IMG/VR virus record: IMGVR_UViG_3300033463_005840
Span: 69,200-133,199 of that record
Length of the DNA: 64,000 nucleotides
Direction: 5' to 3' (one strand)
DNA from: a virus
Taxonomy: Duplodnaviria > Caudoviricetes
In this document: piece after piece, positions 1-64,000 of the stretch
Numbering within the stretch: the stretch's first letter is position 1
Layout of the letters: each line of letters opens with the position of its first letter
Notes under the pieces: model-generated
What the model saw: the letters and a program-made list of their open reading frames with translations, nothing else
The model's database searches: none
Told to the model about the DNA's origin: nothing
Translations under genes and position numbers: made by a program

Positions 1-194
1 GTAGGGAGTCTGGGTAAAAGTTTCTTTAAATCAGATTTAGACAATGTTATTCTTTCAACTTTATTAGATGACATTGATTACGATGTAATTGATGCCCCTG
101 CTGTTGATTATGAGATTGACCCTAATACTTATATTGAATTAAATTCTTTAATTATTAAGACATATTATTCAGAAAGAGAACAAAATAATCTTAG

Positions 195-3100
195 ATGAGC
201 TTTAATCCCGAAGACTTTGTTGCCAGTTTACTTTCTCAGGTGGATGCCCTTCCACCTGATATTTCTATTGATGACCGTGAAATTCCATTGGCAAAGAACT
301 GCATAGAGTTTTGTCATTCAAGAGATTTTATTGGGAATATGATTCCTGATAAACTATTTCCCAGACAGATTGAGATTCTTGTCAAACTTAATGCTGAGTA
401 TTGTCCTCATTGTACGGATATGGAGTATTTCGGAGATATAAAAACCCCATCAAAGATTATTGTTAATGATTTTGTTACAAATGTTTTATCTCATATACAG
501 TTATTAGATTATGGTAAATGTCCGAAATGCGGTGCCAGAAAATCTGAATTGTATAAAAACGGTGAATTATATACGCCTACTGAGTATGTGGCTTGCATGG
601 GCCAAAGATGTGTAACCGGTGATACTTTAATCCCTACTAATTTTGGAACTTTCTCTTTTAAAGAATTAGCATCTTATCAAGATAATAGTGAAGGCTTTTC
701 TCCTTATAAGACTAAGATAAGGTTAATAACGGATAGAAAGCTGGTTCTTTTACCTAGTCATTTTTATAAAAAAGAGAATGAAGATATTTACGAAGTAAAA
801 ACAAAGTGTGGTTTTTCTATCAAAGGAACACCTGAACATCCTCTTTATACCAAAGATGGCTTTATAAAGATTAAAGACTTAAAGACAAAGCAGATAATAC
901 CGATTTATTATAACTCCGATATCTTCGGTAATAATCATGAGTGGACAACCAAACATAGACCATTTGTTTCATTCTCTAAGTTTAGAGCAAATGCAAGAAA
1001 AGCATTTAAAGCGTTAAGACAAACAAAGCTTCTTAAAAAAATAACTTATACTGGAATCAAACCCGATGCCGATTTATGTAAGATGCTAGGCTTTTGGGTT
1101 GCCGAAGGCTGTAAAAACGCCAATATAGTCAACACCGATAAAGAGGTTTTAGATTTTTGCGAAAAGCAGTTAAAACGTTTAATCGTTCAGAAAGACTTAA
1201 TAATAAGAACGCAAAATTCCGTAGGGTCACGTCTTTTAGGTATTTGTGTTTATCTTAACGAGATTTTAGAAGGAAAAATCAAAGCGGGCAGCAGTGGAAA
1301 ACGTATTCCTAGTTGGATATTCAAATGCAATAAGAAAATGCAGGCTGCTTTTTTACAAGGTTTATTTGAAGGCGATGGCGGTACTGAGAAAAATCAAAGC
1401 ATAACTTATTATAGCAAAAGCGCCGGATTGATAGACGATTTAAAAAACATGCTATTAAATTTTGGCATAATAACTAAAACTTATTCTCGTTATAAGTGGG
1501 CGACAAATGGAAGTTCTAAGCAAAAGCCTTGTTTAGTCCATATACTAAACATTAATGGTAAATTTTTAGAGATTTTTCAAAAAGAGATTAACTTTTTCTC
1601 CGATTATAAAAAAGAACGCCTAACAAGATGTGTCGATTTTTATAAAAAGCGCCAAAAGAATTTTAGTTACTGGTATGATAAATTTCCTCATTGCATTAAA
1701 GAAGAGTTTTTCGACCTGTTAAAAGATATGGTAGCGGATATAAAAGATGTTACTATTTATAATTTTTATACACAAGGGTTAGTCTGCGGAACTTTACACC
1801 ACTTAATCTTTTTTGATTCTTTTGAAAAAGCTATAAGAGATGATGTCGAACTTACTAGAAACAACCTTACCTTTATGTATAACAAGATTAAAAGTTCGTC
1901 TAAATATGTTCATCTGTCTCTTGCCAGTAAAACGAAATTAGAAGCTTTCTATCTAAAATATATGGAAGAGGGTATTTTATGGGATGAAGTTGCTTCGATA
2001 GAATATAAAGGTAAAGATACCGTTTATGATGTTACTATACCTGAACATCATTGTTTTTTAGGGAACGGCTTTTTAAACCACAATAGCGGAAAGTCGGCTA
2101 TATCGTCTATCCAATTAGCTTACATTATTCACAGGTTTTTAAAAACCCCTAATTTGCAAAAGGTTTATAAACTTTTGCCCTCATCTCCGTTTACGATTCC
2201 ATTGGTTGGTCTTTCTTTTGAAAAAGCGAAAGAACTCCTTTATAATGCCCTTTATAAATACGTGACAGAGGGTAATTGGTTTATTCAGTATGCTGAATTT
2301 TTAGATAAAGAATCATCTCGTATGGGATGCCAACCTCTTTATGTTATTAAAGATACTTTTATGCGATTCAGGCATAAAAATATATTAATCGCTCCGTTCG
2401 GTCCCGATAAACGTAAATTAAGAGGCAATACCTCAATTTCATCTGCTACTGACGAGGTTGGTTGGTTTTTAAAGGGTGGTATTGAAGGAATCAAGTTTGA
2501 TGCTGATGAAATTTATGCTTCCGTTAATAACTCTTTAATGACCGCAAAAGAAAGTTATCTTCGTTTATTATCAGAGGGTTATGATAATCTTCCGGTCCCG
2601 ATGAATATTAATATTTCATCTCCGTCTTCAAAAAAAGATAAGATTTGTCGTCTTTATGAAGATTCCAAACATGATGATTATATGTTCGGTATGCACTTAG
2701 CAACGTGGGAAGTCAATCCGTATCTTCCATTTGACGGACCCACAATGCAAGCTCTTTTGAAAAAACATGGTAAAAATTTTTGGCGAGATTTTGGTGCAGT
2801 ACCTCCGAATAGCAGTAACGCTTTTATTAATGATATTAAACTTTTAGAGAACTGTGCGTCTAAGAGAAATAATATATGTAATCTGGAACAATACTCGGAA
2901 GTTGTCGGTTCAAAGAATTATACGACTGCCAGAATCTCTACGGTAATCAGAGATAACAATGTTGCAAACAGAATACTGGCTCTTGATGCTGGTGTGACTC
3001 ATAATAGTTTTGCTTTTGCTATTGCCAGTCTGCAAGGAAAAAAAGTCATTTTTGATTTATTGACTGAGGTGATTCCTTCGCCGGATGCCCCGATTAATTA

Positions 3101-3680
3101 TAGTTCGGTTTTTAATAATATTATATTGAAACTCATAGAACAATATAATATAAAGATGATTTGCACTGATAGATGGCAAAATATAAAACTATTATCCGAT
3201 ATAGAGAATAATGTTAATCTTAATTGTGAGACAAAAACCAAGTCAGTCAATTATGGTGATTTTGAGTTCTTTAAGACTTCTCTTATTGATAATAATATCG
3301 TATTACCAAAACCGGAAATTCCGTTCGATAAAATTGAGAATTTTGCGACAAGCGACTATCCTGAATGTTATATTCATTATCCACTGGCGCATTTTTACTT
3401 ACAAGCTTTAACGGTGGTTGATATGCAAGGCAAGACTGTTGCTAAAGGTGATGGCCTTACAGATGATATTTTCAGGTCAGCAGTTTTGGCTCATGCAGTA
3501 ATAACGGATAATAAATATTGTGATATTTTTAATGCTCCTGTTAATGTCCTGCCAAAGATTTCTAATAGGGGATTATGCGCTGGTGCAGATGGTAATGTAA
3601 TAGGCTCATGTAATATAGGTGCTAATCCTAATGGCGCTTTTTCCGGAAATTTTTCAATAGGAGCTTTGCCGATTAGATGA
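195..3680 (+). CDS. terL: Terminase large subunit with LAGLIDADG intein
   Basis: Spliced Walker A MGQR|SGKS, Walker B-like ATDEVG, ISSP coupling motif, nuclease motifs LALDAG and TDDIFRS. Confidence 0.85.
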   Translation: MSFNPEDFVASLLSQVDALPPDISIDDREIPLAKNCIEFCHSRDFIGNMIPDKLFPRQIEILVKLNAEYCPHCTDMEYFGDIKTPSKIIVNDFVTNVLSHIQLLDYGKCPKCGARKSELYKNGELYTPTEYVACMGQRCVTGDTLIPTNFGTFSFKELASYQDNSEGFSPYKTKIRLITDRKLVLLPSHFYKKENEDIYEVKTKCGFSIKGTPEHPLYTKDGFIKIKDLKTKQIIPIYYNSDIFGNNHEWTTKHRPFVSFSKFRANARKAFKALRQTKLLKKITYTGIKPDADLCKMLGFWVAEGCKNANIVNTDKEVLDFCEKQLKRLIVQKDLIIRTQNSVGSRLLGICVYLNEILEGKIKAGSSGKRIPSWIFKCNKKMQAAFLQGLFEGDGGTEKNQSITYYSKSAGLIDDLKNMLLNFGIITKTYSRYKWATNGSSKQKPCLVHILNINGKFLEIFQKEINFFSDYKKERLTRCVDFYKKRQKNFSYWYDKFPHCIKEEFFDLLKDMVADIKDVTIYNFYTQGLVCGTLHHLIFFDSFEKAIRDDVELTRNNLTFMYNKIKSSSKYVHLSLASKTKLEAFYLKYMEEGILWDEVASIEYKGKDTVYDVTIPEHHCFLGNGFLNHNSGKSAISSIQLAYIIHRFLKTPNLQKVYKLLPSSPFTIPLVGLSFEKAKELLYNALYKYVTEGNWFIQYAEFLDKESSRMGCQPLYVIKDTFMRFRHKNILIAPFGPDKRKLRGNTSISSATDEVGWFLKGGIEGIKFDADEIYASVNNSLMTAKESYLRLLSEGYDNLPVPMNINISSPSSKKDKICRLYEDSKHDDYMFGMHLATWEVNPYLPFDGPTMQALLKKHGKNFWRDFGAVPPNSSNAFINDIKLLENCASKRNNICNLEQYSEVVGSKNYTTARISTVIRDNNVANRILALDAGVTHNSFAFAIASLQGKKVIFDLLTEVIPSPDAPINYSSVFNNIILKLIEQYNIKMICTDRWQNIKLLSDIENNVNLNCETKTKSVNYGDFEFFKTSLIDNNIVLPKPEIPFDKIENFATSDYPECYIHYPLAHFYLQALTVVDMQGKTVAKGDGLTDDIFRSAVLAHAVITDNKYCDIFNAPVNVLPKISNRGLCAGADGNVIGSCNIGANPNGAFSGNFSIGALPIR
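609..2084 (+). mobile_element. Intein (492 aa) in terminase Walker A
   Basis: CVTGDT start, GTPEHP block B, LGFWVAEG and LQGLFEGDG LAGLIDADG motifs, VYDV..HN|S end. Confidence 0.95.
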
Positions 3681-3710
3681 TTTTTCTTAAAAAATACCAT
3701 TTTTAACAAT

Positions 3711-3724
3711 ATATATATTTATAG
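3711..3724 (+). promoter_or_regulatory. Phage promoter motif ATATATATTTATAG (one of about 12 copies)
   Basis: Recurs in intergenic DNA upstream of gene starts. Confidence 0.7.
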
Positions 3725-3789
3725 AAAGTGAACGAAAGGACGTTTGCTAAAAATAATTAAAACGTTTTAATTTAAACATAGGTGTCAGA

Positions 3790-5133
3790 ATGTTGAATTT
3801 TAAAAAGAGAGTTAGTTTGAATTTGCAAAAAGTTTTTGACATTTCAAAGAATGTCAAAAAAGTTATGTGTGAAGTTAATACCAATGACTATACATTTAAT
3901 GATATAAAGTCGGCGGCGATTGACTTGTTTACAGTTAAGGCTTCCATGGTTAAGAGCACTTATCGGCAAGTTGCTGATAATTATGTTTCGTTTGTTCTTA
4001 TGCCAAATAAGATTTCAAAGCCTTATGATAAGACCAAGTATAAAACAATTTCCTCAGATATAATCTCTGATATTCAGGATAATAGCATTTGGAAAGTCGT
4101 TGATGTGGATGGAGAGAAGAGAATAGTTTTGATTGATGACCAAAACTTCAATAATATCTTTAAAGCGTCAACCAGAATTTCAACTTTCGCTGCAATGTAT
4201 GAGCCGCCGAAAGCAGCAATAAATGATTATGTGTCTTTTTATTCGATTAAAAGCAATGCGTTGGTTTCTGGTATTGTTACAGAAGCTGAAGATGATACTT
4301 CAATTATTATTGACCGTAACTGTAAATATCACCGCATTAAAAATAATGCAATCATTGACGTTGCTGATATGCACAATTCCAGTTTGAATCAATGCTTGTC
4401 AAATCTTACTGAAACTATGGGCGACAATGTTCTTTCTTATTATAAAATGCTTTATGATAATACAGCGTTCTTTGATAAATTAGATGAATTGGTTGGTATT
4501 GACGTTAAGAGTAATAAGGGCGGCGATACTATGACCATTCAATCCGCTTTGTTGGATGAAGATACTATTAATAATATGAAAGATGTTATTAAAGATTATT
4601 TCATTAATAATATTGACAATGAAGAAGATGTTGGTAATACGGAAGGTGATTTTGATATTGACGTTGACCCTATGTTTGAGGGCGATGACGTTTTAGAGTT
4701 TGTTGTTGATGAGAACGATGATTTGGAAACTCTTGAAGATGTACCTTCTGCTGATGTTCTTACACCTGTTGAAACGCCGGTTATCGTTGACAATCCTGCT
4801 ATTACGGATATTGGTGTTGACCATGTTGCGCCTGTTACGGATATTGCGCCTGTTGCACCCGCTATTCCGGCTGTTGAACCTGTTATACCGGAAGCCGACC
4901 CTGCAATGCCATTGATGGTTGATGAAACTATTCCAACTATTGATATGGAAACTCCTGTTGCTCCGACATACAATCCTTCTGATATTATCGTCAATCCCGA
5001 TAATTCGGTGACAAGACAAGAAATTTTGCCTTCGCAAAAAGATAATATAGTTCCCGAAGACGAGCTTTCTGTTGACGATTTGATAGATGAAGTTTTAGAG
5101 GAAGAAAAGAAGGAATTAGGTGACAATGTATAA
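3790..5133 (+). CDS. Putative head/scaffold protein with acidic Pro-rich tail
   Basis: Follows terminase and promoter motif; low-complexity D/E/P/V C-terminus. Confidence 0.4.
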   Translation: MLNFKKRVSLNLQKVFDISKNVKKVMCEVNTNDYTFNDIKSAAIDLFTVKASMVKSTYRQVADNYVSFVLMPNKISKPYDKTKYKTISSDIISDIQDNSIWKVVDVDGEKRIVLIDDQNFNNIFKASTRISTFAAMYEPPKAAINDYVSFYSIKSNALVSGIVTEAEDDTSIIIDRNCKYHRIKNNAIIDVADMHNSSLNQCLSNLTETMGDNVLSYYKMLYDNTAFFDKLDELVGIDVKSNKGGDTMTIQSALLDEDTINNMKDVIKDYFINNIDNEEDVGNTEGDFDIDVDPMFEGDDVLEFVVDENDDLETLEDVPSADVLTPVETPVIVDNPAITDIGVDHVAPVTDIAPVAPAIPAVEPVIPEADPAMPLMVDETIPTIDMETPVAPTYNPSDIIVNPDNSVTRQEILPSQKDNIVPEDELSVDDLIDEVLEEEKKELGDNV

Positions 5134-5356
5134 TAGATTGCGTAATCGCTTAGAGTCTAACTTAAATAGTGCTGATTATATATCTTTGAATATTCCTTTA
5201 CTTATGCGTGTTTTGGAATATGCTCATGAAGATGCTAATGATGATTTAGATTTGCACTTCATTGTTGAAAGGATGATTGATTTATCGGCTAATAAAGAAG
5301 TTTTGACAATGAGCGATTATACTTCTATCGTTGATAAGTTGCACTATCAAAAATAA
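5120..5356 (+). CDS. Hypothetical phage protein
   Basis: ORF; IPLLMRVLEYAHEDA..DLDLH pattern resembles small large-phage proteins. Confidence 0.55.
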   Translation: MTMYNRLRNRLESNLNSADYISLNIPLLMRVLEYAHEDANDDLDLHFIVERMIDLSANKEVLTMSDYTSIVDKLHYQK

Positions 5357-5378
5357 CCTTTTCAAAAGGGAATAAAAG

Positions 5379-6749
5379 ATGTCGGACAATGTTTTAATCC
5401 GAGACGAAGGCAATATTATAGAGGTCGTTCAAGGTCGTGACTTAACAGTTTGTAAGATTGTTAAGTCAGACGTTGAGATTGAGAAACTTAAATTTATTCA
5501 GTTAGCAGATACGCCTGACACCTATGTTGATAATAAAGGCAAGACACTAAAAGTAAATGCTGATGAAAATGGGTTAGAGTTTACTGATTCTTATGATACT
5601 TTTATCTCTTTGACAGATACTCCGGCATCTTATACTGGTAATGAAGGCAGACTTGTTATTGTAAATAATGAGGGAACAGGTCTTAATTTTGTTAATTATT
5701 CTGCTGGCTCAATAACAATTCAATATTTTACTCAATTAGCTGATGTTCCTGCCTCTTACTCTGGAGCTGCTGGTAAAGTCGTTGCTGTTAAGCAAAGTAC
5801 AAATGGATTGGAATTTAAAACTGCTAATGAGTTACTTACTACACAATCTGGCGTTAATGCTGGTGTTTATAGTTATCCTATTGTTACTGTTAATAATAAA
5901 GGACTTATTACAAGCATAGAAAATGGCGTACCTTTTGAGTTTCCTCCATTTACCGCTTATAATCTATTAATTGGTGATGGCTCAAAGACACCCGCAGAAG
6001 TGCCTCATGGTGCTATGTATCAAACACTCGTAACAACTGCAAATACAGGTGCAGTTGCTTGGAATTGGCTTGGTTCGTTATTTGATAATAATGGCCATAT
6101 GATATTCCATGCTACAAGTGATTCCTCTACAAATTATTCCACGTTAGTTGTGCATACTGACGGTTCTAATGTTAAATTATATCCTGAGACTTCCACTAAT
6201 GCTTTTATATTAGGATATAATGGCGAGTTTACAATCACATCATCTTATTCAATCTTTGATAATGATGTTAAGATTTTATCAGGTAATGAGGTTGTTTCTG
6301 AAGGACCTTTATCATTAAAACCTGAGACTGTTGTTAAAATTTCTGATGATATTGACCCTGCTACTTATGCCTCTAGGATTATTAATGACAACGACCTTGT
6401 AACAAAGAAGTACGTAGAGTCGCATCAAATTGATACAAGCAATCTTTTAAAACGGACTGCTTCTAGTGTAATGGAAGATAACACTGTTGTTTATTCATTG
6501 CCTGTTGGTGCAGAAACCGAATGTTTAATTGTTAACGTGACATCTGGTTTTAATGAGGGTGCTACAATATTATTAATGGATTCTTTAGGAAATATTCTTA
6601 TTAATGAAGATGACATCCCGTCATTAAATACATCAGATTTAATAAGATTATATTTTGATGATAAGGTTGTTGACGAGAATTATCAAATTTCTGTTGTTGT
6701 AAGCAATTATGAATTTGGTACTGCAAATGTTTATTTAACATACTTCTAA
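5379..6749 (+). CDS. Fibre/decoration-like structural protein
   Basis: Three F..L.D.P..Y....GK...V.....GL.F repeats; fibre-type VTVNNKGLITS motif. Confidence 0.6.
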   Translation: MSDNVLIRDEGNIIEVVQGRDLTVCKIVKSDVEIEKLKFIQLADTPDTYVDNKGKTLKVNADENGLEFTDSYDTFISLTDTPASYTGNEGRLVIVNNEGTGLNFVNYSAGSITIQYFTQLADVPASYSGAAGKVVAVKQSTNGLEFKTANELLTTQSGVNAGVYSYPIVTVNNKGLITSIENGVPFEFPPFTAYNLLIGDGSKTPAEVPHGAMYQTLVTTANTGAVAWNWLGSLFDNNGHMIFHATSDSSTNYSTLVVHTDGSNVKLYPETSTNAFILGYNGEFTITSSYSIFDNDVKILSGNEVVSEGPLSLKPETVVKISDDIDPATYASRIINDNDLVTKKYVESHQIDTSNLLKRTASSVMEDNTVVYSLPVGAETECLIVNVTSGFNEGATILLMDSLGNILINEDDIPSLNTSDLIRLYFDDKVVDENYQISVVVSNYEFGTANVYLTYF

Positions 6750-6766
6750 TTTTGGAGAGGTAGTGC

Positions 6767-7240
6767 ATGGATTTTTTAATAAATGTAACACCAGTTGGCA
6801 AAGGTAGACCCAGAGTATCTTCCAGAGGTGGTTTTGCTCGTATGTATACGCCAAAAAAGACCAGTGATTTTGAAACCCTTGTTCGAAATCAAGTTATTAA
6901 AACTATGACAGATAATAATTGGCAGATGTTTGGGGAAGACATACCGCTGATTGTTGAATTATATCTTTATTTTCCGATGTCAAAGAGCTTGTCTAAAAAG
7001 AAGAAAATTGATTTAAAGAATAAATATCATACAAAAAAGCCGGATGTTGATAATGTCATAAAAGCGGTTCTGGATGCTTGCAATGAAGTTGTTTATTATG
7101 ATGATTCACAGATTGTAACCATAACAAGTGTAAAACGCTATGTTGATGATATAGAGAGAGATACCGGTTTAATTAGTATGCGAGTCATGCAAGCTCCTGA
7201 ACAGCTCAGTATCTTTGAAAGTGGAGCTGAAAATGCCTAA
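6767..7240 (+). CDS. rusA: RusA Holliday junction resolvase
   Basis: GKGRPR, KPDVDNVIKAVLDA, DDSQIV. Confidence 0.92.
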   Translation: MDFLINVTPVGKGRPRVSSRGGFARMYTPKKTSDFETLVRNQVIKTMTDNNWQMFGEDIPLIVELYLYFPMSKSLSKKKKIDLKNKYHTKKPDVDNVIKAVLDACNEVVYYDDSQIVTITSVKRYVDDIERDTGLISMRVMQAPEQLSIFESGAENA

Positions 7241-7514
7241 AGTGGGAGATTTGCAAAGAGGCTCTTGGGAATTAAAAGCATTGAACTTTCTTGTTAGTTA
7301 TTGTGCAAGAGAGAGGATTCGTTACAATAATAAAGAGTGCCGAGATGAGTTTGTTATTGTTGATTACGGTCTTAATGATAATTCTCAATTAGAGATTGAT
7401 ACCGGTTATGTTGATGAGGAAGGCAATCTTTCTAAAAATTGGGTGACAAATTATTTCGACTTAAATAGAGATGGATTAGAATTTGCTCTAAGATATTTGG
7501 GTTTGGATTTTTAA
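7233..7514 (+). CDS. Hypothetical protein
   Basis: ORF; start refined to ATG after GGAG. Confidence 0.55.
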   Translation: MPKVGDLQRGSWELKALNFLVSYCARERIRYNNKECRDEFVIVDYGLNDNSQLEIDTGYVDEEGNLSKNWVTNYFDLNRDGLEFALRYLGLDF

Positions 7515-7562
7515 AAATTTTTGTATTTTAAAATGTTCTTAAATTTTAAGAGGGTTTCTTAA

Positions 7563-7802
7563 ATGTTCAATTTTCTGAAAAACACTTTTAAGCGAAGAAG
7601 CTTAACAGATAAAGAGTTTGTTCAAGTTCTTTTAAAAGAGTTAGTTGAACGAACTTTACCCAAGAATCGAGTTCATAACCAAGTTAATAAGGCTTTATTT
7701 AAACTCGACAAACTTTCAGAGAATACTTGGGATAAGAATCTTTTGAATGAGATTAAGGAAGACTTGGAATTAATTTTAGATGAGAAAGAGTTATTAAAAT
7801 GA
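7563..7802 (+). CDS. Hypothetical protein
   Basis: ORF coupled to next gene. Confidence 0.5.
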   Translation: MFNFLKNTFKRRSLTDKEFVQVLLKELVERTLPKNRVHNQVNKALFKLDKLSENTWDKNLLNEIKEDLELILDEKELLK

Positions 7803-8377
7803 CAAAAAAATGTGTTATCGGAATTAATGGTAAAATTAATAGTGGTAAAGATACTGCCGCTAAGTATCTTGCAGATGTTTTAGATGGAAAGATATTTCAT
7901 TTTGCTACACCTGTTAAAGAAATTGTTAATGCTGCGTTTAATGTTCCCCTTGACTGGATGGAAGATAGAACATTAAAAGAATCTAACTTTAAAGGTAGCA
8001 ATGATATAACTCTTAATGTCCGTGATTTGATGCGTTTTGTCGGACAGTCTTTTAAAGAGAAAGACCCGGATGTCTGGGTTAATATTTGTCGTAAAAAGAT
8101 TAATTGCTTTTATTATGAAAACAAAGATTCTTATAAACATAAGGTTATGTATTTCATAATTCCGGATTTGCGTTTTGCCAATGAAGCAAAAATCTGTGAT
8201 TATACTATTAATGTTACAAGAGATGTGGCTATGAATAACGATACGTCAATAACAGAGAACTCCCTTAATGACTTTAAGTTTGATTACACAGTTACGAATA
8301 ACGGCAAGATGGAAGACTTCTTTATTGAGTTGTATAAGATTTCAAACGACATAGAAAGCACATTCTTAGAAAAATAA
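7799..8377 (+). CDS. Deoxynucleoside monophosphate kinase
   Basis: GKINSGKDT P-loop, FATPVKE, R.LM..VG, DLRF.NE. Confidence 0.85.
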   Translation: MTKKCVIGINGKINSGKDTAAKYLADVLDGKIFHFATPVKEIVNAAFNVPLDWMEDRTLKESNFKGSNDITLNVRDLMRFVGQSFKEKDPDVWVNICRKKINCFYYENKDSYKHKVMYFIIPDLRFANEAKICDYTINVTRDVAMNNDTSITENSLNDFKFDYTVTNNGKMEDFFIELYKISNDIESTFLEK

Positions 8378-8495
8378 TTTTTTTTTGAAAAATTTTTCTT
8401 TACTTTTTTAAAAAATTATTTTAAATTAAATTCGTTTAAAAATTCTAACTCTAACCATTTTTAACTTAATGAAAAACACCGAGAGAGGATAATTC

Positions 8496-9704
8496 ATGCA
8501 GAGCATCGTTTGTGCGGAGATAAATGCACTCGTTAAACCTATTATTGGTTTAGATAATTTATTAACAATGCCTTATACAGAGTATGTGAATATGGTAAAG
8601 ACTTTAATTAAGGTTAAATTCGGGGTGCTTAAAGCCTCACAAATGAATAAAGAAATATCAAAGATTATACCGATTCCCAGAGACAGAATAGCTTTACGAG
8701 AAAAAATCAGGAATGATGAAGACCTTACGAATTATGTGAGCCTCTTGCATAGTGAGATGCTTGCCGGTAATGAGGTTCCTTTTTTGACATTGGATGACGT
8801 TGTATCTTTAAAGAAATTACCCAGAGCATTATCTGATAATAGTGTTAGGAAATATTGTGAAAGTGCTTTAATGTTTCTATCTAAATATATCAGGGCGATG
8901 GTTAACAGACGCTTGCATAAAATGCTAGTAAGAAACAATGATATAGACGCTGAGGATATAGTTTCTAAAGTTTATATGGCCACTTATGATAGATGTCGTG
9001 ATGCCGTAATGACAAAGCGGGGACAGTATCTTGTCAATTACTTAAAACTTAAAATCAATTCCGAGATTCTTAATATTCAAGGATATTATTTTTCTGATAA
9101 AAGAAGCGTGGTTGAAAAAATCGAGGTTAAAGGTAATAAAAAAACTGGAACCTCTGAAAATTCTGCAGATATGAAAAACAAAGCGAAAACCCTCCATAAT
9201 CTTCTCGAAAAACAAGATATTACACAAGATGATATTCGAGATATTGTGCAGTGTGATTATTTGCCAGTAAAGCAAAACGATGAGCTAGGAAGTGAAGACA
9301 AGACGTTTTATTATAATAGTCGTATTGTTAATGAGTATGATGCTACCAATGATAATGGTGAGGAGTTGGATTATTTTAATTGCATACCTGATACTTCGAT
9401 GCCTACGGTTATTGAAAATAACGAAATTACATATAAACTGGAAAAGAAATTAGTGGACTTAAAGCAGGATGATGCTACTAAAGGTGAGCGATTGTCAGCT
9501 CGTATCCTTGAGATTGTTATGAATAAATCAGAGGCTTTCCTTAAATATTGTTCAAATAAAGCCGGCGAGGTCTTTCATGATACTCTTAATATTTTGGAGA
9601 GATGCGGCCGTGTCAGTTTTCTTCATTACCTTAAAGATTATATGGGAGTTTCTTTGGAAACTATACAGAGATATTCCAGAAAATTCAAAGCTTTAGTTAT
9701 CTAG
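8496..9704 (+). CDS. Putative phage sigma factor
   Basis: Region-2-like DAEDIVSKVYM..YL..KI; C-terminal HTH-like LKDYMGVSLETIQRY. Confidence 0.45.
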   Translation: MQSIVCAEINALVKPIIGLDNLLTMPYTEYVNMVKTLIKVKFGVLKASQMNKEISKIIPIPRDRIALREKIRNDEDLTNYVSLLHSEMLAGNEVPFLTLDDVVSLKKLPRALSDNSVRKYCESALMFLSKYIRAMVNRRLHKMLVRNNDIDAEDIVSKVYMATYDRCRDAVMTKRGQYLVNYLKLKINSEILNIQGYYFSDKRSVVEKIEVKGNKKTGTSENSADMKNKAKTLHNLLEKQDITQDDIRDIVQCDYLPVKQNDELGSEDKTFYYNSRIVNEYDATNDNGEELDYFNCIPDTSMPTVIENNEITYKLEKKLVDLKQDDATKGERLSARILEIVMNKSEAFLKYCSNKAGEVFHDTLNILERCGRVSFLHYLKDYMGVSLETIQRYSRKFKALVI

Positions 9705-9737
9705 TTTTTCTTTTTAAAAATCAGGGAGTAGCTAAAA

Positions 9738-11168
9738 ATGGAAAACACTGTCAATAGTCTAACCGTGATGGACAAACTCTTTTTTGCACTTGAACAAAGA
9801 CAGAAAGAATCTGTCCTAGTTATTATTGAGTCGATGCTTGCCGCTAATAAAAAATTAGCAGGAGTACAGGAAATTAAACAAGAGATAAAATCAAAAGATG
9901 ATGTTTTGGATTCTTTCGCTTCTGATTTAGAGGTGTTAAATAATGAAGATAATACTAACGCTGCAAATGAAACGACCATTACAAGTGACACACAAGCAGC
10001 AACTCAATCTGACGTGTCTGATAATGAAGTGGAAGAAAGTGTTAAACAAGAGATTATTCCAGAAACAGTGCCTGAAAATGCAGCTAATACAAGTGAGTTA
10101 AAAGAGATTGTGCAGGATTCGGATATTCCGGTTGTTACTTATATTCGAAAATCACATAATATCGACATGGCGAGTAGCACTATTGATACAACTAAGTTTG
10201 TTAATTTTGGCATTTTTGATTTCTGGGAAATCAAAGCTAATAAGATTACGTTTATTGTTGATGATATTGAAAGCATTCCAGATAATGCCACAAATGTCAA
10301 AGAAATAGCCGGTGAAGAAAAAACTGAACCGAAAATTAAATCTGAGGATAGTGCTATTAAATCAGACAGTAAGGCTAAGGTTGTTAAAAAACGTAGAAGA
10401 CGTAGAAAGACAGCTGAAGTGGATGTCAAAGAATCGCAAGCTCCTGTAAAAAGAAGACGTAGACGGAAAACCAAAATTATTGACGAACATGTAAAAGATG
10501 ACATTTCTAATGTTCCAGATAATAAGAATCCTCTTGCTGATAATAGCTCTTTGCCTGTGATACAAGAGAATATTAAAGAGGAGAATACGGAAACCCCTGA
10601 TAACATAACGCTAGATGAGGTAATACCACAAGAAAATCTTGAAAGTAAAACAGACGTTAATGAAAGTTCTTTTGATAATACCCCTGCCAATAACGAGCCG
10701 TTGGTTGCAGATGCGGAGAAAACACCGGAAATATTGATTGATGATAATATGGATGCCGATACCAAAGCGTTTATACAAAAAACTCTTGCAGAGAAGCCTG
10801 TGGTTGTTGATGGGGATTATTTAAAATATGCTCGTTCTCGTAAATATGAAAACACTCCTCGCGGAAAACCGATGGGACCTATGCCAAAGTTAGAACAGGT
10901 TATCTTTAATAATTTTGATAAGTATTTTAACGCTTTAGGTATAGATTCTTATTGTCGGGTTAATAATATTGAATCTGATGAGGAAAAAAGATTATTTGTG
11001 GGAATGTTGATTGAAAAAAGCAAAGAGTTTGATAAACTGACAATAACCGAGTTTAGAAATCTGGCAAAAGCATTTGGTATAAAATGTAAGTCTTTGAAAA
11101 ATATTCGTACTGGTTATTTACAGCGTATAAAACTCGCAGCAGTTGTTTCAAGAGTAATTAATGGGTGA
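9738..11168 (+). CDS. Acidic, largely disordered protein with two poly-Arg blocks
   Basis: KKRRRRRK and KRRRRRK within D/E-rich sequence. Confidence 0.6.
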   Translation: MENTVNSLTVMDKLFFALEQRQKESVLVIIESMLAANKKLAGVQEIKQEIKSKDDVLDSFASDLEVLNNEDNTNAANETTITSDTQAATQSDVSDNEVEESVKQEIIPETVPENAANTSELKEIVQDSDIPVVTYIRKSHNIDMASSTIDTTKFVNFGIFDFWEIKANKITFIVDDIESIPDNATNVKEIAGEEKTEPKIKSEDSAIKSDSKAKVVKKRRRRRKTAEVDVKESQAPVKRRRRRKTKIIDEHVKDDISNVPDNKNPLADNSSLPVIQENIKEENTETPDNITLDEVIPQENLESKTDVNESSFDNTPANNEPLVADAEKTPEILIDDNMDADTKAFIQKTLAEKPVVVDGDYLKYARSRKYENTPRGKPMGPMPKLEQVIFNNFDKYFNALGIDSYCRVNNIESDEEKRLFVGMLIEKSKEFDKLTITEFRNLAKAFGIKCKSLKNIRTGYLQRIKLAAVVSRVING

Positions 11169-11177
11169 GAAAAAATA

Positions 11178-11447
11178 ATGGAAAATACAAATTTAAAAGA
11201 CTTGGATTATGTGATTCAGGCATTAAAACAAATCGGTAATGAACAAAATCTTTCTGTCAATGAGAGAGTTTTGGTTAGTATTGCTAAAACAAAATTAAAG
11301 TTCTTTGGCAAAGATAATTTTAAAAAATGTCCGTGTTATCCTCCTGATGACAATGAACACGGATGCAACTCCGTTAAATGTTTGAGTGAGATTGCAGATA
11401 ACGGCGTTTGTCATTGCAACCTGTTTTCAAAAAAAAGAGGTGCATGA
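11178..11447 (+). CDS. Ferredoxin-thioredoxin reductase catalytic subunit-like protein
   Basis: CPC..GC....C..CHCNLF in about 90 aa. Confidence 0.7.
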   Translation: MENTNLKDLDYVIQALKQIGNEQNLSVNERVLVSIAKTKLKFFGKDNFKKCPCYPPDDNEHGCNSVKCLSEIADNGVCHCNLFSKKRGA

Positions 11448-11812
11448 TGGCGATTGAGATTAAACCTATACGCTTAAGAGATTATAAGTACAAAGACCTT
11501 GTTATATATAAGCCTCAAAATTCAAGCGAAATTAAAAACGTTTTGGAGAATATCAAGCATAATAAGGTATATTGTGCTGCCATAAAAACCACAATGTTTA
11601 TTGCAACCTCTTATAAAGACTTGACTCAATTTGTGACGGCTCTTTATGATGAAAAGTTAATAAAGAAAGAAATAACAACAAAATATCTGGCGATATTTCA
11701 TTGTTATAATAATAAAATTTATCTTAAAGAAGACTCGGATATCAGAAAATTAAGAGGTTTTGTTTTAGCATCCGTCAAGAGACGGTTAGTTCCCAGCAAA
11801 AAGGAGGATTAA
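11444..11812 (+). CDS. Hypothetical protein
   Basis: ORF overlapping upstream stop (ATGA) with GAGG RBS. Confidence 0.5.
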   Translation: MMAIEIKPIRLRDYKYKDLVIYKPQNSSEIKNVLENIKHNKVYCAAIKTTMFIATSYKDLTQFVTALYDEKLIKKEITTKYLAIFHCYNNKIYLKEDSDIRKLRGFVLASVKRRLVPSKKED

Positions 11813-11818
11813 ATTTAG

Positions 11819-12037
11819 ATGATTTATTTAACTTGCACATTAATATTCTTTGGAGCTTTGATGCTCTATTTACTTATTTCTGTATATCGTGATTCCGGTA
11901 AACTTCAGAATCAAATTGATATTGATAAAGAACGTGAACATCAATTAGAAGCAAGTAAAGAAAAAGATAAAATGAATGATGACCAGCTTTTAGAGTGGTT
12001 GGAAAAACAGAAGAAAAAAGAGAAAGGAAATAAGTAA
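11819..12037 (+). CDS. Putative i-spanin
   Basis: N-terminal TM helix followed by charged coiled coil. Confidence 0.45.
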   Translation: MIYLTCTLIFFGALMLYLLISVYRDSGKLQNQIDIDKEREHQLEASKEKDKMNDDQLLEWLEKQKKKEKGNK

Positions 12038-12546
12038 TGGACATTACAATAAAAAAGGAATATTTTAAAGAATCGCCATACGCTGAATATTCAGAAGATA
12101 TAACTTTAAATGCTTTGGGAATCTTTGATATTACAGCAATTCCCGGCGGTGGTACTTTATTAAAGTTTAATTTTGGACTTGAAGAGATTGAATTAAAGAC
12201 AGACCTGATTGTTACGATTACAATGTTAGCTAATCTTGTTCAAGACGCTAATATGTCATTTGAGAAAAACACTGTAAATAAAAAGACTACAACTGAATTT
12301 CATATAATTGAAAAGGGTCCACATAAAACAATTTTTAACGAACAAATAACTCTTTATGACCCAAAGACAGAAGATTCTTCGGAAAAGGAAGCTGATAAAC
12401 CAAAAACCAAAAAAACGTGGAGCAGACGTAAGAAAAACGTTGAGCCACAAAATCCGAACGAGTTGGAGAGTAAAAACACACAAAATTCGCAGGAACCAGT
12501 TAAGAAAGCCAAAAGACCTTATCATCGGAGAAAGAAAAATGTTTAA
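12037..12546 (+). CDS. Hypothetical protein with basic tail
   Basis: ORF; repeated RRKKNV. Confidence 0.5.
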   Translation: MDITIKKEYFKESPYAEYSEDITLNALGIFDITAIPGGGTLLKFNFGLEEIELKTDLIVTITMLANLVQDANMSFEKNTVNKKTTTEFHIIEKGPHKTIFNEQITLYDPKTEDSSEKEADKPKTKKTWSRRKKNVEPQNPNELESKNTQNSQEPVKKAKRPYHRRKKNV

Positions 12547-12739
12547 AGGAATTATTTTATTTTCATTGATTTTATTATTAGTTTCTTGTAAAACAGAGTT
12601 AAGGAGTTCTGAATGTGTTTGGTATAGGGAGCCTTCAGCAGAGCAGTGCGAGAAACTTTATTCAGTTGACAAGGATTTGTTTAGAACTTGCACATTAAAT
12701 AAGATGGACTATAATGAGTTTTGTACGTCTAAAAAATGA
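12539..12739 (+). CDS. Lipoprotein, putative o-spanin
   Basis: MFKGIILFSLILLLVSC lipobox; small Cys-rich mature part. Confidence 0.55.
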   Translation: MFKGIILFSLILLLVSCKTELRSSECVWYREPSAEQCEKLYSVDKDLFRTCTLNKMDYNEFCTSKK

Positions 12740-12757
12740 GAAATGATAAAAATTGAT

Positions 12758-12795
12758 TCGCAAGATGCTCTCTCTTTAGGGTGGCAGTAGCTTAT
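12758..12795 (+). repeat. Solo IS200/IS605 end hairpin (left/right-end hybrid)
   Basis: Follows TTGAT; tcgcaagatgct..tttagggtggca resembles the left end at 57744 and ggtggcagtag the right end at 56268. Confidence 0.7.
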
Positions 12796-12819
12796 ATTTA
12801 ATTTTGCAGGAATGATTTT

Positions 12820-15705
12820 ATGGCACAGGGTGTAATTAAATCTAAAATATATATCCCCTTAGAGGATGTTAAAGATTTTGAAGCTCTTAAACGAGCTTAT
12901 ACAGTAGACGGCAAAGATGAGGTAATCTGTAATCGCTGCCAATATAAGCATGATGAATTAATGTGTAGTGTGTGTCCAGCAAATAACGCTATAATTAATC
13001 TCTGGGGAATGAAAACCATTAATGGGTTTGATTATGTTACCCTACCCGCCGGTAATCTTAAAAGAGTCACTAAATATACGGGAATAGACTTCAGCTCTTA
13101 TAAAGATTTGAGGTGCGAAGCTAAATTTGACTATCCGATAAAATGGACGGGCAAACTTAGAGCCGGAGAGGAAATTGATGGGATTCCGACTGCGAATCAG
13201 CAAGAGATTGTTGATACATGGTTAAGAGAGGATAAAAAATACGGGTTTATATGCGCCCCGCCCAGAACGGGGAAGTGCCTTTGTGGTAATACTTTAGTTA
13301 ATACTCAGGATGGATTTTTATATCTTAATGAATTTATTAAAGAAGATGGTGTTTCTCCGTTAGTTAAAAAGATTAGTTCTTTAGATGGAGAAGAGTTAAC
13401 GGAATTTGCTTATAAGTCTAAAGCAAAAACTATTAAAATTAAAACAAATAGAGGGTATGAATTACAAGGAACTTATGAGCATCCTGTATTGACGCTTCAA
13501 AGGGATTTAACTTTTGCTTGGAAATGTTTGCAAGACATTCAGATAGGAGATTGTATAGTTGGTAAACCTAAAAATCAAAAACCTATATTTGGGACAGATA
13601 ACTCTGTTAAGCTAGATGAAGCTATCTTATTGGGGTATTTTTTAGCAAACGGACGGTGCAATATCATACATTCAAAAGATTTAGATGTTATTAAGCAGGT
13701 CCGACTAAGTTGTAAGAATCTTAATTTAGAATTTTGGGAAGGATTTAAAGCGAGTGAACCTTCTCAAAAAGAGATACATATTTTAGGTTTTTCTGAGAGA
13801 TTAAAACAATTAGGATATAAAACAGGAGCACTTAATAAAAACTTAGGTAAATTAATCCGTAGTTCCTCAAGAGAGATAATAAAAGCCACATTGGAATCCT
13901 ATTTTGAGTGTGATTCGAGTTCTAATGGGAGTTTTATACAATTAATTTCCGCCTCGGAAACCTTTGTTAACCAACTCCAAGTCATCCTTAATTTAGGCTT
14001 CGGTATATCAGGCGAAAAATTCTCTGTTAAACGCAAGCTCCGTAATAAGGACAGGGAATACTTTGGGGTTACTATCACAGGTGTTGACGCTCATAAGTTT
14101 TGTTTGGAATTTCCTAAAGCAAAGGTTGTGCGTAAATACAAAGACCGTTTTAGGAGAGATTATTATAATTATCAAGAATGTAAAGGAAAGAAGTTTATAC
14201 CTTTTGTTTATGCCTATTTTGAAAAATTAGCGTCAGAGACAAAGATAAATTTTGGCAAGCATTATTTTCCTAAATCTGGTTATAAAGGGTATTTATCTCT
14301 TTCTTTTGATTTATACAGAAAAAATATTGATATGTTACTATGTCATATAGATAAATGGATAAAGTGGAATGAGAAAAAATTAAAAGATATTGATTTTAGT
14401 TCTTATGAAAAACTAAAAAGAGTTTTAGAATTATCTAATGATTACCAGATTATTACTGATAAAAACTTTATTGATAGCGAATCAGACGTTTATGATTTAC
14501 AAGTTCCTAATAGTCACTCTTTTATAGCAAACGGATTAATTTCACATAATTCAGTTTTAGCTGTGAATCTTTGCTGTCAAATGGGCTTAAAAACGCTATT
14601 CGTTGTTCATCAATCCGAACTTCTTGATAACTTTATGAAGTCTTTTCTTCGAGATACTAATCTTAAAGAACTCCAATTTGATACCGGAAAAGAATTAGTT
14701 AAGATAATTGAGAGCAAAAAAGACCTTGAAGACCCTTCAATTCAAGTGGCAATGATAACATACCAAAAATTCATTCGTGAGGGTGCATCTCAAGATATTA
14801 CCAAGTTTCTTAAAGGCAAATTTGGTTTCGTCATTATTGACGAGGCACATCAGGCGGGTGCTATTGCGTATGCTAAGTTTCTTTCGCAGTTAGATTGTAA
14901 ATATCGTCTTGGAATATCAGCAACGCCAATGCGTAAAGATAGTTTGAATTATGTTTTGTTAAATCTTATCGGACCCGTGACAGTAAAATCTAATGCGGTC
15001 GGCATGATTCCAAAGGTAGAAATTGTTGAAACCGCTATCTCTTATGATAATAGTAATGTGTTTGCTCATTTTGTTAAAAACATGACCGAATGTAAAGAAC
15101 GCAATGAGTTATTGGTTAATGAGGTTTTCGAAGATTTAAAAGAGCATAAGTGCATACTGATTCCTGTTGATACTGTTAAGCATATGAACTGCTTAGTAAA
15201 TATGATTAATAAAAGAGCCGGAGATGACATTGCTCTAGCCTTTTATTCAAGAACAATGAATCGTGCTAATATTATCAAAGATATTGATGCCGGTAAATAC
15301 AGAGTGGTTGTAGCGATTAAATCTATGATTAAACAAGGTATTGATTTAAAGCTTCCGACAATGATATACATCCAGATATTAATGTCTGCAAAAGATAATA
15401 AAGTTGGGGCTCCAATGTTTTATCAGATGGGGAATCGTGTTTGTACGCCATACACCGGTAAAAGACAACCGATTATTAAAATCTTCTTTGACCCTATGCC
15501 AATCAGTTATCTCTGTTTTAGGAGTATATACTCAAAAGAGATTCTACCACACACAAAACCTAAAGACGGTGAAGACAGACCGAGATATTTAATATCAGAT
15601 AAAGCTAGGAAATATGCTAGAAACGTGTTGAATAGAATTGCAAGCAAGCAGTACACACAAGAGAAATTTTTTAATCCCGACAAAGAATCAGAAAATTCCT
15701 CTTGA
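12820..15705 (+). CDS. SF2 DNA helicase with intein
   Basis: APPRTGK|S Walker A, IIDEAH, ISATP. Confidence 0.9.
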   Translation: MAQGVIKSKIYIPLEDVKDFEALKRAYTVDGKDEVICNRCQYKHDELMCSVCPANNAIINLWGMKTINGFDYVTLPAGNLKRVTKYTGIDFSSYKDLRCEAKFDYPIKWTGKLRAGEEIDGIPTANQQEIVDTWLREDKKYGFICAPPRTGKCLCGNTLVNTQDGFLYLNEFIKEDGVSPLVKKISSLDGEELTEFAYKSKAKTIKIKTNRGYELQGTYEHPVLTLQRDLTFAWKCLQDIQIGDCIVGKPKNQKPIFGTDNSVKLDEAILLGYFLANGRCNIIHSKDLDVIKQVRLSCKNLNLEFWEGFKASEPSQKEIHILGFSERLKQLGYKTGALNKNLGKLIRSSSREIIKATLESYFECDSSSNGSFIQLISASETFVNQLQVILNLGFGISGEKFSVKRKLRNKDREYFGVTITGVDAHKFCLEFPKAKVVRKYKDRFRRDYYNYQECKGKKFIPFVYAYFEKLASETKINFGKHYFPKSGYKGYLSLSFDLYRKNIDMLLCHIDKWIKWNEKKLKDIDFSSYEKLKRVLELSNDYQIITDKNFIDSESDVYDLQVPNSHSFIANGLISHNSVLAVNLCCQMGLKTLFVVHQSELLDNFMKSFLRDTNLKELQFDTGKELVKIIESKKDLEDPSIQVAMITYQKFIREGASQDITKFLKGKFGFVIIDEAHQAGAIAYAKFLSQLDCKYRLGISATPMRKDSLNYVLLNLIGPVTVKSNAVGMIPKVEIVETAISYDNSNVFAHFVKNMTECKERNELLVNEVFEDLKEHKCILIPVDTVKHMNCLVNMINKRAGDDIALAFYSRTMNRANIIKDIDAGKYRVVVAIKSMIKQGIDLKLPTMIYIQILMSAKDNKVGAPMFYQMGNRVCTPYTGKRQPIIKIFFDPMPISYLCFRSIYSKEILPHTKPKDGEDRPRYLISDKARKYARNVLNRIASKQYTQEKFFNPDKESENSS
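13276..14550 (+). mobile_element. Intein (425 aa) in helicase Walker A
   Basis: CLCGNT..GTYEHP..VYDL..ISHN|S; degenerate LAGLIDADG motifs LGYFLANG and LESYFECDS. Confidence 0.95.
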
Positions 15706-15760
15706 ACTTAAAAATTTTTTTGTATTTATATTAAAACACTAAACCTTTTTAGAGACACCA

Positions 15761-16288
15761 ATGGCAAAGAAAAAGACAGAACTTAAAGTAACAGAAGAAA
15801 TATATTCAAATGTCACAGAAACAGTCGTTAAAGACCTCGCATATTCAGTGGACTCTCAGATTGCAATGTTTGAGAAATGCTTACAAGAGTTCGGAACAAA
15901 ACCGTTTATTTGCGGTATTTCATGTGACTATGATTATAGATATGCTGAAAAAATGGCTAAACAAACGTTTAATTTTTTGGTTGATAAAAATTTTAGACCT
16001 TATTATTATAAAGTTTATGACCGTTTGGCAGACATATCTTTTCAAGACAATATTAACACTTATGGTGTACCGGACTGCTTGTTTCTTGCAACCTATTGGG
16101 ATAATATGCAATTAAAATATTATGATAAGTTAAGGGAACTGGTTACGATGTATGGAGAAAATATTCCGATTTTCATCCTTAATACTGGAATGTCGGCACC
16201 AGACTTTATGAGAGAGATTGTCAAGCTTCCTTTAGACGCATTTTTGTGTTTAAATTCCAAACATTATGGTATCGCTGATAATTTGTGA
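15761..16288 (+). CDS. Hypothetical protein upstream of helicase
   Basis: ORF. Confidence 0.55.
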   Translation: MAKKKTELKVTEEIYSNVTETVVKDLAYSVDSQIAMFEKCLQEFGTKPFICGISCDYDYRYAEKMAKQTFNFLVDKNFRPYYYKVYDRLADISFQDNINTYGVPDCLFLATYWDNMQLKYYDKLRELVTMYGENIPIFILNTGMSAPDFMREIVKLPLDAFLCLNSKHYGIADNL

Positions 16289-16299
16289 GAGATTAAAAG

Positions 16300-17691
16300 A
16301 TGTCCAAACTTACTAATTCATCTTTGGAGTTATCTTATTTAAAAGCGATTTGTGATATTAGCGAGAGAGATAAGGGAATCGCTTGTGCGATGCTTTCCGT
16401 TCTTGACGATTCTTATTTCTTTTCTCCTGTTTCTAAAATCGTTTTTGAAAAGCTGCGTAAGACTTATGATAAGACAGGCAATATAATTAATTTTGATTTG
16501 ATTGCCACCGACACAAATATAAAAGACGAAGATAAGGACATTATTAAGAGTATTGATAATGTTAATATCAATGAAAAGAATTATCGAGAAGCTTTTAACA
16601 ATTTAGATATTTTGCGTAAAGGCAGAGCCTTGCAAAGTATCGCTCAATCCATTAACGACAAGTTGTTGGCAGGTGATACCACCAATCTTGAAAAACTTTT
16701 TAACGATACCGTTAGAACACTGACTAATTCACAGACCGCCAAAGAAGATGAAGATTGTTATACGATTATTGGCAAGGGCGAGAATTACGATGGAAAAATG
16801 ATGAAGCTGTTATCAGGACAAGCTTTAAAATTTATGCCTTCTGGGTTTAATGGTTGGGATTCAAGGAATAATGGTTTGCCGTTAGGCAAACTTGGTATTG
16901 TTGCGGCAACATCCGGTGGTGGTAAATCGTTAATGGGTATTCAACTGGCTCTTAATGTTGCTAATTATGGGAATGCCGTTTGCGTGGTGCCTTTGGAAAT
17001 GAATAGTATTGATATGCTACATCGTATTGCGGCGAATAAAACTCATTTAACAATGTCAGAGATTGCCAAAGGTAAAGATATTGACAGAGAAAACAGACTA
17101 CGTGCTTTTAAGGCTTTAAAAGCTTATTCAAAAACCTTAGAGAATAAAAATGCCTCTATTACAATATATAATCCGAAAGACGACTTAGATATGGAAGGCT
17201 TATTGCTAAGGCTGGACCAAAAGCGTTATGATATGGTCATCATTGATTATATCGGATTGTTAAAAGGGTTTGAAGGTGACAATCAATGGCGTAAGATGAG
17301 TGAGGCTATGAGAACCGCAAAAGTGTGGGCTGAAAGCCGGATGACAACCGTTATTGTTATGGCACAGTTAAACGATGATATGATGTTAAAATTCAGTAAA
17401 TCAATGAAAGACCATGCCGACTTAATGTGGAGCTGGAATCCTGGCAAAATATCTCAATTAGAAAACGGTGAGGCCATTATCAGGATAGAACCACAAAAAG
17501 GCAGAAACCAAGAACAAGCTGTTTTTTATCTTCATTCGTCTTTTAAAAAGATGCAGATGTATGATGCAACGCCGGATGAGATAACGGCGTATGAAACAAA
17601 AATGAAAGCCGCAGGTGATGGCAAAGGCTTTAATAATGCCAGAGGCCAAAAATTTATTATTGATGGAGGCAAAAGCAAAATCAAAGTTTAA
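16300..17691 (+). CDS. dnaB: DnaB-like replicative helicase
   Basis: ATSGGGKS, LEM, IIDYIGL, AQLN, ADL, KGRN. Confidence 0.9.
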   Translation: MSKLTNSSLELSYLKAICDISERDKGIACAMLSVLDDSYFFSPVSKIVFEKLRKTYDKTGNIINFDLIATDTNIKDEDKDIIKSIDNVNINEKNYREAFNNLDILRKGRALQSIAQSINDKLLAGDTTNLEKLFNDTVRTLTNSQTAKEDEDCYTIIGKGENYDGKMMKLLSGQALKFMPSGFNGWDSRNNGLPLGKLGIVAATSGGGKSLMGIQLALNVANYGNAVCVVPLEMNSIDMLHRIAANKTHLTMSEIAKGKDIDRENRLRAFKALKAYSKTLENKNASITIYNPKDDLDMEGLLLRLDQKRYDMVIIDYIGLLKGFEGDNQWRKMSEAMRTAKVWAESRMTTVIVMAQLNDDMMLKFSKSMKDHADLMWSWNPGKISQLENGEAIIRIEPQKGRNQEQAVFYLHSSFKKMQMYDATPDEITAYETKMKAAGDGKGFNNARGQKFIIDGGKSKIKV

Positions 17692-17694
17692 ACG

Positions 17695-17710
17695 ATATAT
17701 ATATTTACAG
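17695..17710 (+). promoter_or_regulatory. Phage promoter motif
   Basis: ATATATATATTTACAG. Confidence 0.65.
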
Positions 17711-17723
17711 ATAATGTGATAAA

Positions 17724-17757
17724 AAGATTTCACCATTTTAGGGTGGGAGTATATTCA
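17724..17757 (+). repeat. Degenerate solo IS200/IS605-type end hairpin
   Basis: aagatttcaccattttagggtgggagtatattca. Confidence 0.4.
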
Positions 17758-17771
17758 TTTAGGAAAAACTT

Positions 17772-18104
17772 ATGCTTAATACGATAGTTACAGAAACCAA
17801 AATTTATAAAAGCTGTCAGAACGTAAGATTCGCTCTTGTTGATTCAAGACAAGCTTTTAATCTTGATGATGCGACCCAGACCAGTAAGACTTTAAAACAA
17901 AATGAAATATTTGCAGTAAATAATTTCAAGTATCTGCATTTTCATTCTGATAATTCCATTATATTGTCTTTGGTTGGGGATAATGATAATACAATGACAT
18001 TGACGACAAAGATGCTGACTTTATATAACGAGGCGAGCATCAATGCTGCAACGATTACGAATACTAACGAGAATCCTGCAAATATTTATGTCGTTTATGC
18101 TTGA
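17772..18104 (+). CDS. Hypothetical protein
   Basis: ORF with AGGA RBS. Confidence 0.55.
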   Translation: MLNTIVTETKIYKSCQNVRFALVDSRQAFNLDDATQTSKTLKQNEIFAVNNFKYLHFHSDNSIILSLVGDNDNTMTLTTKMLTLYNEASINAATITNTNENPANIYVVYA

Positions 18105-18116
18105 TGGAGATTTTTA

Positions 18117-18389
18117 ATGGATTACGATTACGGCGATAATTGGCATGACTTAGCTGATAAATGCAAGCAACGTTATAATTATATCTGTCAGAAATGTGGA
18201 AAGTCTTTTAAAGAAAATAAAATCAAACTTCACGCTCATCATGTGATACCCTTGTCAAAAGGCGGGCGCAACGTTCTTTCTAATCTTATAGCTCTTTGTG
18301 AAGATTGCCACAGTAAAGTCCATAATAAAGAAATTATTACATCAAGACGCAGAGGAAAAAGCAATGCCAAATCCTTCAGAAAATTCTGA
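18117..18389 (+). CDS. HNH endonuclease
   Basis: CQKCG..HAHHVIP..GG.N..SNL..LCEDCH..VH. Confidence 0.9.
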   Translation: MDYDYGDNWHDLADKCKQRYNYICQKCGKSFKENKIKLHAHHVIPLSKGGRNVLSNLIALCEDCHSKVHNKEIITSRRRGKSNAKSFRKF

Positions 18390-18681
18390 TATTAACTTCT
18401 TATTCAAGTTGTTGGATAAACAACAATCACATTTAATAACAGAGCTCCAAGCAGAGATTGTGACTGTAGACGCTGCGTTTAATGCTGTTGACAAATACGA
18501 CCGTATTTATTTCAGCAATCTTCCGGCCTCAGTAGACTTTAAAGCAACATTGGCAGAGAATTTACTGAACTTATGCGGGAATTTCGGTGTTAAATGCAAT
18601 CTTTGGAGTCTTATAAAGAATAAACATAAAAACATAATTCCGGTGATAGATATTTGTGTTAATAAAAACAATTTCATTTAA
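18364..18681 (+). CDS. Hypothetical protein
   Basis: ORF; start refined after GAGG. Confidence 0.5.
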   Translation: MPNPSENSDINFLFKLLDKQQSHLITELQAEIVTVDAAFNAVDKYDRIYFSNLPASVDFKATLAENLLNLCGNFGVKCNLWSLIKNKHKNIIPVIDICVNKNNFI

Positions 18682-18696
18682 GAGGGAATTGAACTC

Positions 18697-21600
18697 ATGG
18701 ATTTTAATCCTTTAGAAACAGACATAAACGAAAACGTTTGGAAGTTATTAAAAGACGCTTCATTAGCTATTTTTACGGCTTTTAAAAAAGAAACGGATGA
18801 CTTAGGTGTTATAAGAACTTACTCTGTGTCAGACTTTTCCGAATTAAGTGGCAATTCCGTTATTAATTGCCTTTTGTCGAGTTTTGAGTATGAGGTTGAA
18901 TATCCTGAAAACATGATGAATTGGAAAGTTAAAAGTGTTTTCGGTAAAAAGAAAGATAACGTTGAAAAGCTCTTTAAAAAAATATTCCCTGACTTTATTC
19001 TCCCTTCTTATACAAAGAGCATACAAATCAACCCTTTGAAAGACATTACCTTTGTCCCCAGAGTAGACATGAAAGATTATGAGAGTCAAACACTCACAAT
19101 TAAAGATTTGAATAATATTTTTAAATCACGTTTGAAAGACGAAGACTCAAGACTTTCCTTCAAATTTTATTTGAATAAAGAAGAGGTCGCGTTTAAAAAT
19201 ACTGATATAAATAGTGGAATAAATCTTATCGAGAACAATACGGTTATTTTTACCATAAAGATTAATGTCTTTTTAAAGAGCGAATCTGATATGGTTAAAT
19301 TTGTGACGAACTCAAATGTTTTATGTTTACCTATATATAAGCAGTTTATTGCAAAACAACTTAGTTCCTTACAGCAATATACGGATAAACCGTTTAACCA
19401 GATGAATAACATCCCTGTTTATGATGTTAAAGCTTTCGACTATACGAATAAGTTTATTCAATTATATGAACAAGGCAAGATTTTTTGGGTGCCGGATTGT
19501 GATTTGCTTTACGCCGATTATATTAATAACTATAATCTTATGTATAATGCGGACAGCAAGACCATAAAAGAGGGGATTCCTGAGGGCAATATTAATAAAG
19601 TTCTGTATGTTGATGGTGTTACCAAAACCCTTGTTTATACAGATGAGCAAGCTAATATATGTTCTTTTTCTTTTTATGGGGGAGAGCTTTTAGGTAAAGA
19701 CGTACCGCCAAAAAAGCCAGAGTCTTTCGATAATTTTATGAAAATCGCTTCTCTTGAGTTTGGTCTCTTAAACACCTCTTACGAAAATCAGATATTAAAG
19801 ATTTATGAGAACTTCTCGGTTTTAAAAATCAATGTTCTTTTAAAATGCGAAAATAAGTATTATTTGAAGTTGGAGTATGACAGGATTAAAAATGTCATTC
19901 CTTTTTACGACAAAGAACCTACTCTTAAACTGGATAAAGATTTAATTAAGCCTCCAAGATTCAATCTCGGCAGATTACCTGTTATTTATAATACTTTCTT
20001 TACGGATTTTTCCAAGAATAAAGTATTGTTTGATTTTGACTTGTCTTTGCGAGACACCTTCTTTATCAATCATATCTATACATTGTTAGCGAATTATATT
20101 ATTAAAAGAGCGGTCATTTTAACAAATGACACTTCAATTTTATTTGAAAAGCTTACAACAAAAGGGGTCAATCCGTTTATAATAGACGAAGTTACTTTAC
20201 CAAATCTTATATCTGTATTAAAAGACGGAATCATTGATTATATAAAGCAGCTTCCAAAAGAGGTGATAATCTTAATCAACCCCTCGATATTTTCTGCCGA
20301 GAATATAACTAATGTTAAAAAAGAACTGGTCGGCAATAAACCTGCTTACAGACATTTGGTTATTGAACTGCTTTCAAAGATGGATTACGATTATTTTGTT
20401 TACTACCAGACTACGATAATCAATGAGTCATCCGAGACGGTTTTATGCTTAAAGGAATTATTTAATGTTGCTAAATACCGTTATATGTGGTCTCACTCCA
20501 ACTTTAACATTAAACTCTTAGGTGATGGTTATTCTGATTTCAAGACCAAAGAGATTGTCTTCTATGAGCTTGAGTATGAAAACGTGCCTGTTAAGCTTGG
20601 GGATAATAAATTAAAGTTTTATGCAGAAACATTAAAGAAGATTGCTATTGATATTATTAATGATGAAAATTATCACTCTTTGGTGGAAGAGTCGGATTTT
20701 AATAAACGTAATTGGAAGATAAACAATTATCTGTATAATCGTTTATCTTTGCCATTAAACTTTATTAATAACCCAAATGATAAAGACTATGTTTATGTGG
20801 AACAGTTTGACCAAGAGGACTCTGGCCTTATCTCCGATAAAGTTTTATTTATAAATCAAATAATATACGCACATACATACGGCGGCCTTATTAATAATGT
20901 TAAACGTAACACGGTTGCCGGCAAGATTATGATAATCTGCAAAGACCATACGACACGCCAATATCTTAAAGAGAAAATCAGCGCTTATGGCAATAACGAT
21001 AAAATCATTCTGGAGATTGCGGATTCGTTTATCGCTTCTGCCGATTATACGGATGCTGATGTTTATATCATATATGATACCCCGTTTGACTCTTCTTATC
21101 TCAATAATATCATTAATGCCATTCAGTATCAGAAATTAAACGGCTTATATGATTATAAGAAATCTTATATATATACGCTAACTTATGAAAATACTTTAGA
21201 AACAACTATCTTGAACGACAATCTCAATTATATTTTGTCACAGGGTATGAATCATAATTATAATGATTTGTTTTATACTGATGAGAAAGATTTTATATCG
21301 CAAGACATATCTTATCAGAGTATAGATGCGTTAAACGCTCTGTTATATAAAAAATATACGGACTCCAAAGATGTCATTGAATCTTATAAAGAGTTTATCT
21401 TTAATAAATTTTATGCTACTTATACGGATGCAGATGTTATTGAGGTTACGACCGTTGTACCGACAGATGACTCTTTTAATCCTCCGTTACCTGATTATTT
21501 TTACCCGATTAACGAAGAAACTTTCATTACCGATAATGGTGTGAAACTGGATAGCGTTTACACTTTTAATTGCTTAGACTTTAAAGGCAATCCCCTTTAT

Positions 21601-22386
21601 AAAGAGAATTATAAGGTGGAAATTAATGATACGGTATTCACGGAATATGGTAATGCGGTTTTAAAAAGCGTAAATGACTGTTTTGCCTTAGTTCAGTTAA
21701 AAGATACGCAGATTTCGCTCCGTAAAGACAAGATATTTACGGCATTGACACAGAAGCTGAATCCGGATTTCGTAAAGATTAATGATTATATGATTAAGTT
21801 TATTAAGAATGATGAGATTGTTGATAATGAGGCCAAAGAGGATGAGTGTATAGAATTGGATGCGGCAATTGTTGATGGTTTCCCCACATTATTAACTTTT
21901 ATTCAGGATAAGGATAATGAAAAATTATCTGCCTTTGACTTTAAGTGTTTAAAGAATATCTCAATGGCTAATATAATTAACCTTAACGATGCTAACCTGA
22001 TTCTTAATACCATAAAGAGTTACGTTTCAGAAGACCGTTTTAATTATATGCGTGGAGTCTGTCTTAAATTCTTTAACGGAGAGAAAATCAAACTCCCGCA
22101 GAAAAATTCGTTTTATAATCAATTCGGGGAAACTCTTACAGTCAGTATAATAGATGGTAAATTATATTTTGTGTTTAATTCGGAGGCTAAATATGCCGGT
22201 AAGATTAAAAACAAAATGGATATTGCTTGTATGTATATAAAAACGTTTACGAATTTGCAGGATATAAGATTAGAAATTTATCGCATAAACAAATTTTTAA
22301 CTATTGTAAATATAAACTCTTTATTGGAAAAACTTTCAAGAGACTCTTTCAAAAACTTGTTTGAATTTAAGCCCTTTAAAAGTTAA
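18697..22386 (+). CDS. Large protein, possibly a degenerate SNF2-like ATPase
   Basis: 1229 aa; ADVYIIYDTPF..IYTLTYENTLE resembles an SNF2 C-lobe; no Walker A seen. Confidence 0.35.
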   Translation: MDFNPLETDINENVWKLLKDASLAIFTAFKKETDDLGVIRTYSVSDFSELSGNSVINCLLSSFEYEVEYPENMMNWKVKSVFGKKKDNVEKLFKKIFPDFILPSYTKSIQINPLKDITFVPRVDMKDYESQTLTIKDLNNIFKSRLKDEDSRLSFKFYLNKEEVAFKNTDINSGINLIENNTVIFTIKINVFLKSESDMVKFVTNSNVLCLPIYKQFIAKQLSSLQQYTDKPFNQMNNIPVYDVKAFDYTNKFIQLYEQGKIFWVPDCDLLYADYINNYNLMYNADSKTIKEGIPEGNINKVLYVDGVTKTLVYTDEQANICSFSFYGGELLGKDVPPKKPESFDNFMKIASLEFGLLNTSYENQILKIYENFSVLKINVLLKCENKYYLKLEYDRIKNVIPFYDKEPTLKLDKDLIKPPRFNLGRLPVIYNTFFTDFSKNKVLFDFDLSLRDTFFINHIYTLLANYIIKRAVILTNDTSILFEKLTTKGVNPFIIDEVTLPNLISVLKDGIIDYIKQLPKEVIILINPSIFSAENITNVKKELVGNKPAYRHLVIELLSKMDYDYFVYYQTTIINESSETVLCLKELFNVAKYRYMWSHSNFNIKLLGDGYSDFKTKEIVFYELEYENVPVKLGDNKLKFYAETLKKIAIDIINDENYHSLVEESDFNKRNWKINNYLYNRLSLPLNFINNPNDKDYVYVEQFDQEDSGLISDKVLFINQIIYAHTYGGLINNVKRNTVAGKIMIICKDHTTRQYLKEKISAYGNNDKIILEIADSFIASADYTDADVYIIYDTPFDSSYLNNIINAIQYQKLNGLYDYKKSYIYTLTYENTLETTILNDNLNYILSQGMNHNYNDLFYTDEKDFISQDISYQSIDALNALLYKKYTDSKDVIESYKEFIFNKFYATYTDADVIEVTTVVPTDDSFNPPLPDYFYPINEETFITDNGVKLDSVYTFNCLDFKGNPLYKENYKVEINDTVFTEYGNAVLKSVNDCFALVQLKDTQISLRKDKIFTALTQKLNPDFVKINDYMIKFIKNDEIVDNEAKEDECIELDAAIVDGFPTLLTFIQDKDNEKLSAFDFKCLKNISMANIINLNDANLILNTIKSYVSEDRFNYMRGVCLKFFNGEKIKLPQKNSFYNQFGETLTVSIIDGKLYFVFNSEAKYAGKIKNKMDIACMYIKTFTNLQDIRLEIYRINKFLTIVNINSLLEKLSRDSFKNLFEFKPFKS

Positions 22387-22522
22387 ACTGTTTGGCTCTG
22401 TTTAACAATAGTGTTGAATTTAATTCTCCTTAATCAAATTTTTTGTTAAAGAAAAGTGTTGATTTACTCTCATTCTTTTAATACAATAAATAATAGGAAG
22501 TCAAGAGAATGAGAGGCTTATT

Positions 22523-23563
22523 ATGGACCAAGTAACAATACTCAGACAAATGTTTAAAACCCTTTCTCCAGAAGAGCAGAAGACATTTTTAAAATCATTG
22601 AAGCAAAAATCCGATGAAACGGAAGACTTTAAATCCTTCAAAGAAACGATTTTAAAACATAGCAATCATCCGTCTTCAGACCGGATTTGCTGTCCGCATT
22701 GTCATAGTGCTAATGTAACCAAGAACGGACACAAAGACCATGTTCAAAGATTCAGATGCAAAGATTGTGGTAAAACGTTCACTTACTCTAATAACACTAT
22801 AATCTTTTCAACGAAAAAGGACATAAGCAAGTGGGAGAAGTATTGCGAGTGTCTTTTGCATAAATTTACGTTACGGAAATCCGCTGAAATCTGTGGGATA
22901 TCCCTGCCGACCGCTTTCAGTTGGAGGCATAAAATCTTAGACGCTTTACAGAATATGCAGAATGACATTACCTTATCGGGAGTTGTTGAAGCGGATGAGA
23001 CGTTTTTCTCTGTCAGTTTTAAGGGACAAAAGAAAGAAAATTTTAGCATTCCCCGTGAGAGCAGACATAGAGGACATTCCAACTCTGTGCGGGGACTTTC
23101 TTACGAACAGGTTTGCGTACCGTGTATGGTAAACCATGAAGGAATGTCCGTTGGTAAAATCTCTAACTTAGGAAAACCTAATATTATGGACTTAGGGAAA
23201 GTAATCAATAACAAGATTGAAAAAGGTTCCGTCTTTGTCACTGATTCTTTAAAGAGCTATCAAAAAGTCGCTTTTGAGAATGAGTTAACCCATGTAAGAA
23301 TACCCAGAGGCAAATATAAATCAGGAGCTTTTAACATTCAGACCATAAACAGCTATCACTCTGAATTAAAAAGACTGGTTATCGGTATCTTTAAGGGAGT
23401 TGCCACTAAGTATCTTAATAATTACATCGTTTACAATAATTTTTCTAATTTTTCCAAGAAAAATTTTTGTAATAAGTTAAATGAGCTGAAAGATTTTGTA
23501 TTCAGTACCTGCTGCAATACAAGAGGTTATTCAATAAGTTCACGAAAGGCGATACCGGTTTAA
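22523..23563 (+). CDS. IS1595-family transposase
   Basis: CPHC..CKDC zinc ribbon, HTH, EADETF, VTDS, INSYHS, GVATKYL. Confidence 0.95.
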   Translation: MDQVTILRQMFKTLSPEEQKTFLKSLKQKSDETEDFKSFKETILKHSNHPSSDRICCPHCHSANVTKNGHKDHVQRFRCKDCGKTFTYSNNTIIFSTKKDISKWEKYCECLLHKFTLRKSAEICGISLPTAFSWRHKILDALQNMQNDITLSGVVEADETFFSVSFKGQKKENFSIPRESRHRGHSNSVRGLSYEQVCVPCMVNHEGMSVGKISNLGKPNIMDLGKVINNKIEKGSVFVTDSLKSYQKVAFENELTHVRIPRGKYKSGAFNIQTINSYHSELKRLVIGIFKGVATKYLNNYIVYNNFSNFSKKNFCNKLNELKDFVFSTCCNTRGYSISSRKAIPV

Positions 23564-23576
23564 TATATATTTATAG
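23563..23576 (+). promoter_or_regulatory. Phage promoter motif inside the IS
   Basis: ATATATATTTATAG then AAGGAAAGG RBS. Confidence 0.65.
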
Positions 23577-23588
23577 AAGGAAAGGAAA

Positions 23589-23834
23589 ATGGCTATGATT
23601 ACTAGAAAACGCACAAACAAAGATGTAGACGCTCTCATAGATGAAGTTCTTGCCGAAAACAACGAAGGGAACGAAGTCGAAAGCGGAACTATGACTGCTT
23701 TGGATAGGTATATTGTTGAAACATCTGACGAAATCTATCAGGACTATTTAAACGGCAAAAATTATGTTTCGCTGGAAGAAGCTATTGCTGAAATGGAAAG
23801 AGAGACGGGAAAGAGATATCATGTCAAAATATAA
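23589..23834 (+). CDS. Putative antitoxin
   Basis: Small acidic ORF overlapping a ParE-like gene; DYLNGK.YVSLEEA C-terminus. Confidence 0.6.
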   Translation: MAMITRKRTNKDVDALIDEVLAENNEGNEVESGTMTALDRYIVETSDEIYQDYLNGKNYVSLEEAIAEMERETGKRYHVKI

Positions 23835-24240
23835 AGTTAACATCTCAAATAAAGCTAAGGCTGAAATTAAAGACCAATACAAGTATATCTGTAGCTACGC
23901 TGATACTATAGATGTAGCAGATAATTGGTATGAGCAAACTATGAATGAGATTGCTAAATTAGCTTATATTCATGGATTCTCTGAATACCCGTTTATCAAG
24001 AAATTTAAAGCTCAAAAGAAAATTTTCGGTAAGGGAAGGCATTTTCAATTTATTCTCATTTATACCGTTAATGATGAAAAGGAAGAGATACTTATTATCC
24101 ATTGCCTTAACTGTAAACAAAAGCCTGTTAAATCTAATCTGATTCTAAGCCGTCATATACAAAGACATATACCTATAAACAGGCGTATTGCTTTTATCAG
24201 ATACAACAGGCGAAAAGTGCTTTGTAGGCATGGTAATTAA
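23821..24240 (+). CDS. parE: RelE/ParE-family toxin
   Basis: YKVNISNKAKAEI..Y.YI..A..W..I..L; ILIYTV..E.ILI.H. Confidence 0.75.
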   Translation: MSKYKVNISNKAKAEIKDQYKYICSYADTIDVADNWYEQTMNEIAKLAYIHGFSEYPFIKKFKAQKKIFGKGRHFQFILIYTVNDEKEEILIIHCLNCKQKPVKSNLILSRHIQRHIPINRRIAFIRYNRRKVLCRHGN

Positions 24241-24312
24241 TGCTACTATTTCTAAAACAATAATTATTGAAAGGTGAATATTGATGTTTGATTTTGTCTA
24301 TTTTGTCCAACT

Positions 24313-24322
24313 GGGGGGGGGG
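24313..24322 (+). repeat. Poly-G (G10) tract upstream of R-M gene
   Basis: G10 in AT-rich intergenic DNA. Confidence 0.85.
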
Positions 24323-24376
24323 AATCACATAGTTTAATAGATAATGGCTGTACCGATTATACGGGAGGTACAGTTA

Positions 24377-26644
24377 ATGTCTAAAGTCTCAGAGACCGTT
24401 ACAGAAAACATTTTTAGAAATTTTTACGGTTCAAATACTTTTATTGAAAAATCAGCAATCCCTAATAAGTATGGATTTAAAAGTAAAAATCAAACAGACG
24501 CACAAGGTTATCCTGATTTTTTTATAGAAAGAAATAATTACTTAATAATTGTTGAAGCAAAAGCAGAGTTGATAAAAGATGCGGAAAATGACATCGAGTT
24601 CTATCTAAATAACAACTCTACCGAATGTAACTTGTTAGGCATAGCAATAGCTGGACAAAGTGAAAACTCGATAAAAGTGAGATATTATTTCAAACATAAA
24701 AACACAGCTAAGATTGAAAAATTACCAATTAAAGATTGCTTAAAAAAATTAGACGACATCGACATTATTATAAATAGGCTTTTATATGGCGATGATATAT
24801 CTAATAAGGATTTACAGAAGCTTTTGAGTAATTTGAATAACCAATTTCATGATTACAACATTAGAGATACTGATAGGAGTTTATTCTTTTCTTCACTTTT
24901 AATATCGCTGAAGGATGATAATTTCAGAGCTATCTATGATAAAGTTAAACCATGTATTTCAAATTCCAATCAAAATATTTCAATTCAATGTTCAAACTTA
25001 AATAAATTGATTCTGGATGCTGTTGATAAACAACTGGAAGATAAAGTAAATTCTAATTCTAAACAAATTACATGGCTATCGAGATTTAGCTTTATATCAA
25101 ATATAGATATTCCTTTAGATAGTTACATTGCAATAATAAAAAGGATTGAAAATAGCATATTCAATTTGGTCGAGAAGAAAGAGAAGCAAGACATTTTAGG
25201 AAAGGCTTACAAAATATTCTTAGCAAGAGCTGGTGCAGCAGAAAATAAGAATATTATCTTTACCCCTGACCACATAAAATCATTGATGGTACGATTAGCG
25301 AGAGTTAATCATAAATCCATTATATTAGATACTTGTACCGGTTCAGGTGGTTTCTTAATGGAAGCGATGGAGCGAATGATTTCTGACGCTAATGGCAATG
25401 ACCAAGTTATTGAAAGCATTATTAATAAACAATTAATAGGGATTGAAAATGACCCCGTATTATTTTCACTAGCTTGTTCTAATATGTTTCTGCACGGAGA
25501 TGGAAAAACCAACTTAATTTTCAGAAATAGTTTGTTAGATTTAAAGATTGCAGATGATGTAAACTTGCTAAAGTATATAAAATCATTATCTCCTACACAT
25601 GTAATTATAAACCCACCGTATGAAAACGGTAAACCAATAAAATTTACTAAACAAGCTCTTGATTATTTAAATTCTAACGGTAAGTTGATAATAATTATGC
25701 CCAGTATTACACTAATGCAGAATATAAAAAACGGCGAACCAACTGAAATTTTAAGTGAAATTCTTAGTGTTGCAAAACTTGATTATGTTATTAACTTGCC
25801 TAAAACTATTTTTAAAGAACAAAAAAGGGATGTATATCCATCCATCTTTGGATTTACTAAAACCCCTCACTGTCCTTCAGATGAAGTAATCTTTTGCAAT
25901 ATTGAAGATGATTGTTTGGTTACTATTCAACATAAAGGCAGGATTGATAAGAATAAACTATGGTATGATAAACCTGGTATGAAAAATTTAGAGTTTCAAA
26001 TTTTTGATACTGTAACTAACCATAAACAGCAAGATATTATTATCAATAATAAAATAGTAGGTAAATCATATATAAAGCATATATTTCATAACAATCATAT
26101 CAAACTATTCTACGGCATTAATGATGATAAACAAGATTTAGTCAAGTTTGGTGATATTTTTGATGTAAACGAAAAAGGCTCTTTGCAGTCTGAAAAGAAT
26201 GACCCTAACGGAGATTTTGATTTTATTACAGCATCAGAAGTATGGAAGAAACATAGTGCCTATGACCATGAGCAAGAAGCGATTATATACGCTGTTGAAG
26301 CTGAAGGTTCATTAGGCAGAGCACATTATGTCAATGGAAAATTTATTGCTAGTAATCTGTGTTTAATTCTTAGACCAAAAAATCCAAACAAATACCCGAT
26401 TGATTTAGAGTTTTATTCCTATTATTTAATGAAGATTAGAAGTCGGTTAATTATGGATTTGGCTTACGGAGCATCTAAGAGAACCATAAATCCTGCTAAT
26501 CTGGCAGAATATAGAATTAAATACTTTCCATATAATGAACAAATAAAATGCAAGAATGAGATTAAAAGCAAATTAAGTATAATCAGAATAAAAGCATTGG
26601 AACTAGAAGAACTAAAAAATACAGCTTATGATGTAATAGCTTGA
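24377..26644 (+). CDS. Type IIG-like restriction-modification fusion (nuclease, N6-MTase, TRD)
   Basis: YPDF..VEAK, LDTCTGSGGF, NPPY, C-terminal specificity half-domain; GGAGG RBS. Confidence 0.85.
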   Translation: MSKVSETVTENIFRNFYGSNTFIEKSAIPNKYGFKSKNQTDAQGYPDFFIERNNYLIIVEAKAELIKDAENDIEFYLNNNSTECNLLGIAIAGQSENSIKVRYYFKHKNTAKIEKLPIKDCLKKLDDIDIIINRLLYGDDISNKDLQKLLSNLNNQFHDYNIRDTDRSLFFSSLLISLKDDNFRAIYDKVKPCISNSNQNISIQCSNLNKLILDAVDKQLEDKVNSNSKQITWLSRFSFISNIDIPLDSYIAIIKRIENSIFNLVEKKEKQDILGKAYKIFLARAGAAENKNIIFTPDHIKSLMVRLARVNHKSIILDTCTGSGGFLMEAMERMISDANGNDQVIESIINKQLIGIENDPVLFSLACSNMFLHGDGKTNLIFRNSLLDLKIADDVNLLKYIKSLSPTHVIINPPYENGKPIKFTKQALDYLNSNGKLIIIMPSITLMQNIKNGEPTEILSEILSVAKLDYVINLPKTIFKEQKRDVYPSIFGFTKTPHCPSDEVIFCNIEDDCLVTIQHKGRIDKNKLWYDKPGMKNLEFQIFDTVTNHKQQDIIINNKIVGKSYIKHIFHNNHIKLFYGINDDKQDLVKFGDIFDVNEKGSLQSEKNDPNGDFDFITASEVWKKHSAYDHEQEAIIYAVEAEGSLGRAHYVNGKFIASNLCLILRPKNPNKYPIDLEFYSYYLMKIRSRLIMDLAYGASKRTINPANLAEYRIKYFPYNEQIKCKNEIKSKLSIIRIKALELEELKNTAYDVIA

Positions 26645-26749
26645 TTGCTACTTTTAGTCTCTCCCTGCCAATATTCCCCCTCCCTTTAAAAACTTTGCAT
26701 TGGCAGGGTCGGTTTCAATACTATTGTTAAACAGAGCGAACTGTTTTTT

Positions 26750-26781
26750 AAAATCCCTCTTGCAAAAAAGAGGGATTTTTT
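26750..26781. terminator. Bidirectional intrinsic terminator
   Basis: aaaatccctctt..aagagggatttt. Confidence 0.8.
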
Positions 26782-26818
26782 CTTTGTCTTTGATTTTTAT
26801 TTTTTGTATACTTAAAGC

Positions 26819-27361
26819 ATGACAGAAAATACAGGTACAGAAAATAAAGACGAAATCTTAGATGAAGATGTAAGAAAATGGATAGACTCTCTTAATGATG
26901 AGGTTAATATATCCAATCTTACTAATTATATCAGTAAAGGTTCAGATGCTGTCTGCAACTTCCTTTTAAAATCAGCAGCGGCAAAAATAGCTATTATGGA
27001 TGGTATAAGAAAAGCCAACGAGATTCTTAAATTTTCATTGAATACGGAAATTGAAATCAGTACAAAAGAGATAGATAAGTATATTGATGTTGTATCTGAT
27101 TTTGAGTTCTTTACACTGGCCGCTAAAAGTATGCCGGTAAATAAAGAACTGATTGACCTTCTCATTAAATTAAAGATGAATAACCTTAATCAAAGTAATG
27201 CGGATAAGTCTATTAACGGTAACGACATCTTGAATACTTTAAGAAAACACCTTGACGATATTCACTCTAAGGTTGGGGAGATGCCTGACCCGAACATCCA
27301 TACTGTCAGAATGGCAGAAAGAAAAGAGGTTAAGCCTTTTGGAGTTAAGCAGAAAAAATGA
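26819..27361 (+). CDS. Hypothetical protein
   Basis: ORF just downstream of a TATACT box. Confidence 0.55.
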   Translation: MTENTGTENKDEILDEDVRKWIDSLNDEVNISNLTNYISKGSDAVCNFLLKSAAAKIAIMDGIRKANEILKFSLNTEIEISTKEIDKYIDVVSDFEFFTLAAKSMPVNKELIDLLIKLKMNNLNQSNADKSINGNDILNTLRKHLDDIHSKVGEMPDPNIHTVRMAERKEVKPFGVKQKK

Positions 27362-29625
27362 TTTCCCTAAAAAGAATCTTATTAAATAATATTGTAGTCC
27401 ACAAAAATACCGAGTTCGTTTTTGAGCCTGGAATAACAGTTATTCGTGGACAAAACGGTTCCGGTAAAAGTATCTTATTTAACACTATTTCTAACGTTTT
27501 AAACGGTTCGATGCCCTTTTCCGTTAAGAAACGTGATTCCAAATCAGTTCACAGTAAAAATTCTAAAATTGAGATAGATTTTATTAACCAATCATCTTAT
27601 AAAGTAATTCAGCAAAATAACGATAAGACATTAACGTATGAAATTTTTAAAGACGGTGAATCTGTTGACCCTCGGACTATTTCAATTGCATCTGAGTATT
27701 TACATAAAGCGTTTCCGGTATCGCCAGAGATTTATTTTAGTTTAATTCATTTGCTTCCGTATCGTGGGAATATTATCCGTACCGGTTCAGGTTCACAGAG
27801 AAAACAGTTTTTTGAACAGCTTTTTAATCTTAAATATTCCGATGACATTCTTACAATTATTAAAAGTAAATTATCCGACTTGAAGAATATGTTAGAAAGG
27901 AAAACTATTTATGATGATGAGTTAAAAAGCTTAACGTTTACTGAAAATCTTGACTCTTTGAAAGAAACACTACTTTCAGTCAATAAAGACTTTGACGTGA
28001 TTAATACAGAATATTCAAAGAAAAGCGAACTCTTACAAAAAGTCAGCTCGATTAATACTTTAAAAGGAACGTTAGTCACTAATCAAACTCTCGAAGACTT
28101 GCTTCAATATAAAATTAAGTTTGATAATAAGTTAAAACATATTAGAGAGTTAAAAGAGGACTTGCAAACAAAGATTAAATTATACAAGGAAAATGACCTT
28201 CTTATTGACCAGTACAATTCTTTAAAAGTTACATTGGAAGATACTAAATTTAGTGTTTTGACTAAGACAACCGAAGAGTATCAAAACATTATTAATAAGA
28301 TAAATCAAATTATACCTGATAAAGAAAAGTTTTACCAAAACGCTTTAGAGAATAACGCAGCTTATGATAAAATGCGGGCTCTTGAACAGACAGTTAATCT
28401 CTTAAAGACTAAGTTTGATTCTTATGATGACGCACTACAAAAAATATCAAATGCCGTGTCGGAAACGCAAAAACAAAACGCTTTAATTACAAAGTTGATG
28501 AACGTAGCTGATTCTACTGAATGTCCGTTATGTGGCTCTCCTCTAAACAAAGATGATATTGCCAAGCTCATAGACAATGCCAGAAGAATAATTAAAGATT
28601 ATTCCGATTTGCTCCTCAATAAAGAAACCATACTTTCTTATTATAAATTAAGAGAGCAGAATATTGAGTTTATTGATGTTAAGCCTGTCTTAGATAAGTT
28701 AACGTCATTAAGAGAAAAATTAGCTCTCGCAAATGACAGACTGGCACTATCAAAAGAGAAAGAAAGACTGGAACTGCAGTTTAATTCATTGCCTAAAATT
28801 CAAGTATTAGACAAGCCGGATGAAAGCAAGCTTAAACTATATGGAGATGCCATCGAAAAAGGCGAGTCCATGATTCTTAATGTCAATAAAGACATTGATA
28901 CTTTTAACTATATTAATAAACTGGAAAACGATTTATTAGAGTATGGAAGTATTGATTGTGAAAAATTTGCTAATGATAATAAAGAGTTAGTGAATAAGTT
29001 AACAGAACTTAGCAGAATAAAAGCTGACTTGTCTTCTAAGATAACACTGGCAGAAAGTGACAACGAAAAGATTGTTTCAATAAACGAAAAGCTTGATAAA
29101 ATCGAAAAAGAGACTGTCGATTTTCCGATATATGAGGCGCTGGTTAAAGCATACGGTCCCAAAGGTATTAAAATAGACCAGATAAAATATATCGCAGAGG
29201 CTTTCTGTGCCAATCTTAATAAGTATTCATCTTTACTATTTAGTAAAAAGATAAACTTTTCTGTTAATGTTGATAACACGAATTTTAACATTTATTATGA
29301 GATTGACAATAGACAAATATCTGACGTATGCACAATGTCAGGGGCAGAATCGAGATTGTTTATGCTATTGTGTTTAATATCGCTATTACCATTCATACCT
29401 GAAAATTTAAGATGCGATACGGTTATCTTAGATGAAATCGAGTCCGGCATGTCAGATTCGACAAGAAAATTTGTTTCTGAAAACTTTTATAAAGAACTTC
29501 TTAACATTGTGCCTAAGATTATTATCGTTACGCCAATGTCTCAAAAAGAGTTCTTTGTTAATAGCGACAGGGAATATGAAATTAAGTTGAAAGATAGTGT
29601 TACACAGTTGGAGCGAGTCTTATGA
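27358..29625 (+). CDS. sbcC: SbcC/Rad50-like recombination ATPase
   Basis: GQNGSGKS, CPLCG zinc hook, MSGAE signature, ILDE. Confidence 0.9.
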   Translation: MISLKRILLNNIVVHKNTEFVFEPGITVIRGQNGSGKSILFNTISNVLNGSMPFSVKKRDSKSVHSKNSKIEIDFINQSSYKVIQQNNDKTLTYEIFKDGESVDPRTISIASEYLHKAFPVSPEIYFSLIHLLPYRGNIIRTGSGSQRKQFFEQLFNLKYSDDILTIIKSKLSDLKNMLERKTIYDDELKSLTFTENLDSLKETLLSVNKDFDVINTEYSKKSELLQKVSSINTLKGTLVTNQTLEDLLQYKIKFDNKLKHIRELKEDLQTKIKLYKENDLLIDQYNSLKVTLEDTKFSVLTKTTEEYQNIINKINQIIPDKEKFYQNALENNAAYDKMRALEQTVNLLKTKFDSYDDALQKISNAVSETQKQNALITKLMNVADSTECPLCGSPLNKDDIAKLIDNARRIIKDYSDLLLNKETILSYYKLREQNIEFIDVKPVLDKLTSLREKLALANDRLALSKEKERLELQFNSLPKIQVLDKPDESKLKLYGDAIEKGESMILNVNKDIDTFNYINKLENDLLEYGSIDCEKFANDNKELVNKLTELSRIKADLSSKITLAESDNEKIVSINEKLDKIEKETVDFPIYEALVKAYGPKGIKIDQIKYIAEAFCANLNKYSSLLFSKKINFSVNVDNTNFNIYYEIDNRQISDVCTMSGAESRLFMLLCLISLLPFIPENLRCDTVILDEIESGMSDSTRKFVSENFYKELLNIVPKIIIVTPMSQKEFFVNSDREYEIKLKDSVTQLERVL

Positions 29626-30329
29626 TTTATGGAATAGATTCAAATAAAGTAAGAGCTGATGATTTAAGAGAGTTTTTATCTAAATATAAAGTTGCTTTGC
29701 TTGGTGAGTATGAGTCTGCGGACATTCTTTTAATAAATAACGCAGGGGAGTATCAGAATCATGGCTTTAACCATAATAAAAACAAGTGTTCATATAAAGA
29801 CGTTATTTTTTATGATTATGTCGAGTCTTTAAAGAATGTGGATAACATTATATTATTATCTAAACTTTCTGATTTTAAACTGAGTGAGGAACCAACGGCA
29901 TTACGAATTAAAATAAATAAAGACTCATTTCTTGATAAAAAGATTGAGGAAAACAGCAAAGCCACTTATTATTCCGAGTATATTATGCCGTTAATAAATT
30001 CGGTTAAGTCAAGGCAAGATAATAATAAGAAAAAAGTCATCCAAGCAATTCTTAAAGATATTAAAAATGTTTTGTTGAAAAACAACGGCAATTTTTGTAT
30101 AATGATGTATGCCGATATAATTCAGAAAAAGAAAATTGACGCATTTATTGGATGGTTAAAAACAGATGAGGCAAAAGAGATAAGCATGGCATTGTTAAAT
30201 AGCAGTAATGGTAATTATGCTTCGTTTGAGTTAAAGTATTTGATATTAATGGGACAAGAAAAAGAAAAGAAAACTGAGAAAAGAGAGTTAGAGAAAGAAA
30301 TTAAGGAGAGCTTAAATGGAAATGAATGA
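29622..30329 (+). CDS. Hypothetical protein
   Basis: Coupled ORF. Confidence 0.55.
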   Translation: MIYGIDSNKVRADDLREFLSKYKVALLGEYESADILLINNAGEYQNHGFNHNKNKCSYKDVIFYDYVESLKNVDNIILLSKLSDFKLSEEPTALRIKINKDSFLDKKIEENSKATYYSEYIMPLINSVKSRQDNNKKKVIQAILKDIKNVLLKNNGNFCIMMYADIIQKKKIDAFIGWLKTDEAKEISMALLNSSNGNYASFELKYLILMGQEKEKKTEKRELEKEIKESLNGNE

Positions 30330-30684
30330 CCCCCAAAACATAATAGACGTTAAAAAACAAACGGAAGAAAAAGCTAAAGAGGCGTTACTATTAATAGATA
30401 AAATCAGCAATGATATTTCACAGAATTGCATTTACGGGCAGATATTCAGTTTGGTATGTGCCACGGCAGTTGTCTTAGGTAAAGATTTCGTTGCCGCATA
30501 TACCAGTTTTTTAAATAATTCCGTTAATGAAAAAGTTTTGACTGAAGCTTTAAAAAAGCAATATCCCGAAGAGATATTGAAACAGTTTGACATAACAAAG
30601 ATGGTTGGCTTTTACAGAACTATGGTAAACGGCCCCCTTTTGGCAGTTGAAGACATTTTGAAGAATAACGAAAAAGAGGGTTAA
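30316..30684 (+). CDS. Hypothetical protein
   Basis: Coupled ORF. Confidence 0.55.
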   Translation: MEMNDPQNIIDVKKQTEEKAKEALLLIDKISNDISQNCIYGQIFSLVCATAVVLGKDFVAAYTSFLNNSVNEKVLTEALKKQYPEEILKQFDITKMVGFYRTMVNGPLLAVEDILKNNEKEG

Positions 30685-30687
30685 AGC

Positions 30688-31518
30688 ATGATTCATGTTT
30701 TATTATATGATGTTATGCCGTATGTTTATTCGGCGTATTTCGGAGCTATCTCTTTTTTGAAATTGGAAGAAGTTACGGCTGCGGTCGAGGATAATCTCTT
30801 ACTGGTCTCTAAGCAATTATTGATAAAAAAACTTCAACAGCCGTTTCAGAATTTATCCGGCAACTTTCTTCCGGTCTACTGTTATGATGATTTTCCGAAA
30901 CGCAAGAAAGAACTTTATCCCGAATATAAAGAAAATCGTAAAAAGAAAGATGACTCCAAGAAAATGTCTTTCCGAGTCAGAAACACTCTGCTTTTATCGG
31001 TTAAAAACAGAGATGGATATCATCTAAGTTCTCCTGATGAAGAGGCCGATGATGTTATTGCCACCGCTAAAAAAATGATTGATGAAAAATTGAAAGGTCA
31101 AGATTATAGAATTTATATATTAAGTACGGATAACGACCTCTTGCAATTGACGGATGACCACACAGTTTGCGTTGACATTATGAAAGGGAGCTGGGGGATA
31201 ATTAAAGATAAAACATACCTTGCAGAAAAATATGGACTCAATAATTTCAAAAAAGTCTTGTTACATAAGATATGTTTTGGTGACACTTCGGATAATATCA
31301 AGGGAATTATAAAGCCACACACCAGAAAAGCTCCGATTATCGCAAAGATAAATGAGTGTAATAATCTTAAAGACTTCGTATTGGATAGTGGATTTGTCGC
31401 TAAAGAAAAAATACCGGAAGTCAAGAAACTGATGAATCTTATAATATTAAGAGATAATTTACCGTGTAAAATTACCTGCAATGAAGGAAACACTTATTTT
31501 AAAGGGATTTCACTATGA
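30688..31518 (+). CDS. 5'-3' exonuclease (FEN/T4 RNase H-like)
   Basis: YKENR, EADDVIA, STDNDLLQL, GDTSDNIKG. Confidence 0.9.
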   Translation: MIHVLLYDVMPYVYSAYFGAISFLKLEEVTAAVEDNLLLVSKQLLIKKLQQPFQNLSGNFLPVYCYDDFPKRKKELYPEYKENRKKKDDSKKMSFRVRNTLLLSVKNRDGYHLSSPDEEADDVIATAKKMIDEKLKGQDYRIYILSTDNDLLQLTDDHTVCVDIMKGSWGIIKDKTYLAEKYGLNNFKKVLLHKICFGDTSDNIKGIIKPHTRKAPIIAKINECNNLKDFVLDSGFVAKEKIPEVKKLMNLIILRDNLPCKITCNEGNTYFKGISL

Positions 31519-33407
31519 CCGATTCTTTTAATAACATCGAGATAATTGAGCAGAAGTTTGAGGAGTATACGCTTAATAATATGGATGAAGTTCTTAAACA
31601 CATCGAAAGGTGCGGAAAGAACTGTTATAAATCCGAAAAAAATATAACGGAAACGTCTGCCGAAAAATTTATTGACAATATCTTAAAATCAGGGCATGAG
31701 TCAGTCATTGAACACGCTCATTTCATCTTTAAAATGAAGATTGAAGATGCCGAATTATTGTTCAATAAAATAGGTTATCCGGCATTGTCAGAATTAAGGG
31801 GTTTAAATATCACTCAGTATTCTGATGACCGCCAAACGCATTATTATATAATATCCGGCAATCCCAGAACTTTTCGGGATATATATAGAGTAAGCGGGGT
31901 TTATGTCTTTTTAGATAAGCTGCCTGAAATCTTTTCTAAGTATTTAGGTAAAGATGGTACTTTTAAATTAACAGGCAAAACGGTTGAACCGGAAACATAT
32001 GAATTAGTTGGTATTCAAAAGTCAGACTATGGCGATAAGCATAATTATTATACTTTCAGGTTTGACACCTCGATTTCAACTTATAAAGACATAACCAGAC
32101 ACAGAAATCTTAGTTGGTCAATCGAAAGCACACGTTATTGTGTAGCAGGAGATACTAAATTAAAATTCAGTAATGCACATCATAATTATAATGTGAAGGA
32201 TTTATACAATAAAATCCACGTCAATCCTCCTTCTAATGCTAGTTGGAAAAGGATTAAGATAAGACAGCTGAATGAAAATACTGGAGTTTTAGAGTTTGCT
32301 AAAATAAAAGATGTTCTATACATGGGCAAAAAACCTGTCTTACAGATTAAAACTCGTCTTGGCTATGAATTAAAGTGTACTAAAGAGCATCCTATATACA
32401 GTAAAGACGGCTATATAGAAGCAGGTAACTTAACATTAGGAAATGAGATTTATATAAATGGTAAAGATATAACTGAAAAACCTCTTTATCAAGACAAAGA
32501 CTGGCTATATTATCAAAATATAACTTTAAATAAAACTTTTGCACAAATAGCTAAGGAATTTTCTTTTAATGCGAATACTGTAAAAAAGTGGGGAGCAAAA
32601 TTAGCATTGCCTAAAAAGGGCACAGGTTATTTTAATAAAGGAAGGATTCCATGGAATAAGGACTTACACGAAAAAGATGATAGTCGTGTAAAAATACAAG
32701 CGGACACTTTAAGGGAATTTAGATGGGATAAGTGGCACGATACAGAGAAACTTAAAAAATTAGGCAAGCGTTCTTATAGAAAAATGATTAAAGATACATG
32801 TGAAATATGTTCTTCAAAAGAAGGTTTGCAAGTACATCATATAGATTGTGATAGAGAGCATAACGATAATAATCCTAACAACCTAATAACACTCTGTCCT
32901 AAATGTCACGCTGGAGTACACAGCAAAAATCTAACGATTGCAGTTTTAGACCCAGTTGTTGAAATTAAAGAATTACCTGCTGAAGATGTTTATGATATAG
33001 TTATGGATAGTGAATACCATAATTTTGTCGCTAATGGTGTTATAGTTCATAATTGTAATTACTCTAGGAAAAACGAAAACGGCAAGATTAAGATTGTTGA
33101 TTGCTCTTATTTTATGACTCTGCAAGAACATCAATTATATCTTAACGAGATGGACAAGATGGCCGCTAAGTATAATGTAATGGCAAAAGATTTTGAAAGT
33201 AAGCCAGATGTTCTTAGAATGATTTTGCCGCATGGAACCGCTGCATCTGTGGTTATGAGCGGTAGCGTTTACGATTTGAAAAAAATGTTGGCTTTAAGAA
33301 CTGATATCCATGCTCATCCGACAGTTCAACATGATATGAAAGAGATTGAAAATTTAATTCAAAAAGATTCCAAAGAAATTTTGTTTTTGGATAGAAGAAT
33401 GGTCTGA
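31515..33407 (+). CDS. thyX: Flavin-dependent thymidylate synthase with intein
   Basis: GHESVIEH, RHR..SWSIESTRY|C, R.ILP, LR..HAH. Confidence 0.9.
   Translation: MTDSFNNIEIIEQKFEEYTLNNMDEVLKHIERCGKNCYKSEKNITETSAEKFIDNILKSGHESVIEHAHFIFKMKIEDAELLFNKIGYPALSELRGLNITQYSDDRQTHYYIISGNPRTFRDIYRVSGVYVFLDKLPEIFSKYLGKDGTFKLTGKTVEPETYELVGIQKSDYGDKHNYYTFRFDTSISTYKDITRHRNLSWSIESTRYCVAGDTKLKFSNAHHNYNVKDLYNKIHVNPPSNASWKRIKIRQLNENTGVLEFAKIKDVLYMGKKPVLQIKTRLGYELKCTKEHPIYSKDGYIEAGNLTLGNEIYINGKDITEKPLYQDKDWLYYQNITLNKTFAQIAKEFSFNANTVKKWGAKLALPKKGTGYFNKGRIPWNKDLHEKDDSRVKIQADTLREFRWDKWHDTEKLKKLGKRSYRKMIKDTCEICSSKEGLQVHHIDCDREHNDNNPNNLITLCPKCHAGVHSKNLTIAVLDPVVEIKELPAEDVYDIVMDSEYHNFVANGVIVHNCNYSRKNENGKIKIVDCSYFMTLQEHQLYLNEMDKMAAKYNVMAKDFESKPDVLRMILPHGTAASVVMSGSVYDLKKMLALRTDIHAHPTVQHDMKEIENLIQKDSKEILFLDRRMV
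32139..33053 (+). mobile_element. Intein (305 aa) with HNH endonuclease
   Basis: CVAGDT..TKEHP..VYDI..VHN|C; CEIC..VHHID..NN..NL.TLCPKCH. Confidence 0.92.
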
Positions 33408-33431
33408 TTTTTAAAGAAAGGAGAAAAACAA

Positions 33432-33710
33432 ATGACAGACTTAAATGAATTAGAAAATAGTAAAACTGAAGAGGTTAAAATTGACCCCACTAATTTGAAA
33501 CTTCGTTCTTATATTGAACGTGTGGAAAATTTGGAAGAACAAAAGAAAAATATTCAAACTGATATTAAAGATATTTTTGCGGAAGCAAAGTCACAGGGTT
33601 TTGATGTTAAGGCATTAAGACAGATTCTTAGATTGCGTAAAATGAGTGATGCCGAGCGTTACGACTTAGAAGCAGCCGTTGACACTTATCGTAAAATTCT
33701 GAATATCTAA
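33432..33710 (+). CDS. gapR: GapR (DUF2312) nucleoid-associated protein
   Basis: LRSYIERVENLEEQKK..DIKDIFAEAKSQGFDVKALRQILRLRKM. Confidence 0.92.
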   Translation: MTDLNELENSKTEEVKIDPTNLKLRSYIERVENLEEQKKNIQTDIKDIFAEAKSQGFDVKALRQILRLRKMSDAERYDLEAAVDTYRKILNI

Positions 33711-33717
33711 TCGGAGA

Positions 33718-34161
33718 TTGAAATTGAAGTTTGCAAAGATTAAAAATGTTAAGAGTCCGACAAGAGCACATTCTGACGATGCCGGTATAGACTTTTATAT
33801 TCCAGACGATTTTTCGCCTGTTGAAATGAAAGTTGGAGATTCCATTTGCATTGAATCAGGGGTTAAAGTTTGCGTTCCGAAAGGTTATGCTTTAATTGGC
33901 TTTAACAAATCAGGCGTTGCCGTTAAAAAGGGCTTGACGCTAGGTGCTTGCGTAATTGACGAATCTTATCAGGGTGAGGTTATCATCAATCTCAATAAGA
34001 TTATTGGTAGTCCTATTACTTTAAAAGGCGGTGATAAAATAGCTCAATTTGTTTTATTACCGATAAATTATGAGATGCCGGAGGAAGTTAATGAAGAAAA
34101 TCTTTTTGAAAAAGAATCAGAAAGAGGTAGCGGAGCTTTCGGTAGTACGGACAGACAATAA
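33718..34161 (+). CDS. dut: Trimeric dUTPase
   Basis: AGIDF, KSG, VIDESYQGE, DKIAQ, RGSGAFGST. Confidence 0.95.
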   Translation: MKLKFAKIKNVKSPTRAHSDDAGIDFYIPDDFSPVEMKVGDSICIESGVKVCVPKGYALIGFNKSGVAVKKGLTLGACVIDESYQGEVIINLNKIIGSPITLKGGDKIAQFVLLPINYEMPEEVNEENLFEKESERGSGAFGSTDRQ

Positions 34162-34179
34162 CTTTTAAAGATTGAAAAG

Positions 34180-34229
34180 AAAAATCCCTCTTGTAAAATG
34201 GAGGGATTTTTTGTTATATATATTTACAG
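34180..34229 (+). terminator. Terminator abutting phage promoter motif
   Basis: aaaatccctc..gagggatttt then TATATATTTACAG. Confidence 0.75.
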
Positions 34230-34299
34230 AAGTTATCTCTTTCTGACCCTTATATTGTATGTTAGAGGGAGAGTAATAAGTAATATAGAAAAATAGATA

Positions 34300-34962
34300 A
34301 TGAAAGGAAAAATTATGACAATAAAAAGAAAACTTATGAGAAAACAGTTAGTTAAAAGTTCTTTAAAAAGGAAACTTCCTTTAAGACATAGAGTTAAAGC
34401 AAGTGTTATTGAAGAATTTAAACTGCTTTTAGCAAATCCGCAAGATAAAAGTAAACAGGCTTGGGTAGAAGATGTTCCTAGCTCTTATATTGCAACCTCT
34501 AAAGAAATTGAACCTTTTTTAAAACAATTTGGTATAGATTATGATGAGATTGAAGACATCTCCTATGATGAAATTACTTTGTCTATTTTAGACGTAGACA
34601 CTAACGGTGCATTTGACGAAGAGGCTCTAAAAGAAGAACTTGTTGGAGATATGACTATTGAGGATATTGAGTCTTATTTTTCGGCATTTACAGACTGTGG
34701 ACATATAGACATTGCAGCTGCACTTTATAACGAGGTTCAAGGACAACATGATTTTAAAGAAGCCCTTGAAGACGCATATAAGTATGAGGTTATGAGTAGT
34801 AAAGGTCCTATTAATTTAGCTCAAGACTATATTGATAGCATAGGGAGTATATCCGAATTAGGCGAAAGAACTCTTAGAACTTATTTTGACTATGAGGCTT
34901 TTGGTAATGACCTTGCTACTGACTATTATGAAACAAGCATAGGCTATTTAAGGGAGATATAA
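34300..34962 (+). CDS. ardA: ArdA-like antirestriction DNA mimic with basic leader
   Basis: Acidic body ending LAQDYID..L.TYFDYEAFGNDL. Confidence 0.7.
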   Translation: MKGKIMTIKRKLMRKQLVKSSLKRKLPLRHRVKASVIEEFKLLLANPQDKSKQAWVEDVPSSYIATSKEIEPFLKQFGIDYDEIEDISYDEITLSILDVDTNGAFDEEALKEELVGDMTIEDIESYFSAFTDCGHIDIAAALYNEVQGQHDFKEALEDAYKYEVMSSKGPINLAQDYIDSIGSISELGERTLRTYFDYEAFGNDLATDYYETSIGYLREI

Positions 34963-34963
34963 A

Positions 34964-35482
34964 ATGAAAACTTTAAAAGAAAGAATTTTAGCAAGAAAAA
35001 GAGAGCAGAATCTTAACCGTTTAACCAGAAAAGCTGCTGTTAAGAGTGCGTTTTTAAATAAACGTAGCATTTTAGCTAAAGATAAAGACCTGCCGTATTA
35101 TTTAGGTATAAAAGACGTTCTTTATATTTATAATGGTCATTGGTCTGACCCGTATGTTTGTTATAAAGACCATTTGTTAGATGAAGTGGAACTTTATGAA
35201 ACGATGCACTCTGACTACGAGGAAGCTATTTCTGAGGGTTATTGGGAAAAAGACAAAAAAATTACGGAAGAAGAGGATATTGATAATTACATTCGTTATA
35301 ATGCGGATTCTGTTAAAGAGGTAATTCTTGAGCACGGCAGAAAAGTTCGTGGCGTTCAAAGAAGATTGGAAGATTTAGGAAGAGAACAGCTGTTAAACAA
35401 TAATATCAAAATCACTCAACATGATATTGATACGGCAGGTGCTTGGACCCCTACCCTTTCAAGAGTTCGTAGGAAATTTTAA
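34964..35482 (+). CDS. Protein with basic leader and acidic core
   Basis: ORF. Confidence 0.6.
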   Translation: MKTLKERILARKREQNLNRLTRKAAVKSAFLNKRSILAKDKDLPYYLGIKDVLYIYNGHWSDPYVCYKDHLLDEVELYETMHSDYEEAISEGYWEKDKKITEEEDIDNYIRYNADSVKEVILEHGRKVRGVQRRLEDLGREQLLNNNIKITQHDIDTAGAWTPTLSRVRRKF

Positions 35483-35485
35483 AAG

Positions 35486-35535
35486 GTGAACGGAAAATAT
35501 CACCACCTTTTAAGGTGGTGATATGAAAGCGAACC
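35486..35535 (-). repeat. Solo IS200/IS605-type palindromic mini-element
   Basis: Perfect atatcaccacctt/aaggtggtgatat stem; minus strand reads ttcgc..ttcac like the ends of the 56268-57744 element. Confidence 0.65.
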
Positions 35536-35556
35536 ATAAGGAAAGGAAGATAAAAA

Positions 35557-35733
35557 ATGAAATTTGAAAAACTTGTTGATGAATTTGCGGATAGATATCT
35601 CGATGATATTTATTTAAAACTACATAGTAACCAGTTTTATGCAGAAGAAGCAAAAATTTCATTTATTGATTGGCTTAAAGATTACGGATATTTAAGTAGA
35701 AAAGATGCAGAGGAATTAAAACGTAAAATTTAA
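35557..35733 (+). CDS. Small hypothetical protein (58 aa, not in ORF track)
   Basis: AAGGAAAGG RBS; MKFEKLVDEFAD..LKRKI. Confidence 0.55.
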   Translation: MKFEKLVDEFADRYLDDIYLKLHSNQFYAEEAKISFIDWLKDYGYLSRKDAEELKRKI

Positions 35734-35782
35734 TTAAGTTAGTGCCGTTCTGACGAAGGGCGGCACTCAGCTCTTTTAGAGG

Positions 35783-35811
35783 TAAATCGAAAAATATTAA
35801 AATTCATAAAA
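35783..35811 (-). repeat. Left inverted repeat of tnpB-like gene
   Basis: 16-bp core 35790-35805 is the reverse complement of 37205-37220. Confidence 0.75.
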
Positions 35812-35850
35812 CATGTTTACTTTTGATTCAATTTAAAATACAATATTATT

Positions 35851-37197
35851 ATGTTAACTTTAAAGATTAAATATTCCGTTCAAGACTGCTTTAAAGATAC
35901 TATCTCTGATTATCAGAGACAGTATAATAATCTATTACACCTCTTTTACAATAGATTAAAGGAGGGTATATCAGAAACAGCTTGCAAACATCTTTCTTTT
36001 AATAATCTTGAACTGATGAACAGCTGGCTTAGGCAATCTTGTGTTAAAGATACTAGTTATCTAATAAAAGATTTTAAGGATGATGCTATTCTCTTTGGAG
36101 GTAAGAAACTCTTTGAAAAAAGATTTAGAAAGAATATATCTAAAGAAGAATTTAAAGAAAAAAGATTAGTCCCTTTTATGTCAGCTGGAGATAGTAAGCG
36201 TAAGGGTAATAGATTATTTAGGTTAGTGGAATCTTTAGACCGAGTTATCTTTCAACCAAAAGCAAATCTTAAAATCTCTTTGACTCTTATAGGCGTAGGT
36301 AAAAACAGGATAAAGATTCTTAAAAAGTTATATCAGCATCAATTAGCTTGTGATTTACCTATAACTTATAAATTAGATAAACAATACATTTATATAACCT
36401 TTGATGAGGTAATCCTTCAAGAGAAATTAGTTAAACCTACCGAAAATAGGATAATGTCTATCGACATGAATCCTAATTATATAGGGTACTCAATTTTAGA
36501 CTGGAAAGATTCTGAAAAATTTGAGGTTGTTAAAACAGGTATCATATCTTTAAAGAATTTGAATGATTATGATAAGTCTTTAAAAGACAAAAAACTTCCC
36601 GCAACAGATTCCGAAAGAATTTATACCTATAACAAGAGAGTATACGAAACTTTAGAATCCTCTAAGTATCTTATCAAACTAGCTGAACATTACAAGTGTG
36701 AATGTTTTGCTATTGAAGACTTAAATATGAAATCTAAAGACTTAGGTTATGGAAGAGTTAATAATAAACTCATTTTAAATAACTGGAACAGGAATAAGTT
36801 AGCATCTAATTTAGAAAAGCGCTGTAATATATTAGGAATCAAATTTTTAAAAGTGATTCCTAACTATTCATCTATTATAGGTAACTTAGTTTATAGAGAT
36901 TTACAGTTACCTGACCCTATTCTAGCATCTATTGAAATTAGTAGAAGGTGCTACGAATTTAATCTTCAATATGTTAAGAAGATTAAAACTAAGACAAAGA
37001 ATATAGTTCTACCAATTCTTGAATCACTAAAAGATAAAGTAAAACACTCATTGGAAGAAGTAAAGTGCTTTATTGATTTTGAAAATTGGCAGCAATTATT
37101 TTCTTTGTTAAAGAAATCTAAACTTAAATATAGATTTCCTTTCAAAGAGAAAGTCTTTCAGACAAAAACTTTAAGATTTGTTAATCAGTTTTACTGA
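35851..37197 (+). CDS. tnpB: TnpB/Cas12f-like RuvC protein lacking the zinc finger
   Basis: RuvC-I SIDMNP, RuvC-II IEDL, RuvC-III PDPILAS; YSSIIGN in place of CxxC; TTTACT-17-TACAAT promoter, leaderless. Confidence 0.8.
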   Translation: MLTLKIKYSVQDCFKDTISDYQRQYNNLLHLFYNRLKEGISETACKHLSFNNLELMNSWLRQSCVKDTSYLIKDFKDDAILFGGKKLFEKRFRKNISKEEFKEKRLVPFMSAGDSKRKGNRLFRLVESLDRVIFQPKANLKISLTLIGVGKNRIKILKKLYQHQLACDLPITYKLDKQYIYITFDEVILQEKLVKPTENRIMSIDMNPNYIGYSILDWKDSEKFEVVKTGIISLKNLNDYDKSLKDKKLPATDSERIYTYNKRVYETLESSKYLIKLAEHYKCECFAIEDLNMKSKDLGYGRVNNKLILNNWNRNKLASNLEKRCNILGIKFLKVIPNYSSIIGNLVYRDLQLPDPILASIEISRRCYEFNLQYVKKIKTKTKNIVLPILESLKDKVKHSLEEVKCFIDFENWQQLFSLLKKSKLKYRFPFKEKVFQTKTLRFVNQFY

Positions 37198-37228
37198 TTT
37201 TAACGAATTTTAATATTTTTGATATTTA
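37198..37228 (+). repeat. Right inverted repeat of tnpB-like gene
   Basis: ttttaacgaattttaatatttttgatattta. Confidence 0.75.
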
Positions 37229-37251
37229 ATATTCGCAGTTATCGGTCAGCC

Positions 37252-37268
37252 ATATATATATATTTATA
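37252..37268 (+). promoter_or_regulatory. Phage promoter motif
   Basis: ATATATATATATTTATA. Confidence 0.65.
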
Positions 37269-37302
37269 GGTTACTGTTTTTAATTTTTTGAAAGGTTTAG
37301 AT

Positions 37303-38205
37303 ATGTTGAGAAATTTTATGGAAAAAAAGAAAGATAAACGTAATAGAGTTTTATCTAATTTAAGATTTAAAAGAAAGCTGTTAGCAAAAGCCAGACAGAT
37401 GGTTTTGTCCGAAGACCAGACTCAGAGAGATAGAATTAACGCTTTGGCGAATTTTCTTGGTCTTTCCGGCAGAGAAAAAAGAAAAATCAAAGTAAGTGAT
37501 TATGATGATTACACTTTTACTTATGGTGATGAAGAGTATATGGTTTTAACCGATTCAGAGGCGGATGATAGAGCTGTCGAAGAAATCCAAAATATTATTG
37601 ATGACACGGGTTTGCAAGCTTTTTCTTCTGAAGCACAAGAATATATCTTAGATAATTTTTGTTCTTGGGACTGGGAAAGCGACTTGCATGATGGTAACAT
37701 GAGTTATGCCTATGATGTCTGGGAAGAGTCAGATGACGAATATGGTAATCATGCGATTCGAGAGTTTTATGAAAGAACTGATGGCACAGATTCTTTTGGA
37801 AAAACAGTAGGTGGTTTTGCATTAGTTCGTAAGGACAATAATATAAAAGACGAAGACCCAATTATCTTTTCTACAAAACAAGAGGCTTTGGATTTTATAA
37901 ATGAGAGAAATCTTAGAATCTCTGATTATAAAGATATCGTTTTTGATGAAAAATTTGTTGACAAAGACTATGTTTGTGAGCAGTTAGCTTATTCTATGGA
38001 TGATGTTTATACGTCAGCATCGGAATATTTGCGTGATTCCGGCGGACTTGACAGTGATTGGTTAATAAACTGCCTAGACGTTGAAGCTATTACTCAATAT
38101 TGTATAGAAAAGGATGGCCGTGGACATAACTTAGCCAGATATGACGGATACGAAAACGAAATAGACTACGAGGGTGAAACTTATTTTATTTATCGGATGA
38201 ATTAA
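37303..38205 (+). CDS. Acidic putative DNA-mimic protein with basic leader
   Basis: EYMVLTDSEAD..DGRGHNLARYDG.E..YFIYR; very D/E-rich. Confidence 0.55.
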   Translation: MLRNFMEKKKDKRNRVLSNLRFKRKLLAKARQMVLSEDQTQRDRINALANFLGLSGREKRKIKVSDYDDYTFTYGDEEYMVLTDSEADDRAVEEIQNIIDDTGLQAFSSEAQEYILDNFCSWDWESDLHDGNMSYAYDVWEESDDEYGNHAIREFYERTDGTDSFGKTVGGFALVRKDNNIKDEDPIIFSTKQEALDFINERNLRISDYKDIVFDEKFVDKDYVCEQLAYSMDDVYTSASEYLRDSGGLDSDWLINCLDVEAITQYCIEKDGRGHNLARYDGYENEIDYEGETYFIYRMN

Positions 38206-38221
38206 TTATCAGGGGTTTTAT

Positions 38222-39334
38222 ATGATTTATGCAGTTATTGGTCAGCCGTTTACGGTAAATGCAGAGATTAAAAACGATGACGGTACTCCGTTTGCCGTTA
38301 ATACTCCCGTTACATATAAAGTGTATGATTTTAATGATACCTTTATTTTACAGGGTAGTGCAATTCAGGATTCTCAATTACCAACGAATTGGCTTGCTCA
38401 TTTCACGCTTCCGGTTACTGCTCCTACCCCGAATGATTTTAGCAACGAACAATATTCGATTGAATTTGAAGCCGTTTATAATAATCTTATTATTAAAAGT
38501 AAGTTATATTTTCAAGTCTTAAATCAAGCAGAACCGGAAGCGCATGATTCTAATATTGTTATCTTAGATAGAAGTCCGGTTATTGATTCTTTAATAACTC
38601 AATTCTCTGTTACCTCTTATAGTGTTAAGATTACCGATGAGTATGACAATATTCTTTATCAATTTACAGAAGATAATCCAACTTCCACTTTAATTAATAA
38701 TGAGTATGTTACTAAGTTTAACAGTGGTAATTTTAATTTAAGCGCCGGTGACGGTATGTTCCCGTATCTTATTATTTATACATATACTATGGCGAATAGT
38801 CAGACAAACACCGAGATTCATCCAGTGTATGTAATGAACTCAGCGATGATGCTTGCCGTTAACGATATGCGTATGTATTTAGATAAAGCGAGAAATTATG
38901 ATATTGACCCGTCTTTGAGATGGACGGATGCGGAGTTATCGCATTTTATTATGAGCGGTTTACAAAGATTTAATGCAGCGAATCCGGCGGTTACAAATTA
39001 TAATATAAATAGCTTTCCTAAGTATTTGTTTTATATGCTTGTTAAAATGGCAGAGGTTGAAGCGCTGAACGCTTTGTATCTTGCTGAAGGAATGAGAGCG
39101 TTTAATTTCACTGGCGCTTCTACTACACTTGAAGTTGACAGGACGCAGTATATTAGCACTAAAATGGACGAAATTAACGGGTGGCTTAATGATAATCTTA
39201 CTAACGCAAAAACGCTGTTAGTAAAGAGAATGTTTGGTGCCGGTGTCAATGGTATTTCACTGACATCAGTGACGAACAGAATCGGATATAATTGGAGAAG
39301 TCCTATGTATATTCGTATGTTAAATTCTTTATAA
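38222..39334 (+). CDS. Virion structural (neck/adaptor-like) protein
   Basis: Beta-rich N-terminus; helical MRMYLDK..WTDAELSHF C-terminus. Confidence 0.45.
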   Translation: MIYAVIGQPFTVNAEIKNDDGTPFAVNTPVTYKVYDFNDTFILQGSAIQDSQLPTNWLAHFTLPVTAPTPNDFSNEQYSIEFEAVYNNLIIKSKLYFQVLNQAEPEAHDSNIVILDRSPVIDSLITQFSVTSYSVKITDEYDNILYQFTEDNPTSTLINNEYVTKFNSGNFNLSAGDGMFPYLIIYTYTMANSQTNTEIHPVYVMNSAMMLAVNDMRMYLDKARNYDIDPSLRWTDAELSHFIMSGLQRFNAANPAVTNYNINSFPKYLFYMLVKMAEVEALNALYLAEGMRAFNFTGASTTLEVDRTQYISTKMDEINGWLNDNLTNAKTLLVKRMFGAGVNGISLTSVTNRIGYNWRSPMYIRMLNSL

Positions 39335-39398
39335 AAGTTGTTTACTTTTGGTTGAGAGTTTATTATAATATGATTATAAATAAAAGGAGTAAAATAAT

Positions 39399-39907
39399 AT
39401 GATTAGAAACAGGTTTTAAGAGATAGGTTATATAACAGACGTAGAATTTTATCTGCTGAAAATAAATACAGACCAGGTGAGTTCGGTTTCTTGTGGACTG
39501 TAATTAAAGGGAAGCCGGATATAGAAGGTACAGATTACGAAGGTAGCATAGACTGCCACGGATATAAACTTACTTCGTTAAGAGGTGCTCCTAGAGAAGT
39601 TAGTGGTAATTTTGATTGTTCCGATAATCAACTCACATCACTCGAAGGCGCTCCTGTAGAAGTTGGTTGGGGTTTTAATTGCGGAGGTAATCAACTTGAT
39701 TCATTAGAAGGAGCTCCTGAGCGAGTAGGTGACTTGTTTGATTGTGGTCATAATCGTTATCTCGCCTCATTAAAGGATGCCCCTGTGTATGTCGGCAGAG
39801 GTTTTTATTGTCGTTATTGCAAAAATCTTTCCAAGGAAAATATTATGCACCTTAGAAGTTATTGTAATATTGACGGTGTAATTAAATCTGATTATGGTGA
39901 GTTTTAA
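39399..39907 (+). pseudogene. LRR-like repeat protein with frameshift near codon 6
   Basis: F.C..NQL.SLEGAP repeats; ATG 39399 (AAGGAG RBS) hits TAA; one extra T would join it to frame LRDRLYNRRRILSA. Confidence 0.6.
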
Positions 39908-39930
39908 TTTAAAAGATAAGGAGTCAAAGA

Positions 39931-40275
39931 ATGATTAAAAGAAATTTTAAAAACAGAGTTACGGCTAGCAATGACTTTTTTATAGAAGGTTCTTCCATAA
40001 GTTATAACGTTAAGTATGTTCAAGATGATAATAAAACAGGAATACTTTCACGATATTTTAGAGTAAAAGAAAGGAATACGATTGAAGGTATTAAAAATCT
40101 TATCAATCGTCTGTATAAAGCCTATGGCATAGAGGTTTTTAAGTTTCTTCCGTATGAACATGGTGAAATTGAGATTGTATTTTCTCAAGATGACCATGTA
40201 ATAGGTTGCATTTATTTAAATGACGGCGTTATTATCGAATCTATGGATATAGGATTATACTTAAAGGAAAAATAA
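39931..40275 (+). CDS. Hypothetical protein with basic leader
   Basis: MIKRNFKNRVTAS. Confidence 0.55.
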   Translation: MIKRNFKNRVTASNDFFIEGSSISYNVKYVQDDNKTGILSRYFRVKERNTIEGIKNLINRLYKAYGIEVFKFLPYEHGEIEIVFSQDDHVIGCIYLNDGVIIESMDIGLYLKEK

Positions 40276-40325
40276 AATGGCAGGCGTAAATTTTAATAAA
40301 GGTTCTTGGGAATTAAGAGCATTAA

Positions 40326-40754
40326 ATGCAAAACCAGCAATTAACAGATTATTGTGTAGTATGTGGCAGACGGGATAACTTGGAAGCTCACCACGTTATC
40401 CCGATTTGCTATGGCGGTGACAAAGACGGTTTGCAGATTAACGTTTGCGAAACGTGTCATGCAAATATTCATAGAACCGCCGAAAGTATGCTTGCTAAAA
40501 CTGTTAAGGCTAAAAACTTCTTTACTTCGCAAGAGCTGCTTAAAAAAGCTGCACCTTATGTAAAGGCTGTTATCGATGCTAAAAGGAATTATCAAGAAGG
40601 CAACGTTTCACAAGATTTACGGAAACGCCGGCTTATTATTGTAGAGATGACTGATTTTGAATGGAAACGCCTTCATAAAAGAAAGCTGGATGCCGGATAT
40701 AAAAGTCTGGAAAAATATATACAAGATTTATTAGTAAGTCAGACTAGATTTTAA
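40326..40754 (+). CDS. HNH endonuclease with C-terminal DNA-binding-like segment
   Basis: CVVCG..EAHHVIP..GG..CETCH..H. Confidence 0.85.
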   Translation: MQNQQLTDYCVVCGRRDNLEAHHVIPICYGGDKDGLQINVCETCHANIHRTAESMLAKTVKAKNFFTSQELLKKAAPYVKAVIDAKRNYQEGNVSQDLRKRRLIIVEMTDFEWKRLHKRKLDAGYKSLEKYIQDLLVSQTRF

Positions 40755-40763
40755 AGGAAAAAT

Positions 40764-40861
40764 TATATATATTTACAAGTAATATGTTATTTTTAATAGA
40801 TTAAGGAAATAGTCTGTTTAAGACTAGCATATGAAAAAAGACTATTATGTATATTTATAAA
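40764..40861 (+). repeat. Promoter-hairpin-promoter cassette, copy 1
   Basis: Similar to 42004-42100. Confidence 0.6.
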
Positions 40862-40876
40862 GGAAAGGAAAAAGTT

Positions 40877-41554
40877 ATGAATGTTGATGTTAAATTTATG
40901 AGCAAGTTGATAGAAGAATTTAAAGATGACTATAGAGTTGAAGATTGTTATCGGGCTCTTCTTGCTTTGGAATTATCTAAAGAATTTGGTATATATTTTC
41001 GTTATGTTGATGGCAAAATTTCATGCGAAGCTTTAGGTTTTGCGAAATATATGAATGAATTTCATAGCTACGAGTCACTGAGACAGACCATTGAGAATAT
41101 GCTCGGTAGTGATTATAACGATGTAAAATTGAAAGATGCTTTCGATTATGATTTTAGTTATTCTGGTAAGGGTTTAAGGTTTGATGAGGATAAATTTGGT
41201 GCTTTTAGATTTGTGGGTAGGTTTTTGTCACCTGATATAACGCCAATTTTTCATGTAATGCTATATGTCTTAGCAGGGGAGGTTCCGGAAGATTTTAGAG
41301 AAGCCAATGCTTTTGAAGATAAGGCTCAGAAATATTCAAAAGACCACCAATACTCTTCAGATTGCCTGTTTGAGAATTATAAACACCTTAATACTGGCAA
41401 CTGGATTGACCTCGGTAAAGTTGTTGATAAATTCTTTGATGGCATTTCCCTTAAAATATTCAAGAACGGAAATGGTTTAATTAAAGGGTTAACTAACGAA
41501 GAGTGGGAAAGAGCTTTATATTTGCAAGATGTTTGCACAAAGAAGCTCCGCTAA
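40877..41554 (+). CDS. Hypothetical protein
   Basis: ORF after AAGGAAAGG. Confidence 0.6.
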   Translation: MNVDVKFMSKLIEEFKDDYRVEDCYRALLALELSKEFGIYFRYVDGKISCEALGFAKYMNEFHSYESLRQTIENMLGSDYNDVKLKDAFDYDFSYSGKGLRFDEDKFGAFRFVGRFLSPDITPIFHVMLYVLAGEVPEDFREANAFEDKAQKYSKDHQYSSDCLFENYKHLNTGNWIDLGKVVDKFFDGISLKIFKNGNGLIKGLTNEEWERALYLQDVCTKKLR

Positions 41555-41561
41555 TTTGAAT

Positions 41562-41614
41562 AAAAATCCCTCCTGCTTAAAACAAGAGGGATTTTTGTTA
41601 TATATATTTATAAG
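41562..41614 (+). terminator. Terminator abutting phage promoter motif
   Basis: aaaaatccctc..gagggattttt then TATATATTTATAAG. Confidence 0.75.
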
Positions 41615-41681
41615 GGAAGGAATTGTTTGTAGACAAACTGCTTTTCAAATTTGAGAAAACTAAAACGAAAGGAAATTATAA

Positions 41682-41894
41682 ATGAGATTTTACGATATGA
41701 AAATTAAAGATTTAAAGGAACTCTTGGAAGATACTTTAAACGCTTTAGAAGATTATGACGACGATGAAACTTTAGTGTTACATTCTAATACTTATAGCAT
41801 AGATAGGAAAGGCCATATCTATATTGGAACACGTGACGGTTTTATTGATATCGAAAATATTCAAGTAGAAGGTTATGACTACGATGAAATTTAA
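41682..41894 (+). CDS. Small acidic hypothetical protein
   Basis: ORF with RBS. Confidence 0.55.
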   Translation: MRFYDMKIKDLKELLEDTLNALEDYDDDETLVLHSNTYSIDRKGHIYIGTRDGFIDIENIQVEGYDYDEI

Positions 41895-42003
41895 CCATCT
41901 TTAAGAAAACTAAGAAAGGATAATTAAATGATTAGGAATAGTCCCTTTTCATAGATTGACGTTAATCAACTGATATTTTTGAAATAATCAAAGAAATTTT
42001 TGT

Positions 42004-42100
42004 TATATATATTTACAAGGGAGATGTTCTTTTTGATAGATTAAAAATAGTCTATTTAAGATTAATCTATGGAAAAGGACTATTCCCTATATATTTATAG
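42004..42100 (+). repeat. Promoter-hairpin-promoter cassette, copy 2
   Basis: Similar to 40764-40861. Confidence 0.6.
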
Positions 42101-42125
42101 AAAAGCAACTTCTAAAGGAATAAAT

Positions 42126-42350
42126 ATGTGTAACTGCTTTCTTTGCAATAACGAGGATAATAAAGAAGCTCAATTAGCTTACTTGAAGGGAGTTCTTCGT
42201 ACTTACGAAAGAGTCTTGAAAGACTTAGAACGTGAGGATGAAGTGCGTAACGAAGTTATGTTCTCTTTAGAAAGTGTGTATGAATATGAAATTGCTCTTA
42301 CAAAAGGGATGATTGAAAAGCTGGAAAAAGAAGGTGTTAAGTTAAAATGA
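42126..42350 (+). CDS. Hypothetical protein
   Basis: Start refined after AAGGA. Confidence 0.5.
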   Translation: MCNCFLCNNEDNKEAQLAYLKGVLRTYERVLKDLEREDEVRNEVMFSLESVYEYEIALTKGMIEKLEKEGVKLK

Positions 42351-42574
42351 TAAATCAAATTATCATTAAAAACGCTATTAAGTGCAAACATTGTGGAGAT
42401 GTAATTGAGAGCATGTCTGTTCACGATTTTGTGACCTGCTCTTGTGGTAAAGTTTCTATTGATGGCGGCCACTGCTATTTAAAGAGATGCTGTGAGTCTA
42501 TGGACGACTACGAGGATTTAAGTATTGTCGAAAATGAAGACGAAACGATAGGAGTTAAAGAAAATGGAAAATAA
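42347..42574 (+). CDS. Small zinc-binding phage protein
   Basis: CKHCGDVIES..HDFVTCSCG.VSIDGG..YLKR. Confidence 0.7.
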   Translation: MINQIIIKNAIKCKHCGDVIESMSVHDFVTCSCGKVSIDGGHCYLKRCCESMDDYEDLSIVENEDETIGVKENGK

Positions 42575-42779
42575 CTTTAATTTCAATAATCCTTTTTTAC
42601 AAAACCCTTTAATCAGGGAAGCAAACACCGAATTTCAAAAAATGTTTAATCGAAAAGAAAATGGTATTGGTTCTATTCCGTCCACATCGACAGACTATCA
42701 ATTTAAAGATTCTTATATTGAGGTTTATCGTCAGTGCGAGGATTGTCTTAATAAGATAAAGAGTTTTAAAAATGGATAA
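42564..42779 (+). CDS. Hypothetical protein
   Basis: Coupled ORF. Confidence 0.45.
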   Translation: MENNFNFNNPFLQNPLIREANTEFQKMFNRKENGIGSIPSTSTDYQFKDSYIEVYRQCEDCLNKIKSFKNG

Positions 42780-43044
42780 ATTACTTACTGTTGAAAATCT
42801 CTTTTTATTCACTTTGCTAGTAGCTTTACTTTGCAACCTCCTTTTACTATGGATTAACTTTAGAAACATAAATAAACTAAGGCAAAAGAATAATCTATGT
42901 TTTGGCTTAGGTGAAAGGTGGCTTAAATCTATTCGGAGAATCATGCACTCTTATAGAGTTAATGATAAAAACGTTTTTGAAGTTACGCTCAATGAGGAGT
43001 TTCTTATTGCCGAGGAATACGCAAAAGAGGAAGAGAGAAAATGA
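42772..43044 (+). CDS. Small membrane protein
   Basis: One TM helix. Confidence 0.5.
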   Translation: MDKLLTVENLFLFTLLVALLCNLLLLWINFRNINKLRQKNNLCFGLGERWLKSIRRIMHSYRVNDKNVFEVTLNEEFLIAEEYAKEEERK

Positions 43045-44003
43045 AAGTACCTTGGACTGCCGGCAATTATATATCTGATTTTACTTGCAGAGACTGGATT
43101 CGACCTTACATCGAATTTCCGGTAATTAATGGTTTACACCAAGTTAGAATTAAAGCAGGATGTAAAGCGTATTATCCCGACAGTTTTGATGAAAATAATA
43201 ATCCGAAATTTAGTGTTTATACCTTAGATGTAGATAGAATATCTAATATTTCAGCTAGTGTTAATAACACAACATATTGTATTTATTTATATATTCTAAA
43301 TAGTACGACTTTTGCTTATACAGGTATGATTCAGTGTTGTATGGGAACATCACCGGAATTAACGCCTTCAGCAATAGGGTCAACTACACATATTCGTTAT
43401 TGGAATACATCGACAAACAGAATGCAGTATAGTAATAACGGCGGCACTGATTGGACAGTTGATGATGGTGTTACTTTGCCGATAGCTATAGCAGAATGGA
43501 CGAAAGGCATAGGATTTACTTCTTTTACGCCTTTTGAGTTTTGCGGATGTATGGGAAATGGTGTTTTCACTTTGCCTTTTGAAGCTGACATTGCATCTGG
43601 TTTTGACACTTATGGAAATCCCGTATTATCTCATCAATCTTATACTGCTATACAAAATATTCAACTAACATGGAACGGGACTTATAATAATAAAATTTTT
43701 ATTAGGAAAAGCCAGTCCGGTATACAATTTATTAATAATAACCAGATGAATATTAGCGGAAATAGAAATCTTTACATACAAAGTGCTACACCTACTACAA
43801 CAATTAGCGCTGATTGGTATAACCCTGAGAATAATATTGTTCAATACTATTCTGCAAGTGAGGCAACTTGGACTCAAACATATAATTGGTTTATTGCAGA
43901 ATGTGGCTGGAATGGCACTAATAAAAGATTCACAATGTTTAAGCCATTCACTAATATAGATGGATTAACAGGCTTGCCTAGTTTGGCAAAGTTTTATTTT
44001 TAA
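43041..44003 (+). CDS. Receptor-binding/tail fibre paralog 1
   Basis: MKxPWT start, G.MGNG, WY.P.NN, LAKFYF end; W/T/N/G-rich. Confidence 0.65.
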   Translation: MKVPWTAGNYISDFTCRDWIRPYIEFPVINGLHQVRIKAGCKAYYPDSFDENNNPKFSVYTLDVDRISNISASVNNTTYCIYLYILNSTTFAYTGMIQCCMGTSPELTPSAIGSTTHIRYWNTSTNRMQYSNNGGTDWTVDDGVTLPIAIAEWTKGIGFTSFTPFEFCGCMGNGVFTLPFEADIASGFDTYGNPVLSHQSYTAIQNIQLTWNGTYNNKIFIRKSQSGIQFINNNQMNISGNRNLYIQSATPTTTISADWYNPENNIVQYYSASEATWTQTYNWFIAECGWNGTNKRFTMFKPFTNIDGLTGLPSLAKFYF

Positions 44004-44025
44004 AAAGCAGGGGGAGGGGAATAAC

Positions 44026-44925
44026 ATGAAAAAGCCATATACAAACGGTTGTTTTATTTCAGCTTTCCCTGAGAGAATAAAGGCAACTCTCTATCAAGGT
44101 ATTTTGACTATCAAAGCAGGTTCTAAGTTATATGTTCCAAGTGGCGTAGTTGACGGAGTTAAACAATTTACAGATTATACCGTACCTACTGATACTATTT
44201 GTGATTATTCATTATCTGCCGGCTCAGGCTTTTTGATATCTTATATAAATACAAACACTAATTATTGTGGTGCAATTTGGATTAATAGAACTTGCATTGG
44301 TGATTCACCAGAATTAACTCCTAGCAATCCTAATAATGCTACTATCTTATGGTGGGATACTGCGAATAATCTAATGAAAAGAAGCACAGATAACGGAGCT
44401 ACTTGGGCTAACACAAGTTATGTTCCTGTCTCTTCTCATGCTTTTACTCAAAATTACGGTTTCAGAGATGCCCATTTATTTAATTTTGTGGGTTGCTTAG
44501 GTAATGGCGTATGGATGTGTCCGAATATCACGTTTAATGCTCCGAATGGCTGGGATGCAGATGGGAATCCTGTTATTGCCAGTTATACATCATCGGCTCA
44601 TACTTTTAAAATTGATTCATACTCGTCTAATGTTACAGGTGGACTCATTATGGGTAATGATACCGGAGGAGGCGCTGGAAGTAGTATAGCTAGAATAACA
44701 ACAATGCAGACAACAGAACTTTTTTATCAAGATACTGCCCCTACTACTGTTTCAGGCTTTTGGTACGACACTTTAAATAATAAAAGCTACATAGTTGCCA
44801 ATAGTGCTTGGTTTCAAGATATTGATTTTCCGATTGGAAGATATAGTTGGAATGCCAGTACACAAAGATATACTAGCTTTACATTACAAACTTCACAAGA
44901 GGCGCTCGCTAAATACTACTTTTAA
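44026..44925 (+). CDS. Receptor-binding/tail fibre paralog 2
   Basis: Same motifs as paralog 1. Confidence 0.65.
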   Translation: MKKPYTNGCFISAFPERIKATLYQGILTIKAGSKLYVPSGVVDGVKQFTDYTVPTDTICDYSLSAGSGFLISYINTNTNYCGAIWINRTCIGDSPELTPSNPNNATILWWDTANNLMKRSTDNGATWANTSYVPVSSHAFTQNYGFRDAHLFNFVGCLGNGVWMCPNITFNAPNGWDADGNPVIASYTSSAHTFKIDSYSSNVTGGLIMGNDTGGGAGSSIARITTMQTTELFYQDTAPTTVSGFWYDTLNNKSYIVANSAWFQDIDFPIGRYSWNASTQRYTSFTLQTSQEALAKYYF

Positions 44926-44937
44926 GGAATCAGAGAA

Positions 44938-45825
44938 ATGAAAATACCATGGACAGTTGGGGAATATATTTATTGGTGGGAACCTCGCATTAATTTTACC
45001 TTATCAGGTGGAGTATTAACTTTGAAAAAAGGTAGCAAAGTTTATATTCCAAACGGGTTAGACGAAAACAATAATAAGGTTTTTACTGATTTTACTATAC
45101 CAGAAGATTTTCGTATGGGAGGTAGTTCACAAACTGATAACAATGATAATGTTATTAGAATGTGGAGACCAAATGTAAACACCACATTTTCTGCTGATTA
45201 TCGTTTTGTTTCATTAGGAGCTTCACCTGATTTAACTTATACAGGAGCTCCTACAAGTTCTCGTTTATGGTGGGATACCACTAATAATGTAATTAAAATA
45301 ACTAATGATATGGGTTCTACGTGGACTAACTTTGCTTGTTCTATTCCAATGCACTGGGAGAAAAGAAAAGCTGGTTATGGTATTTATGAGGCTATTCCTT
45401 TTCATTTTGTGGGGTTATTTGGAAATGGTGTTTTTAACCTTCCCTTTAAAGCGTATTGTGGAATGGGTTTTGATGAGAATATGAATCCTGTGAATTGGAA
45501 TAGTGTTGTAGAGCAAATTAACACTCAAACAGCTCCTAGTAGCTGGAGTACAAATGTGGAAAATTGTTATGTGCAACCTAACGCTTCTAGCATCGGATTA
45601 TATTGGAATGCTTTATGGGTTCAAGAGGAAGAGCCAACCGACACAAGAACTTATAATCATTGGTATAATCCGAAAACTAATCTGGCAAAGTATGGTGGTT
45701 ATGGCTCGTGGACACAAGAAGGCAGAAATTTAGTGGCAGTAGTTAGTTGGAATAACACAACAAAGCAATTTTATAATTTCAGGCCGTTTGCTTATTTAGA
45801 CAGCCTTAGTAAATATTATGTCTAA
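44938..45825 (+). CDS. Receptor-binding/tail fibre paralog 3
   Basis: Same motifs as paralog 1. Confidence 0.65.
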   Translation: MKIPWTVGEYIYWWEPRINFTLSGGVLTLKKGSKVYIPNGLDENNNKVFTDFTIPEDFRMGGSSQTDNNDNVIRMWRPNVNTTFSADYRFVSLGASPDLTYTGAPTSSRLWWDTTNNVIKITNDMGSTWTNFACSIPMHWEKRKAGYGIYEAIPFHFVGLFGNGVFNLPFKAYCGMGFDENMNPVNWNSVVEQINTQTAPSSWSTNVENCYVQPNASSIGLYWNALWVQEEEPTDTRTYNHWYNPKTNLAKYGGYGSWTQEGRNLVAVVSWNNTTKQFYNFRPFAYLDSLSKYYV

Positions 45826-45952
45826 AAAGATGCCGGAGAATCTTGCGATTTTCCGGCACCTAAAAATGACAGATATAAAATATTACACGAAGCTTCGGCT
45901 AGTTGAAGCTTAAATAGCAAGTTTAAGATTCCATTCTCAAAACTCACTATCT
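45825..45952 (-). ncRNA. Candidate structured sRNA
   Basis: TTTACT-17-TATTAT promoter (45987-45959), internal hairpins, terminator with U-tract on minus strand, no ORF. Confidence 0.45.
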
Positions 45953-46019
45953 GATTTAATAATACAAAATTTTCTGAAAAAAGTAAATAAAAAATATCAA
46001 ATCGTTTTGCTTTTTTGTT

Positions 46020-46034
46020 TATATATATTTATAG
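46020..46034 (+). promoter_or_regulatory. Phage promoter motif
   Basis: TATATATATTTATAG. Confidence 0.65.
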
Positions 46035-46061
46035 AAACTAATCATTTTGGAGAGTCTTAAA

Positions 46062-46517
46062 ATGACTGATAAAATCAAAACTATTAACAATTTTTCAACA
46101 AATACAGCATACCTTTGTCATCCAGTTACTCCTGGTGAGATATGTAATGTTGATATGATGCAAGACCCAACCTTTCAAAGTAATATACAACAAATGATTG
46201 CTAATTATACTAAGGGGAGTGGTAATGCTTCAGCTAATGGCTGGCTTTACCTTGGCAACAATACTGTTTTAGAATGGTATAATGCGAGTGCTAATACTTC
46301 AGGTGCTACAATAACACTTCCAAAAGCGATGGATGATAAAAACTATTTTGTTTGTCCTGGTTTCAATAATAAAACAGGTACGGGAGCTATTTCAACTTAT
46401 TGTACTGTTATTGTTAAAGACCAGACTACTACGAATTTTAAAGCTTTTGCATATAATGCTAACTGGGTTACGACTTTTCTTATAATCGGCAAATGCACTT
46501 TAACAGATAGAGTATAG
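46062..46517 (+). CDS. Short tail-fibre tip domain protein
   Basis: NGWLYLGNNTVLEW..TITLPKAM..TTTNF..W..IG. Confidence 0.6.
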   Translation: MTDKIKTINNFSTNTAYLCHPVTPGEICNVDMMQDPTFQSNIQQMIANYTKGSGNASANGWLYLGNNTVLEWYNASANTSGATITLPKAMDDKNYFVCPGFNNKTGTGAISTYCTVIVKDQTTTNFKAFAYNANWVTTFLIIGKCTLTDRV

Positions 46518-46529
46518 GGATTTAAAATC

Positions 46530-47108
46530 ATGGCTAAAACAAAAAAGACAACTATTGAATCAGAAACAGTTATTGATAATGCTCCTGTAGAAACAGAAGT
46601 TTCGGAGATTAAAGAGGGTGATATTTTTATTAATGATTATCCTGACGAGGCCTTTCAGTTTTGTTATAATTCAAAAGGTAAATATACAATCGTTGAAATT
46701 AGCAAAGATGAAGATGGACATCGCCGGTTTCAGATTGTTGAAGATAAGATTTCCTTAGACGAGTTAAAAGAGAAAAAAAGAAACGAGCTTAAAATAGCAA
46801 GAGACGAAAACGAGCAGGATTATTTTATCTATGATGGGAATAGATATAATTCAGACCAAGTATCTTGTACTCGCATAACTGATACTGTTTTAATCGCTAA
46901 TGCGGTCGGTGACGGGTTTAAGATAATATGGACAGATTACGATAATGTTGGACATGAATTAAATAAAGACGATATGACCGGATTGCTAATGGCACTAGGT
47001 CAGCATTCACAAGCTTGTCATTATCAATATAACGCTTTAAAAGAACAAATCGCTAATGCTACTACTGAAGATGAAATTAACGCTATTGTCTGGACAAAGA
47101 TTGATTGA
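46530..47108 (+). CDS. DUF4376-like tail fibre assembly protein
   Basis: LDELKEKK..ELK.ARD..WTDYDN..LKEQIANA.T.DEINAI.W. Confidence 0.75.
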   Translation: MAKTKKTTIESETVIDNAPVETEVSEIKEGDIFINDYPDEAFQFCYNSKGKYTIVEISKDEDGHRRFQIVEDKISLDELKEKKRNELKIARDENEQDYFIYDGNRYNSDQVSCTRITDTVLIANAVGDGFKIIWTDYDNVGHELNKDDMTGLLMALGQHSQACHYQYNALKEQIANATTEDEINAIVWTKID

Positions 47109-47144
47109 TACTCTTTAATTTATGTAATATAAAGGAATTAACTT

Positions 47145-48042
47145 TTGAAAATACCTTGGACAGATGGCAATTTTATTAGTGCTTACCCTAACCTGATTAA
47201 GTGTCGGCTTAAAGAGGGTATGCTTACACTGCTTTCAGGCAGTAAGTTTTATATTCCTAATGGACGAGACGCTAATAATAAACCTGTTTTTACAGAATAT
47301 ACAGTAACAACTGATAAAAGATGGGAAGGCACATCTTATACTGGTAGTGATACTGATTTTATTTATTTTTTCGTAAGACCATCAGGTGTTAATGGTGGCT
47401 TTCATACAAAATATTATAGAAATCTCTGTATGGGTTCAACTGCTGATTTAACAGGCATCACAAGTGGTACTTCTGTTTTATGGTGGGACACTACAAATAA
47501 TCTGTTTAAATTAAGTACAGATGTAGGCTCTACTTGGGATGTAACGTATGATTATACTTTACCTGTTGGTGTAGCTTCTTTAAAGCAAAATTACGGAGTT
47601 ACTAATTTTATTCCTTTTAATTTTGTCGGATGTATGGGAACTAATGTTTATCTTATGCCAGACGTAACACTTAATTTTCCGAATGGTGTAAATACAGACG
47701 GCAGTGGAAAGTCTACTGCAACAAATTCTGTTTGGCTTATGACAAATGAAACACAAAGTAACAATGTAACAAATGGTGGTATTTTTACCAACGGAACTTC
47801 TACTTTAGATATATGGTGGAATAGCCAAATCTTTAATCAAGATACTCAGCCTACTTCTACAGATAATTATGTAAAGTGGTACGACACTCTTAATAATGTT
47901 AGACAAATGAAGTCAAACGGAACGTGGGGGGGGGGATGACACAATCGAGATTGCACGTTTTAACTGGAATGGTTCATTTAAAAGATTCACCATGTTCAAG
48001 CCAGAAACTTGCTTAGATGATTTAAGCAGATATTTTATATAG
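47145..48042 (+). CDS. Receptor-binding paralog 4, frameshifted at G10 tract
   Basis: ORF stops at 47939; G9 or G12 at 47926-47935 restores C-terminus IARFNWNGSFKRFTMFKP..LSRYFI. Confidence 0.75.
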
Positions 48043-48052
48043 AGAGATAAAA

Positions 48053-48958
48053 ATGAAAATACCATGGACTAGAGGCAATTTTATCAGTAGTTTTCCGGAA
48101 AGAATCAAAGCCACTTTGAACAAAGGAGTTTTGGTCATTAAAGCCGGTACTAAGGCTTATGCTCCAAATGGTTTAGATTCAAATAATAATCCTGTTTACA
48201 CTGATTATGTTTTAGAAAATGATATAACAGCTTACGGCCCTTCATTTTCAGCGTCATCTGCGTATTACACTCTTTTCTTGTCTACCTATTCCGGAGCTTT
48301 AATAAATCGCTCAAGGCAATATATTTGCATGGGTGCTACTGCGGATTGGACTTATTCATCTAACCCTACTTCAGATAGACAATGGTGGGATACTACTAAT
48401 AATAGAATAAAACAAACGAATGATTTAGGTAGCACTTACTCTAATGTCGCTATGACTTTGCCAATCGGGATTGCTAGATGTATTGCAGGATATGGATGCA
48501 CAGAATTTATTCCTTTTCATTTTTTAGGTTGTATGGGGAATGGAATATTTTTATTGCCAGATGTTACATTTAATTGGGCTGATGGCATTGATGCAGATGG
48601 AAAGCCTAAGATAATTAGTAACACAAGTGCTGGAATTACTTTTGATAATAGCATAACTACAATAACGTCGAATCAGATTGATAAATACTATGCTATGAAT
48701 AAGGGGTTTGGCAGGAGCTTTTGGACTAGTTACACTCAATGGGTCTTTGGCGAAACAGAACCTACTAATGCTTCCGGAGTCTATTGGTATGATACATTAA
48801 ATAATGTAAATAAATGGTGGCAATCTTCGAGTAGTTCGTGGTACACCTCTGATAATGCCGCTTTGTGGGCAAAATATACTTATGAGGCGAGCACGCACAG
48901 ACTCAGTAATTTTCAGCCATTCACTTGCCAAGACCAGCTTAGTAAATACTATATGTAA
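48053..48958 (+). CDS. Receptor-binding/tail fibre paralog 5
   Basis: Same motifs as paralog 1. Confidence 0.65.
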   Translation: MKIPWTRGNFISSFPERIKATLNKGVLVIKAGTKAYAPNGLDSNNNPVYTDYVLENDITAYGPSFSASSAYYTLFLSTYSGALINRSRQYICMGATADWTYSSNPTSDRQWWDTTNNRIKQTNDLGSTYSNVAMTLPIGIARCIAGYGCTEFIPFHFLGCMGNGIFLLPDVTFNWADGIDADGKPKIISNTSAGITFDNSITTITSNQIDKYYAMNKGFGRSFWTSYTQWVFGETEPTNASGVYWYDTLNNVNKWWQSSSSSWYTSDNAALWAKYTYEASTHRLSNFQPFTCQDQLSKYYM

Positions 48959-48990
48959 AAAAAGACCCTCAAAAATGGAGGGTCTTTTTT
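48958..48990. terminator. Bidirectional terminator
   Basis: aaaagaccctc..gagggtctttt between convergent genes. Confidence 0.8.
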
Positions 48991-49010
48991 ATTTATAGAA
49001 ATCAGCATCA

Positions 49011-49048
49011 GAAATATGCCACCCCTTTATGGGGTGGCATTAGTTTAC
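49011..49048 (+). repeat. Solo IS200/IS605 right-end-like hairpin
   Basis: atgccacccc-tttat-ggggtggcat then tagtttac (compare tagttcac). Confidence 0.6.
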
Positions 49049-49383
49049 ATCATTCTTTCTGAGTACATTTTAAAGCACTCACCAAGAGTATTTTTCAAGG
49101 GCTCTATTGAAATATCCCTTTCGACCGGCAAACCAAACGGAGGGAAACGTAAACTTTCTAACTCGCTACGGCTAATATCCCCATACTCAAAACCGTAACC
49201 AATATCGACTAACCCAAAAAGAATATCTGGGTCGTCGGTTGGTTCGAGAATATAACAAGTAAAGCTAGACCCACCAAAGAATCTTGCAATAACTTTGGCA
49301 TTCATCCCTTTCCCGTCTTGTGAATACGGACGGACTCTTTTCAGGGCATTTTCAATTTGTTTTGTGAATAACTTTTGTCTCAT
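49045..49383 (-). CDS. DUF2958-family protein
   Basis: KVIARFF..T.YI.E..LFGLVD.G.G.E.G..S.SEL..GLPVERD. Confidence 0.75.
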   Translation of the reverse strand: MRQKLFTKQIENALKRVRPYSQDGKGMNAKVIARFFGGSSFTCYILEPTDDPDILFGLVDIGYGFEYGDISRSELESLRFPPFGLPVERDISIEPLKNTLGECFKMYSERMM

Positions 49384-49517
49384 TTTCTTTTCCTTTCTTT
49401 TATGTTTCTCTCTAACTCTAATATTATAATTTTATTATAATAAAGTAAAGAGAAAAATGAAAAAATTTTCTAATTTTTTCTATTGACATCCTAGTTATAA
49501 TTTTGTAATATAAAAAA

Positions 49518-49651
49518 TGAAGCGGCGGTTTTAAAAAGTTTCCGTTGTTTCCTTGAGGCATTGCAAAAGGGGTTGTGCTTCAAGCATCATATGCCTTTCT
49601 TATATGTTGGTGGGAATATCGGGGGATTGTAAAATTCCCCGATATTTTTTC
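49518..49651 (+). ncRNA. Candidate four-hairpin sRNA
   Basis: TTGACA-17-TAATAT promoter, three stems plus terminator, no ORF. Confidence 0.55.
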
Positions 49652-50275
49652 TCAATAAAACTCTACAATACTTTCTTTTTTCTCAAGTTCTGGTGTTTTC
49701 ATTAAAAAGCCGGTGTATGTCTTAACAGTCAACGAATTTGTTACTTTATAAATTCCATCTGCTGCTAAATCTTTATCAGGCATATTTATCGTGTCATCTA
49801 ATAAAACTTGTATCATAATCTCCACACCTGATTCATCTGCTGCTTTAAGAGCATAAGTTGCTTCTTTTTTATTCGTCATATAATGTTGACCATAATCTAA
49901 TACTTGTGCATAATCACTTGTATTAAAAGTTACTGTCACATTAAGATTAACAGGTCTTAAATGAAAACCATAATAATAACCATTGATTAATTTTTTAGGA
50001 TAATAACCATATTTATTCAAAACAAAAGAGTTATAAGAATTTTCATCTCTTGCTATACTCTCAACTTTTACATTAAAATATGGAGTATGTTTTGTTTGAT
50101 TCGTTACACGTCCATATTCTCTGTTTGTATCGTCGGAACTTACACCGACAACAAAGAACTTCACTTTTTTATTATTATAAATACCTTTAAGACTCTTTTT
50201 GATATTTTCAATAGAGGCGTAAATGATTTTGCTTTTATCTTCTTCAATATAAAATCTTGAATTAATCGTTGGCAT
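49652..50275 (-). CDS. Tail-associated structural protein
   Basis: Last gene of the baseplate operon. Confidence 0.4.
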   Translation of the reverse strand: MPTINSRFYIEEDKSKIIYASIENIKKSLKGIYNNKKVKFFVVGVSSDDTNREYGRVTNQTKHTPYFNVKVESIARDENSYNSFVLNKYGYYPKKLINGYYYGFHLRPVNLNVTVTFNTSDYAQVLDYGQHYMTNKKEATYALKAADESGVEIMIQVLLDDTINMPDKDLAADGIYKVTNSLTVKTYTGFLMKTPELEKKESIVEFY

Positions 50276-50687
50276 TTGAATCTCCTCTATGTAATGTAAA
50301 TCTTAAAATATCTTGAATGTTATTAATCGAATATATCAATACAACTCTGTAACCTTGATTATCATCAGTGACTTCAGTAGCGATATTAGACCGCATAAGA
50401 TTTAATTCCGGTAAAAAATCAGTCACTGCATCATAGATAATTTCGGTAATATCACTGGCAGTAAATTCATCGACCGGCTCAAACAATTTTCTTTCTAACA
50501 TACATCCATAAGTAGGTTCATAAAGCCTGTCACCTTGAAAATTATAATTAGCCCCATTATTACAACTAAGAAGATTAAAAACAAGATTACGGATTGCATC
50601 TCTATTCTTAACGATTATATTTCTGGTAGTCTCTTCATTATAATCAGAATCTAAGTCAGTAATGTAAACATTTTTATCAGAACTCAT
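50262..50687 (-). CDS. Baseplate wedge gp25-like protein
   Basis: AIRN..NLL..GDRLYEPTYGC.L..LFEP. Confidence 0.85.
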   Translation of the reverse strand: MSSDKNVYITDLDSDYNEETTRNIIVKNRDAIRNLVFNLLSCNNGANYNFQGDRLYEPTYGCMLERKLFEPVDEFTASDITEIIYDAVTDFLPELNLMRSNIATEVTDDNQGYRVVLIYSINNIQDILRFTLHRGDSNAND

Positions 50688-51787
50688 TTGCTATCTCCTT
50701 TCTTAGGAACATAAGCTTGTCTTTGTCTATTTGGCTTTGCTCGTATTATTTTATTTGAAGCGCTTGACGCAGGTTTATAATCTGGCGTTACTGGCACAGG
50801 TTGTGTTCCAGGACTAGGTGTTACTTTATCAATCTCAAATGCTCTTATCTTATAATCAGTTGAAGTGGAACTAACATTGCCACCACTATCTTGTGAAATA
50901 CTTGTAATTGCTGTGATTGTGTATTCCCGCATTGGATAACTATCAAATTGAGAAGGTGCTGTGCCTGTAATCATGGTACCTCCACCAGCATTACCAACGC
51001 CAACAGTACCGCCATATAAAGATAACATAGAAGTTGCACTTAATTTAACATCAGCGCCACCAGCCAATGTTATTGCCCCTCTTGTGTCAACTGTAAATGT
51101 TGAAGTTGATATATCGAGATTATTTGTACTTTTGATAGATGTATTATAAAAATCAAAAGATGCTATTTTTGATTTAAGAGAAATACTTTCAAGAGCGTCA
51201 ACAAAGAAGTTTTTACAATGAACATTAACGTTATCAGTACAATCTAAATTAATATCTCCAATAACTTCAAAAGATATTCCTTTTGGATTTAAAGATTTTG
51301 CTTGTTTATTAGCATCACCACAATTAGCAACCTGAACTTTAATTTTGCCAAAGCCATCGATTGTTAAGCAGGTACCAGACGAATGATAAAGCATATAAGT
51401 ATCATCATTAGTATTTGCGATAAATAACGTTCCGCTTCTATCCACTCGCCCATAACAATATGGGTAGTTTTCTAAGAACTCAAGAGCAGTATTCGGTACT
51501 GAGCTTAGATAAATTCCGCTATAAACGTCATCACCAGGATATATTACGTAGCACTCAGTATTAATATCAGGAACATCAACATTACATTGATAGTTAGTTG
51601 ATGACATAAAACCTAATGACATAACCCATGGAAGATTTTCTGGATTTGTTTTTAGCTTAGCATCAAATAAAGCATTAATATAAACTTTAATGCGTGAAAG
51701 CTTCAAAGGGTCGTTATTGTCAACTACGATTCCTTTAAAAATCTTTCCTTTGAAATTATTTATTTCTATGTTCCGTTTGTCAAGCAT
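50684..51787 (-). CDS. Baseplate spike gp5-like protein
   Basis: GIVVDNNDPLKLSRIKV, LPW, H.SGT, beta-helix repeats. Confidence 0.85.
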   Translation of the reverse strand: MLDKRNIEINNFKGKIFKGIVVDNNDPLKLSRIKVYINALFDAKLKTNPENLPWVMSLGFMSSTNYQCNVDVPDINTECYVIYPGDDVYSGIYLSSVPNTALEFLENYPYCYGRVDRSGTLFIANTNDDTYMLYHSSGTCLTIDGFGKIKVQVANCGDANKQAKSLNPKGISFEVIGDINLDCTDNVNVHCKNFFVDALESISLKSKIASFDFYNTSIKSTNNLDISTSTFTVDTRGAITLAGGADVKLSATSMLSLYGGTVGVGNAGGGTMITGTAPSQFDSYPMREYTITAITSISQDSGGNVSSTSTDYKIRAFEIDKVTPSPGTQPVPVTPDYKPASSASNKIIRAKPNRQRQAYVPKKGDSK

Positions 51788-53024
51788 TTTCAGGCCTCGA
51801 TTCTTTATCCTTCGGACTAAGATTTTGCCAATAATCCTTTAAAAACCCAGTAGTTGACAATAACAATTTCTCGGTGTATCTCTTCATTGAAAGACCAATT
51901 GTTTTAGATTCTACAATCCAATATTTAAAATCATATAAAGATTTATCAGTCAAATCATTTATGCTCTCAAAAGCTACTTGAATTTTATCTCCAACATTGA
52001 TTGGCGTTATATTATCTATATAAACTTCACAGTAAACATTAAACAAAGACTTATAACGTTTATTCTGGTAATATGCTTTATTCCAGTTCGGATGCACATT
52101 ACCTACATTAATTGAATCAACCTCTGAATTAACTTGGTCTATCAAATCATAATCATAACGATTAAGATTATAATAGTCAGAATAATTATAATCCAGTTTT
52201 ATTGTGCTATTCTCTTTATCTGCATATTTATTTAACGCTTTAGTGTCTTTAGTATAATAATCGCTTCTTGCAAATGAATATTGATAGCTCGTATTCTTAT
52301 AACCATAGGTAAGATTATTTAAAGCAGAATTATAATTATAATTAATATTAGAGTAACGATAAACTTTATTCTTAGGGTCGTCAGCTCCTATTGGAATAAG
52401 TATGTAATCAGGATTCTTCTCGCTATTAACATCAATTAAATGAAAGCCACCATCAATTGTAATATAAGATAGCATACAAGAGCCATCTTTAATATAAGCT
52501 CTATCAGTAACGTCAGAAACAAATTCTGCTTTTGATTTACTAAAGTTATGCCACGTCATATAATCATTGGTTTTAACACCATGATATTTTAAATCTAATT
52601 CTTTGGCGATTAATTTAAAAATCTCATTAGAAGTTCCAGTATAATGAAATGGCTTTGAATCTTTCCAATACGCCAAGAAATTTAATACACCATAAATAGT
52701 GATTTTTTTAGCTGACGTTTCAATTTTAACTTCAGGAGCAGAAACCATGTCAAACATTAATGAATACATTAAGTCCTGCTCGTCACGCTTATTAGAACCA
52801 TTATCTAAAAAGTTACCGATATAAACTGATATTTTAAGGCCGTCTGTTAATTGTAATTTATTAGCAAAGATGTTTTTGTCATCTATAAGTGTCATTCTTA
52901 TTGTTGGAAGTTTATCATAGATGTTATTAACAATCAACAACGACTCCACATTGTCCAATGTAAGAGGTGCATTGAAATTATTAAACCATATATCAATAAA
53001 TAACCCTGACGCTGTTTTAAACAT
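51780..53024 (-). CDS. Baseplate hub (gp27-like)
   Basis: Position and size upstream of spike. Confidence 0.55.
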   Translation of the reverse strand: MFKTASGLFIDIWFNNFNAPLTLDNVESLLIVNNIYDKLPTIRMTLIDDKNIFANKLQLTDGLKISVYIGNFLDNGSNKRDEQDLMYSLMFDMVSAPEVKIETSAKKITIYGVLNFLAYWKDSKPFHYTGTSNEIFKLIAKELDLKYHGVKTNDYMTWHNFSKSKAEFVSDVTDRAYIKDGSCMLSYITIDGGFHLIDVNSEKNPDYILIPIGADDPKNKVYRYSNINYNYNSALNNLTYGYKNTSYQYSFARSDYYTKDTKALNKYADKENSTIKLDYNYSDYYNLNRYDYDLIDQVNSEVDSINVGNVHPNWNKAYYQNKRYKSLFNVYCEVYIDNITPINVGDKIQVAFESINDLTDKSLYDFKYWIVESKTIGLSMKRYTEKLLLSTTGFLKDYWQNLSPKDKESRPENA

Positions 53025-53404
53025 TAGATATAGTCACTATTTCGATTAATTGCTTTATTGTTGTTAGACGTATTTCCCAGAAAAGAATTGATTTCGGCAA
53101 AATTTGGAATATATAAAACTGTTCCTGGTGCTATCTGAATAAAGGGATAAATAATTCCATTAAACATACCGATTACCCACCATAAAGAAGTTGTTTCATA
53201 AAATACATAAGACAAATTTGGCAAATAAGTTGTCGTGTTTAATGTTATTTGAGTACAATTATAAGTATTACGCAAGAAGCTGAGTTTATTATTAAAGATA
53301 TTCAACTTTTGCATAGTTTTAGTCATTTTTGCCATTCCTTCTTTATATTCTTGGATTGGCAAAAAATTGTCTATTGTTAATAAAGTGTTTGTAAATGTTG
53401 CCAT
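53024..53404 (-). CDS. Baseplate gp53/LysM-like protein
   Basis: LSY.FY..LWWVI..FNGI..P..PGT.L.IP. Confidence 0.75.
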   Translation of the reverse strand: MATFTNTLLTIDNFLPIQEYKEGMAKMTKTMQKLNIFNNKLSFLRNTYNCTQITLNTTTYLPNLSYVFYETTSLWWVIGMFNGIIYPFIQIAPGTVLYIPNFAEINSFLGNTSNNNKAINRNSDYI

Positions 53405-53418
53405 ATTTTATCCTATAT

Positions 53419-54444
53419 TTATTTTGAACCAGGAGGAATCGCTTGTCCGCCAGTTGTGTTACTAATTTGTCTTTGGCCTTCTGTTATTACAGTGTTCTTT
53501 ACGCTATTTGTCACAACAGCTCCATTATGTTCAACGTTTTGTTTAATGGAAGCTCCAATATTAGTAGTGCTACGTAAGCCAACTGCATCATAAATCTTTC
53601 CTAGCTTTTCATAATTCTCTTTATTATCGAACCAACCTTTTATGTCTGTTGAAATCGGAGGAAATATCGAAATAACTCGAACATTAGCAGTAGCGGATAT
53701 TGGCAATCCGTTTTTATCGAATCGGCTATCAAAAGTGGCATCGACATTAGTAACCAATGCTCCACGCATCTTAAAAAATTTGCCAATTGTAATCGTCACG
53801 AGTTTTTTCTGGTCTATTGAAATATTTGGAATCCTGATACCGGAGACTCCCGCATAAGTTGTCGGGTTTCCTTCTTTATCTTTAAAACGTATCTCCTGTG
53901 AATTATTCCAGTCAACTTTTAATTTTGGACCCGGAGGATTTAATACATTGCCTTCTAATTCAGGAACGACTAAAAGCATAAGAGCTTTCATTGGTTCTAT
54001 AACATCATCTCTGGTATTATAAATAGCATCAAATTTAAAAGGAATATCAAACTCTAAAGGCGAATTACCTGTCCAATTCGGAAAAGATGATATGTTATCT
54101 AATAATGTTCTTGTATGTTTAAAGTTGTTATATGTTTCCCAGACAGTAGCCGCCACATCGCCAACTCTTCCAAAAGTCCGTAATGCTCCTGCCGGTAATT
54201 GTTGTAAACCTTCAACAAAGTTCTTTAAAGAGTTCTCGTAATCACTACTTAATCTAACGGCAAACGATTCAGGCACATACGTTTCAAGTTTTACATAATT
54301 TGGTGCATCTTTATTTAATTCAGTCGTCTCAAGAGTAACAAGATAATTCGGATTTTTATAGTCAATAGATTCAAGGTTGTTGGTATTTTCAACCCTCTTC
54401 TTCATATTTTGAGTCTGTTGGTCTGTTTTAACTACATTAACCAT
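53419..54444 (-). CDS. Tail tube initiator-like protein
   Basis: W.G.SPLEF.IPFKF; ITIGKF..VTNVD..F..G.PISA. Confidence 0.55.
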   Translation of the reverse strand: MVNVVKTDQQTQNMKKRVENTNNLESIDYKNPNYLVTLETTELNKDAPNYVKLETYVPESFAVRLSSDYENSLKNFVEGLQQLPAGALRTFGRVGDVAATVWETYNNFKHTRTLLDNISSFPNWTGNSPLEFDIPFKFDAIYNTRDDVIEPMKALMLLVVPELEGNVLNPPGPKLKVDWNNSQEIRFKDKEGNPTTYAGVSGIRIPNISIDQKKLVTITIGKFFKMRGALVTNVDATFDSRFDKNGLPISATANVRVISIFPPISTDIKGWFDNKENYEKLGKIYDAVGLRSTTNIGASIKQNVEHNGAVVTNSVKNTVITEGQRQISNTTGGQAIPPGSK

Positions 54445-54447
54445 ATC

Positions 54448-55689
54448 TTACCTCTTATCTGTATTGCCTTCGTAGTTTAATCCTTTAGAATAGTCTACAT
54501 AAATATTAATCAATCCGCAACACTCTTTAATATAATTTTCTATATTAGCAAAATCACTGGCACTAAAAGATTCTTCACTAGAAAAACATACCTCTAAGAA
54601 TCCTCTTAACTCACCGGAAAAGAAAATAGGATAAGCACAAATAATTGAAACATTAGATGCAGTATTCAAGTCTTTAAACATTCCCTGTGTATCTTCAACT
54701 TTAATAGTATACAATTTATGCTGCTTAAGACTTGTTATCATTTCAGAACCGAGAATTGATGCCGGCAAAAACTGGAATTTCCTTAATACAGAAGATAAAC
54801 CTTCTGTAAAGTATTCATATAATTCTGAAAAATAACCTTGCAAATAATTATCTTTATCGTATTCATGAAATACAAAGACAGAACATCTGGACGCTCTCGT
54901 TAATAACGAAAGTTGCCTTAATTGTGTTTTTGCTAAAGCGATGTAATTCTTATCGGGAACGGGATAACATTTATACTCGTTACCTCCAATAATCCATCTT
55001 TTAAAGGAAGTTCCTTTTAAGTCTCCATTAATCGAATCAATCACACTTTCCATATTAGTATAAGCGGCATTAATGTAAACATTAAAGTTCGCTAAAACAA
55101 TCATAACCTTTTCATATATGTTAAGATTGATTTTATCAGAAAGTATGTCATCAATACTATTCATAAGATACATCTCATGAAGTTTGCATACTTCTAAAAA
55201 TTTATTAATAACGATTCTGGGAATCTGACTATTGCGATACTCACTATATTGAGCAGATAAACTCTTATCGTATTTATGTCTGAAAATTGTTCTTACGTCA
55301 ACATATTCACTATCAAAATCGGTTGTCTTAATAAAATCAAGAAGCCACTCTTTAATGATAGTAAGTTGTATAATCAAAATCTCTCTGGCGATTGCAATTT
55401 TACCGGGGTCATATCTGCACTCCGAATTGTCAGGGTCATACTTTTGATTAATACTATAATCTAATTTAAAGTCAATATCTTTAAAGATTTGATGTTTTAA
55501 TAAATCTTCTCTTGTAAGTCGCCTTACTTTTTTAGAAGATGAAAATAATGACTTTATATAAGAAAGAATAGTTTTGTTTTTAATAATCGTATAAATTGAA
55601 AGAAAAATTATTGCGGAAACCGAAGTCGTTATAGGACTCGATTCTAATAACTTAATGATTCTTTCAAGGCTTTCGTCTGAATTTTCCAT
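54448..55689 (-). CDS. Membrane protein with C-terminal GAF-like domain (holin candidate)
   Basis: N-terminal TM; ASRCSVFVFH..ICAYPIF..LRGFL.V.F. Confidence 0.45.
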   Translation of the reverse strand: MENSDESLERIIKLLESSPITTSVSAIIFLSIYTIIKNKTILSYIKSLFSSSKKVRRLTREDLLKHQIFKDIDFKLDYSINQKYDPDNSECRYDPGKIAIAREILIIQLTIIKEWLLDFIKTTDFDSEYVDVRTIFRHKYDKSLSAQYSEYRNSQIPRIVINKFLEVCKLHEMYLMNSIDDILSDKINLNIYEKVMIVLANFNVYINAAYTNMESVIDSINGDLKGTSFKRWIIGGNEYKCYPVPDKNYIALAKTQLRQLSLLTRASRCSVFVFHEYDKDNYLQGYFSELYEYFTEGLSSVLRKFQFLPASILGSEMITSLKQHKLYTIKVEDTQGMFKDLNTASNVSIICAYPIFFSGELRGFLEVCFSSEESFSASDFANIENYIKECCGLINIYVDYSKGLNYEGNTDKR

Positions 55690-55718
55690 TGTCTTAAACT
55701 TTTCAAAGATTACTTTAC

Positions 55719-55736
55719 ATAAATATATATATTTAT
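55719..55736. promoter_or_regulatory. Palindromic bidirectional phage promoter motif
   Basis: ATAAATATATATATTTAT between divergent genes. Confidence 0.65.
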
Positions 55737-55760
55737 TGAAAGGAGGGATTGAAAAGCACA

Positions 55761-56021
55761 ATGGAATTATTATTTAAAGCACACATTGATAAATTCGACA
55801 AACAGTTTCTAAGTTATTGCATTGATGACAAGTATATCATTTTAGCAAGTAATTTGGAAGACGCTTATGTGCAGGGTGCTGGCATTGTTTTAAAAATCAA
55901 TGTCGAGCATAAGATGATTATTAAAGTCTCTCCATACTTTAATGGCTTTATTGGAAACGCTTTTGAAATGATAGACCGAATCAAAGAAGCTAGTTATATT
56001 TTGATTGAAGATATAGACTAA
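55761..56021 (+). CDS. Hypothetical protein
   Basis: ORF with AGGAGG upstream. Confidence 0.5.
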   Translation: MELLFKAHIDKFDKQFLSYCIDDKYIILASNLEDAYVQGAGIVLKINVEHKMIIKVSPYFNGFIGNAFEMIDRIKEASYILIEDID

Positions 56022-56267
56022 GCATCGAACTTTTTAAGATTCTCTAATCCTTTGAGACCAAAAACATATTTGCTTTCAACCTCGTTTGCGAGGGCTTGAA
56101 AATCATCATCGGAAATTCTATCGTCTGAAGTTAGATTCCAAATCTTAAAAACTTCTTCAGGATTTATGCCCAGTCTACAAACCACCTTCTTTATAATCAT
56201 GGATTTCTCTCTATCTGAGAGAGCTTTAAGGTGTTCAAAATATTTCTCATCATCTTCAATAAAATCC

Positions 56268-57744
56268 GTGAACTACTGCCACCTTAAAAGGTGTCAGCTT
56301 CTGTTTTCGCTTCATCGACTCTACTTGCATAACAAATCTCTATTAAGAGATTGTGATGTAGAGGAAGATGTCTCAGCGGAGGCTTGTTCCAAGCACTCAG
56401 CTCTTTTAGTTGAGCCAAACATCTTTATGTTCTTAGCAGCATGGATATCTCTATCTTCAGAATAACCACAGCTACAAGTATAAACTCTATCAGCTAAAGT
56501 TAATTGATTAAGATTCCCACAATTAGGACAAAACTTAGTAGTAGGTAAATTTTTTGAAATCATAAAGGCTTTTCCTTCAGACTGTAGCATCTGAAGTTGA
56601 GTTTTTAATCTTCCAAGTATAGAATGTTGAATCTTCTTTCCCATAGAATAACCGCACTTTCTACCGGTTTTCTTAGAATGTTTTCCTTTATGCCAAGCTT
56701 TAACCATCTCATCTTGAAAGTAAATTATATCATAATTACTCTTAAGATAAGAGATTATCTTGTTACAAGCATCATTTCTTTTATTTGTGAGATGCTGATA
56801 CTCACACCTAATTTGTTTAAGAAGTTTGTAATATCGCTTAGAACCTTTCTGCTTACGATGTAAATGCTTTTGTAAGTATTTCAGTTGTTCACTTTCTCGC
56901 ACATTACAATCAAATTTCTTACCATCAGATGTGGTAACACTGATTTTAACCCCAAAGTCTAATCCAACTTCCTTATAAGTTTTCTTAGACTCTAAAGCAT
57001 CTTTATCAATACAAACGGCTATTTTTACAAAATAACCATCTGGTCTTTTAATTAACCTCCCTTCAGCTAATTCATATTTTTGATATTTATTAAGTTGCTC
57101 CAAACCATAAACCGTTAAGTTCTTAAAGCCTGGAATAGTTATATGTCTCTTATTCTTAATTTTAGTATATCCGGTTATTATCGGAATGGACTTAATCTCA
57201 GAGACATATTTAAGCTTTCCAATCTTTTTACCTTTTTTCTTAGCTTTTGAAAGATTAGTTATGTTAGTTTTTAGTTGAACTATAAGCCTTCTATGATAAA
57301 CACTAGGAATATCCAACTTTTCAATTATTTTATTCTTATCTTTATCAAACCGGCTAACTTCTCTATGTTCTGTATACTTATAATCGAAAATATCCTGAGT
57401 TTCACTATAAGCTAGCATATCATTATAAATCCACTTAGCTTGCTTAAAGTAAGAGTTAAGAGTTTCAAATGTTTCCTTAGAAGTATGATGACAATTAACC
57501 TTCAACTCAAATACTTTAATTACTTGAGTTTTTCTACGTTCTCTCGTAGCATTACGGGTATCACGTATTCTTTGTCGCTCTTCAAGCGTTATAAACTCTT
57601 TACTCATTTTTGACTTAAAAATTATTTTTTCATTATTAATTCAAATATATCATATTTTCAATTTCTTGTAAATAGTTATTTTCAAAATTTTTCAAAAATT
57701 TTTTGATTTCTAAATGCCACCCTAAAGGGATAGCATCTTGCGAA
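56268..57744 (-). mobile_element. IS200/IS605-family tnpB-only element
   Basis: Inserted 3' of TTGAT, subterminal hairpins at both ends, ends in TCAC, no TSD. Confidence 0.88.
56321..57607 (-). CDS. tnpB: TnpB RNA-guided nuclease
   Basis: GLDFG, FQDE, CPNCG..CSCG, DRDIHAAKNI. Confidence 0.92.
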   Translation of the reverse strand: MSKEFITLEERQRIRDTRNATRERRKTQVIKVFELKVNCHHTSKETFETLNSYFKQAKWIYNDMLAYSETQDIFDYKYTEHREVSRFDKDKNKIIEKLDIPSVYHRRLIVQLKTNITNLSKAKKKGKKIGKLKYVSEIKSIPIITGYTKIKNKRHITIPGFKNLTVYGLEQLNKYQKYELAEGRLIKRPDGYFVKIAVCIDKDALESKKTYKEVGLDFGVKISVTTSDGKKFDCNVRESEQLKYLQKHLHRKQKGSKRYYKLLKQIRCEYQHLTNKRNDACNKIISYLKSNYDIIYFQDEMVKAWHKGKHSKKTGRKCGYSMGKKIQHSILGRLKTQLQMLQSEGKAFMISKNLPTTKFCPNCGNLNQLTLADRVYTCSCGYSEDRDIHAAKNIKMFGSTKRAECLEQASAETSSSTSQSLNRDLLCK

Positions 57745-57771
57745 ATCAATTTTTTTGTCATTTTAATCTCC

Positions 57772-58311
57772 TTAAATTGAAATCCCTTTAGCTTCGTCTG
57801 TTATCTTTAAGCAATCAATAATTGATTTATATGTCCAATATGTATGGTCTATATCATCAATCAAAAGTGAACAAAAATCAATCAGTGTTTTATAATTATT
57901 GACAGTTTGTAACGTGAAATCAAACAGGCCTTTAAGATAATTCGTCCGGTCTGTCTGCGTTGAATATATCGCATTGATTTCATCATGATATTTTTTACGG
58001 ACATACATTGTCAGAGAATCAATATTACTCTCTAATAACATCTTGCGTTTTTGCATTTGTAGCTTAACTTCAACGCAATAACTTCTTTTCGCCTGATTCT
58101 CTCTAAGTGCATTAATAACCGTGGTTGTATCTCGTAAAATATCCTCTGTGGAAATCAACCGGATTTTTCTGGTTATATGAGAGCTCTGAAGTTCATTATA
58201 AAGATTTTCAAAGTCTATTGTATATAAATCACTATTTTTAAAAGAGTTAACGAATCCGGAAAATCTCTTATCCTCATTAATAATTTTTTCTAAATCTTCA
58301 GTCGATGCCAT
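57772..58311 (-). CDS. Helical hypothetical protein
   Basis: ORF. Confidence 0.5.
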   Translation of the reverse strand: MASTEDLEKIINEDKRFSGFVNSFKNSDLYTIDFENLYNELQSSHITRKIRLISTEDILRDTTTVINALRENQAKRSYCVEVKLQMQKRKMLLESNIDSLTMYVRKKYHDEINAIYSTQTDRTNYLKGLFDFTLQTVNNYKTLIDFCSLLIDDIDHTYWTYKSIIDCLKITDEAKGISI

Positions 58312-58645
58312 TTTTCAGTTCCTTTAACGTAATGCGTTTTTCAAATAATATTAAGGTATTGTTAATGTCTTTAATTATAGTATAAATATCATCACTATCT
58401 TTATAAAAATCTTTGCTTAAATCACCGTTTGATTGAATAATGCAATTCTTTAATAACAGAAAATTATCGGGGTTGTCAAGTTTAACCGCATACCCCAGTT
58501 TAATTTTTAATTGCTTAATACGATAAAACGCAAAATTATCAAACTCTTTTATAAGTTCAAAAGTTTCTTTAACACCAGTAATTGGTTTTATCGTATAATA
58601 CCTTGAATACTCTCTGTCATGAATAAATTGATTTAAAGCACACAT
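58298..58645 (-). CDS. Hypothetical protein
   Basis: Coupled ORF. Confidence 0.5.
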   Translation of the reverse strand: MCALNQFIHDREYSRYYTIKPITGVKETFELIKEFDNFAFYRIKQLKIKLGYAVKLDNPDNFLLLKNCIIQSNGDLSKDFYKDSDDIYTIIKDINNTLILFEKRITLKELKNGID

Positions 58646-59760
58646 TAGTCTTGCATCCTGAGAAGTTGATACGTTACATTATTAAATTTGATTAACGCTC
58701 TGGTCTTATAAAATTTAATGACCGTCAGTTCTTCGGTTATCGCTTCACTCATTCGGCATAAGCATTTTAAATTTAATAAGAACTCAAAAGACTCGGCCCC
58801 CTTGATTTTTGCTGTAATCACATCATCAAACGAGCCAGATTCAACAGCTGTCGAAAAAACCAAACCACCGTTTTTTACTTTTAATGTAATCAGATTGACG
58901 TTGGCACCATTGTTGCGAATAAAAGAATCGACCCCACTAACGGCACTCTTAAAATCTTCGGTGCGTACTTTGACCATCCCGATACATTCTTCTGCCTTGG
59001 TATTGTCATTTAAGTCAGCAATAATATCATCAATCGGGCAAGTATCTTGGCTGAATATTTGTGGTAATACCAGTTTTTGCGTCTTTGTTGCAAAGACAAC
59101 TTCAGATGACGAACTTGACAAACTAACTTCATCGGCACTCGTGTTAAATATTTCATTAAAAATAAACGCTTGGCGCAGGTTTATATTAAACTCAATATCA
59201 GACTGTTGAATTTCCGTTTCCAAAAGAGCCGAATAAAAATATTCCAGAGTACACATCTTAAATATGTGGTCTCTTACTTGTATCTCTAAAAGCGTGTCTT
59301 TACTGAAATATAACGGAGATGTAAATTCAAAGAACTTCAAATTAGTGTTAATAAGATTCAGTATTTTGGGGCTTATGGTATTTGCTAAACCATTATCTTT
59401 ATCTTTCTCTTCCTCATAAATATCTTGAAGCAAGGCTAATTTGCAACGACTGCGACTGTTTGTAAGAAAAATCATTGAAGCATCTTTATTCGTATCATAA
59501 ACTAATCTGACCGCTGCCTTATTTAAAATGAAAGACTGAAATCCTTTCAAAGATATACAGCAATGAAAATCAGGGAATGTTTTTTCCGTGATAATCTTTT
59601 GCATATAACTGCTTCCGTCTTTCAGACACTTTACTTCTATAATATTATCATAAAAGCTAAGAGAAAGACTATCACCTTTAATAAACTTTTTACAAATGGC
59701 AATCGCATCTTCCACTTGTTTTGTTTCAAATTCGATTTGAACGTTAGTGTTTTGCATCAT
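58645..59760 (-). CDS. Putative beta-type sliding clamp
   Basis: 371 aa, three-domain beta/alpha pattern, C-terminal LLRMQ. Confidence 0.55.
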   Translation of the reverse strand: MMQNTNVQIEFETKQVEDAIAICKKFIKGDSLSLSFYDNIIEVKCLKDGSSYMQKIITEKTFPDFHCCISLKGFQSFILNKAAVRLVYDTNKDASMIFLTNSRSRCKLALLQDIYEEEKDKDNGLANTISPKILNLINTNLKFFEFTSPLYFSKDTLLEIQVRDHIFKMCTLEYFYSALLETEIQQSDIEFNINLRQAFIFNEIFNTSADEVSLSSSSSEVVFATKTQKLVLPQIFSQDTCPIDDIIADLNDNTKAEECIGMVKVRTEDFKSAVSGVDSFIRNNGANVNLITLKVKNGGLVFSTAVESGSFDDVITAKIKGAESFEFLLNLKCLCRMSEAITEELTVIKFYKTRALIKFNNVTYQLLRMQD

Positions 59761-62456
59761 AAACTCTTAAATGTTTCTTTTAAATAAGTTAGGTCTTGCA
59801 TTACTGTATTTTTGATATTTTTAATCTTACAAATTAATTCTTCTTTTTTCAATAATTTTTCATTCAAAATTTCCGTTGTTTTTTCTTTGTCTAATTTACT
59901 AAGCCTTTTAACCGGCAAATTTAATATTATATCGGCTTGTTCTTTAAATATCTGCATTTTTTCCATTAAAATTTTTTCAGTATCATCTTGTTTTAACGCT
60001 TCAAAAATTATAGGCAAAGATTCGGCAGCTTTCAACAACAATTTTTGATATTCAATCTCCTTATCCTTTTCTTCAATAAGATTTGTAAGATATTTTCTCT
60101 CCAGATAAATTCGGAATTTCACCCAATTCTTTAAAATGCTGATTATGTTCGCCTCACTGTGATTAGCGTTTATCGCTTCCTTATCTTTAATAAGTCTGTT
60201 TAAAATATCGGTGTTAGCATGATACTTTGTCTCCAATGCTTTTAAGACTCGCTCTTTGTCTTCAATAAGATTAGTTTTTAATTGAATAACAATTTTAATA
60301 TTACCGGCACCTTCATCTGTGCAAGATTTAACTTCTTGCATATCATTAAGCTTTTCCAGCATATTTGAGTAATTAAAATTATCAGGTATCCCTGTTATTA
60401 TCAGTGCCGTTTTACCGTCTCTTTTAGCCTCTTCAATTCTCGGCATAAAAATTAATTGGCCGGACCCGGTTTTTAAATACTCATTAAAGGGTTCTTTGTT
60501 TGTAATGTCCAGTCCCTTATATAAATGAGCAAGTCTTAAATTATCCGTATTAAGATTATCAGTCTTTATGTAATCAATAAGACAGTCAATAACCGAGTTT
60601 AACTCAAACACCGGAATATTAACCTTAGTGCCGACCGCTATCCCTGATGCCCCTAAAAGTAAAATCGTAGGAAGTCTGGCAGGTAAATAAAGCGGTTCTT
60701 TTTCCGTGCCGTCATAATTATCGACGTAGGGAATTACTTTAAGATAATCTTTATCTAATAAAACAGTCTCGGCAAATTTTGATAGTTTGCACTCTGTATT
60801 ATGTACTAAACAGCCATTCCCTATTGAAAAAGCATGACCTTTAGGGACATTCAAATCATAAACCTGCCTTACTCCTGCATCCTCGCGAGAAACAAGTTTA
60901 ACAAACTTGAAATTTTCAAGATTTTGTGCGTACTGTATAACACTTTCATCTTTTATAAAAGATTTAAAAATCTTCACAAAGAAATTAAATTCAGTATAGT
61001 GTTTAATCCTCTTTTTCTTTTTTAAATGTTCTAACAAAAACTGTAGTCTTGGTTCTTCTTTAATTTCATTAATTAATCTATTAACTATCTCTTTATCAGC
61101 ATAATCCTCTTTTACGCAAGTTTTCCATGAATCTTTCGTAAATAAAATAATCTTTTTTCTTTCAGAGAAAAAATTAATTTGTTCACCAAATCTTAAAACC
61201 ATATCTTTTCCGACTATATGTAAACAATAAAGGCCTTTGGAAATGTATGTAGACGAGAAAATACCAAAATAGCTCTGTAAAATATTTCGAATATCCTCTA
61301 CTAAGTTCTTAGATTTTGTGACATAGCATACTATATTTTTATTCTTAGGATGACTTCCATCCCCTTCAAAAAGAATCCTTAAAAACTCTGCAACTTCTTT
61401 TTTGCTAGATGTGAAGACAAAATCTGGAACCCTTTTATCAGCAGCTTTACCAAATGCTTGCAATCCCAAACGATTTAAAAAACGGCATATATGACCTGAC
61501 GCAATATTTAATTGACAAAAAGGTTTCTTTGCATACCCGAAAGGCTTCCTATATCTATAATTTACTTTTACTCCAGGAAACACTTTGATAAAACATTTTT
61601 CTAAGTATTTTAAATACTCCATATCAGTATTAGCTATTTCTAACTTATTTGTAGTTATATAGCCCTCAGCTACTATAGCACCACATATAGCACACAATTC
61701 TTTAGAAGAAGTCGTAGGTAAATTAAACTTAGTTCTACATCCTTTCCCGGAAACCTCACCAATGTTTAATGACTTATTCTCTGGTATATTTTCCACAGGT
61801 ATAAAAGGTTTTCTAATAAGACAAATCTTATCGGTATTTTTGATGCTTTCTGCAGTTCTCCAACAGAAATTTTTATTCTCATCAAAAACATAAAAAGGCT
61901 GATTAGGCGTACATATAACTTCTGAAGAATTAGAAAATTTTAATTTTAATGTATTATGTTCACCACTATTTAGCCAATAAGATGCCTTTTCAGTACAATC
62001 AAAAGAGTTAACATCAAAGGCAACTTCTTCCTTTAAATTTCCTTTATCAAAGGAATCTAATCTTAGTAGGCCTTCTGATGTCATAATTCGAGTATCTCCG
62101 GAAAAACAATAGCGTGATGCTGCAGCTGGGGAACCATCATAGTTGCCCCAATTTCCTTGACCGTCAACCAGATAATACTTTTTATTAGCTTGAGAAAGAT
62201 TGACAATCGCAGGATAACAATCTCCGTGCGGATGATATTTACCCATAACATCACCAGCAACCTTGGCTGACTTTTTATAAGCGAGATTATGAAACAGACC
62301 AATCTTATACATCGCCCAAAGAATCTTTCGTTGGACTGGTTTAAGACCGTCTTTAAATTCCGGTACTGCTCTATCCTCCACTACCTCTTTGGTATAGGCT
62401 TTGATAGAATCATAAACAAAATCTTTTAACTCTATTGATGGGTTTTCGTTAAGCAT
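59757..62456 (-). CDS. gyrA: Type IIA topoisomerase subunit A with intein, no CTD
   Basis: DGLKPVQR, YHPHGD, GQGNWG, AASRY|TE, NYDG..EP..LP. Confidence 0.92.
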   Translation of the reverse strand: MLNENPSIELKDFVYDSIKAYTKEVVEDRAVPEFKDGLKPVQRKILWAMYKIGLFHNLAYKKSAKVAGDVMGKYHPHGDCYPAIVNLSQANKKYYLVDGQGNWGNYDGSPAAASRYCFSGDTRIMTSEGLLRLDSFDKGNLKEEVAFDVNSFDCTEKASYWLNSGEHNTLKLKFSNSSEVICTPNQPFYVFDENKNFCWRTAESIKNTDKICLIRKPFIPVENIPENKSLNIGEVSGKGCRTKFNLPTTSSKELCAICGAIVAEGYITTNKLEIANTDMEYLKYLEKCFIKVFPGVKVNYRYRKPFGYAKKPFCQLNIASGHICRFLNRLGLQAFGKAADKRVPDFVFTSSKKEVAEFLRILFEGDGSHPKNKNIVCYVTKSKNLVEDIRNILQSYFGIFSSTYISKGLYCLHIVGKDMVLRFGEQINFFSERKKIILFTKDSWKTCVKEDYADKEIVNRLINEIKEEPRLQFLLEHLKKKKRIKHYTEFNFFVKIFKSFIKDESVIQYAQNLENFKFVKLVSREDAGVRQVYDLNVPKGHAFSIGNGCLVHNTECKLSKFAETVLLDKDYLKVIPYVDNYDGTEKEPLYLPARLPTILLLGASGIAVGTKVNIPVFELNSVIDCLIDYIKTDNLNTDNLRLAHLYKGLDITNKEPFNEYLKTGSGQLIFMPRIEEAKRDGKTALIITGIPDNFNYSNMLEKLNDMQEVKSCTDEGAGNIKIVIQLKTNLIEDKERVLKALETKYHANTDILNRLIKDKEAINANHSEANIISILKNWVKFRIYLERKYLTNLIEEKDKEIEYQKLLLKAAESLPIIFEALKQDDTEKILMEKMQIFKEQADIILNLPVKRLSKLDKEKTTEILNEKLLKKEELICKIKNIKNTVMQDLTYLKETFKSL
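60798..62108 (-). mobile_element. LAGLIDADG intein (437 aa) after the catalytic Tyr
   Basis: CFSGDT..GAIVAEG..LFEGDG..VYDL..VHN|T. Confidence 0.95.
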
Positions 62457-63288
62457 CTTTGATTCTCAAATATAAACTTTCCAAAACATATGTGTTATTG
62501 CTATTGCCAATTACTCTTCTAAAAGAAGAATTACCACTGTTTAAAAGGTAGTGTTTAGTATATAAGTCTTCTGGAATATTTGCAATATTATTTTCTTTAC
62601 CGGCAATACCATCAAAAGATAGGAAGTAATCGCATGGACATTTTCTTAGATAATCCCACAACTGATTATAATCTATTGTTCCGTAATACATACCCTTAGT
62701 TTTAGCGTAAGGTGGGTCGAGATACATAAAATCCTTTTCACTGGGATTTATTTCTTTATAGTCGGAAGATGTAAAAGATACATTAAAGGCGTTTAACTTA
62801 TAAGACCAATCTTCTAAAATGGGTTTTAGTTTATTTGGTAATATCCCGTTTCGTGTAACATGGAAGGAATTATTAAAGTCACCCTCTTTATTATATCTTG
62901 GCATACCATTGGTTGTTGTTCTCATAATGAAGAAAAACAAACTAGGATTATGAGATTTATTAAATCTTTCTCTAATAAGGGCAAAAATGTCCTTCTTTCT
63001 TTCAAGGTCAGAATCTTTATTTAATTCTTTCCATAAAGTTGAATAGCTGTTTAAAATTTCGTTTGGTTTTGTTTTAATTAAGATGAAAGTATCTATAAGA
63101 GATTTGTTAATATCATTACAGATAAAACGCTTGAATGTATCTGGACAATTATTCAATATATAAAACAAGACAGAACAACCACCACAAAAAGACTCGTAAT
63201 AAGTTTCATACTTTTTAGTTATTAATGAAGCAATCTTTTCCGCCTGACTTCTTTTTGAACCGCTCCATTTTATAATAGGATTAAGCAT
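62449..63288 (-). CDS. dam: Dam-like DNA adenine methyltransferase
   Basis: IKWSGSK, ESFCGG, NDIN, YLDPPY. Confidence 0.85.
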   Translation of the reverse strand: MLNPIIKWSGSKRSQAEKIASLITKKYETYYESFCGGCSVLFYILNNCPDTFKRFICNDINKSLIDTFILIKTKPNEILNSYSTLWKELNKDSDLERKKDIFALIRERFNKSHNPSLFFFIMRTTTNGMPRYNKEGDFNNSFHVTRNGILPNKLKPILEDWSYKLNAFNVSFTSSDYKEINPSEKDFMYLDPPYAKTKGMYYGTIDYNQLWDYLRKCPCDYFLSFDGIAGKENNIANIPEDLYTKHYLLNSGNSSFRRVIGNSNNTYVLESLYLRIKDA

Positions 63289-63958
63289 TTTGGATTCTCT
63301 CTTTAGCTTTCTCAAACGTGTCTTTATCTATCTCAATTCCTATAAAGTTTCTGTTTAATTCTTTGCAAACAACTCCTGTTGTGCCGCTTCCCATAAAAGG
63401 GTCTAAAATAATGCAATCTTTATCCTCCTTCACAAAATTTTTTATAATAGTTCTGATTAATTCTTTCGGGAATCCTGCTTTAATTAAATTATTTCTTTCC
63501 CTCTTTATACTCCAGATATTTGATAAAGACCCTCTTTCAAAGTTAGCAAAATCAAAACTTCTATTAAAGGGTTTTGAATTTTGAAAAATAAAAATAAATT
63601 CAAACTGACTGTTTAATGTTCCGTTGTGCATTGCTGGTATTCCAGTAATTTTATCCCAAATAATTATTTCTTTAATCTTTTCGGCATATTTTCCTATGAG
63701 TTTAAATAATGCGATTTTATTACCAGTAATCATTTGAGTATTATAAAACATTAAATCAGTTACTTGTAATGCTTTACTAATAAATTCATCTTGAAACTTA
63801 AAATATTCATCCATCGGTAAATCATCTTTATAATTTTCATACTTAGTTGAAAATTCTTCTTTATGATTGCTGTTAGAGCATCTGGAAATGTATTTCCCAT
63901 TTAAGATTCTTAAATTCATATTATATGGCGGTGATGTTATAATGGCATCCACTTTTAC
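63281..63958 (-). CDS. Beta-class N4/N6 DNA methyltransferase (5' truncated)
   Basis: TSPPY, DPFMGSGTT, GIEID. Confidence 0.88.
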   Translation of the reverse strand, partial: VKVDAIITSPPYNMNLRILNGKYISRCSNSNHKEEFSTKYENYKDDLPMDEYFKFQDEFISKALQVTDLMFYNTQMITGNKIALFKLIGKYAEKIKEIIIWDKITGIPAMHNGTLNSQFEFIFIFQNSKPFNRSFDFANFERGSLSNIWSIKRERNNLIKAGFPKELIRTIIKNFVKEDKDCIILDPFMGSGTTGVVCKELNRNFIGIEIDKDTFEKAKERIQNA

Positions 63959-64000
63959 GGGCGCGGCGGGGGGGGGGGGGGCGGGGGGTGGGTGGGGGGT

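Follow-up and report, generated by a model that had tools for sequence, protein, structure and literature searches.

Gene organization of the locus

The analyzed window is a stretch of 64,000 nucleotides (positions 69,200 to 133,199 of IMG/VR record IMGVR_UViG_3300033463_005840; Duplodnaviria, Caudoviricetes) from an uncultured 214-kb jumbo phage, in which an ArdA anti-restriction protein and four to five unrelated neighbours carry an extra basic N-terminal peptide, henceforth called leader. Positions are those of the window, genes are referred to by their start position, and a slash within a motif marks the proposed cut. Coordinates of all features are listed in Table 1.

The leader genes are arranged in two transcription units, of which unit 1 comprises 34300, 34964, and 35557, and unit 2 comprises 37303, a head-tail connector gene, 39399, 39931, and an HNH gene. 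Both are headed by a promoter-like motif (TATATATATTTAYA; eight exact and four one-mismatch sites in the window versus 0.54 expected), which also occurs upstream of the tail-fibre cluster (46020), while a copy with one mismatch precedes the baseplate operon (55718, minus strand). An earlier reading of this DNA without database searches (henceforth the sequence-only reading) had placed a late-type promoter before both units. The motif was indeed located at 34215 and 37255, but its assignment as “late” derives from gene neighbours only and is not secured because, in a relative with 95% capsid identity, the scaffold-like gene is not preceded by the motif. Promoters of the T4-type TATAAATA class were not clearly present, and sigma-70-like promoters did not exceed chance.

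Homologues of the connector were identified in RSL1, Lu11, and Rhizobium jumbo phages. Relatives found through the connector gene (43% identity) did not share the gene neighbourhood and contained no ArdA, no member of the 37303 family, no proteins in which an acidic body follows a basic head, and no promoter motif. A megablast search of the region against GenBank phages gave no match, and a 46-mer taken from the start of the window had no exact match in IMG/VR or the JGI metagenomes.

Table 1. Positions of leaders, protein bodies, and flanking signals in the window (cuts and promoter functions are predicted)
Feature	Positions	Strand	Details
Possible sixth leader, ..NRLRNRLES/N	5120..5158	+	residues 1-13; GTG start
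Terminator-like hairpin closing the upstream dUTPase unit	34179..34212	+	13-pair stem, then T run
Promoter-like motif TATATATATTTACA heading unit 1	34215..34228	+	exact match
Basic leader of the ArdA-like protein, net +14	34300..34401	+	LVKS/S, RVKA/S; residues 1-34
ArdA-like body, net -31 (after residue 33)	34402..34962	+	PF07275, phrog_2059
Basic leader of 34964, 38 residues, net +11	34964..35077	+	RILA/R, AVKS/A, SILA/K
Body of 34964 with conserved W-S-D-P...Y-K core	35078..35482	+	alignment of homologues
Terminator-like hairpin ending unit 1	35741..35767	+	just before TnpB-like insertion
Promoter-like motif TATATATATTTATA heading unit 2	37255..37268	+	motif match
Basic leader of 37303	37303..37410	+	RVLS/N, KLLA/K, MVLS/E
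Very acidic body of 37303, viral family	37411..38205	+	motifs LTDSEADD, DGRGH..YDG.E.E..YIYRMN
Head-tail connector gene, in the same transcription unit as 37303	38222..39334	+	phrog_17327, E-value 1.1e-26
Leader-like start of 39399, MIRNRF then RRRILS/A, frame-broken	39399..39454	+	T run 39414-39417
LRR-like body of 39399	39455..39907	+	four 21-22-residue repeats, L-x-S-L-x-[GD]-A-P
Short leader of 39931, MIKRNFKNRVTA/S	39931..39966	+	RVTA/S; residues 1-12
102-residue body of 39931	39967..40275	+	no match in family searches

Leader-bearing proteins

All leader peptides listed in the sequence-only reading were present in the translations, that of 39399 after a frame correction. For 34300, the likelier start is the ATG at 34315, which is preceded by AAAGGA and is also the start of the public gene call P0001. 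Its body matched the Pfam ArdA model (PF07275; E-value 1.6e-8, 35.7 bits at a cut-off of 27), with residues 65-217 aligned to profile positions 23-154 of 155, as well as the anti-restriction family phrog_2059, and residues 171-206 were aligned to chain residues 114-148 of PDB entry 2W82. The ArdA domain begins well past residue 34, i.e., after the leader, and the body is as strongly acidic as a DNA mimic should be. Judged from these matches, 34300 is an ArdA, i.e., a member of a Type I restriction inhibitor family, as had been proposed. A word-based search returned no close homologue of the ArdA-like protein besides its own record. Of the proposed anti-defence payload, 34300 is the only body that is an anti-defence protein by homology.

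The leader of 37303 has no equivalent in 11 homologues, which are without the basic stretch and start at or past the leader end, and the conserved core of the family begins just past MVLS/. Structure prediction placed the leader within one long helix (residues 2-52) running through the proposed cut site, and structural neighbours in a protein atlas (~219 aa) were aligned to residues 42-300. The 37303 protein itself gave no ArdA match; three of 12 family members gave weak ones (best E-value 4.3e-4), and the hhalign probability for 37303 against 34300 was 0.4%. Searching the body against PDB folds yielded no match above noise level, and ArdA was not among the noise-level matches.

Likewise, the leader of 34964 is absent in 21 homologues, most of which align their own residues 3-13 to residues ~40-46 of the query. 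It is predicted as a helix (residues 4-36) followed by a low-confidence linker (pLDDT <50 at residues 32-42) in which the last motif is situated. A 97%-identical copy of the protein differs at four of 38 leader residues versus one of 134 body residues (p = 0.009), and none of the changes affects P3 or P1 of the three motifs. The body had no Pfam match, and its PDB fold matches were at noise level; in the protein atlas, 34964 and 37303 were found in unnamed viral clusters only.

The ATG at 39399 is preceded by a good AAGGAG site, but its frame ends in a stop directly after MIRNRF, and RRRILS/A belongs to the -1 frame, open from 39407 on. Joining the two requires five instead of four T at 39414-39417; by our reading, the register is out of step with a slippery heptamer, which makes programmed -1 frameshifting at 39414 unlikely. 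The repeats of the body agree with its earlier description as LRR-like, but no Pfam match was obtained. In the relative with 95% capsid identity, the scaffold-like protein has an N-terminus similar to the short leader of 39931 (z = 4.8; 0 of 400 shuffles). The protein encoded at 5120 is acidic and has 78 residues.

Charge, composition, and motif statistics

Among 70 open reading frames, the most basic N-termini are those of 37288/37303 (net +14), 34300 (+14), and 34964 (+11), and these three largest charge outliers are located in two adjacent transcription units ~3 kb apart. The bodies carry net charges of -43 (37288), -31 (34300), and -9 (34964), so that the turn to acidic sequence after the last motif, reported previously for all three, holds for 37303 and 34300 and only weakly for 34964, for whose classification as a mimic-like protein nothing was found in support.

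The leaders comprise 12-41 residues and are N-terminal additions without counterpart in homologues in three unrelated families (ArdA, 37303, and 34964). What they have in common is their composition and a short motif. A tag in the form of a single duplicated module was ruled out, most leader pairs being no more alike than shuffled sequences.

The bare motif [VIL]-x-[AS], which occurs about once per 35 residues, was not enriched at N-termini (0.0317 per position in the first 50 residues versus 0.0262). With basic residues included, [KR]-x-[KR]-[VIL]-x-[AS] was ~4-fold enriched (9/3500 versus 10/16500). Four of the five occurrences of R-[VIL]-x-[AS]-[NSA] fall within the first 50 residues, in addition to RRRILSA in the shifted leader of 39399. 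In composition-preserving shuffles, the mean count was 0.63 and at least four occurrences were reached in 17 of 5000, p-values for this motif being optimistic because it was refined post hoc on the same data. A related phage of similar G+C content (G001) showed no enrichment. A basic amphipathic helix would often yield [VIL]-x-[AS] without any cutting.

Capsid protein, scaffold-like protein, and head protease

By its capsid, the phage is a member of the RSL1/PaBG lineage and not of the T4 lineage. Its capsid protein (P0028) is encoded on the same 213,785-bp contig and was inspected, along with the scaffold-like proteins of relatives, for the site seen at the leader ends; [VIL]-x-[AS]/S was present at conserved positions in both. 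P0028 contains EVNA/S and KILA/S, both of which are kept in a relative from the same 90%-identity cluster (P0148), and the N-A of EVNA/S shows no variation among 22 relatives with identities as low as 30%. In relatives, a scaffold-like zinc-ribbon protein is encoded upstream of the capsid gene. While the surrounding sequence changes, it retains [VI]-x-[AS]/S close to either end, namely near the N-terminus (KVFA/SS, EILS/ST) and 21-27 residues from the C-terminus (KITS/S, KVEA/S, VKA/S).

The protease gene of this phage lies outside the window, and homologues of a head protease of the RSL1 ORF132 type (“head maturation protease”) were found only in RSL1 and G001. The Pfam S77 and Gp23 models did not match G001, and Pfam searches with the G001 protease and the large unknown open reading frames of the window gave no match. 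The only solved structure of a capsid relative, 6WKK (280 aa), is without the N-terminal region in question, and a mature capsid N-terminus for PaBG or RSL1 was not found in the literature.

Leaders of this kind were absent in three more distant relatives (capsid identity 56-68% for G001 and G005); neither G001 (56%) nor G005 (68%, 59 kb) had such leaders, an ArdA, or the promoter motif, and G005 likewise had no member of the 37303 family and no acidic body with a basic head.

Interpretation of the leaders and alternative explanations

From the sequence data, head loading followed by trimming inside the head is probable for the leader-bearing proteins, because the motif at the leader ends is also found on capsid proteins. 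For the more specific reading that the leaders are head-loading propeptides in the style of T4 internal proteins or P1 Dar proteins, and are cut by the head protease, we estimate a probability of roughly 45%; its support is circumstantial. In its favour are the leaders added in three unrelated families, their rank as the strongest N-terminal charge outliers, the concentration of the refined motif at N-termini, the promoter-like motif and the connector gene of the units, the motif sites in the capsid and scaffold-like proteins, and, in 34964, the unchanged P3 and P1 residues of the 97%-identical copy and the low-confidence linker around the last motif. Against it count the frequent and unenriched bare motif, the low similarity of most leader pairs, the predicted helix across the proposed cut in 37303, the absence of such leaders in the more distant relatives, and a T4 targeting sequence that is not basic. 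We infer that the proteins would be produced late, together with the structural genes, and would enter the prohead during its assembly by means of the positively charged, helical leader, which would probably bind to the acidic scaffold. Cleavage by the head maturation protease at one or more [VIL]-x-[AS]/x sites would follow and would free the mature ArdA-like protein and the other bodies for ejection with the DNA. The further suggestion of the sequence-only reading, that the leader may mask DNA mimics until injection, gained no support.

The strongest alternative, although we regard it as unlikely, is that the leaders are uncleaved functional extensions. As a basic amphipathic helix, the leader would act within the infected cell, either on the acidic body, by neutralising or regulating it, or by binding nucleic acid; capsid loading would not take place, and [VIL]-x-[AS] would be a by-product of helix periodicity. 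This agrees with the prediction of the leaders as long helices (in 37303 continuing into the body), with a bare motif that is common and not enriched, with leaders that are alike in composition and not in sequence, and with the position of the strongest leaders on the most acidic bodies. It offers no account of the same R-[VI]-x-[AS]-[SNA] ending on the short leaders of the non-acidic bodies 39931 and 39399, leaves the likeness of 39931 to the scaffold-like N-terminus and the co-transcription with the connector gene unexplained, and has to accommodate homologues that work without such an extension.

A capsid-targeting signal that is kept on the protein, with the motif as part of a docking surface instead of a cut site, appears improbable. 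The N-terminal 30 residues of P1 DarB are a precedent (PMC9024508), the context evidence for virion association applies equally, and the continuous helix in the 37303 model would fit; processing, however, better fits the several motif copies per leader, as well as the motif near both ends of the scaffold-like protein and at the invariant site in the capsid N-terminus, and a retained +14 tail would probably blunt DNA mimicry. It is very improbable that the leaders lack a shared function and that their Lys/Arg richness merely reflects A-rich codons at the 5' ends of genes (the genome has 32% G+C), mis-set starts, and a loose motif, as the unenriched bare motif, the post hoc refinement, and one frame-shifted gene among five might suggest, given that no alternative start exists between leader and core in ArdA or 34964, good ribosome-binding sites precede the leader starts, the charge outliers are clustered, shuffles rarely reach the observed motif count, and G001 lacks the enrichment at similar G+C.

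The head-loading reading can be extended, more tentatively, to an electrostatic cargo code in jumbo phages of the RSL1/PaBG lineage. A degenerate Lys/Arg-rich helix with a herpesvirus-like [VIL]-x-[AS]/S end might be graftable onto any protein; the graft would load onto the acidic scaffold and be released by the head protease, and ready-made DNA mimics such as ArdA would enter the host with the DNA. If this possible code were true, an ArdA would here be delivered by virions for the first time, and its loading would be governed by charge and not by sequence.

Anti-restriction proteins are needed at the very moment of DNA entry, to which T4 and P1 respond by packing them in the head. Head loading at this locus, if true, would extend that principle to a different jumbo-phage lineage, add ArdA-type DNA mimics to the list of injected cargo, and define a cut rule for a head protease family without a known one. 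A simple, charge-based, cleavable tag would moreover allow injected anti-defence proteins to be predicted in metagenomic phages and could be used, in laboratory phage systems, to fill capsids with foreign proteins.

Comparison with known systems

The T4 internal proteins Ip1-3 and Alt, whose capsid targeting sequence is cut by the gp21 prohead protease, are likewise unrelated small proteins, some of them anti-restriction proteins, with a common N-terminal leader. In Ip1-3, the packaging leader is the sole shared part (PMC12373910); the leader of the internal proteins stops at the site where the head protease cuts, and these proteins enter the cell along with the DNA (PMC12373910, PMC9024508). 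The likeness lies in unrelated proteins bearing an N-terminal leader that their homologues lack. The T4 leader, however, is conserved, ~10 residues long, not basic, and ends in [LI]-x-E, whereas the leaders here are strongly basic, poorly conserved, of the greater and more variable length given above, and end in [VIL]-x-[AS]. Genes for T4 internal proteins are clustered, as they are here, and late. The T4 proteins inhibit GmrSD, whereas the proposed cargo here includes an ArdA, of the Type I restriction inhibitor family.

P1 Dar proteins are anti-restriction proteins built into the head, for whose targeting 30 or fewer residues at the N-terminus are enough, as with residues 1-30 of DarB. They have no consensus leader in common, and the same study reports no removal of the DarB signal (PMC9024508). 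No Dar homology was seen here.

In SPN3US, one propeptide can hold several copies of the cut motif and is broken into fragments by cleavage at them (PMC10052503). SPN3US, phiKZ, and 201phi2-1 are also jumbo phages with N-terminal propeptides on several head proteins; their motif is A-x-E (S/A/G-x-E in phiKZ), the propeptides mostly have 111-254 residues, and the lineage differs from that of the phage described here.

Herpesvirus assemblin sites have the form (V/L/I)-x-A/S, including the maturation site at the scaffold C-terminus. A similar form is seen here in the capsid site EVNA/S and in the site close to the C-terminus of the relatives' scaffold-like protein, with cleavage predicted. Differences from assemblin are that Ser would be accepted at P1 and that the protease homologue (RSL1 ORF132 type) had no Pfam match.

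The body of 34300 resembles the ArdA proteins of conjugative elements (Tn916 Orf18, PDB 2W82) in its Pfam ArdA domain, its acidity, and a C-terminal Y-x-D-Y-x-A-F/Y-G-x-D-L block that is conserved between 34300 and Tn916 Orf18. Canonical ArdA has 165 residues, carries no leader, and is made early after DNA entry, whereas 34300 belongs to a unit with a structural-type promoter.

Leaders as N-terminal additions

ORFs are named by their start in the window, and a slash in a motif marks the proposed cut point. Judged by comparison with homologues, the leaders are N-terminal additions to three bodies, which is the firmest result of the analysis. For the ArdA-like ORF 34300, the Pfam ArdA match covered residues 65-217, beginning at profile position 23, and alignment of a solved ArdA (165 aa) placed its first residue near residue 58. 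ORF 37303 fell in a family of acidic viral proteins with the signature motifs LTDSEADD and DGRGH..YDG.E.E..YIYRMN; a comparable basic stretch was absent from all 11 retrieved homologues, the conserved core starting directly after MVLS/, and structural neighbours in a protein atlas (~219 aa) aligned to residues 42-300. An exhaustive profile search with ORF 34964 yielded 21 homologues, most of which aligned from their own residues 3-13 and from query residues about 40-46. A 97%-identical copy of 34964 on a 1-kb contig differed at four of the 38 leader residues and at one of the 134 body residues (one-sided p 0.009), with P3 (the [VIL] position) and P1 ([AS]) retained in all three motifs.

All leader peptides listed in the sequence-only reading were found in the translations. 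The likelier starts were ATG 34315 (preceded by AAAGGA) for the ArdA-like gene and ATG 37303 for the third gene, and both leaders were retained with either start. An intact gene with the leader RRRILS/A was not recovered at 39399: this ATG, preceded by a good ribosome-binding site, gives six codons and then a stop; RRRILS/A and the entire body lie in the -1 frame, and an uninterrupted gene would require five Ts in place of the four at 39414-39417. The one-base frame shift in this LRR-like gene may stem from an assembly error, gene inactivation, or on/off switching. For a -1 slippery site of the classic kind at 39399-39420 the register is wrong, making programmed frameshifting unlikely. Nor did the leaders prove to be copies of one module, most pairs being no closer than shuffled versions; common to them were composition, a predicted helix, and a short ending. 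Separately, a very acidic 447-aa protein (body -55) encoded after the terminase and preceded by the promoter-like motif begins with the leader-like MLNFKKRVSLN, in which the strict motif is absent; searches assigned this protein to no family.

Sites in capsid and scaffold-like proteins

The proposed site, for which the capsid and scaffold proteins had been named as further places, was present in both P0028 and the scaffold-like protein of relatives. The window does not include the capsid gene, but its product was recovered as P0028, the match to the capsid protein of the related phage G001 that is recorded on the same 213,785-bp contig as the window proteins. Its N-terminus carries EVNA/S at residues 21-25 and KILA/S at 33-37, both retained in P0148, a relative of the same 90%-identity cluster. 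Across an alignment of 22 relatives (down to 30% identity), N-A was invariant amid a variable N-terminal region and P3 was always hydrophobic. The scaffold-like zinc-ribbon protein is encoded upstream of the capsid gene in relatives and, 21-27 residues from its C-terminus, reads KITS/S in L019 (capsid identity 95%), VKA/S in L018 (73%; a partial copy, from which the N-terminal site is not available), and KVEA/S in G001 (56%), with flanking sequence not conserved. Its N-terminus reads KVFA/SSDFP in L019 and EILS/STKFP in G001, and the leader of ORF 39931 (..NFKNRVTA/SNDF) resembled the former beyond shuffles (z 4.8). This pattern is what would be expected of protease sites. No mature capsid or scaffold ends were found in the literature for phages of the RSL1/PaBG/Lu11 lineage. 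A small protein encoded clade-wide directly after the capsid gene has the layout of the leader-bearing proteins, i.e., a basic N-terminal part of ~45 residues, a highly acidic central part, and a C-terminus that is again basic; the N-terminal part ends V-[KR]-A/ in three of four copies (L018 differs).

Readings of the leaders

The best-supported reading, with a probability of roughly 45%, is a head-loading leader that would be removed by the maturation protease. In the structure model of 34964, the leader helix spans residues 4-36 and the last motif falls within residues 32-42 (pLDDT <50), just ahead of the folded body. A single helix (residues 2-52) spans the proposed cut site in the 37303 model, which lends no support to an exposed linker there. 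Fold searches with the two bodies gave no match among solved structures. Of the rival readings, a basic helix that stays uncleaved and acts inside the cell is rather unlikely, and a loading signal left in place is improbable.

The bare [VIL]-x-[AS] occurs about once per 35 residues with no N-terminal enrichment. The charge pattern is conspicuous: N-terminal net charge among 70 ORFs was highest in 37288/37303 (+14), 34300 (+14), and 34964 (+11), with very acidic bodies in two of the three (-43 in 37303, -31 in 34300). The narrower R-[VIL]-x-[AS]-[NSA] had five copies across 20,000 residues, of which four fell within the first 50 residues, plus one in the frame-shifted 39399 leader, and composition-keeping N-terminus shuffles attained the count in 17 of 5000, figures that are indicative only because the motif was refined after data inspection. 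No enrichment of this motif was found in G001. Composition plus chance is the least probable account, and a very doubtful one.

Three more distant relatives or fragments of them (G001-G004, G005) had no such leaders, so the pattern is replicated in no phage beyond this one and its nearest relatives. Among the leader-bearing proteins, 34300, through its ArdA match, is the only one that is anti-defence by homology; for the others an anti-defence payload role would be conjectural, as would masking of the DNA mimic by its leader until injection.

Transcription units

The promoter-like motif TATATATATTTAYA occurred in the window in eight exact and four one-mismatch copies versus 0.54 expected, and all exact copies were intergenic and on the coding strand. 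It was confirmed ahead of the 34300 and 37303 units (see table), and the head-tail connector gene starts 16 bases after the 37303 gene. By their gene content, the TATATATATTTAYA units would fit a structural or late class. The motif was not found in relatives, nor within 175 bases ahead of the gene for the scaffold-like protein in a near relative.

A near-identical cassette recurs, in which a terminator hairpin (AAAAATCCCTC...GAGGGATTTTT) is directly followed by TATATATATTTAYA, an arrangement suggestive of a portable "stop-and-restart" module. Between the two leader units lies a TnpB-like ORF with a close homologue in the related phage L005; the L005 copy is immediately upstream of the connector gene and beside a 201-aa ORF resembling a serine recombinase on visual inspection. 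An element of this kind is therefore found near the connector gene in both phages, although their connector proteins are only 43% identical.

Features of the window and, where named, of related phages
Feature	Position	Strand	Remark
TATATATATTTAYA	3710		heads gene after terminase
TATATATATTTAYA	34215		heads ArdA unit; preceded by terminator
TATATATATTTAYA	37255		heads 37303 unit
TATATATATTTAYA	40764-42017		heads three small units
TATATATATTTAYA	46020		heads tail-fibre cluster
TATATATATTTAYA, one mismatch	55718	minus	heads baseplate operon
Hairpin + TATATATATTTAYA	34179-34228; 41560-41612
Hairpin only	near 26700-26760
TnpB-like ORF	35851-37197
Region of TnpB-like homologue	L005 7975-9952
447-aa acidic protein	3790-5133
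Terminase	195-3680		1161 aa
Helicase	12820-15705		961 aa
ThyX ORF	31515-33407		630 aa
Paralogous genes	43041-48958		five, ~300 aa
Tail-fibre gene	46530
G/C run	63953-64000		final 48 bases
Post-capsid small protein	L019 3459-3983; L018 2605-3009; L020 1813-2313; G001 47638-48081

Phage and lineage

The window comes from a phage of low G+C (about 32%) whose proteins are recorded from a 213,785-bp contig, and its connector and capsid proteins place it in the RSL1/PaBG/Lu11 jumbo myophage lineage. The window encodes a large terminase, helicases, an intein-bearing ThyX, dUTPase, tail-fibre paralogues, and a baseplate operon. The intein-like insert of ThyX bears an HNH motif, and an extra region (phrog_9666) common to the terminase and a helicase may be another inserted element. 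The paralogous genes start MK[IVK]PWT.G, are interspersed with a tail-fibre gene, and look like a receptor-binding array. The nearly pure G/C homopolymer-like run looks like a sequencing artefact at the contig end.

Comparison with known systems

Herpesvirus assemblin sites have the form of the [VIL]-x-[AS] motif. Membership in the T4 system was rejected, as the window leaders are basic and long, carry [VIL]-x-[AS] in place of [LI]-x-E, and belong to another lineage. Read as a putative head-loading signal, the leaders resemble P1 DarB (PMC9024508), and a further parallel is offered by the SPN3US propeptides, each of which is cut several times (PMC10052503).

Follow-up and report, generated by a model that had tools for sequence, protein, structure and literature searches.

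Within a 64,000-nt stretch of a Caudoviricetes genome (IMG/VR record IMGVR_UViG_3300033463_005840, positions 69,200 to 133,199; hereafter the window), a gene for a zinc-finger-less TnpB-like protein is bracketed by inverted repeats, and directly beyond each repeat lies a short sequence that recurs elsewhere in the window. The locus thus raises the question of whether the repeats and flanks are the handles and spacers of an RNA-guided system with two outward-facing guides, as proposed in a first-pass annotation made from the sequence, or whether they are the ends and surroundings of a mobile element. We conclude, with a probability of about 0.7, that the unit is a transposase-less copy of an ISCaje4-kind, IS607-type insertion sequence, from a lineage almost confined to large phages. 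The features of the locus are collected in Table 1.

Table 1. Features of the zinc-finger-less TnpB-like locus, in window coordinates
Feature	Position	Strand	Details
Left flank	35741..35782	+	Terminator-like hairpin after the 58-aa gene, shared 17-mer, AGAGG junction
Whole mobile unit, probable non-autonomous ISCaje4-like (IS607-type) element	35783..37229	+	1,447 bp
Left end	35783..35811	+	Includes inverted-repeat core AAAAATATTAAAATTC (35790-35805)
Zinc-finger-less TnpB-like gene	35851..37197	+	448 aa; RuvC triad D205/E289/D355
Candidate omegaRNA scaffold	37113..37221	+	SL1 37113-37138, SL2 37139-37153, SL3 37163-37221; RNAalifold, covariation
Right end	37199..37229	+	Repeat core GAATTTTAATATTTTT (37205-37220) and terminal GATATTTAA
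Right flank at TnpB-guide position	37230..37252	+	(A)TA TTC GCA GTT ATC GGT CAG CCA, reading xFAVIGQP

The three residues of the RuvC triad were invariant across 20 aligned relatives and were found at the RuvC positions, namely the end of beta1, the end of beta4 and the start of the last helix. No Cys pair was conserved in the same alignment, and none of the 239 full-length family proteins carried two or more CxxC motifs in the last 200 residues. At the site of the C4 zinc finger (TNB domain), between RuvC-II and RuvC-III, the window protein has a 19-residue linker (336-354) instead, and a short linker replaces this domain throughout the family. The initial description of a RuvC D-E-D protein without CxxC motifs was thus confirmed. 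Loss of the zinc finger is known from some TnpB branches (PMC10691335).

An AF2 model of the 448-aa protein (mean pLDDT 82) gave Cas12f (E 4e-10), Cas12k and ISDra2 TnpB as its best Foldseek matches, while VIA-align returned a Z score of 18.6 over 320 residues against AsCas12f and of 13 for the alignment of residues 199-376 to RuvC. Both programs matched the model to Cas12f, Cas12k and TnpB across residues 1-390, consistent with a WED-REC-RuvC architecture. Searches with the protein against Pfam and PHROGs, and against the PDB by sequence and by profile, gave no match, and hhalign found no likeness between the family profile and the canonical TnpB encoded elsewhere in the window. As the family has no sequence-level similarity to canonical TnpB, its function could differ. 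On the predicted structure, the cargo is a RuvC nuclease of the TnpB/Cas12f fold with a canonical D-E-D triad.

The protein family comprises 977 representatives, and its 74 loci in IMG/VR lie on contigs of 100-670 kb, with up to seven matches per genome and multi-copy relatives within single phage genomes. Members occur in Lak megaphages and in Campylobacter phages, the record from phage CP220 being annotated as an ISCaje4 TnpB beside a resolvase. In 17 of the 74 loci a serine-recombinase (IS607-type) TnpA lies directly upstream, and the upstream TnpA of relatives has a Resolvase match in Pfam. In the autonomous relative L181 (64% identity between its TnpB-like protein and that of the window), a resolvase gene overlaps by 4 nt and the order is left end, tnpA, TnpB-like gene; since tnpA intervenes there, the left end borders the element and not the nuclease gene. 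The window contains no tnpA, the neighbour upstream of the TnpB-like gene being a 58-aa ORF without a Pfam match. The earlier remark that no transposase lies at the boundaries is therefore correct locally, but relatives do carry an IS607 TnpA, and its absence here and presence there indicate that the window copy is a non-autonomous derivative. A recent insertion of the family is visible against an empty site when L078 is compared with L075. No relatives of the 172-aa upstream gene were found in IMG/VR.

The left boundary of the unit was set by the onset of likeness to an 86% relative, L079, and the right boundary by the point at which L118, L127, L128, L177, L178 and L181 diverge; two other contigs (runs X1 and X3) have loose ends at the latter position, and conservation drops sharply at 37229. 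The sequencing runs containing the stretch consisted of bovine-gut DNA contigs only, with no RNA run among them, and showed no joint that skips the element. A second copy of the element with a different flank is present in the same sample. Scanning IMG/VR with the right-end motif matched the L001 contig alone. An 86% paralogue, P0002, was also recorded.

Within 7-9 nt of the unit ends lies an inverted repeat of 22 nt (35790-35811 against 37199-37220), 91% complementary and with an exact 16-nt core that recurs only at these two ends; the bracketing of the gene by repeats with an identical core was thus correctly observed at the outset. However, these repeats sit at the ends of the element, and the accompanying statement that IS ends are absent does not hold. 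In a gapped comparison the right end scored 38 against the 200 nt upstream, a score reached by one of 300 shuffles. In seven relatives the left-right repeat was not significant, and an ungapped inverted-repeat search of the L181 ends found no end repeat. Being significant only in the window copy, the repeat is not a family feature. Promoter-like hexamers lie downstream of the left end. No direct repeat flanks the unit as a target-site duplication, and its left junction reads AGAGG up to the boundary; the left flanks of the window copy and relatives end in AGAGG, CAAGA, TTTTG, ATTTG, GTTGG and GGGAATTTA, mostly with a terminal G and with no clear motif of the kind that a conserved TAM would give. 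The repeats would represent subterminal end sequences presented to a TnpA supplied in trans.

The last ~110 nt of the unit, overlapping the 3' end of the ORF, contain three sense-strand stem-loops maintained by compensatory changes. RNAalifold analysis of eight relatives gave 35 pairs, with 95.4% of the alignment cells paired. Nine pairs were changed on both sides, as against 3.6±1.3 in shuffles, none of 500 of which reached nine, and slid controls gave at most two compensated pairs. G-U pairs assign the fold to the plus strand, and the single-sequence fold has a z of -3.9. The right repeat core coincides with the 3' arm of SL3, and the right repeat may double as the 3' arm of the terminal hairpin in an omegaRNA-like scaffold. 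On the minus strand of the left end no conserved fold was found, and the left copy of the core has no partner arm. The proposal that both repeats are guide handles is not supported in that the two are not equivalent: only the right core lies within the conserved, covarying scaffold. Rfam searches, with the gathering threshold applied to the entire window and an E-value threshold to the two TnpB regions, returned no credible match. For lack of an Rfam match, a group I intron (IStron) was rejected as an explanation; a type V CRISPR-Cas locus was also rejected, with no array in 30000-42000 and the core exact only at the two ends.

Directly beyond the right end, the 17-mer at 37235-37251 matches 38231-38247 at 16 of 17 positions, where 0.03 such matches are expected by chance; counted over 20 nt from the element end, the match is 16/20, and three of the four mismatches fall within guide positions 1-5. 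The match covers codons 4-9 of a 370-aa gene 1 kb downstream. Homologues of its product have N-termini of the form M-x(1-2)-A-[VI]-I-G-Q/K, and the differences in the right flank are silent or conservative, with the reading frame retained. In L118 the right end directly adjoins the following gene, so that its last A doubles as the first letter of that gene's ATG. The right flank probably marks an earlier insertion site and derives from an allele of the 370-aa gene whose start has decayed. An IMG/VR scan with its 17-mer gave eight matches, all inside unrelated genes and none starting a homologue of the 370-aa gene. The start sequence of the postulated allele would be ATGTTCGCAGTTATCGGTCAGCC. 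An 82% homologue of the 370-aa protein exists.

The left 17-mer (35763-35779) is identical at all 17 positions to 56393-56409, which is part of the conserved omegaRNA core at the 3' end of the canonical tnpB. Both flank matches reported in the first-pass annotation are thus real, the left one in full and the right one inexactly. The window contains 15 repeat pairs of at least 17 nt, of which the left 17-mer pair is the one GC-rich example; in 30 Markov simulations the average was 1.9 pairs, and none was GC-rich. A scan of IMG/VR with the left 15-mer gave 38 matches, 11 of them in 3' ends of canonical tnpB genes and the remainder random-looking. A local alignment between the left-flank region and the 3' part of the canonical tnpB stops at 17 nt, and with L155-type alleles the likeness is 19/20 up to the junction (GAGG site). 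The left 17-mer is probably a relic of the canonical TnpB omegaRNA core; it is too unlikely for chance, yet the relic account explains it only loosely. Of the two flanks read as spacers, the right one does lie at the position of a TnpB guide, whereas the left one is probably such a relic.

That each repeat is an outward-facing crRNA-like handle, with the flanks as spacers against the 370-aa gene and the other tnpB element, we consider very improbable. The identical 16-nt core at both ends speaks for it, as do the recurrence in the window, above chance, of a 17-mer within 3-6 nt of each end and the striking place of the left partner inside a conserved canonical omegaRNA core. However, the right core is one half of a conserved hairpin in a larger scaffold while the left copy has neither the other half nor a conserved fold, the repeat loses its significance in the relatives, the distances from core to 17-mer are unequal (10 nt and 14 nt), and neither match starts at the boundary of the element, the place expected for a Cas12/TnpB seed. 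Moreover, the left end of L181 is separated from the TnpB-like gene by tnpA, and the flanks of other copies are unmatched in their own genomes: for five recent copies in one genome no match beyond background was found within that genome. Hardly any weight can be given to a domesticated RNA-guided repressor, TldR-like or Cas12m-like, in which the immobilised element would be guided by its right flank to the beginning of the phage's own 370-aa gene and would modulate its expression by binding there. The 16/17 match to the beginning of that gene would suit such a role, and TnpB-derived RNA-guided repressors are described from phages (PMC13418256). Against it stand the intact, invariant catalytic triad, the mobility and multiple copies of the element in relatives, with a second copy carrying another flank in the same sample, and the three mismatches in the first five guide positions at the self site; the silent or conservative changes fit a diverged allele rather than a tuned guide. 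The TldR family is known to be nuclease-dead, and a repressor of this type would be expected at a fixed locus, whereas the window family retains its triad and is mobile and multi-copy. The self-directed repressor suggested in the first-pass annotation is accordingly unlikely.

The left 17-mer might have a function of its own. A plus-strand transcript ending at the terminator of the 58-aa gene could pair, through 17 perfectly antisense nucleotides, with the 5' core of the canonical omegaRNA and damp that element, the zinc-finger-less protein being uninvolved, and the match is indeed exact, GC-rich and unique in the window, falls in the most conserved part of the omegaRNA and overlaps a terminator-like hairpin that would be in the RNA. 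But this is a single known instance without comparative support, 17 nt is short, and a relic origin is simpler given the likeness of L155-type alleles up to the GAGG junction, so that we hold this account to be highly unlikely. It is similarly very doubtful that left-flank DNA or RNA (35760-35782) pairs with the conserved 5' core of the canonical omegaRNA gene at 56393-56409, targeting or silencing a rival element; were this true, the left flank directed against the rival element and the right guide directed against a structural gene of relatives would make up a two-front weapon. Finally, both flank matches could be accidents of an AT-rich, repeat-rich phage genome, in keeping with the number of long repeat pairs in the window and with random 40-nt segments of a related genome, which reach matches of at least 17 nt in ~5% of trials. 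The simulations, however, gave far fewer pairs and none that is GC-rich, the right match keeps the frame of a conserved N-terminal motif with silent or conservative changes, and the left match falls within a 150-nt omegaRNA scaffold out of 64 kb. On the chance counts for the right 17-mer and for the window repeat pairs, coincidence thus has only a slim chance of being the answer. Rather than a two-guide system, the unit is an ordinary selfish element whose right end alone carries a guide-RNA-like structure.

ISCaje4 (CP220, vB_CjeM_WX1; NC_027997.1, OP654737.1; Timms et al. 2010, PMC2853527) belongs to the same protein family (39-42% identity at a query coverage of 83-100%), likewise lacks CxxC, has a resolvase-type TnpA directly upstream and resides in large virulent phages; the window copy differs in lacking tnpA, in its length (1.45 kb against 1.71 kb) and in its unusually good end inverted repeat. 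Despite its serine-recombinase TnpA, ISCaje4 was classified under IS200/IS605, and it has no reported RNA or activity. IS607-family elements with TnpB (IS607, IS1535, ISFba1; PMC6188088, PMC13565253) share with the window's relatives the order of serine-recombinase TnpA followed by TnpB. For IS607, insertion at GG without target duplication and imperfect inverted repeats close to the ends are reported (PMC6188088), as are the G-rich TAMs AGGAG/GAGGG (PMC13565253). The window element resembles this family in the absence of a target duplication, the imperfect inverted repeat near the ends, a G-rich motif adjoining the insertion (AGAGG here), a structured candidate RNA over the tnpB 3' end and a flank where a guide would lie. 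It differs in that its protein lacks both a zinc-finger/TNB domain and any detectable likeness in sequence to canonical TnpB, its candidate RNA matches no Rfam family, RAGATH-18 included, and its ends do not end in GG. Classical IS607 elements have been described without terminal inverted repeats, whereas the repeat here lies close to both ends.

Cas12f and Cas12k are the best whole-chain structural matches (Z 17-18.6 over ~320 aligned residues), but no CRISPR array or tracrRNA locus lies near the window gene, which belongs to a mobile, multi-copy family without the zinc finger. The TnpB clade RIIIr-4 (Altae-Tran et al. 2023, PMC10691335) is likewise large, virus-enriched and without the C4 zinc finger; there, however, the RuvC-III aspartate is replaced by histidine, whereas D355 is invariant in the window family.

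For the insertion sequence favoured here, guide use, TAM and cleavage are taken from the family's resemblance to TnpB, Fanzor and IS607 systems. By this analogy, one guide would be read from the DNA adjoining the right end, from 37230 onward, and the guided nuclease would cut element-free copies of the site, after which recombinational repair would keep or spread the element among co-infecting phages; a nuclease aimed at alleles of relatives, as suggested earlier, is a reasonable reading of the right flank. An earlier insertion may have hit the very start codon of a 370-aa gene homologue, leaving the flank as a relic, and a later rearrangement would have separated this relic from the intact gene by a promoter and a 305-aa gene. 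The genome's own copy of the 370-aa gene would probably not be cut, given its four mismatches in 20 and their concentration at the first positions. The left 17-mer probably goes back to a nested insertion at a GAGG motif, in which case it would not be a second guide. As the two flanks form no single recognisable empty site, two or more later rearrangements have to be postulated.

The discovery is a modest one, as the family is already named in GenBank and ISfinder and the two-guide idea is unsupported. The copy nevertheless offers clean boundaries together with a candidate scaffold of defined extent and a 20-nt candidate guide (37230-37249) in a compact (~450 aa) lineage that is abundant in jumbo phages and megaphages, including Lak, Campylobacter, rumen and gut phages; to our knowledge, this zinc-finger-less TnpB lineage has never been tested biochemically. 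If the guide logic is true, the gene-start relic at the right end would represent transposon-borne, RNA-guided homing between co-infecting phages.

The TnpB-like ORF lacking a zinc finger gave no matches in Pfam, PHROGs or PDB sequence searches, and a profile of its family showed no similarity to the canonical, zinc-finger TnpB encoded in the same window. An AlphaFold2 model, built with 20 relatives as input (mean pLDDT 82), resembled Cas12f, Cas12k, ISDra2 TnpB and Fanzor2 across almost its full length (Foldseek match to Cas12f, E 4e-10; VIA-align, Z 18.6 over 320 residues), and its residues 199-376 were placed on bacterial RuvC by VIA-align with Z 13 at 2.8 A. D205, E289 and D355 are invariant in the family. 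The first two close strands beta1 and beta4, and the third opens the final RuvC helix, so this is a canonical triad, not a rearranged one. Where other TnpBs have a C4 zinc finger, the protein has a linker of 19 residues joining the conserved YSSxIGN motif to D355, and in no case among 239 full-length family members do the last 200 residues contain two CxxC motifs. Some TnpB branches are already known to have lost the zinc finger, including the virus-enriched clade RIIIr-4 (PMC10691335); however, that clade has histidine as its RuvC-III residue (PMC10691335), whereas the present family keeps aspartate.

The family comprises 977 representatives (E below 1e-3) and was found at 74 IMG/VR loci. Nearly all of these lie on contigs of 100-670 kb, and a single genome often has several. 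Among GenBank phages the family is present in Prevotella Lak megaphages and Campylobacter phages. The member in phage CP220 is labelled 'ISCaje4 transposase TnpB' and lies in an annotated insertion sequence of 1,714 bp with an adjoining resolvase-like fragment (Timms et al. 2010, PMC2853527), and the vB_CjeM_WX1 member has a full resolvase gene in front of it. A relative of an IS607-type serine recombinase stands directly upstream in 17 of the 74 loci (Pfam Resolvase, E 2e-17), and at locus L181, where the TnpB-like protein is 64% identical to the window's, the resolvase gene overlaps it by 4 nt. At L078, tnpA and the TnpB-like gene have inserted upstream of the gene orthologous to the window's 370-aa gene, at a distance of about 45 bp, and L075-L077 carry nearly identical flanks without the element, giving an empty site against a filled one. 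One 191-kb phage contig has five copies whose shared sequence runs from about 110 bp before the ORF to about 125 bp after it, with divergence beyond. The named phage relatives, the upstream recombinase, the filled and empty sites and the shared extent of multiple copies thus identify the ORF as the TnpB part of an IS607-type element, which in this copy lacks the transposase. Some family copies reside in TAG-recoded megaphages; members in phage contigs G004 (553 kb, behind L030) and G005 (263 kb, behind L012) hold 8-15 in-frame TAG codons and are therefore readable only in that recoded code.

Features of the element and of the canonical tnpB locus
Feature	Position	Strand	Remarks
Mobile unit	35783-37229	+	1,447 bp; ends set by divergence from relatives
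TnpB-like ORF	35851-37197	+	448 aa
Inverted repeat	35790-35811 and 37199-37220		22 nt, 91% complementary; exact core 16 nt
Stem-loops	37113-37138, 37139-37153, 37163-37221	+	shared fold of 8 relatives
Canonical TnpB gene	56321-57607 (with RNA and guide from 56244)	-	428 aa; Pfam OrfB_IS605 and Cas12f1-like TNB; no adjoining tnpA
Canonical omegaRNA scaffold	56419-56268		ends in GTAGTTCAC
Candidate guide of canonical TnpB	56267-56244		variable

The left boundary was placed where similarity to an 86% relative (L079) starts, at TAAATCG..., sequence further left being unrelated, and at the right seven relatives (L118, L127, L128, L177, L178, L181 and L184) diverge at the matching end, which reads ...TTTAA, or CTTAA in the more diverged L184. 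Contigs of two other copies, in sequencing runs X1 and X3, match as far as 37229 and then continue differently. At least one such copy belongs to the same bovine-gut sample as the window; it differs at about 8-9% of its letters, has the right flank AGAAAAATTTAAAGCC... and probably represents the 86% paralogue P0002. Another copy, the third and more distant, was found in an unrelated gut sample. The runs listed as containing the stretch are all bovine-gut DNA, none RNA. The window belongs to a metagenome contig of 213,785 bp (G+C 33%) and includes phage genes for an intein-bearing ThyX, a dUTPase and an ArdA-like protein. The ThyX gene (31515-33407), whose called product matches Pfam Thy1, Intein_splicing and HNH, is split by an intein that has an HNH-like domain and is a further selfish element, 2.4 kb upstream.

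The unit's final 110 nt or so form three stem-loops in eight relatives, with 35 pairs and 95.4% of cells paired. Nine pairs are altered on both sides, as against 3.6+-1.3 in shuffles (none of 500 reached nine) and at most two with slid partners; since several pairs are G-U, the fold was assigned to the sense strand. In the third hairpin the right repeat core supplies the 3' arm and pairs with an arm inside the last ORF codons; nine unpaired bases (GATATTTAA) come next, and then the variable flank. By analogy, the arrangement matches that of a TnpB omegaRNA, and no Rfam family matched either this structure or the canonical tnpB omegaRNA.

The first-pass annotation had taken the inverted repeats as the handles of two guides with the flanks as spacers. 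The repeats are indeed present with the identical 16-nt core, 7 and 9 nt inside the unit ends, and their score in the window's copy was equalled in 1 of 300 shuffles; in seven relatives, however, the left-right repeat was not significant, so the two repeats are not handles conserved as a pair. Applied to the left-end region's minus strand, the same fold test gave a consensus energy of -0.8 kcal/mol and six weak pairs, a fold so weak that the left copy is without partner arm or scaffold. The dual-guide proposal is not supported, and the unit has one candidate guide RNA, at the right end. IS607 elements are described with an inverted repeat, often imperfect, near their ends, with short TnpA-bound motifs, GG targets and no target duplication (PMC6188088).

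Neither flank match is of the kind expected by chance. An exact second copy of the left 17-mer (35763-35779) lies at 56393-56409, and the recurrence of the right flank (37235-37251 at 38231-38247) held with one mismatch. The window contains 15 repeat pairs of at least 17 nt, the left-flank pair alone being GC-rich, and 30 second-order Markov simulations averaged 1.9 pairs, none of them GC-rich. In one phage genome with five recent copies, four left and five right flanks had longest matches elsewhere of 12-13 nt, save one right flank reaching 17 nt, a length also reached in about 5% of trials with random segments.

The left 17-mer has its partner within the canonical tnpB gene, which is on the minus strand. 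Alignment of its 3' region with ten homologues, whose proteins are only about 50% identical, delimited a nucleotide-conserved scaffold with compensated hairpins and divergence beyond it, and the 17-mer is the 5' core of this scaffold. Against alleles such as L155 the left flank matches at 19 of 20 positions, reaching the junction, which on the plus strand reads ...TTTTAGAGG|, a site type favoured by IS607 elements; the form AGAGG| resembles their G-rich TAMs and targets (PMC13565253). From these sequences we read the left flank as the probable relic of a nested insertion in the 3' end of a canonical tnpB, with erosion following on both sides. Its alignment with the canonical 3' region did not extend beyond 17-20 nt, and the left flanks of L079, L118, L127, L128, L177, L178 and L181 are mutually unrelated and nothing like it. 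Solitary canonical tnpB 3' fragments with the omegaRNA core lie in other phage contigs (L141:5143-5310 and L165:3654-3992), so orphan omegaRNA pieces are not rare.

From 37229/37230 the right flank reads (A)TA TTC GCA GTT ATC GGT CAG CCA (xFAVIGQP), and the 370-aa gene starts at 38222 with ATG ATT TAT GCA GTT ATT GGT CAG CCG (MIYAVIGQP). Because the changes are silent or conservative, and the homologues share the start M-x(1-2)-A-[VI]-I-G-Q/K, the flank is, judged by its codons, a gene start from a diverged allele rather than a duplicate of the resident gene. The right end of L118 (3840-3885) abuts the ATG of the next gene, its final A being the A of the start codon, and an old insertion of this kind would fit the window's flank, the ATG having later decayed to ATA. 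The relic stops after 22 nt and is followed by the AT-rich motif TATATATATTTATAG, an apparent phage promoter that recurs at 3710 and 46020, and by a 305-aa gene. Motif and gene are bracketed by the 17-nt direct repeats 37235-37251 and 38231-38247, and they look like a gene cassette that entered behind codon 9 of the 370-aa gene and duplicated its start.

A self-directed repressor had also been suggested. The candidate 20-nt guide from 37230 differs from the resident 370-aa gene at four positions, three within the first five, and these mismatches make self-cutting or self-repression unlikely. Homing is, by analogy, a plausible reading of the right flank; an element-free allele with its exact sequence was not found in the IMG/VR scan.

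The feature is thus real, well bounded and ordinary, a non-autonomous ISCaje4-like element of IS607 type with a zinc-finger-less TnpB. AGGT or GAGGT, resembling a Shine-Dalgarno sequence, lies 5-6 nt before the last base of the right end in L118, L128, L177 and L178, and the element seems able to occupy a start codon without silencing the gene, a placement seen only in L118 and in the window's relic. The interest that remains is the connection of the left junction with the core of the canonical omegaRNA.

Follow-up and report, generated by a model that had tools for sequence, protein, structure and literature searches.

The 24 nt that directly follow the right end of a solo-tnpB element at 35784-37229 are a diverged copy of codons 2-9 of the head-tail connector gene located 1 kb downstream, and they occupy the position from which a TnpB-type nuclease would take its guide. 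We regard it as probable that this flank is the leftover of the start of a second connector allele (allele A), left in the guide slot by recombination after the element had inserted there. The element was found in a window of 64,000 nt (the whole stretch of DNA analyzed, positions 69,200 to 133,199 of IMG/VR record IMGVR_UViG_3300033463_005840), and its host replicon is that of a 214-kb, lytic-type jumbo phage.

The ORF at 35851..37197 (+ strand) encodes a protein of 448 aa, whose AlphaFold (AF2) model (pLDDT 89.7) displays a Cas12f/TnpB-type fold with a split RuvC domain. Foldseek comparison of the model retrieved Cas12f, ISDra2 TnpB, ISFba1 TnpB, Cas12k, and Fanzor2 (probability 1.0, E 6e-9 to 9e-4), and the RuvC residues D205, E289, and D355 were invariant in an alignment of 50 homologues. 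The modelled fold together with the invariant D-E-D triad indicates that the ORF encodes a TnpB-superfamily nuclease with an intact RuvC site, in agreement with the first-pass annotation of this DNA, in which the ORF adjoining the 24-nt copy had been read as a tnpB. Among the curated sequence models, TIGR01766 ("TnpB-related") gave the sole match (E 2.8e-5; 24.5 bits, below the cutoff of 32). No Pfam family, OrfB_IS605 and Cas12f1-like TNB included, was matched by the nuclease even at E 10, the PHROG search yielded no match, and the PDB sequence search yielded nothing meaningful. Moreover, the CxxC...CxxC zinc ribbon between RuvC-II and RuvC-III is absent, the region reading ..VIPNYSSIIGNLVYRDLQLPD.. 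without cysteine pairs, and the same holds for the family consensus; the protein is thus referred to here as a zinc-finger-less TnpB-like nuclease.

The element has a GC content of 27%, compared with 33-35% in its neighbours. Its left end (35784..35812, + strand) starts AA|ATCG, similar to the AA|ATCC of a related element (L004), and both left ends begin AAATC. At the right end, alignment of the 3' regions of the six closest elements revealed conservation through ...TTTTTGATATTTAA and none beyond TTTAA, the last base of which is 37229. The two junctions, GGT-AA-ATCG on the left and ATTT-AA-TATT on the right, are compatible with the pattern of the AA core in L004. A dinucleotide common to both junctions is expected for a serine recombinase. 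The boundary at 37229 places the 24-nt copy exactly in the guide slot, as TnpB elements take their guide from the sequence immediately past the right end (Karvelis 2021 PMC8612924; Meers 2023 PMC10055086). The first-pass annotation had located the copy where TnpB guides lie, and the six-element alignment, which sets the right-end boundary at 37228/37229, bears this out.

The predicted omegaRNA scaffold occupies 37000..37229 (+ strand), overlapping the 3' end of tnpB and ending at the right-end boundary, and the RNA upstream of this boundary has a predicted fold with a z of -3.67 over 261 nt. It includes a conserved 8-bp stem at 37113-37138 and a long terminal hairpin (37163-37220) with the stop codon inside it, after which the single-stranded linker GATATTTAA runs up to the boundary. 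One stem apart from this hairpin shows two compensatory pairs. A long hairpin spanning the stop codon, followed by a linker of 8-9 nt, was predicted for the window element and for three relatives (L018, L027, and L025), with z values of -6.2, -2.8, -4.3, and -3.4, respectively, and with divergent sequences. As folded in these predictions, the hairpin and linker at the right end are arranged as in a TnpB omegaRNA. Rfam, searched with a permissive E-value, returned sub-threshold noise only.

With respect to the family, an exhaustive HMMER search recovered homologues in 977 clusters, and an alignment-based search identified 168 loci in IMG/VR, mostly on phage contigs of 100-670 kb and often in several copies per genome. 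A query with the single protein had detected no related loci, whereas the alignment query succeeded; with megablast, the region had no match among 50,697 phage records. ISCaje4, annotated in Campylobacter phage CP220, belongs to the family, as do copies in Lak megaphages, and the element at 35784-37229 is one of these known ISCaje4/IS607-type insertion sequences of large phages. An IS607-type serine-recombinase tnpA lies immediately upstream of tnpB in L004, L020, and L025, and CP220 retains a resolvase-like fragment as a tnpA remnant. In the window copy tnpA is absent, the distance from the left end to the tnpB ATG being 67 nt, which, given the tnpA of the relatives, makes this copy a non-autonomous derivative. 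In many other loci (L029, L035, L036, L038, L041, L047, L049, and others) TAG codons break the tnpB frame when it is read with table 11. A reassigned stop codon is probable in these phages, and the family would have spread across this code boundary.

The right ends of the relatives were located close to the starts of genes. In the closest relative (L018, 65% identity), which also has no tnpA, the right end adjoins the ATG of a 321-aa ORF (L018:5371-5381), and the terminal sequence AGGTGTTTA|ATG appears to provide the ribosome-binding site of this gene. The annotated element of CP220 ends 5 nt before the next gene (L117:3928-3936), and the L004 element lies 33 nt upstream of the ATG of the orthologous connector gene. 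From the right ends of these three elements it follows that the family prefers gene-start positions. The L004 site belongs to a group of four sister contigs (L001-L004, 92-95% identical). In L004, tnpA-tnpB is located between ...TTTTAA and TTTTTACAATAATTC..., and the sisters L001 and L003 (93-95% identical) are empty and read ...TTAA|TTTTTACAATAATTC..., with a flank that matches L004 perfectly, demonstrating precise insertion without target duplication and with the AA dinucleotide at both junctions; this comparison of filled and empty sites agrees with the boundary obtained from the six-element alignment. In the fourth contig (L002:5960-6000), a patch of about 40 nt immediately before the connector ATG has diverged from L001, L003, and L004, with conserved flanks and an identical adjoining coding sequence. 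This patch coincides exactly with the target of the L004 guide, and it may represent escape from the guide or the trace of a repair event. The part of the earlier reading that concerned the neighbouring gene stands in this respect, a related element being found beside the orthologous connector and its sisters being empty or diverged. No empty site was found for L018, the guide of which is unique in its own complete 314-kb genome, and the left ends of L020, L025, and L027 could not be placed.

The 24 nt in the guide slot of the window element (37229..37252, + strand) read ATATTCGCAGTTATCGGTCAGCCA, and codons 2-9 of the connector gene (38225-38248) read ATTTATGCAGTTATTGGTCAGCCG, both strings being present where the first-pass annotation had reported them. 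The two share 19 of 24 bases, and their 17-mer core, GCAGTTATCGGTCAGCC, differs by one base. When the core was searched in the 64-kb window with up to two mismatches, it matched at these two places alone, and 100 dinucleotide-preserving shuffles gave an expectation of 0.00, confirming that the flank is a recoded copy of the connector start 1 kb downstream. The window is AT-rich, which favours short repeats and could in principle produce such a similarity by chance; given the shuffle expectation and the location of the match (in frame, at a gene start, and exactly on the element boundary), chance can practically be dismissed as an explanation.

The two copies differ at positions 3, 5, 6, 15, and 24, and four of these five differences fall at third codon positions, the remaining one being a Phe/Tyr exchange. 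Under random placement, at least four of five differences would fall at third positions with a probability of about 0.045 (own arithmetic). Owing to this bias, the copy looks like another allele that diverged while coding rather than a local duplicate decayed in place, suggesting from the pattern of substitutions that the guide-slot copy and the resident gene are two coding alleles. The guide part of the earlier reading stands, both for the position of the 24 nt, which is exactly that of the guide slot, and for their nature as an allele-like copy of the connector start. The copy has no ATG and reads TTTA|ATA TTC. Either ATG changed to ATA at the start codon, which would give M-F-A-V-I-G-Q-P, with an N-terminal length as in the homologue P0153 (MIAIIGQ), or a loss of three bases occurred.

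The homology to the connector ends at 37252, and from 37253 a phage promoter motif follows (TATATATATATTTATAGG, 37253..37270, + strand), which precedes ORF305. The first-pass annotation had described the copy as terminating at the next promoter motif, and 37253-37270 indeed carries TATATATATTTATA. In the window, TATATATATTTA[TC]A is present at 12 sites (0.45 expected), most of them on the + strand and just upstream of genes; 3710, 34215, 37255, 40764, 41599, and 46020 are among these sites. The motif is likely a phage promoter and possibly also a recombination joint. ORF305 (37303..38205, + strand; 300 aa from its ATG), to which no function is assigned, lies between the guide and the connector gene and has almost no homologues. 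Neither the ArdA gene nearby nor the 353-aa gene located after the 58-aa gene in the relative L115 is detectably related to ORF305. L115 is 86% identical over the 58-aa gene, and the homology is gone right after the stop codon, indicating that the region is mosaic.

The connector gene itself (38222..39334, + strand; guide-like site at 38225-38248) is the resident allele, hereafter allele B. Its ORF matches PHROG 17327, head-tail connector (E 1e-26), and also proteins annotated as connectors in phages phiRSL1 and Lu11. Its nearest relative, with 82% amino-acid identity, starts MIYAIIGQPF as in the resident allele, and the gene neighbours of that relative differ from those in the window. An identical connector gene is also present in the assembly of another sample, on a 4416-nt Logan contig of SRR10393135 corresponding to approximately 37192-41608. 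The estimated start of this contig lies about 37 nt before the junction of right end and guide, its end is another copy of the promoter motif, and records of the identical TnpB protein come from two contigs only, neither in the size class of the 4416-nt contig; the contig ends may reflect population heterogeneity at the element boundary. In addition, a free-standing HNH endonuclease gene (142 aa, 40326-40754) is located 1 kb downstream of the connector gene and is a candidate for a second homing nuclease in the neighbourhood. The ThyX (Thy1) gene at 31515-33407 is split by an intein with an HNH endonuclease, according to PHROG and the Pfam families Thy1, Intein_splicing, and HNH.

The arrangement of promoter, ORF305, and connector gene allows a second origin of the copy, namely a local duplication of the connector 5' end produced when a promoter-ORF305 cassette was inserted, with TnpB arriving later in an unrelated event. 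The dispersed 12-copy promoter motif could have acted as the recombination joint of such a duplication, and ORF305, nearly without homologues, looks like an accessory cassette. However, the homology starts within 0-1 nt of a boundary that was defined independently, a coincidence that is unlikely, the third-position bias is not expected of a non-coding duplicate, and the relatives show a family preference for gene starts. We therefore consider an origin by local duplication improbable.

For the preferred history, in which the flank is a remnant of allele A, two steps are proposed. First, the element would have inserted at or immediately before the start codon of connector allele A, so that the DNA just past the right end, (A)TATTCGCAGTTATCGGTCAG, became the guide. 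Second, recombination would have joined a segment comprising the promoter, ORF305, and connector allele B after codon 9, so that nothing but 24 nt of allele A, about one guide length, was retained. The analysis established the fold, the catalytic triad, the element boundary, the homology to the connector, and how insertions compare among relatives; the order of these events and any present-day cleavage are inferences. The empty site predicted by this history is ...CTCTTTTAGAGGTAA joined directly to T(A/G)TTCGCAGTTATCGG. The ribonucleoprotein would be programmed for element-free starts of connector A in co-infecting relatives, which is classical TnpB homing. The resident allele B would be spared: over 20 nt it has four mismatches (guide positions 2, 4, 5, and 14), of which three are TAM-proximal, and its 5' context differs as well, being ..TATGA compared with ..GGTAA at the left junction. 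A matched TAM-proximal seed is required by ISDra2 TnpB. The resistance that the earlier reading had attributed to the resident allele thus holds to the extent that this allele is mismatched in the predicted seed. Several points count against the proposed history. The 24-nt remnant has no ATG, and the reconstructed empty site, AGAGGTAA|TG, would place the ribosome-binding site only 2-3 nt from the start codon. Allele A is missing from the databases searched, and the nearest relative of the connector (82% amino-acid identity) begins like the resident allele. The match of the left flank to another locus is left unexplained by this history. Finally, of approximately 45 other family loci, none has its right flank repeated within 4 kb.

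The relatives anticipated by the first-pass annotation, with a connector gene that begins as the guide does, were not found in IMG/VR, in the JGI metagenomes, or among 42 homologue clusters, the lineage being barely sampled in the databases searched. The exact 17-mer had 13 matches in IMG/VR, which by a rough estimate is about the number expected by chance for a collection of this size. A degenerate back-translated search for M-I-[FY]-A-V-I-G-Q-P had no match in IMG/VR and one in the JGI metagenomes. The single JGI match was rejected as a connector allele; it is GC-rich and internal to an unrelated ORF, and therefore a chance match.

A different reading of the same guide, which the first-pass annotation had favoured, is that it is kept by selection for RNA-guided intronless homing directed against rival connector alleles in co-infecting phages. 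Repair from this genome would then co-convert tnpB, ORF305, and the resistant allele, or, as an allele-exclusion device, the nuclease would kill the competitor, and discrimination would depend on substitutions, the linked resident allele being recoded at seed positions, rather than on the presence or absence of the element. Several observations are consistent with such a drive: the remnant matches one guide length almost exactly and lies between the right end and the promoter, the nuclease triad and the RNA scaffold appear intact from the sequence, the resident allele differs at three seed positions by mostly synonymous changes, and, in the sister phages of a related element, the site at one and the same gene is either filled, sensitive-empty, or diverged. 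Against it, the sensitive allele was not found in IMG/VR, the JGI metagenomes, or the 42 homologue clusters, the 5' context of the real gene start (..ATGA) is unlike the TAA-type left flanks at the two known junctions, this is a single case without recurrence in the family, and a recombination relic predicts the same sequence without selection. The arrangement may be a relic of the original insertion site, and the drive component of the earlier reading is accordingly retained here only as a possibility with perhaps one chance in a handful or slightly better.

The left side of the element shows two further repeats. The ends are imperfectly inverted over about 30 bp (35784-35812 and 37198-37228), with a 16-bp exact core, GAATTTTAATATTTTT. 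L018 lacks this inverted repeat, but a comparable left/right complementarity exists in L025, upstream of tnpA, and the inverted ends are probably transposase-binding ends. The left flank (35741..35783, + strand) consists of the terminator hairpin of the 58-aa gene and CAGCTCTTTTAGAGGT, and within it 35763-35779 is an exact 17-mer copy of 56393-56409, in the 3' end (omegaRNA region) of a second tnpB. This canonical tnpB (56321-57607, minus strand; 428 aa), with Pfam matches to OrfB_IS605 and Cas12f1-like TNB, is located 19 kb away. Such a 17-mer match is not expected by chance (0 in shuffles). It might be taken, together with the inverted repeat, as part of a dual-guide or mini-CRISPR-like unit, in which the inverted right-end copy at the left yields an outward guide matching the other tnpB. 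However, the minus-strand RNA over the left end has a z of +0.61, with no significant structure, only the 3' arm of the hairpin is duplicated at the left end, L018 is without the repeat, the complementarity in L025 fits transposase-binding ends, and the 17-mer stops 4 nt short of the element boundary. A dual-guide unit is thus very improbable, and a second, leftward guide RNA from the left end is not supported, given the minus-strand fold and the lack of conservation of the repeat in L018. The history proposed for the right flank does not account for the left-flank 17-mer.

Among known systems, ISCaje4 of CP220 (annotated as IS200/IS605-family; NC_027997.1 128167-129880) is similar to the window element, with a TnpB of 42% identity over 83% of the query, no zinc finger, a match to TIGR01766 only, a large phage as host, and a right end a few nt before a gene start. 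It differs in that ISCaje4 has a resolvase-like (IS607-type) tnpA remnant and the window copy none, and in that its right flank is the start of the adjacent gene, whereas that of the window element is a fragment of a gene 1 kb away. With the homing systems of IS605/IS607 elements (ISDra2 etc.; PMC8612924, PMC10055086), the window element shares a RuvC nuclease, a guide position past the right end, a predicted scaffold overlapping the 3' end of tnpB, and a predicted target consisting of the element-free site, the filled site being protected because the TAM is displaced. Unlike these systems, the window nuclease has no match to Pfam OrfB_IS605 or to a zinc ribbon, its cognate target has been replaced in cis by a mismatched allele, and, the host being a lytic-type jumbo phage, homing would need co-infecting genomes.

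The locus also resembles the intronless homing of T4 SegF, SegG, and MobE (Belle 2002 PMC155333, as cited in PMC13565253) in having a free-standing nuclease gene beside a conserved gene, a proposed target in a rival allele, a resident allele protected by substitutions, and flanking markers that would be co-converted; it differs in that recognition would be by an RNA guide and not by a protein, and in that the sensitive allele was not found in the databases searched. The nuclease-dead TnpB-like repressors of phages (TldR; PMC10705468) likewise have a guide that matches a gene start or promoter region away from the transposon end. However, TldR proteins have lost the RuvC catalytic residues, whereas the D-E-D triad of the window nuclease is intact (invariant in 50 homologues), which sets it apart from a TldR, and the window guide has seed mismatches to the resident gene.

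TnpB homing has been demonstrated within bacterial chromosomes and plasmids. In a 2026 review, homing of TnpB into co-infecting phages is treated as theoretical only, and intronless homing is listed for protein endonucleases only (PMC13565253). In the literature searched, no description was found of a guide that is an allele-like copy of the start of an essential gene located 1 kb away. The locus described here, together with the filled, empty, and diverged sites in L001-L004, provides a concrete case in which TnpB homing between phages can be tested, with a defined guide, a defined target in an essential gene, and, in cis, an 'immune' allele with natural mismatches. Provided that the nuclease and its RNA are active, cutting of a matching co-infecting genome would be lethal or would force repair from this genome. 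Should a guide-matching allele be cut and the resident allele be spared, RNA-guided allele competition among phages would be established and a compact, zinc-finger-less TnpB clade characterized; should it not be cut, the locus would document how recombination can strand a TnpB guide away from its original target.
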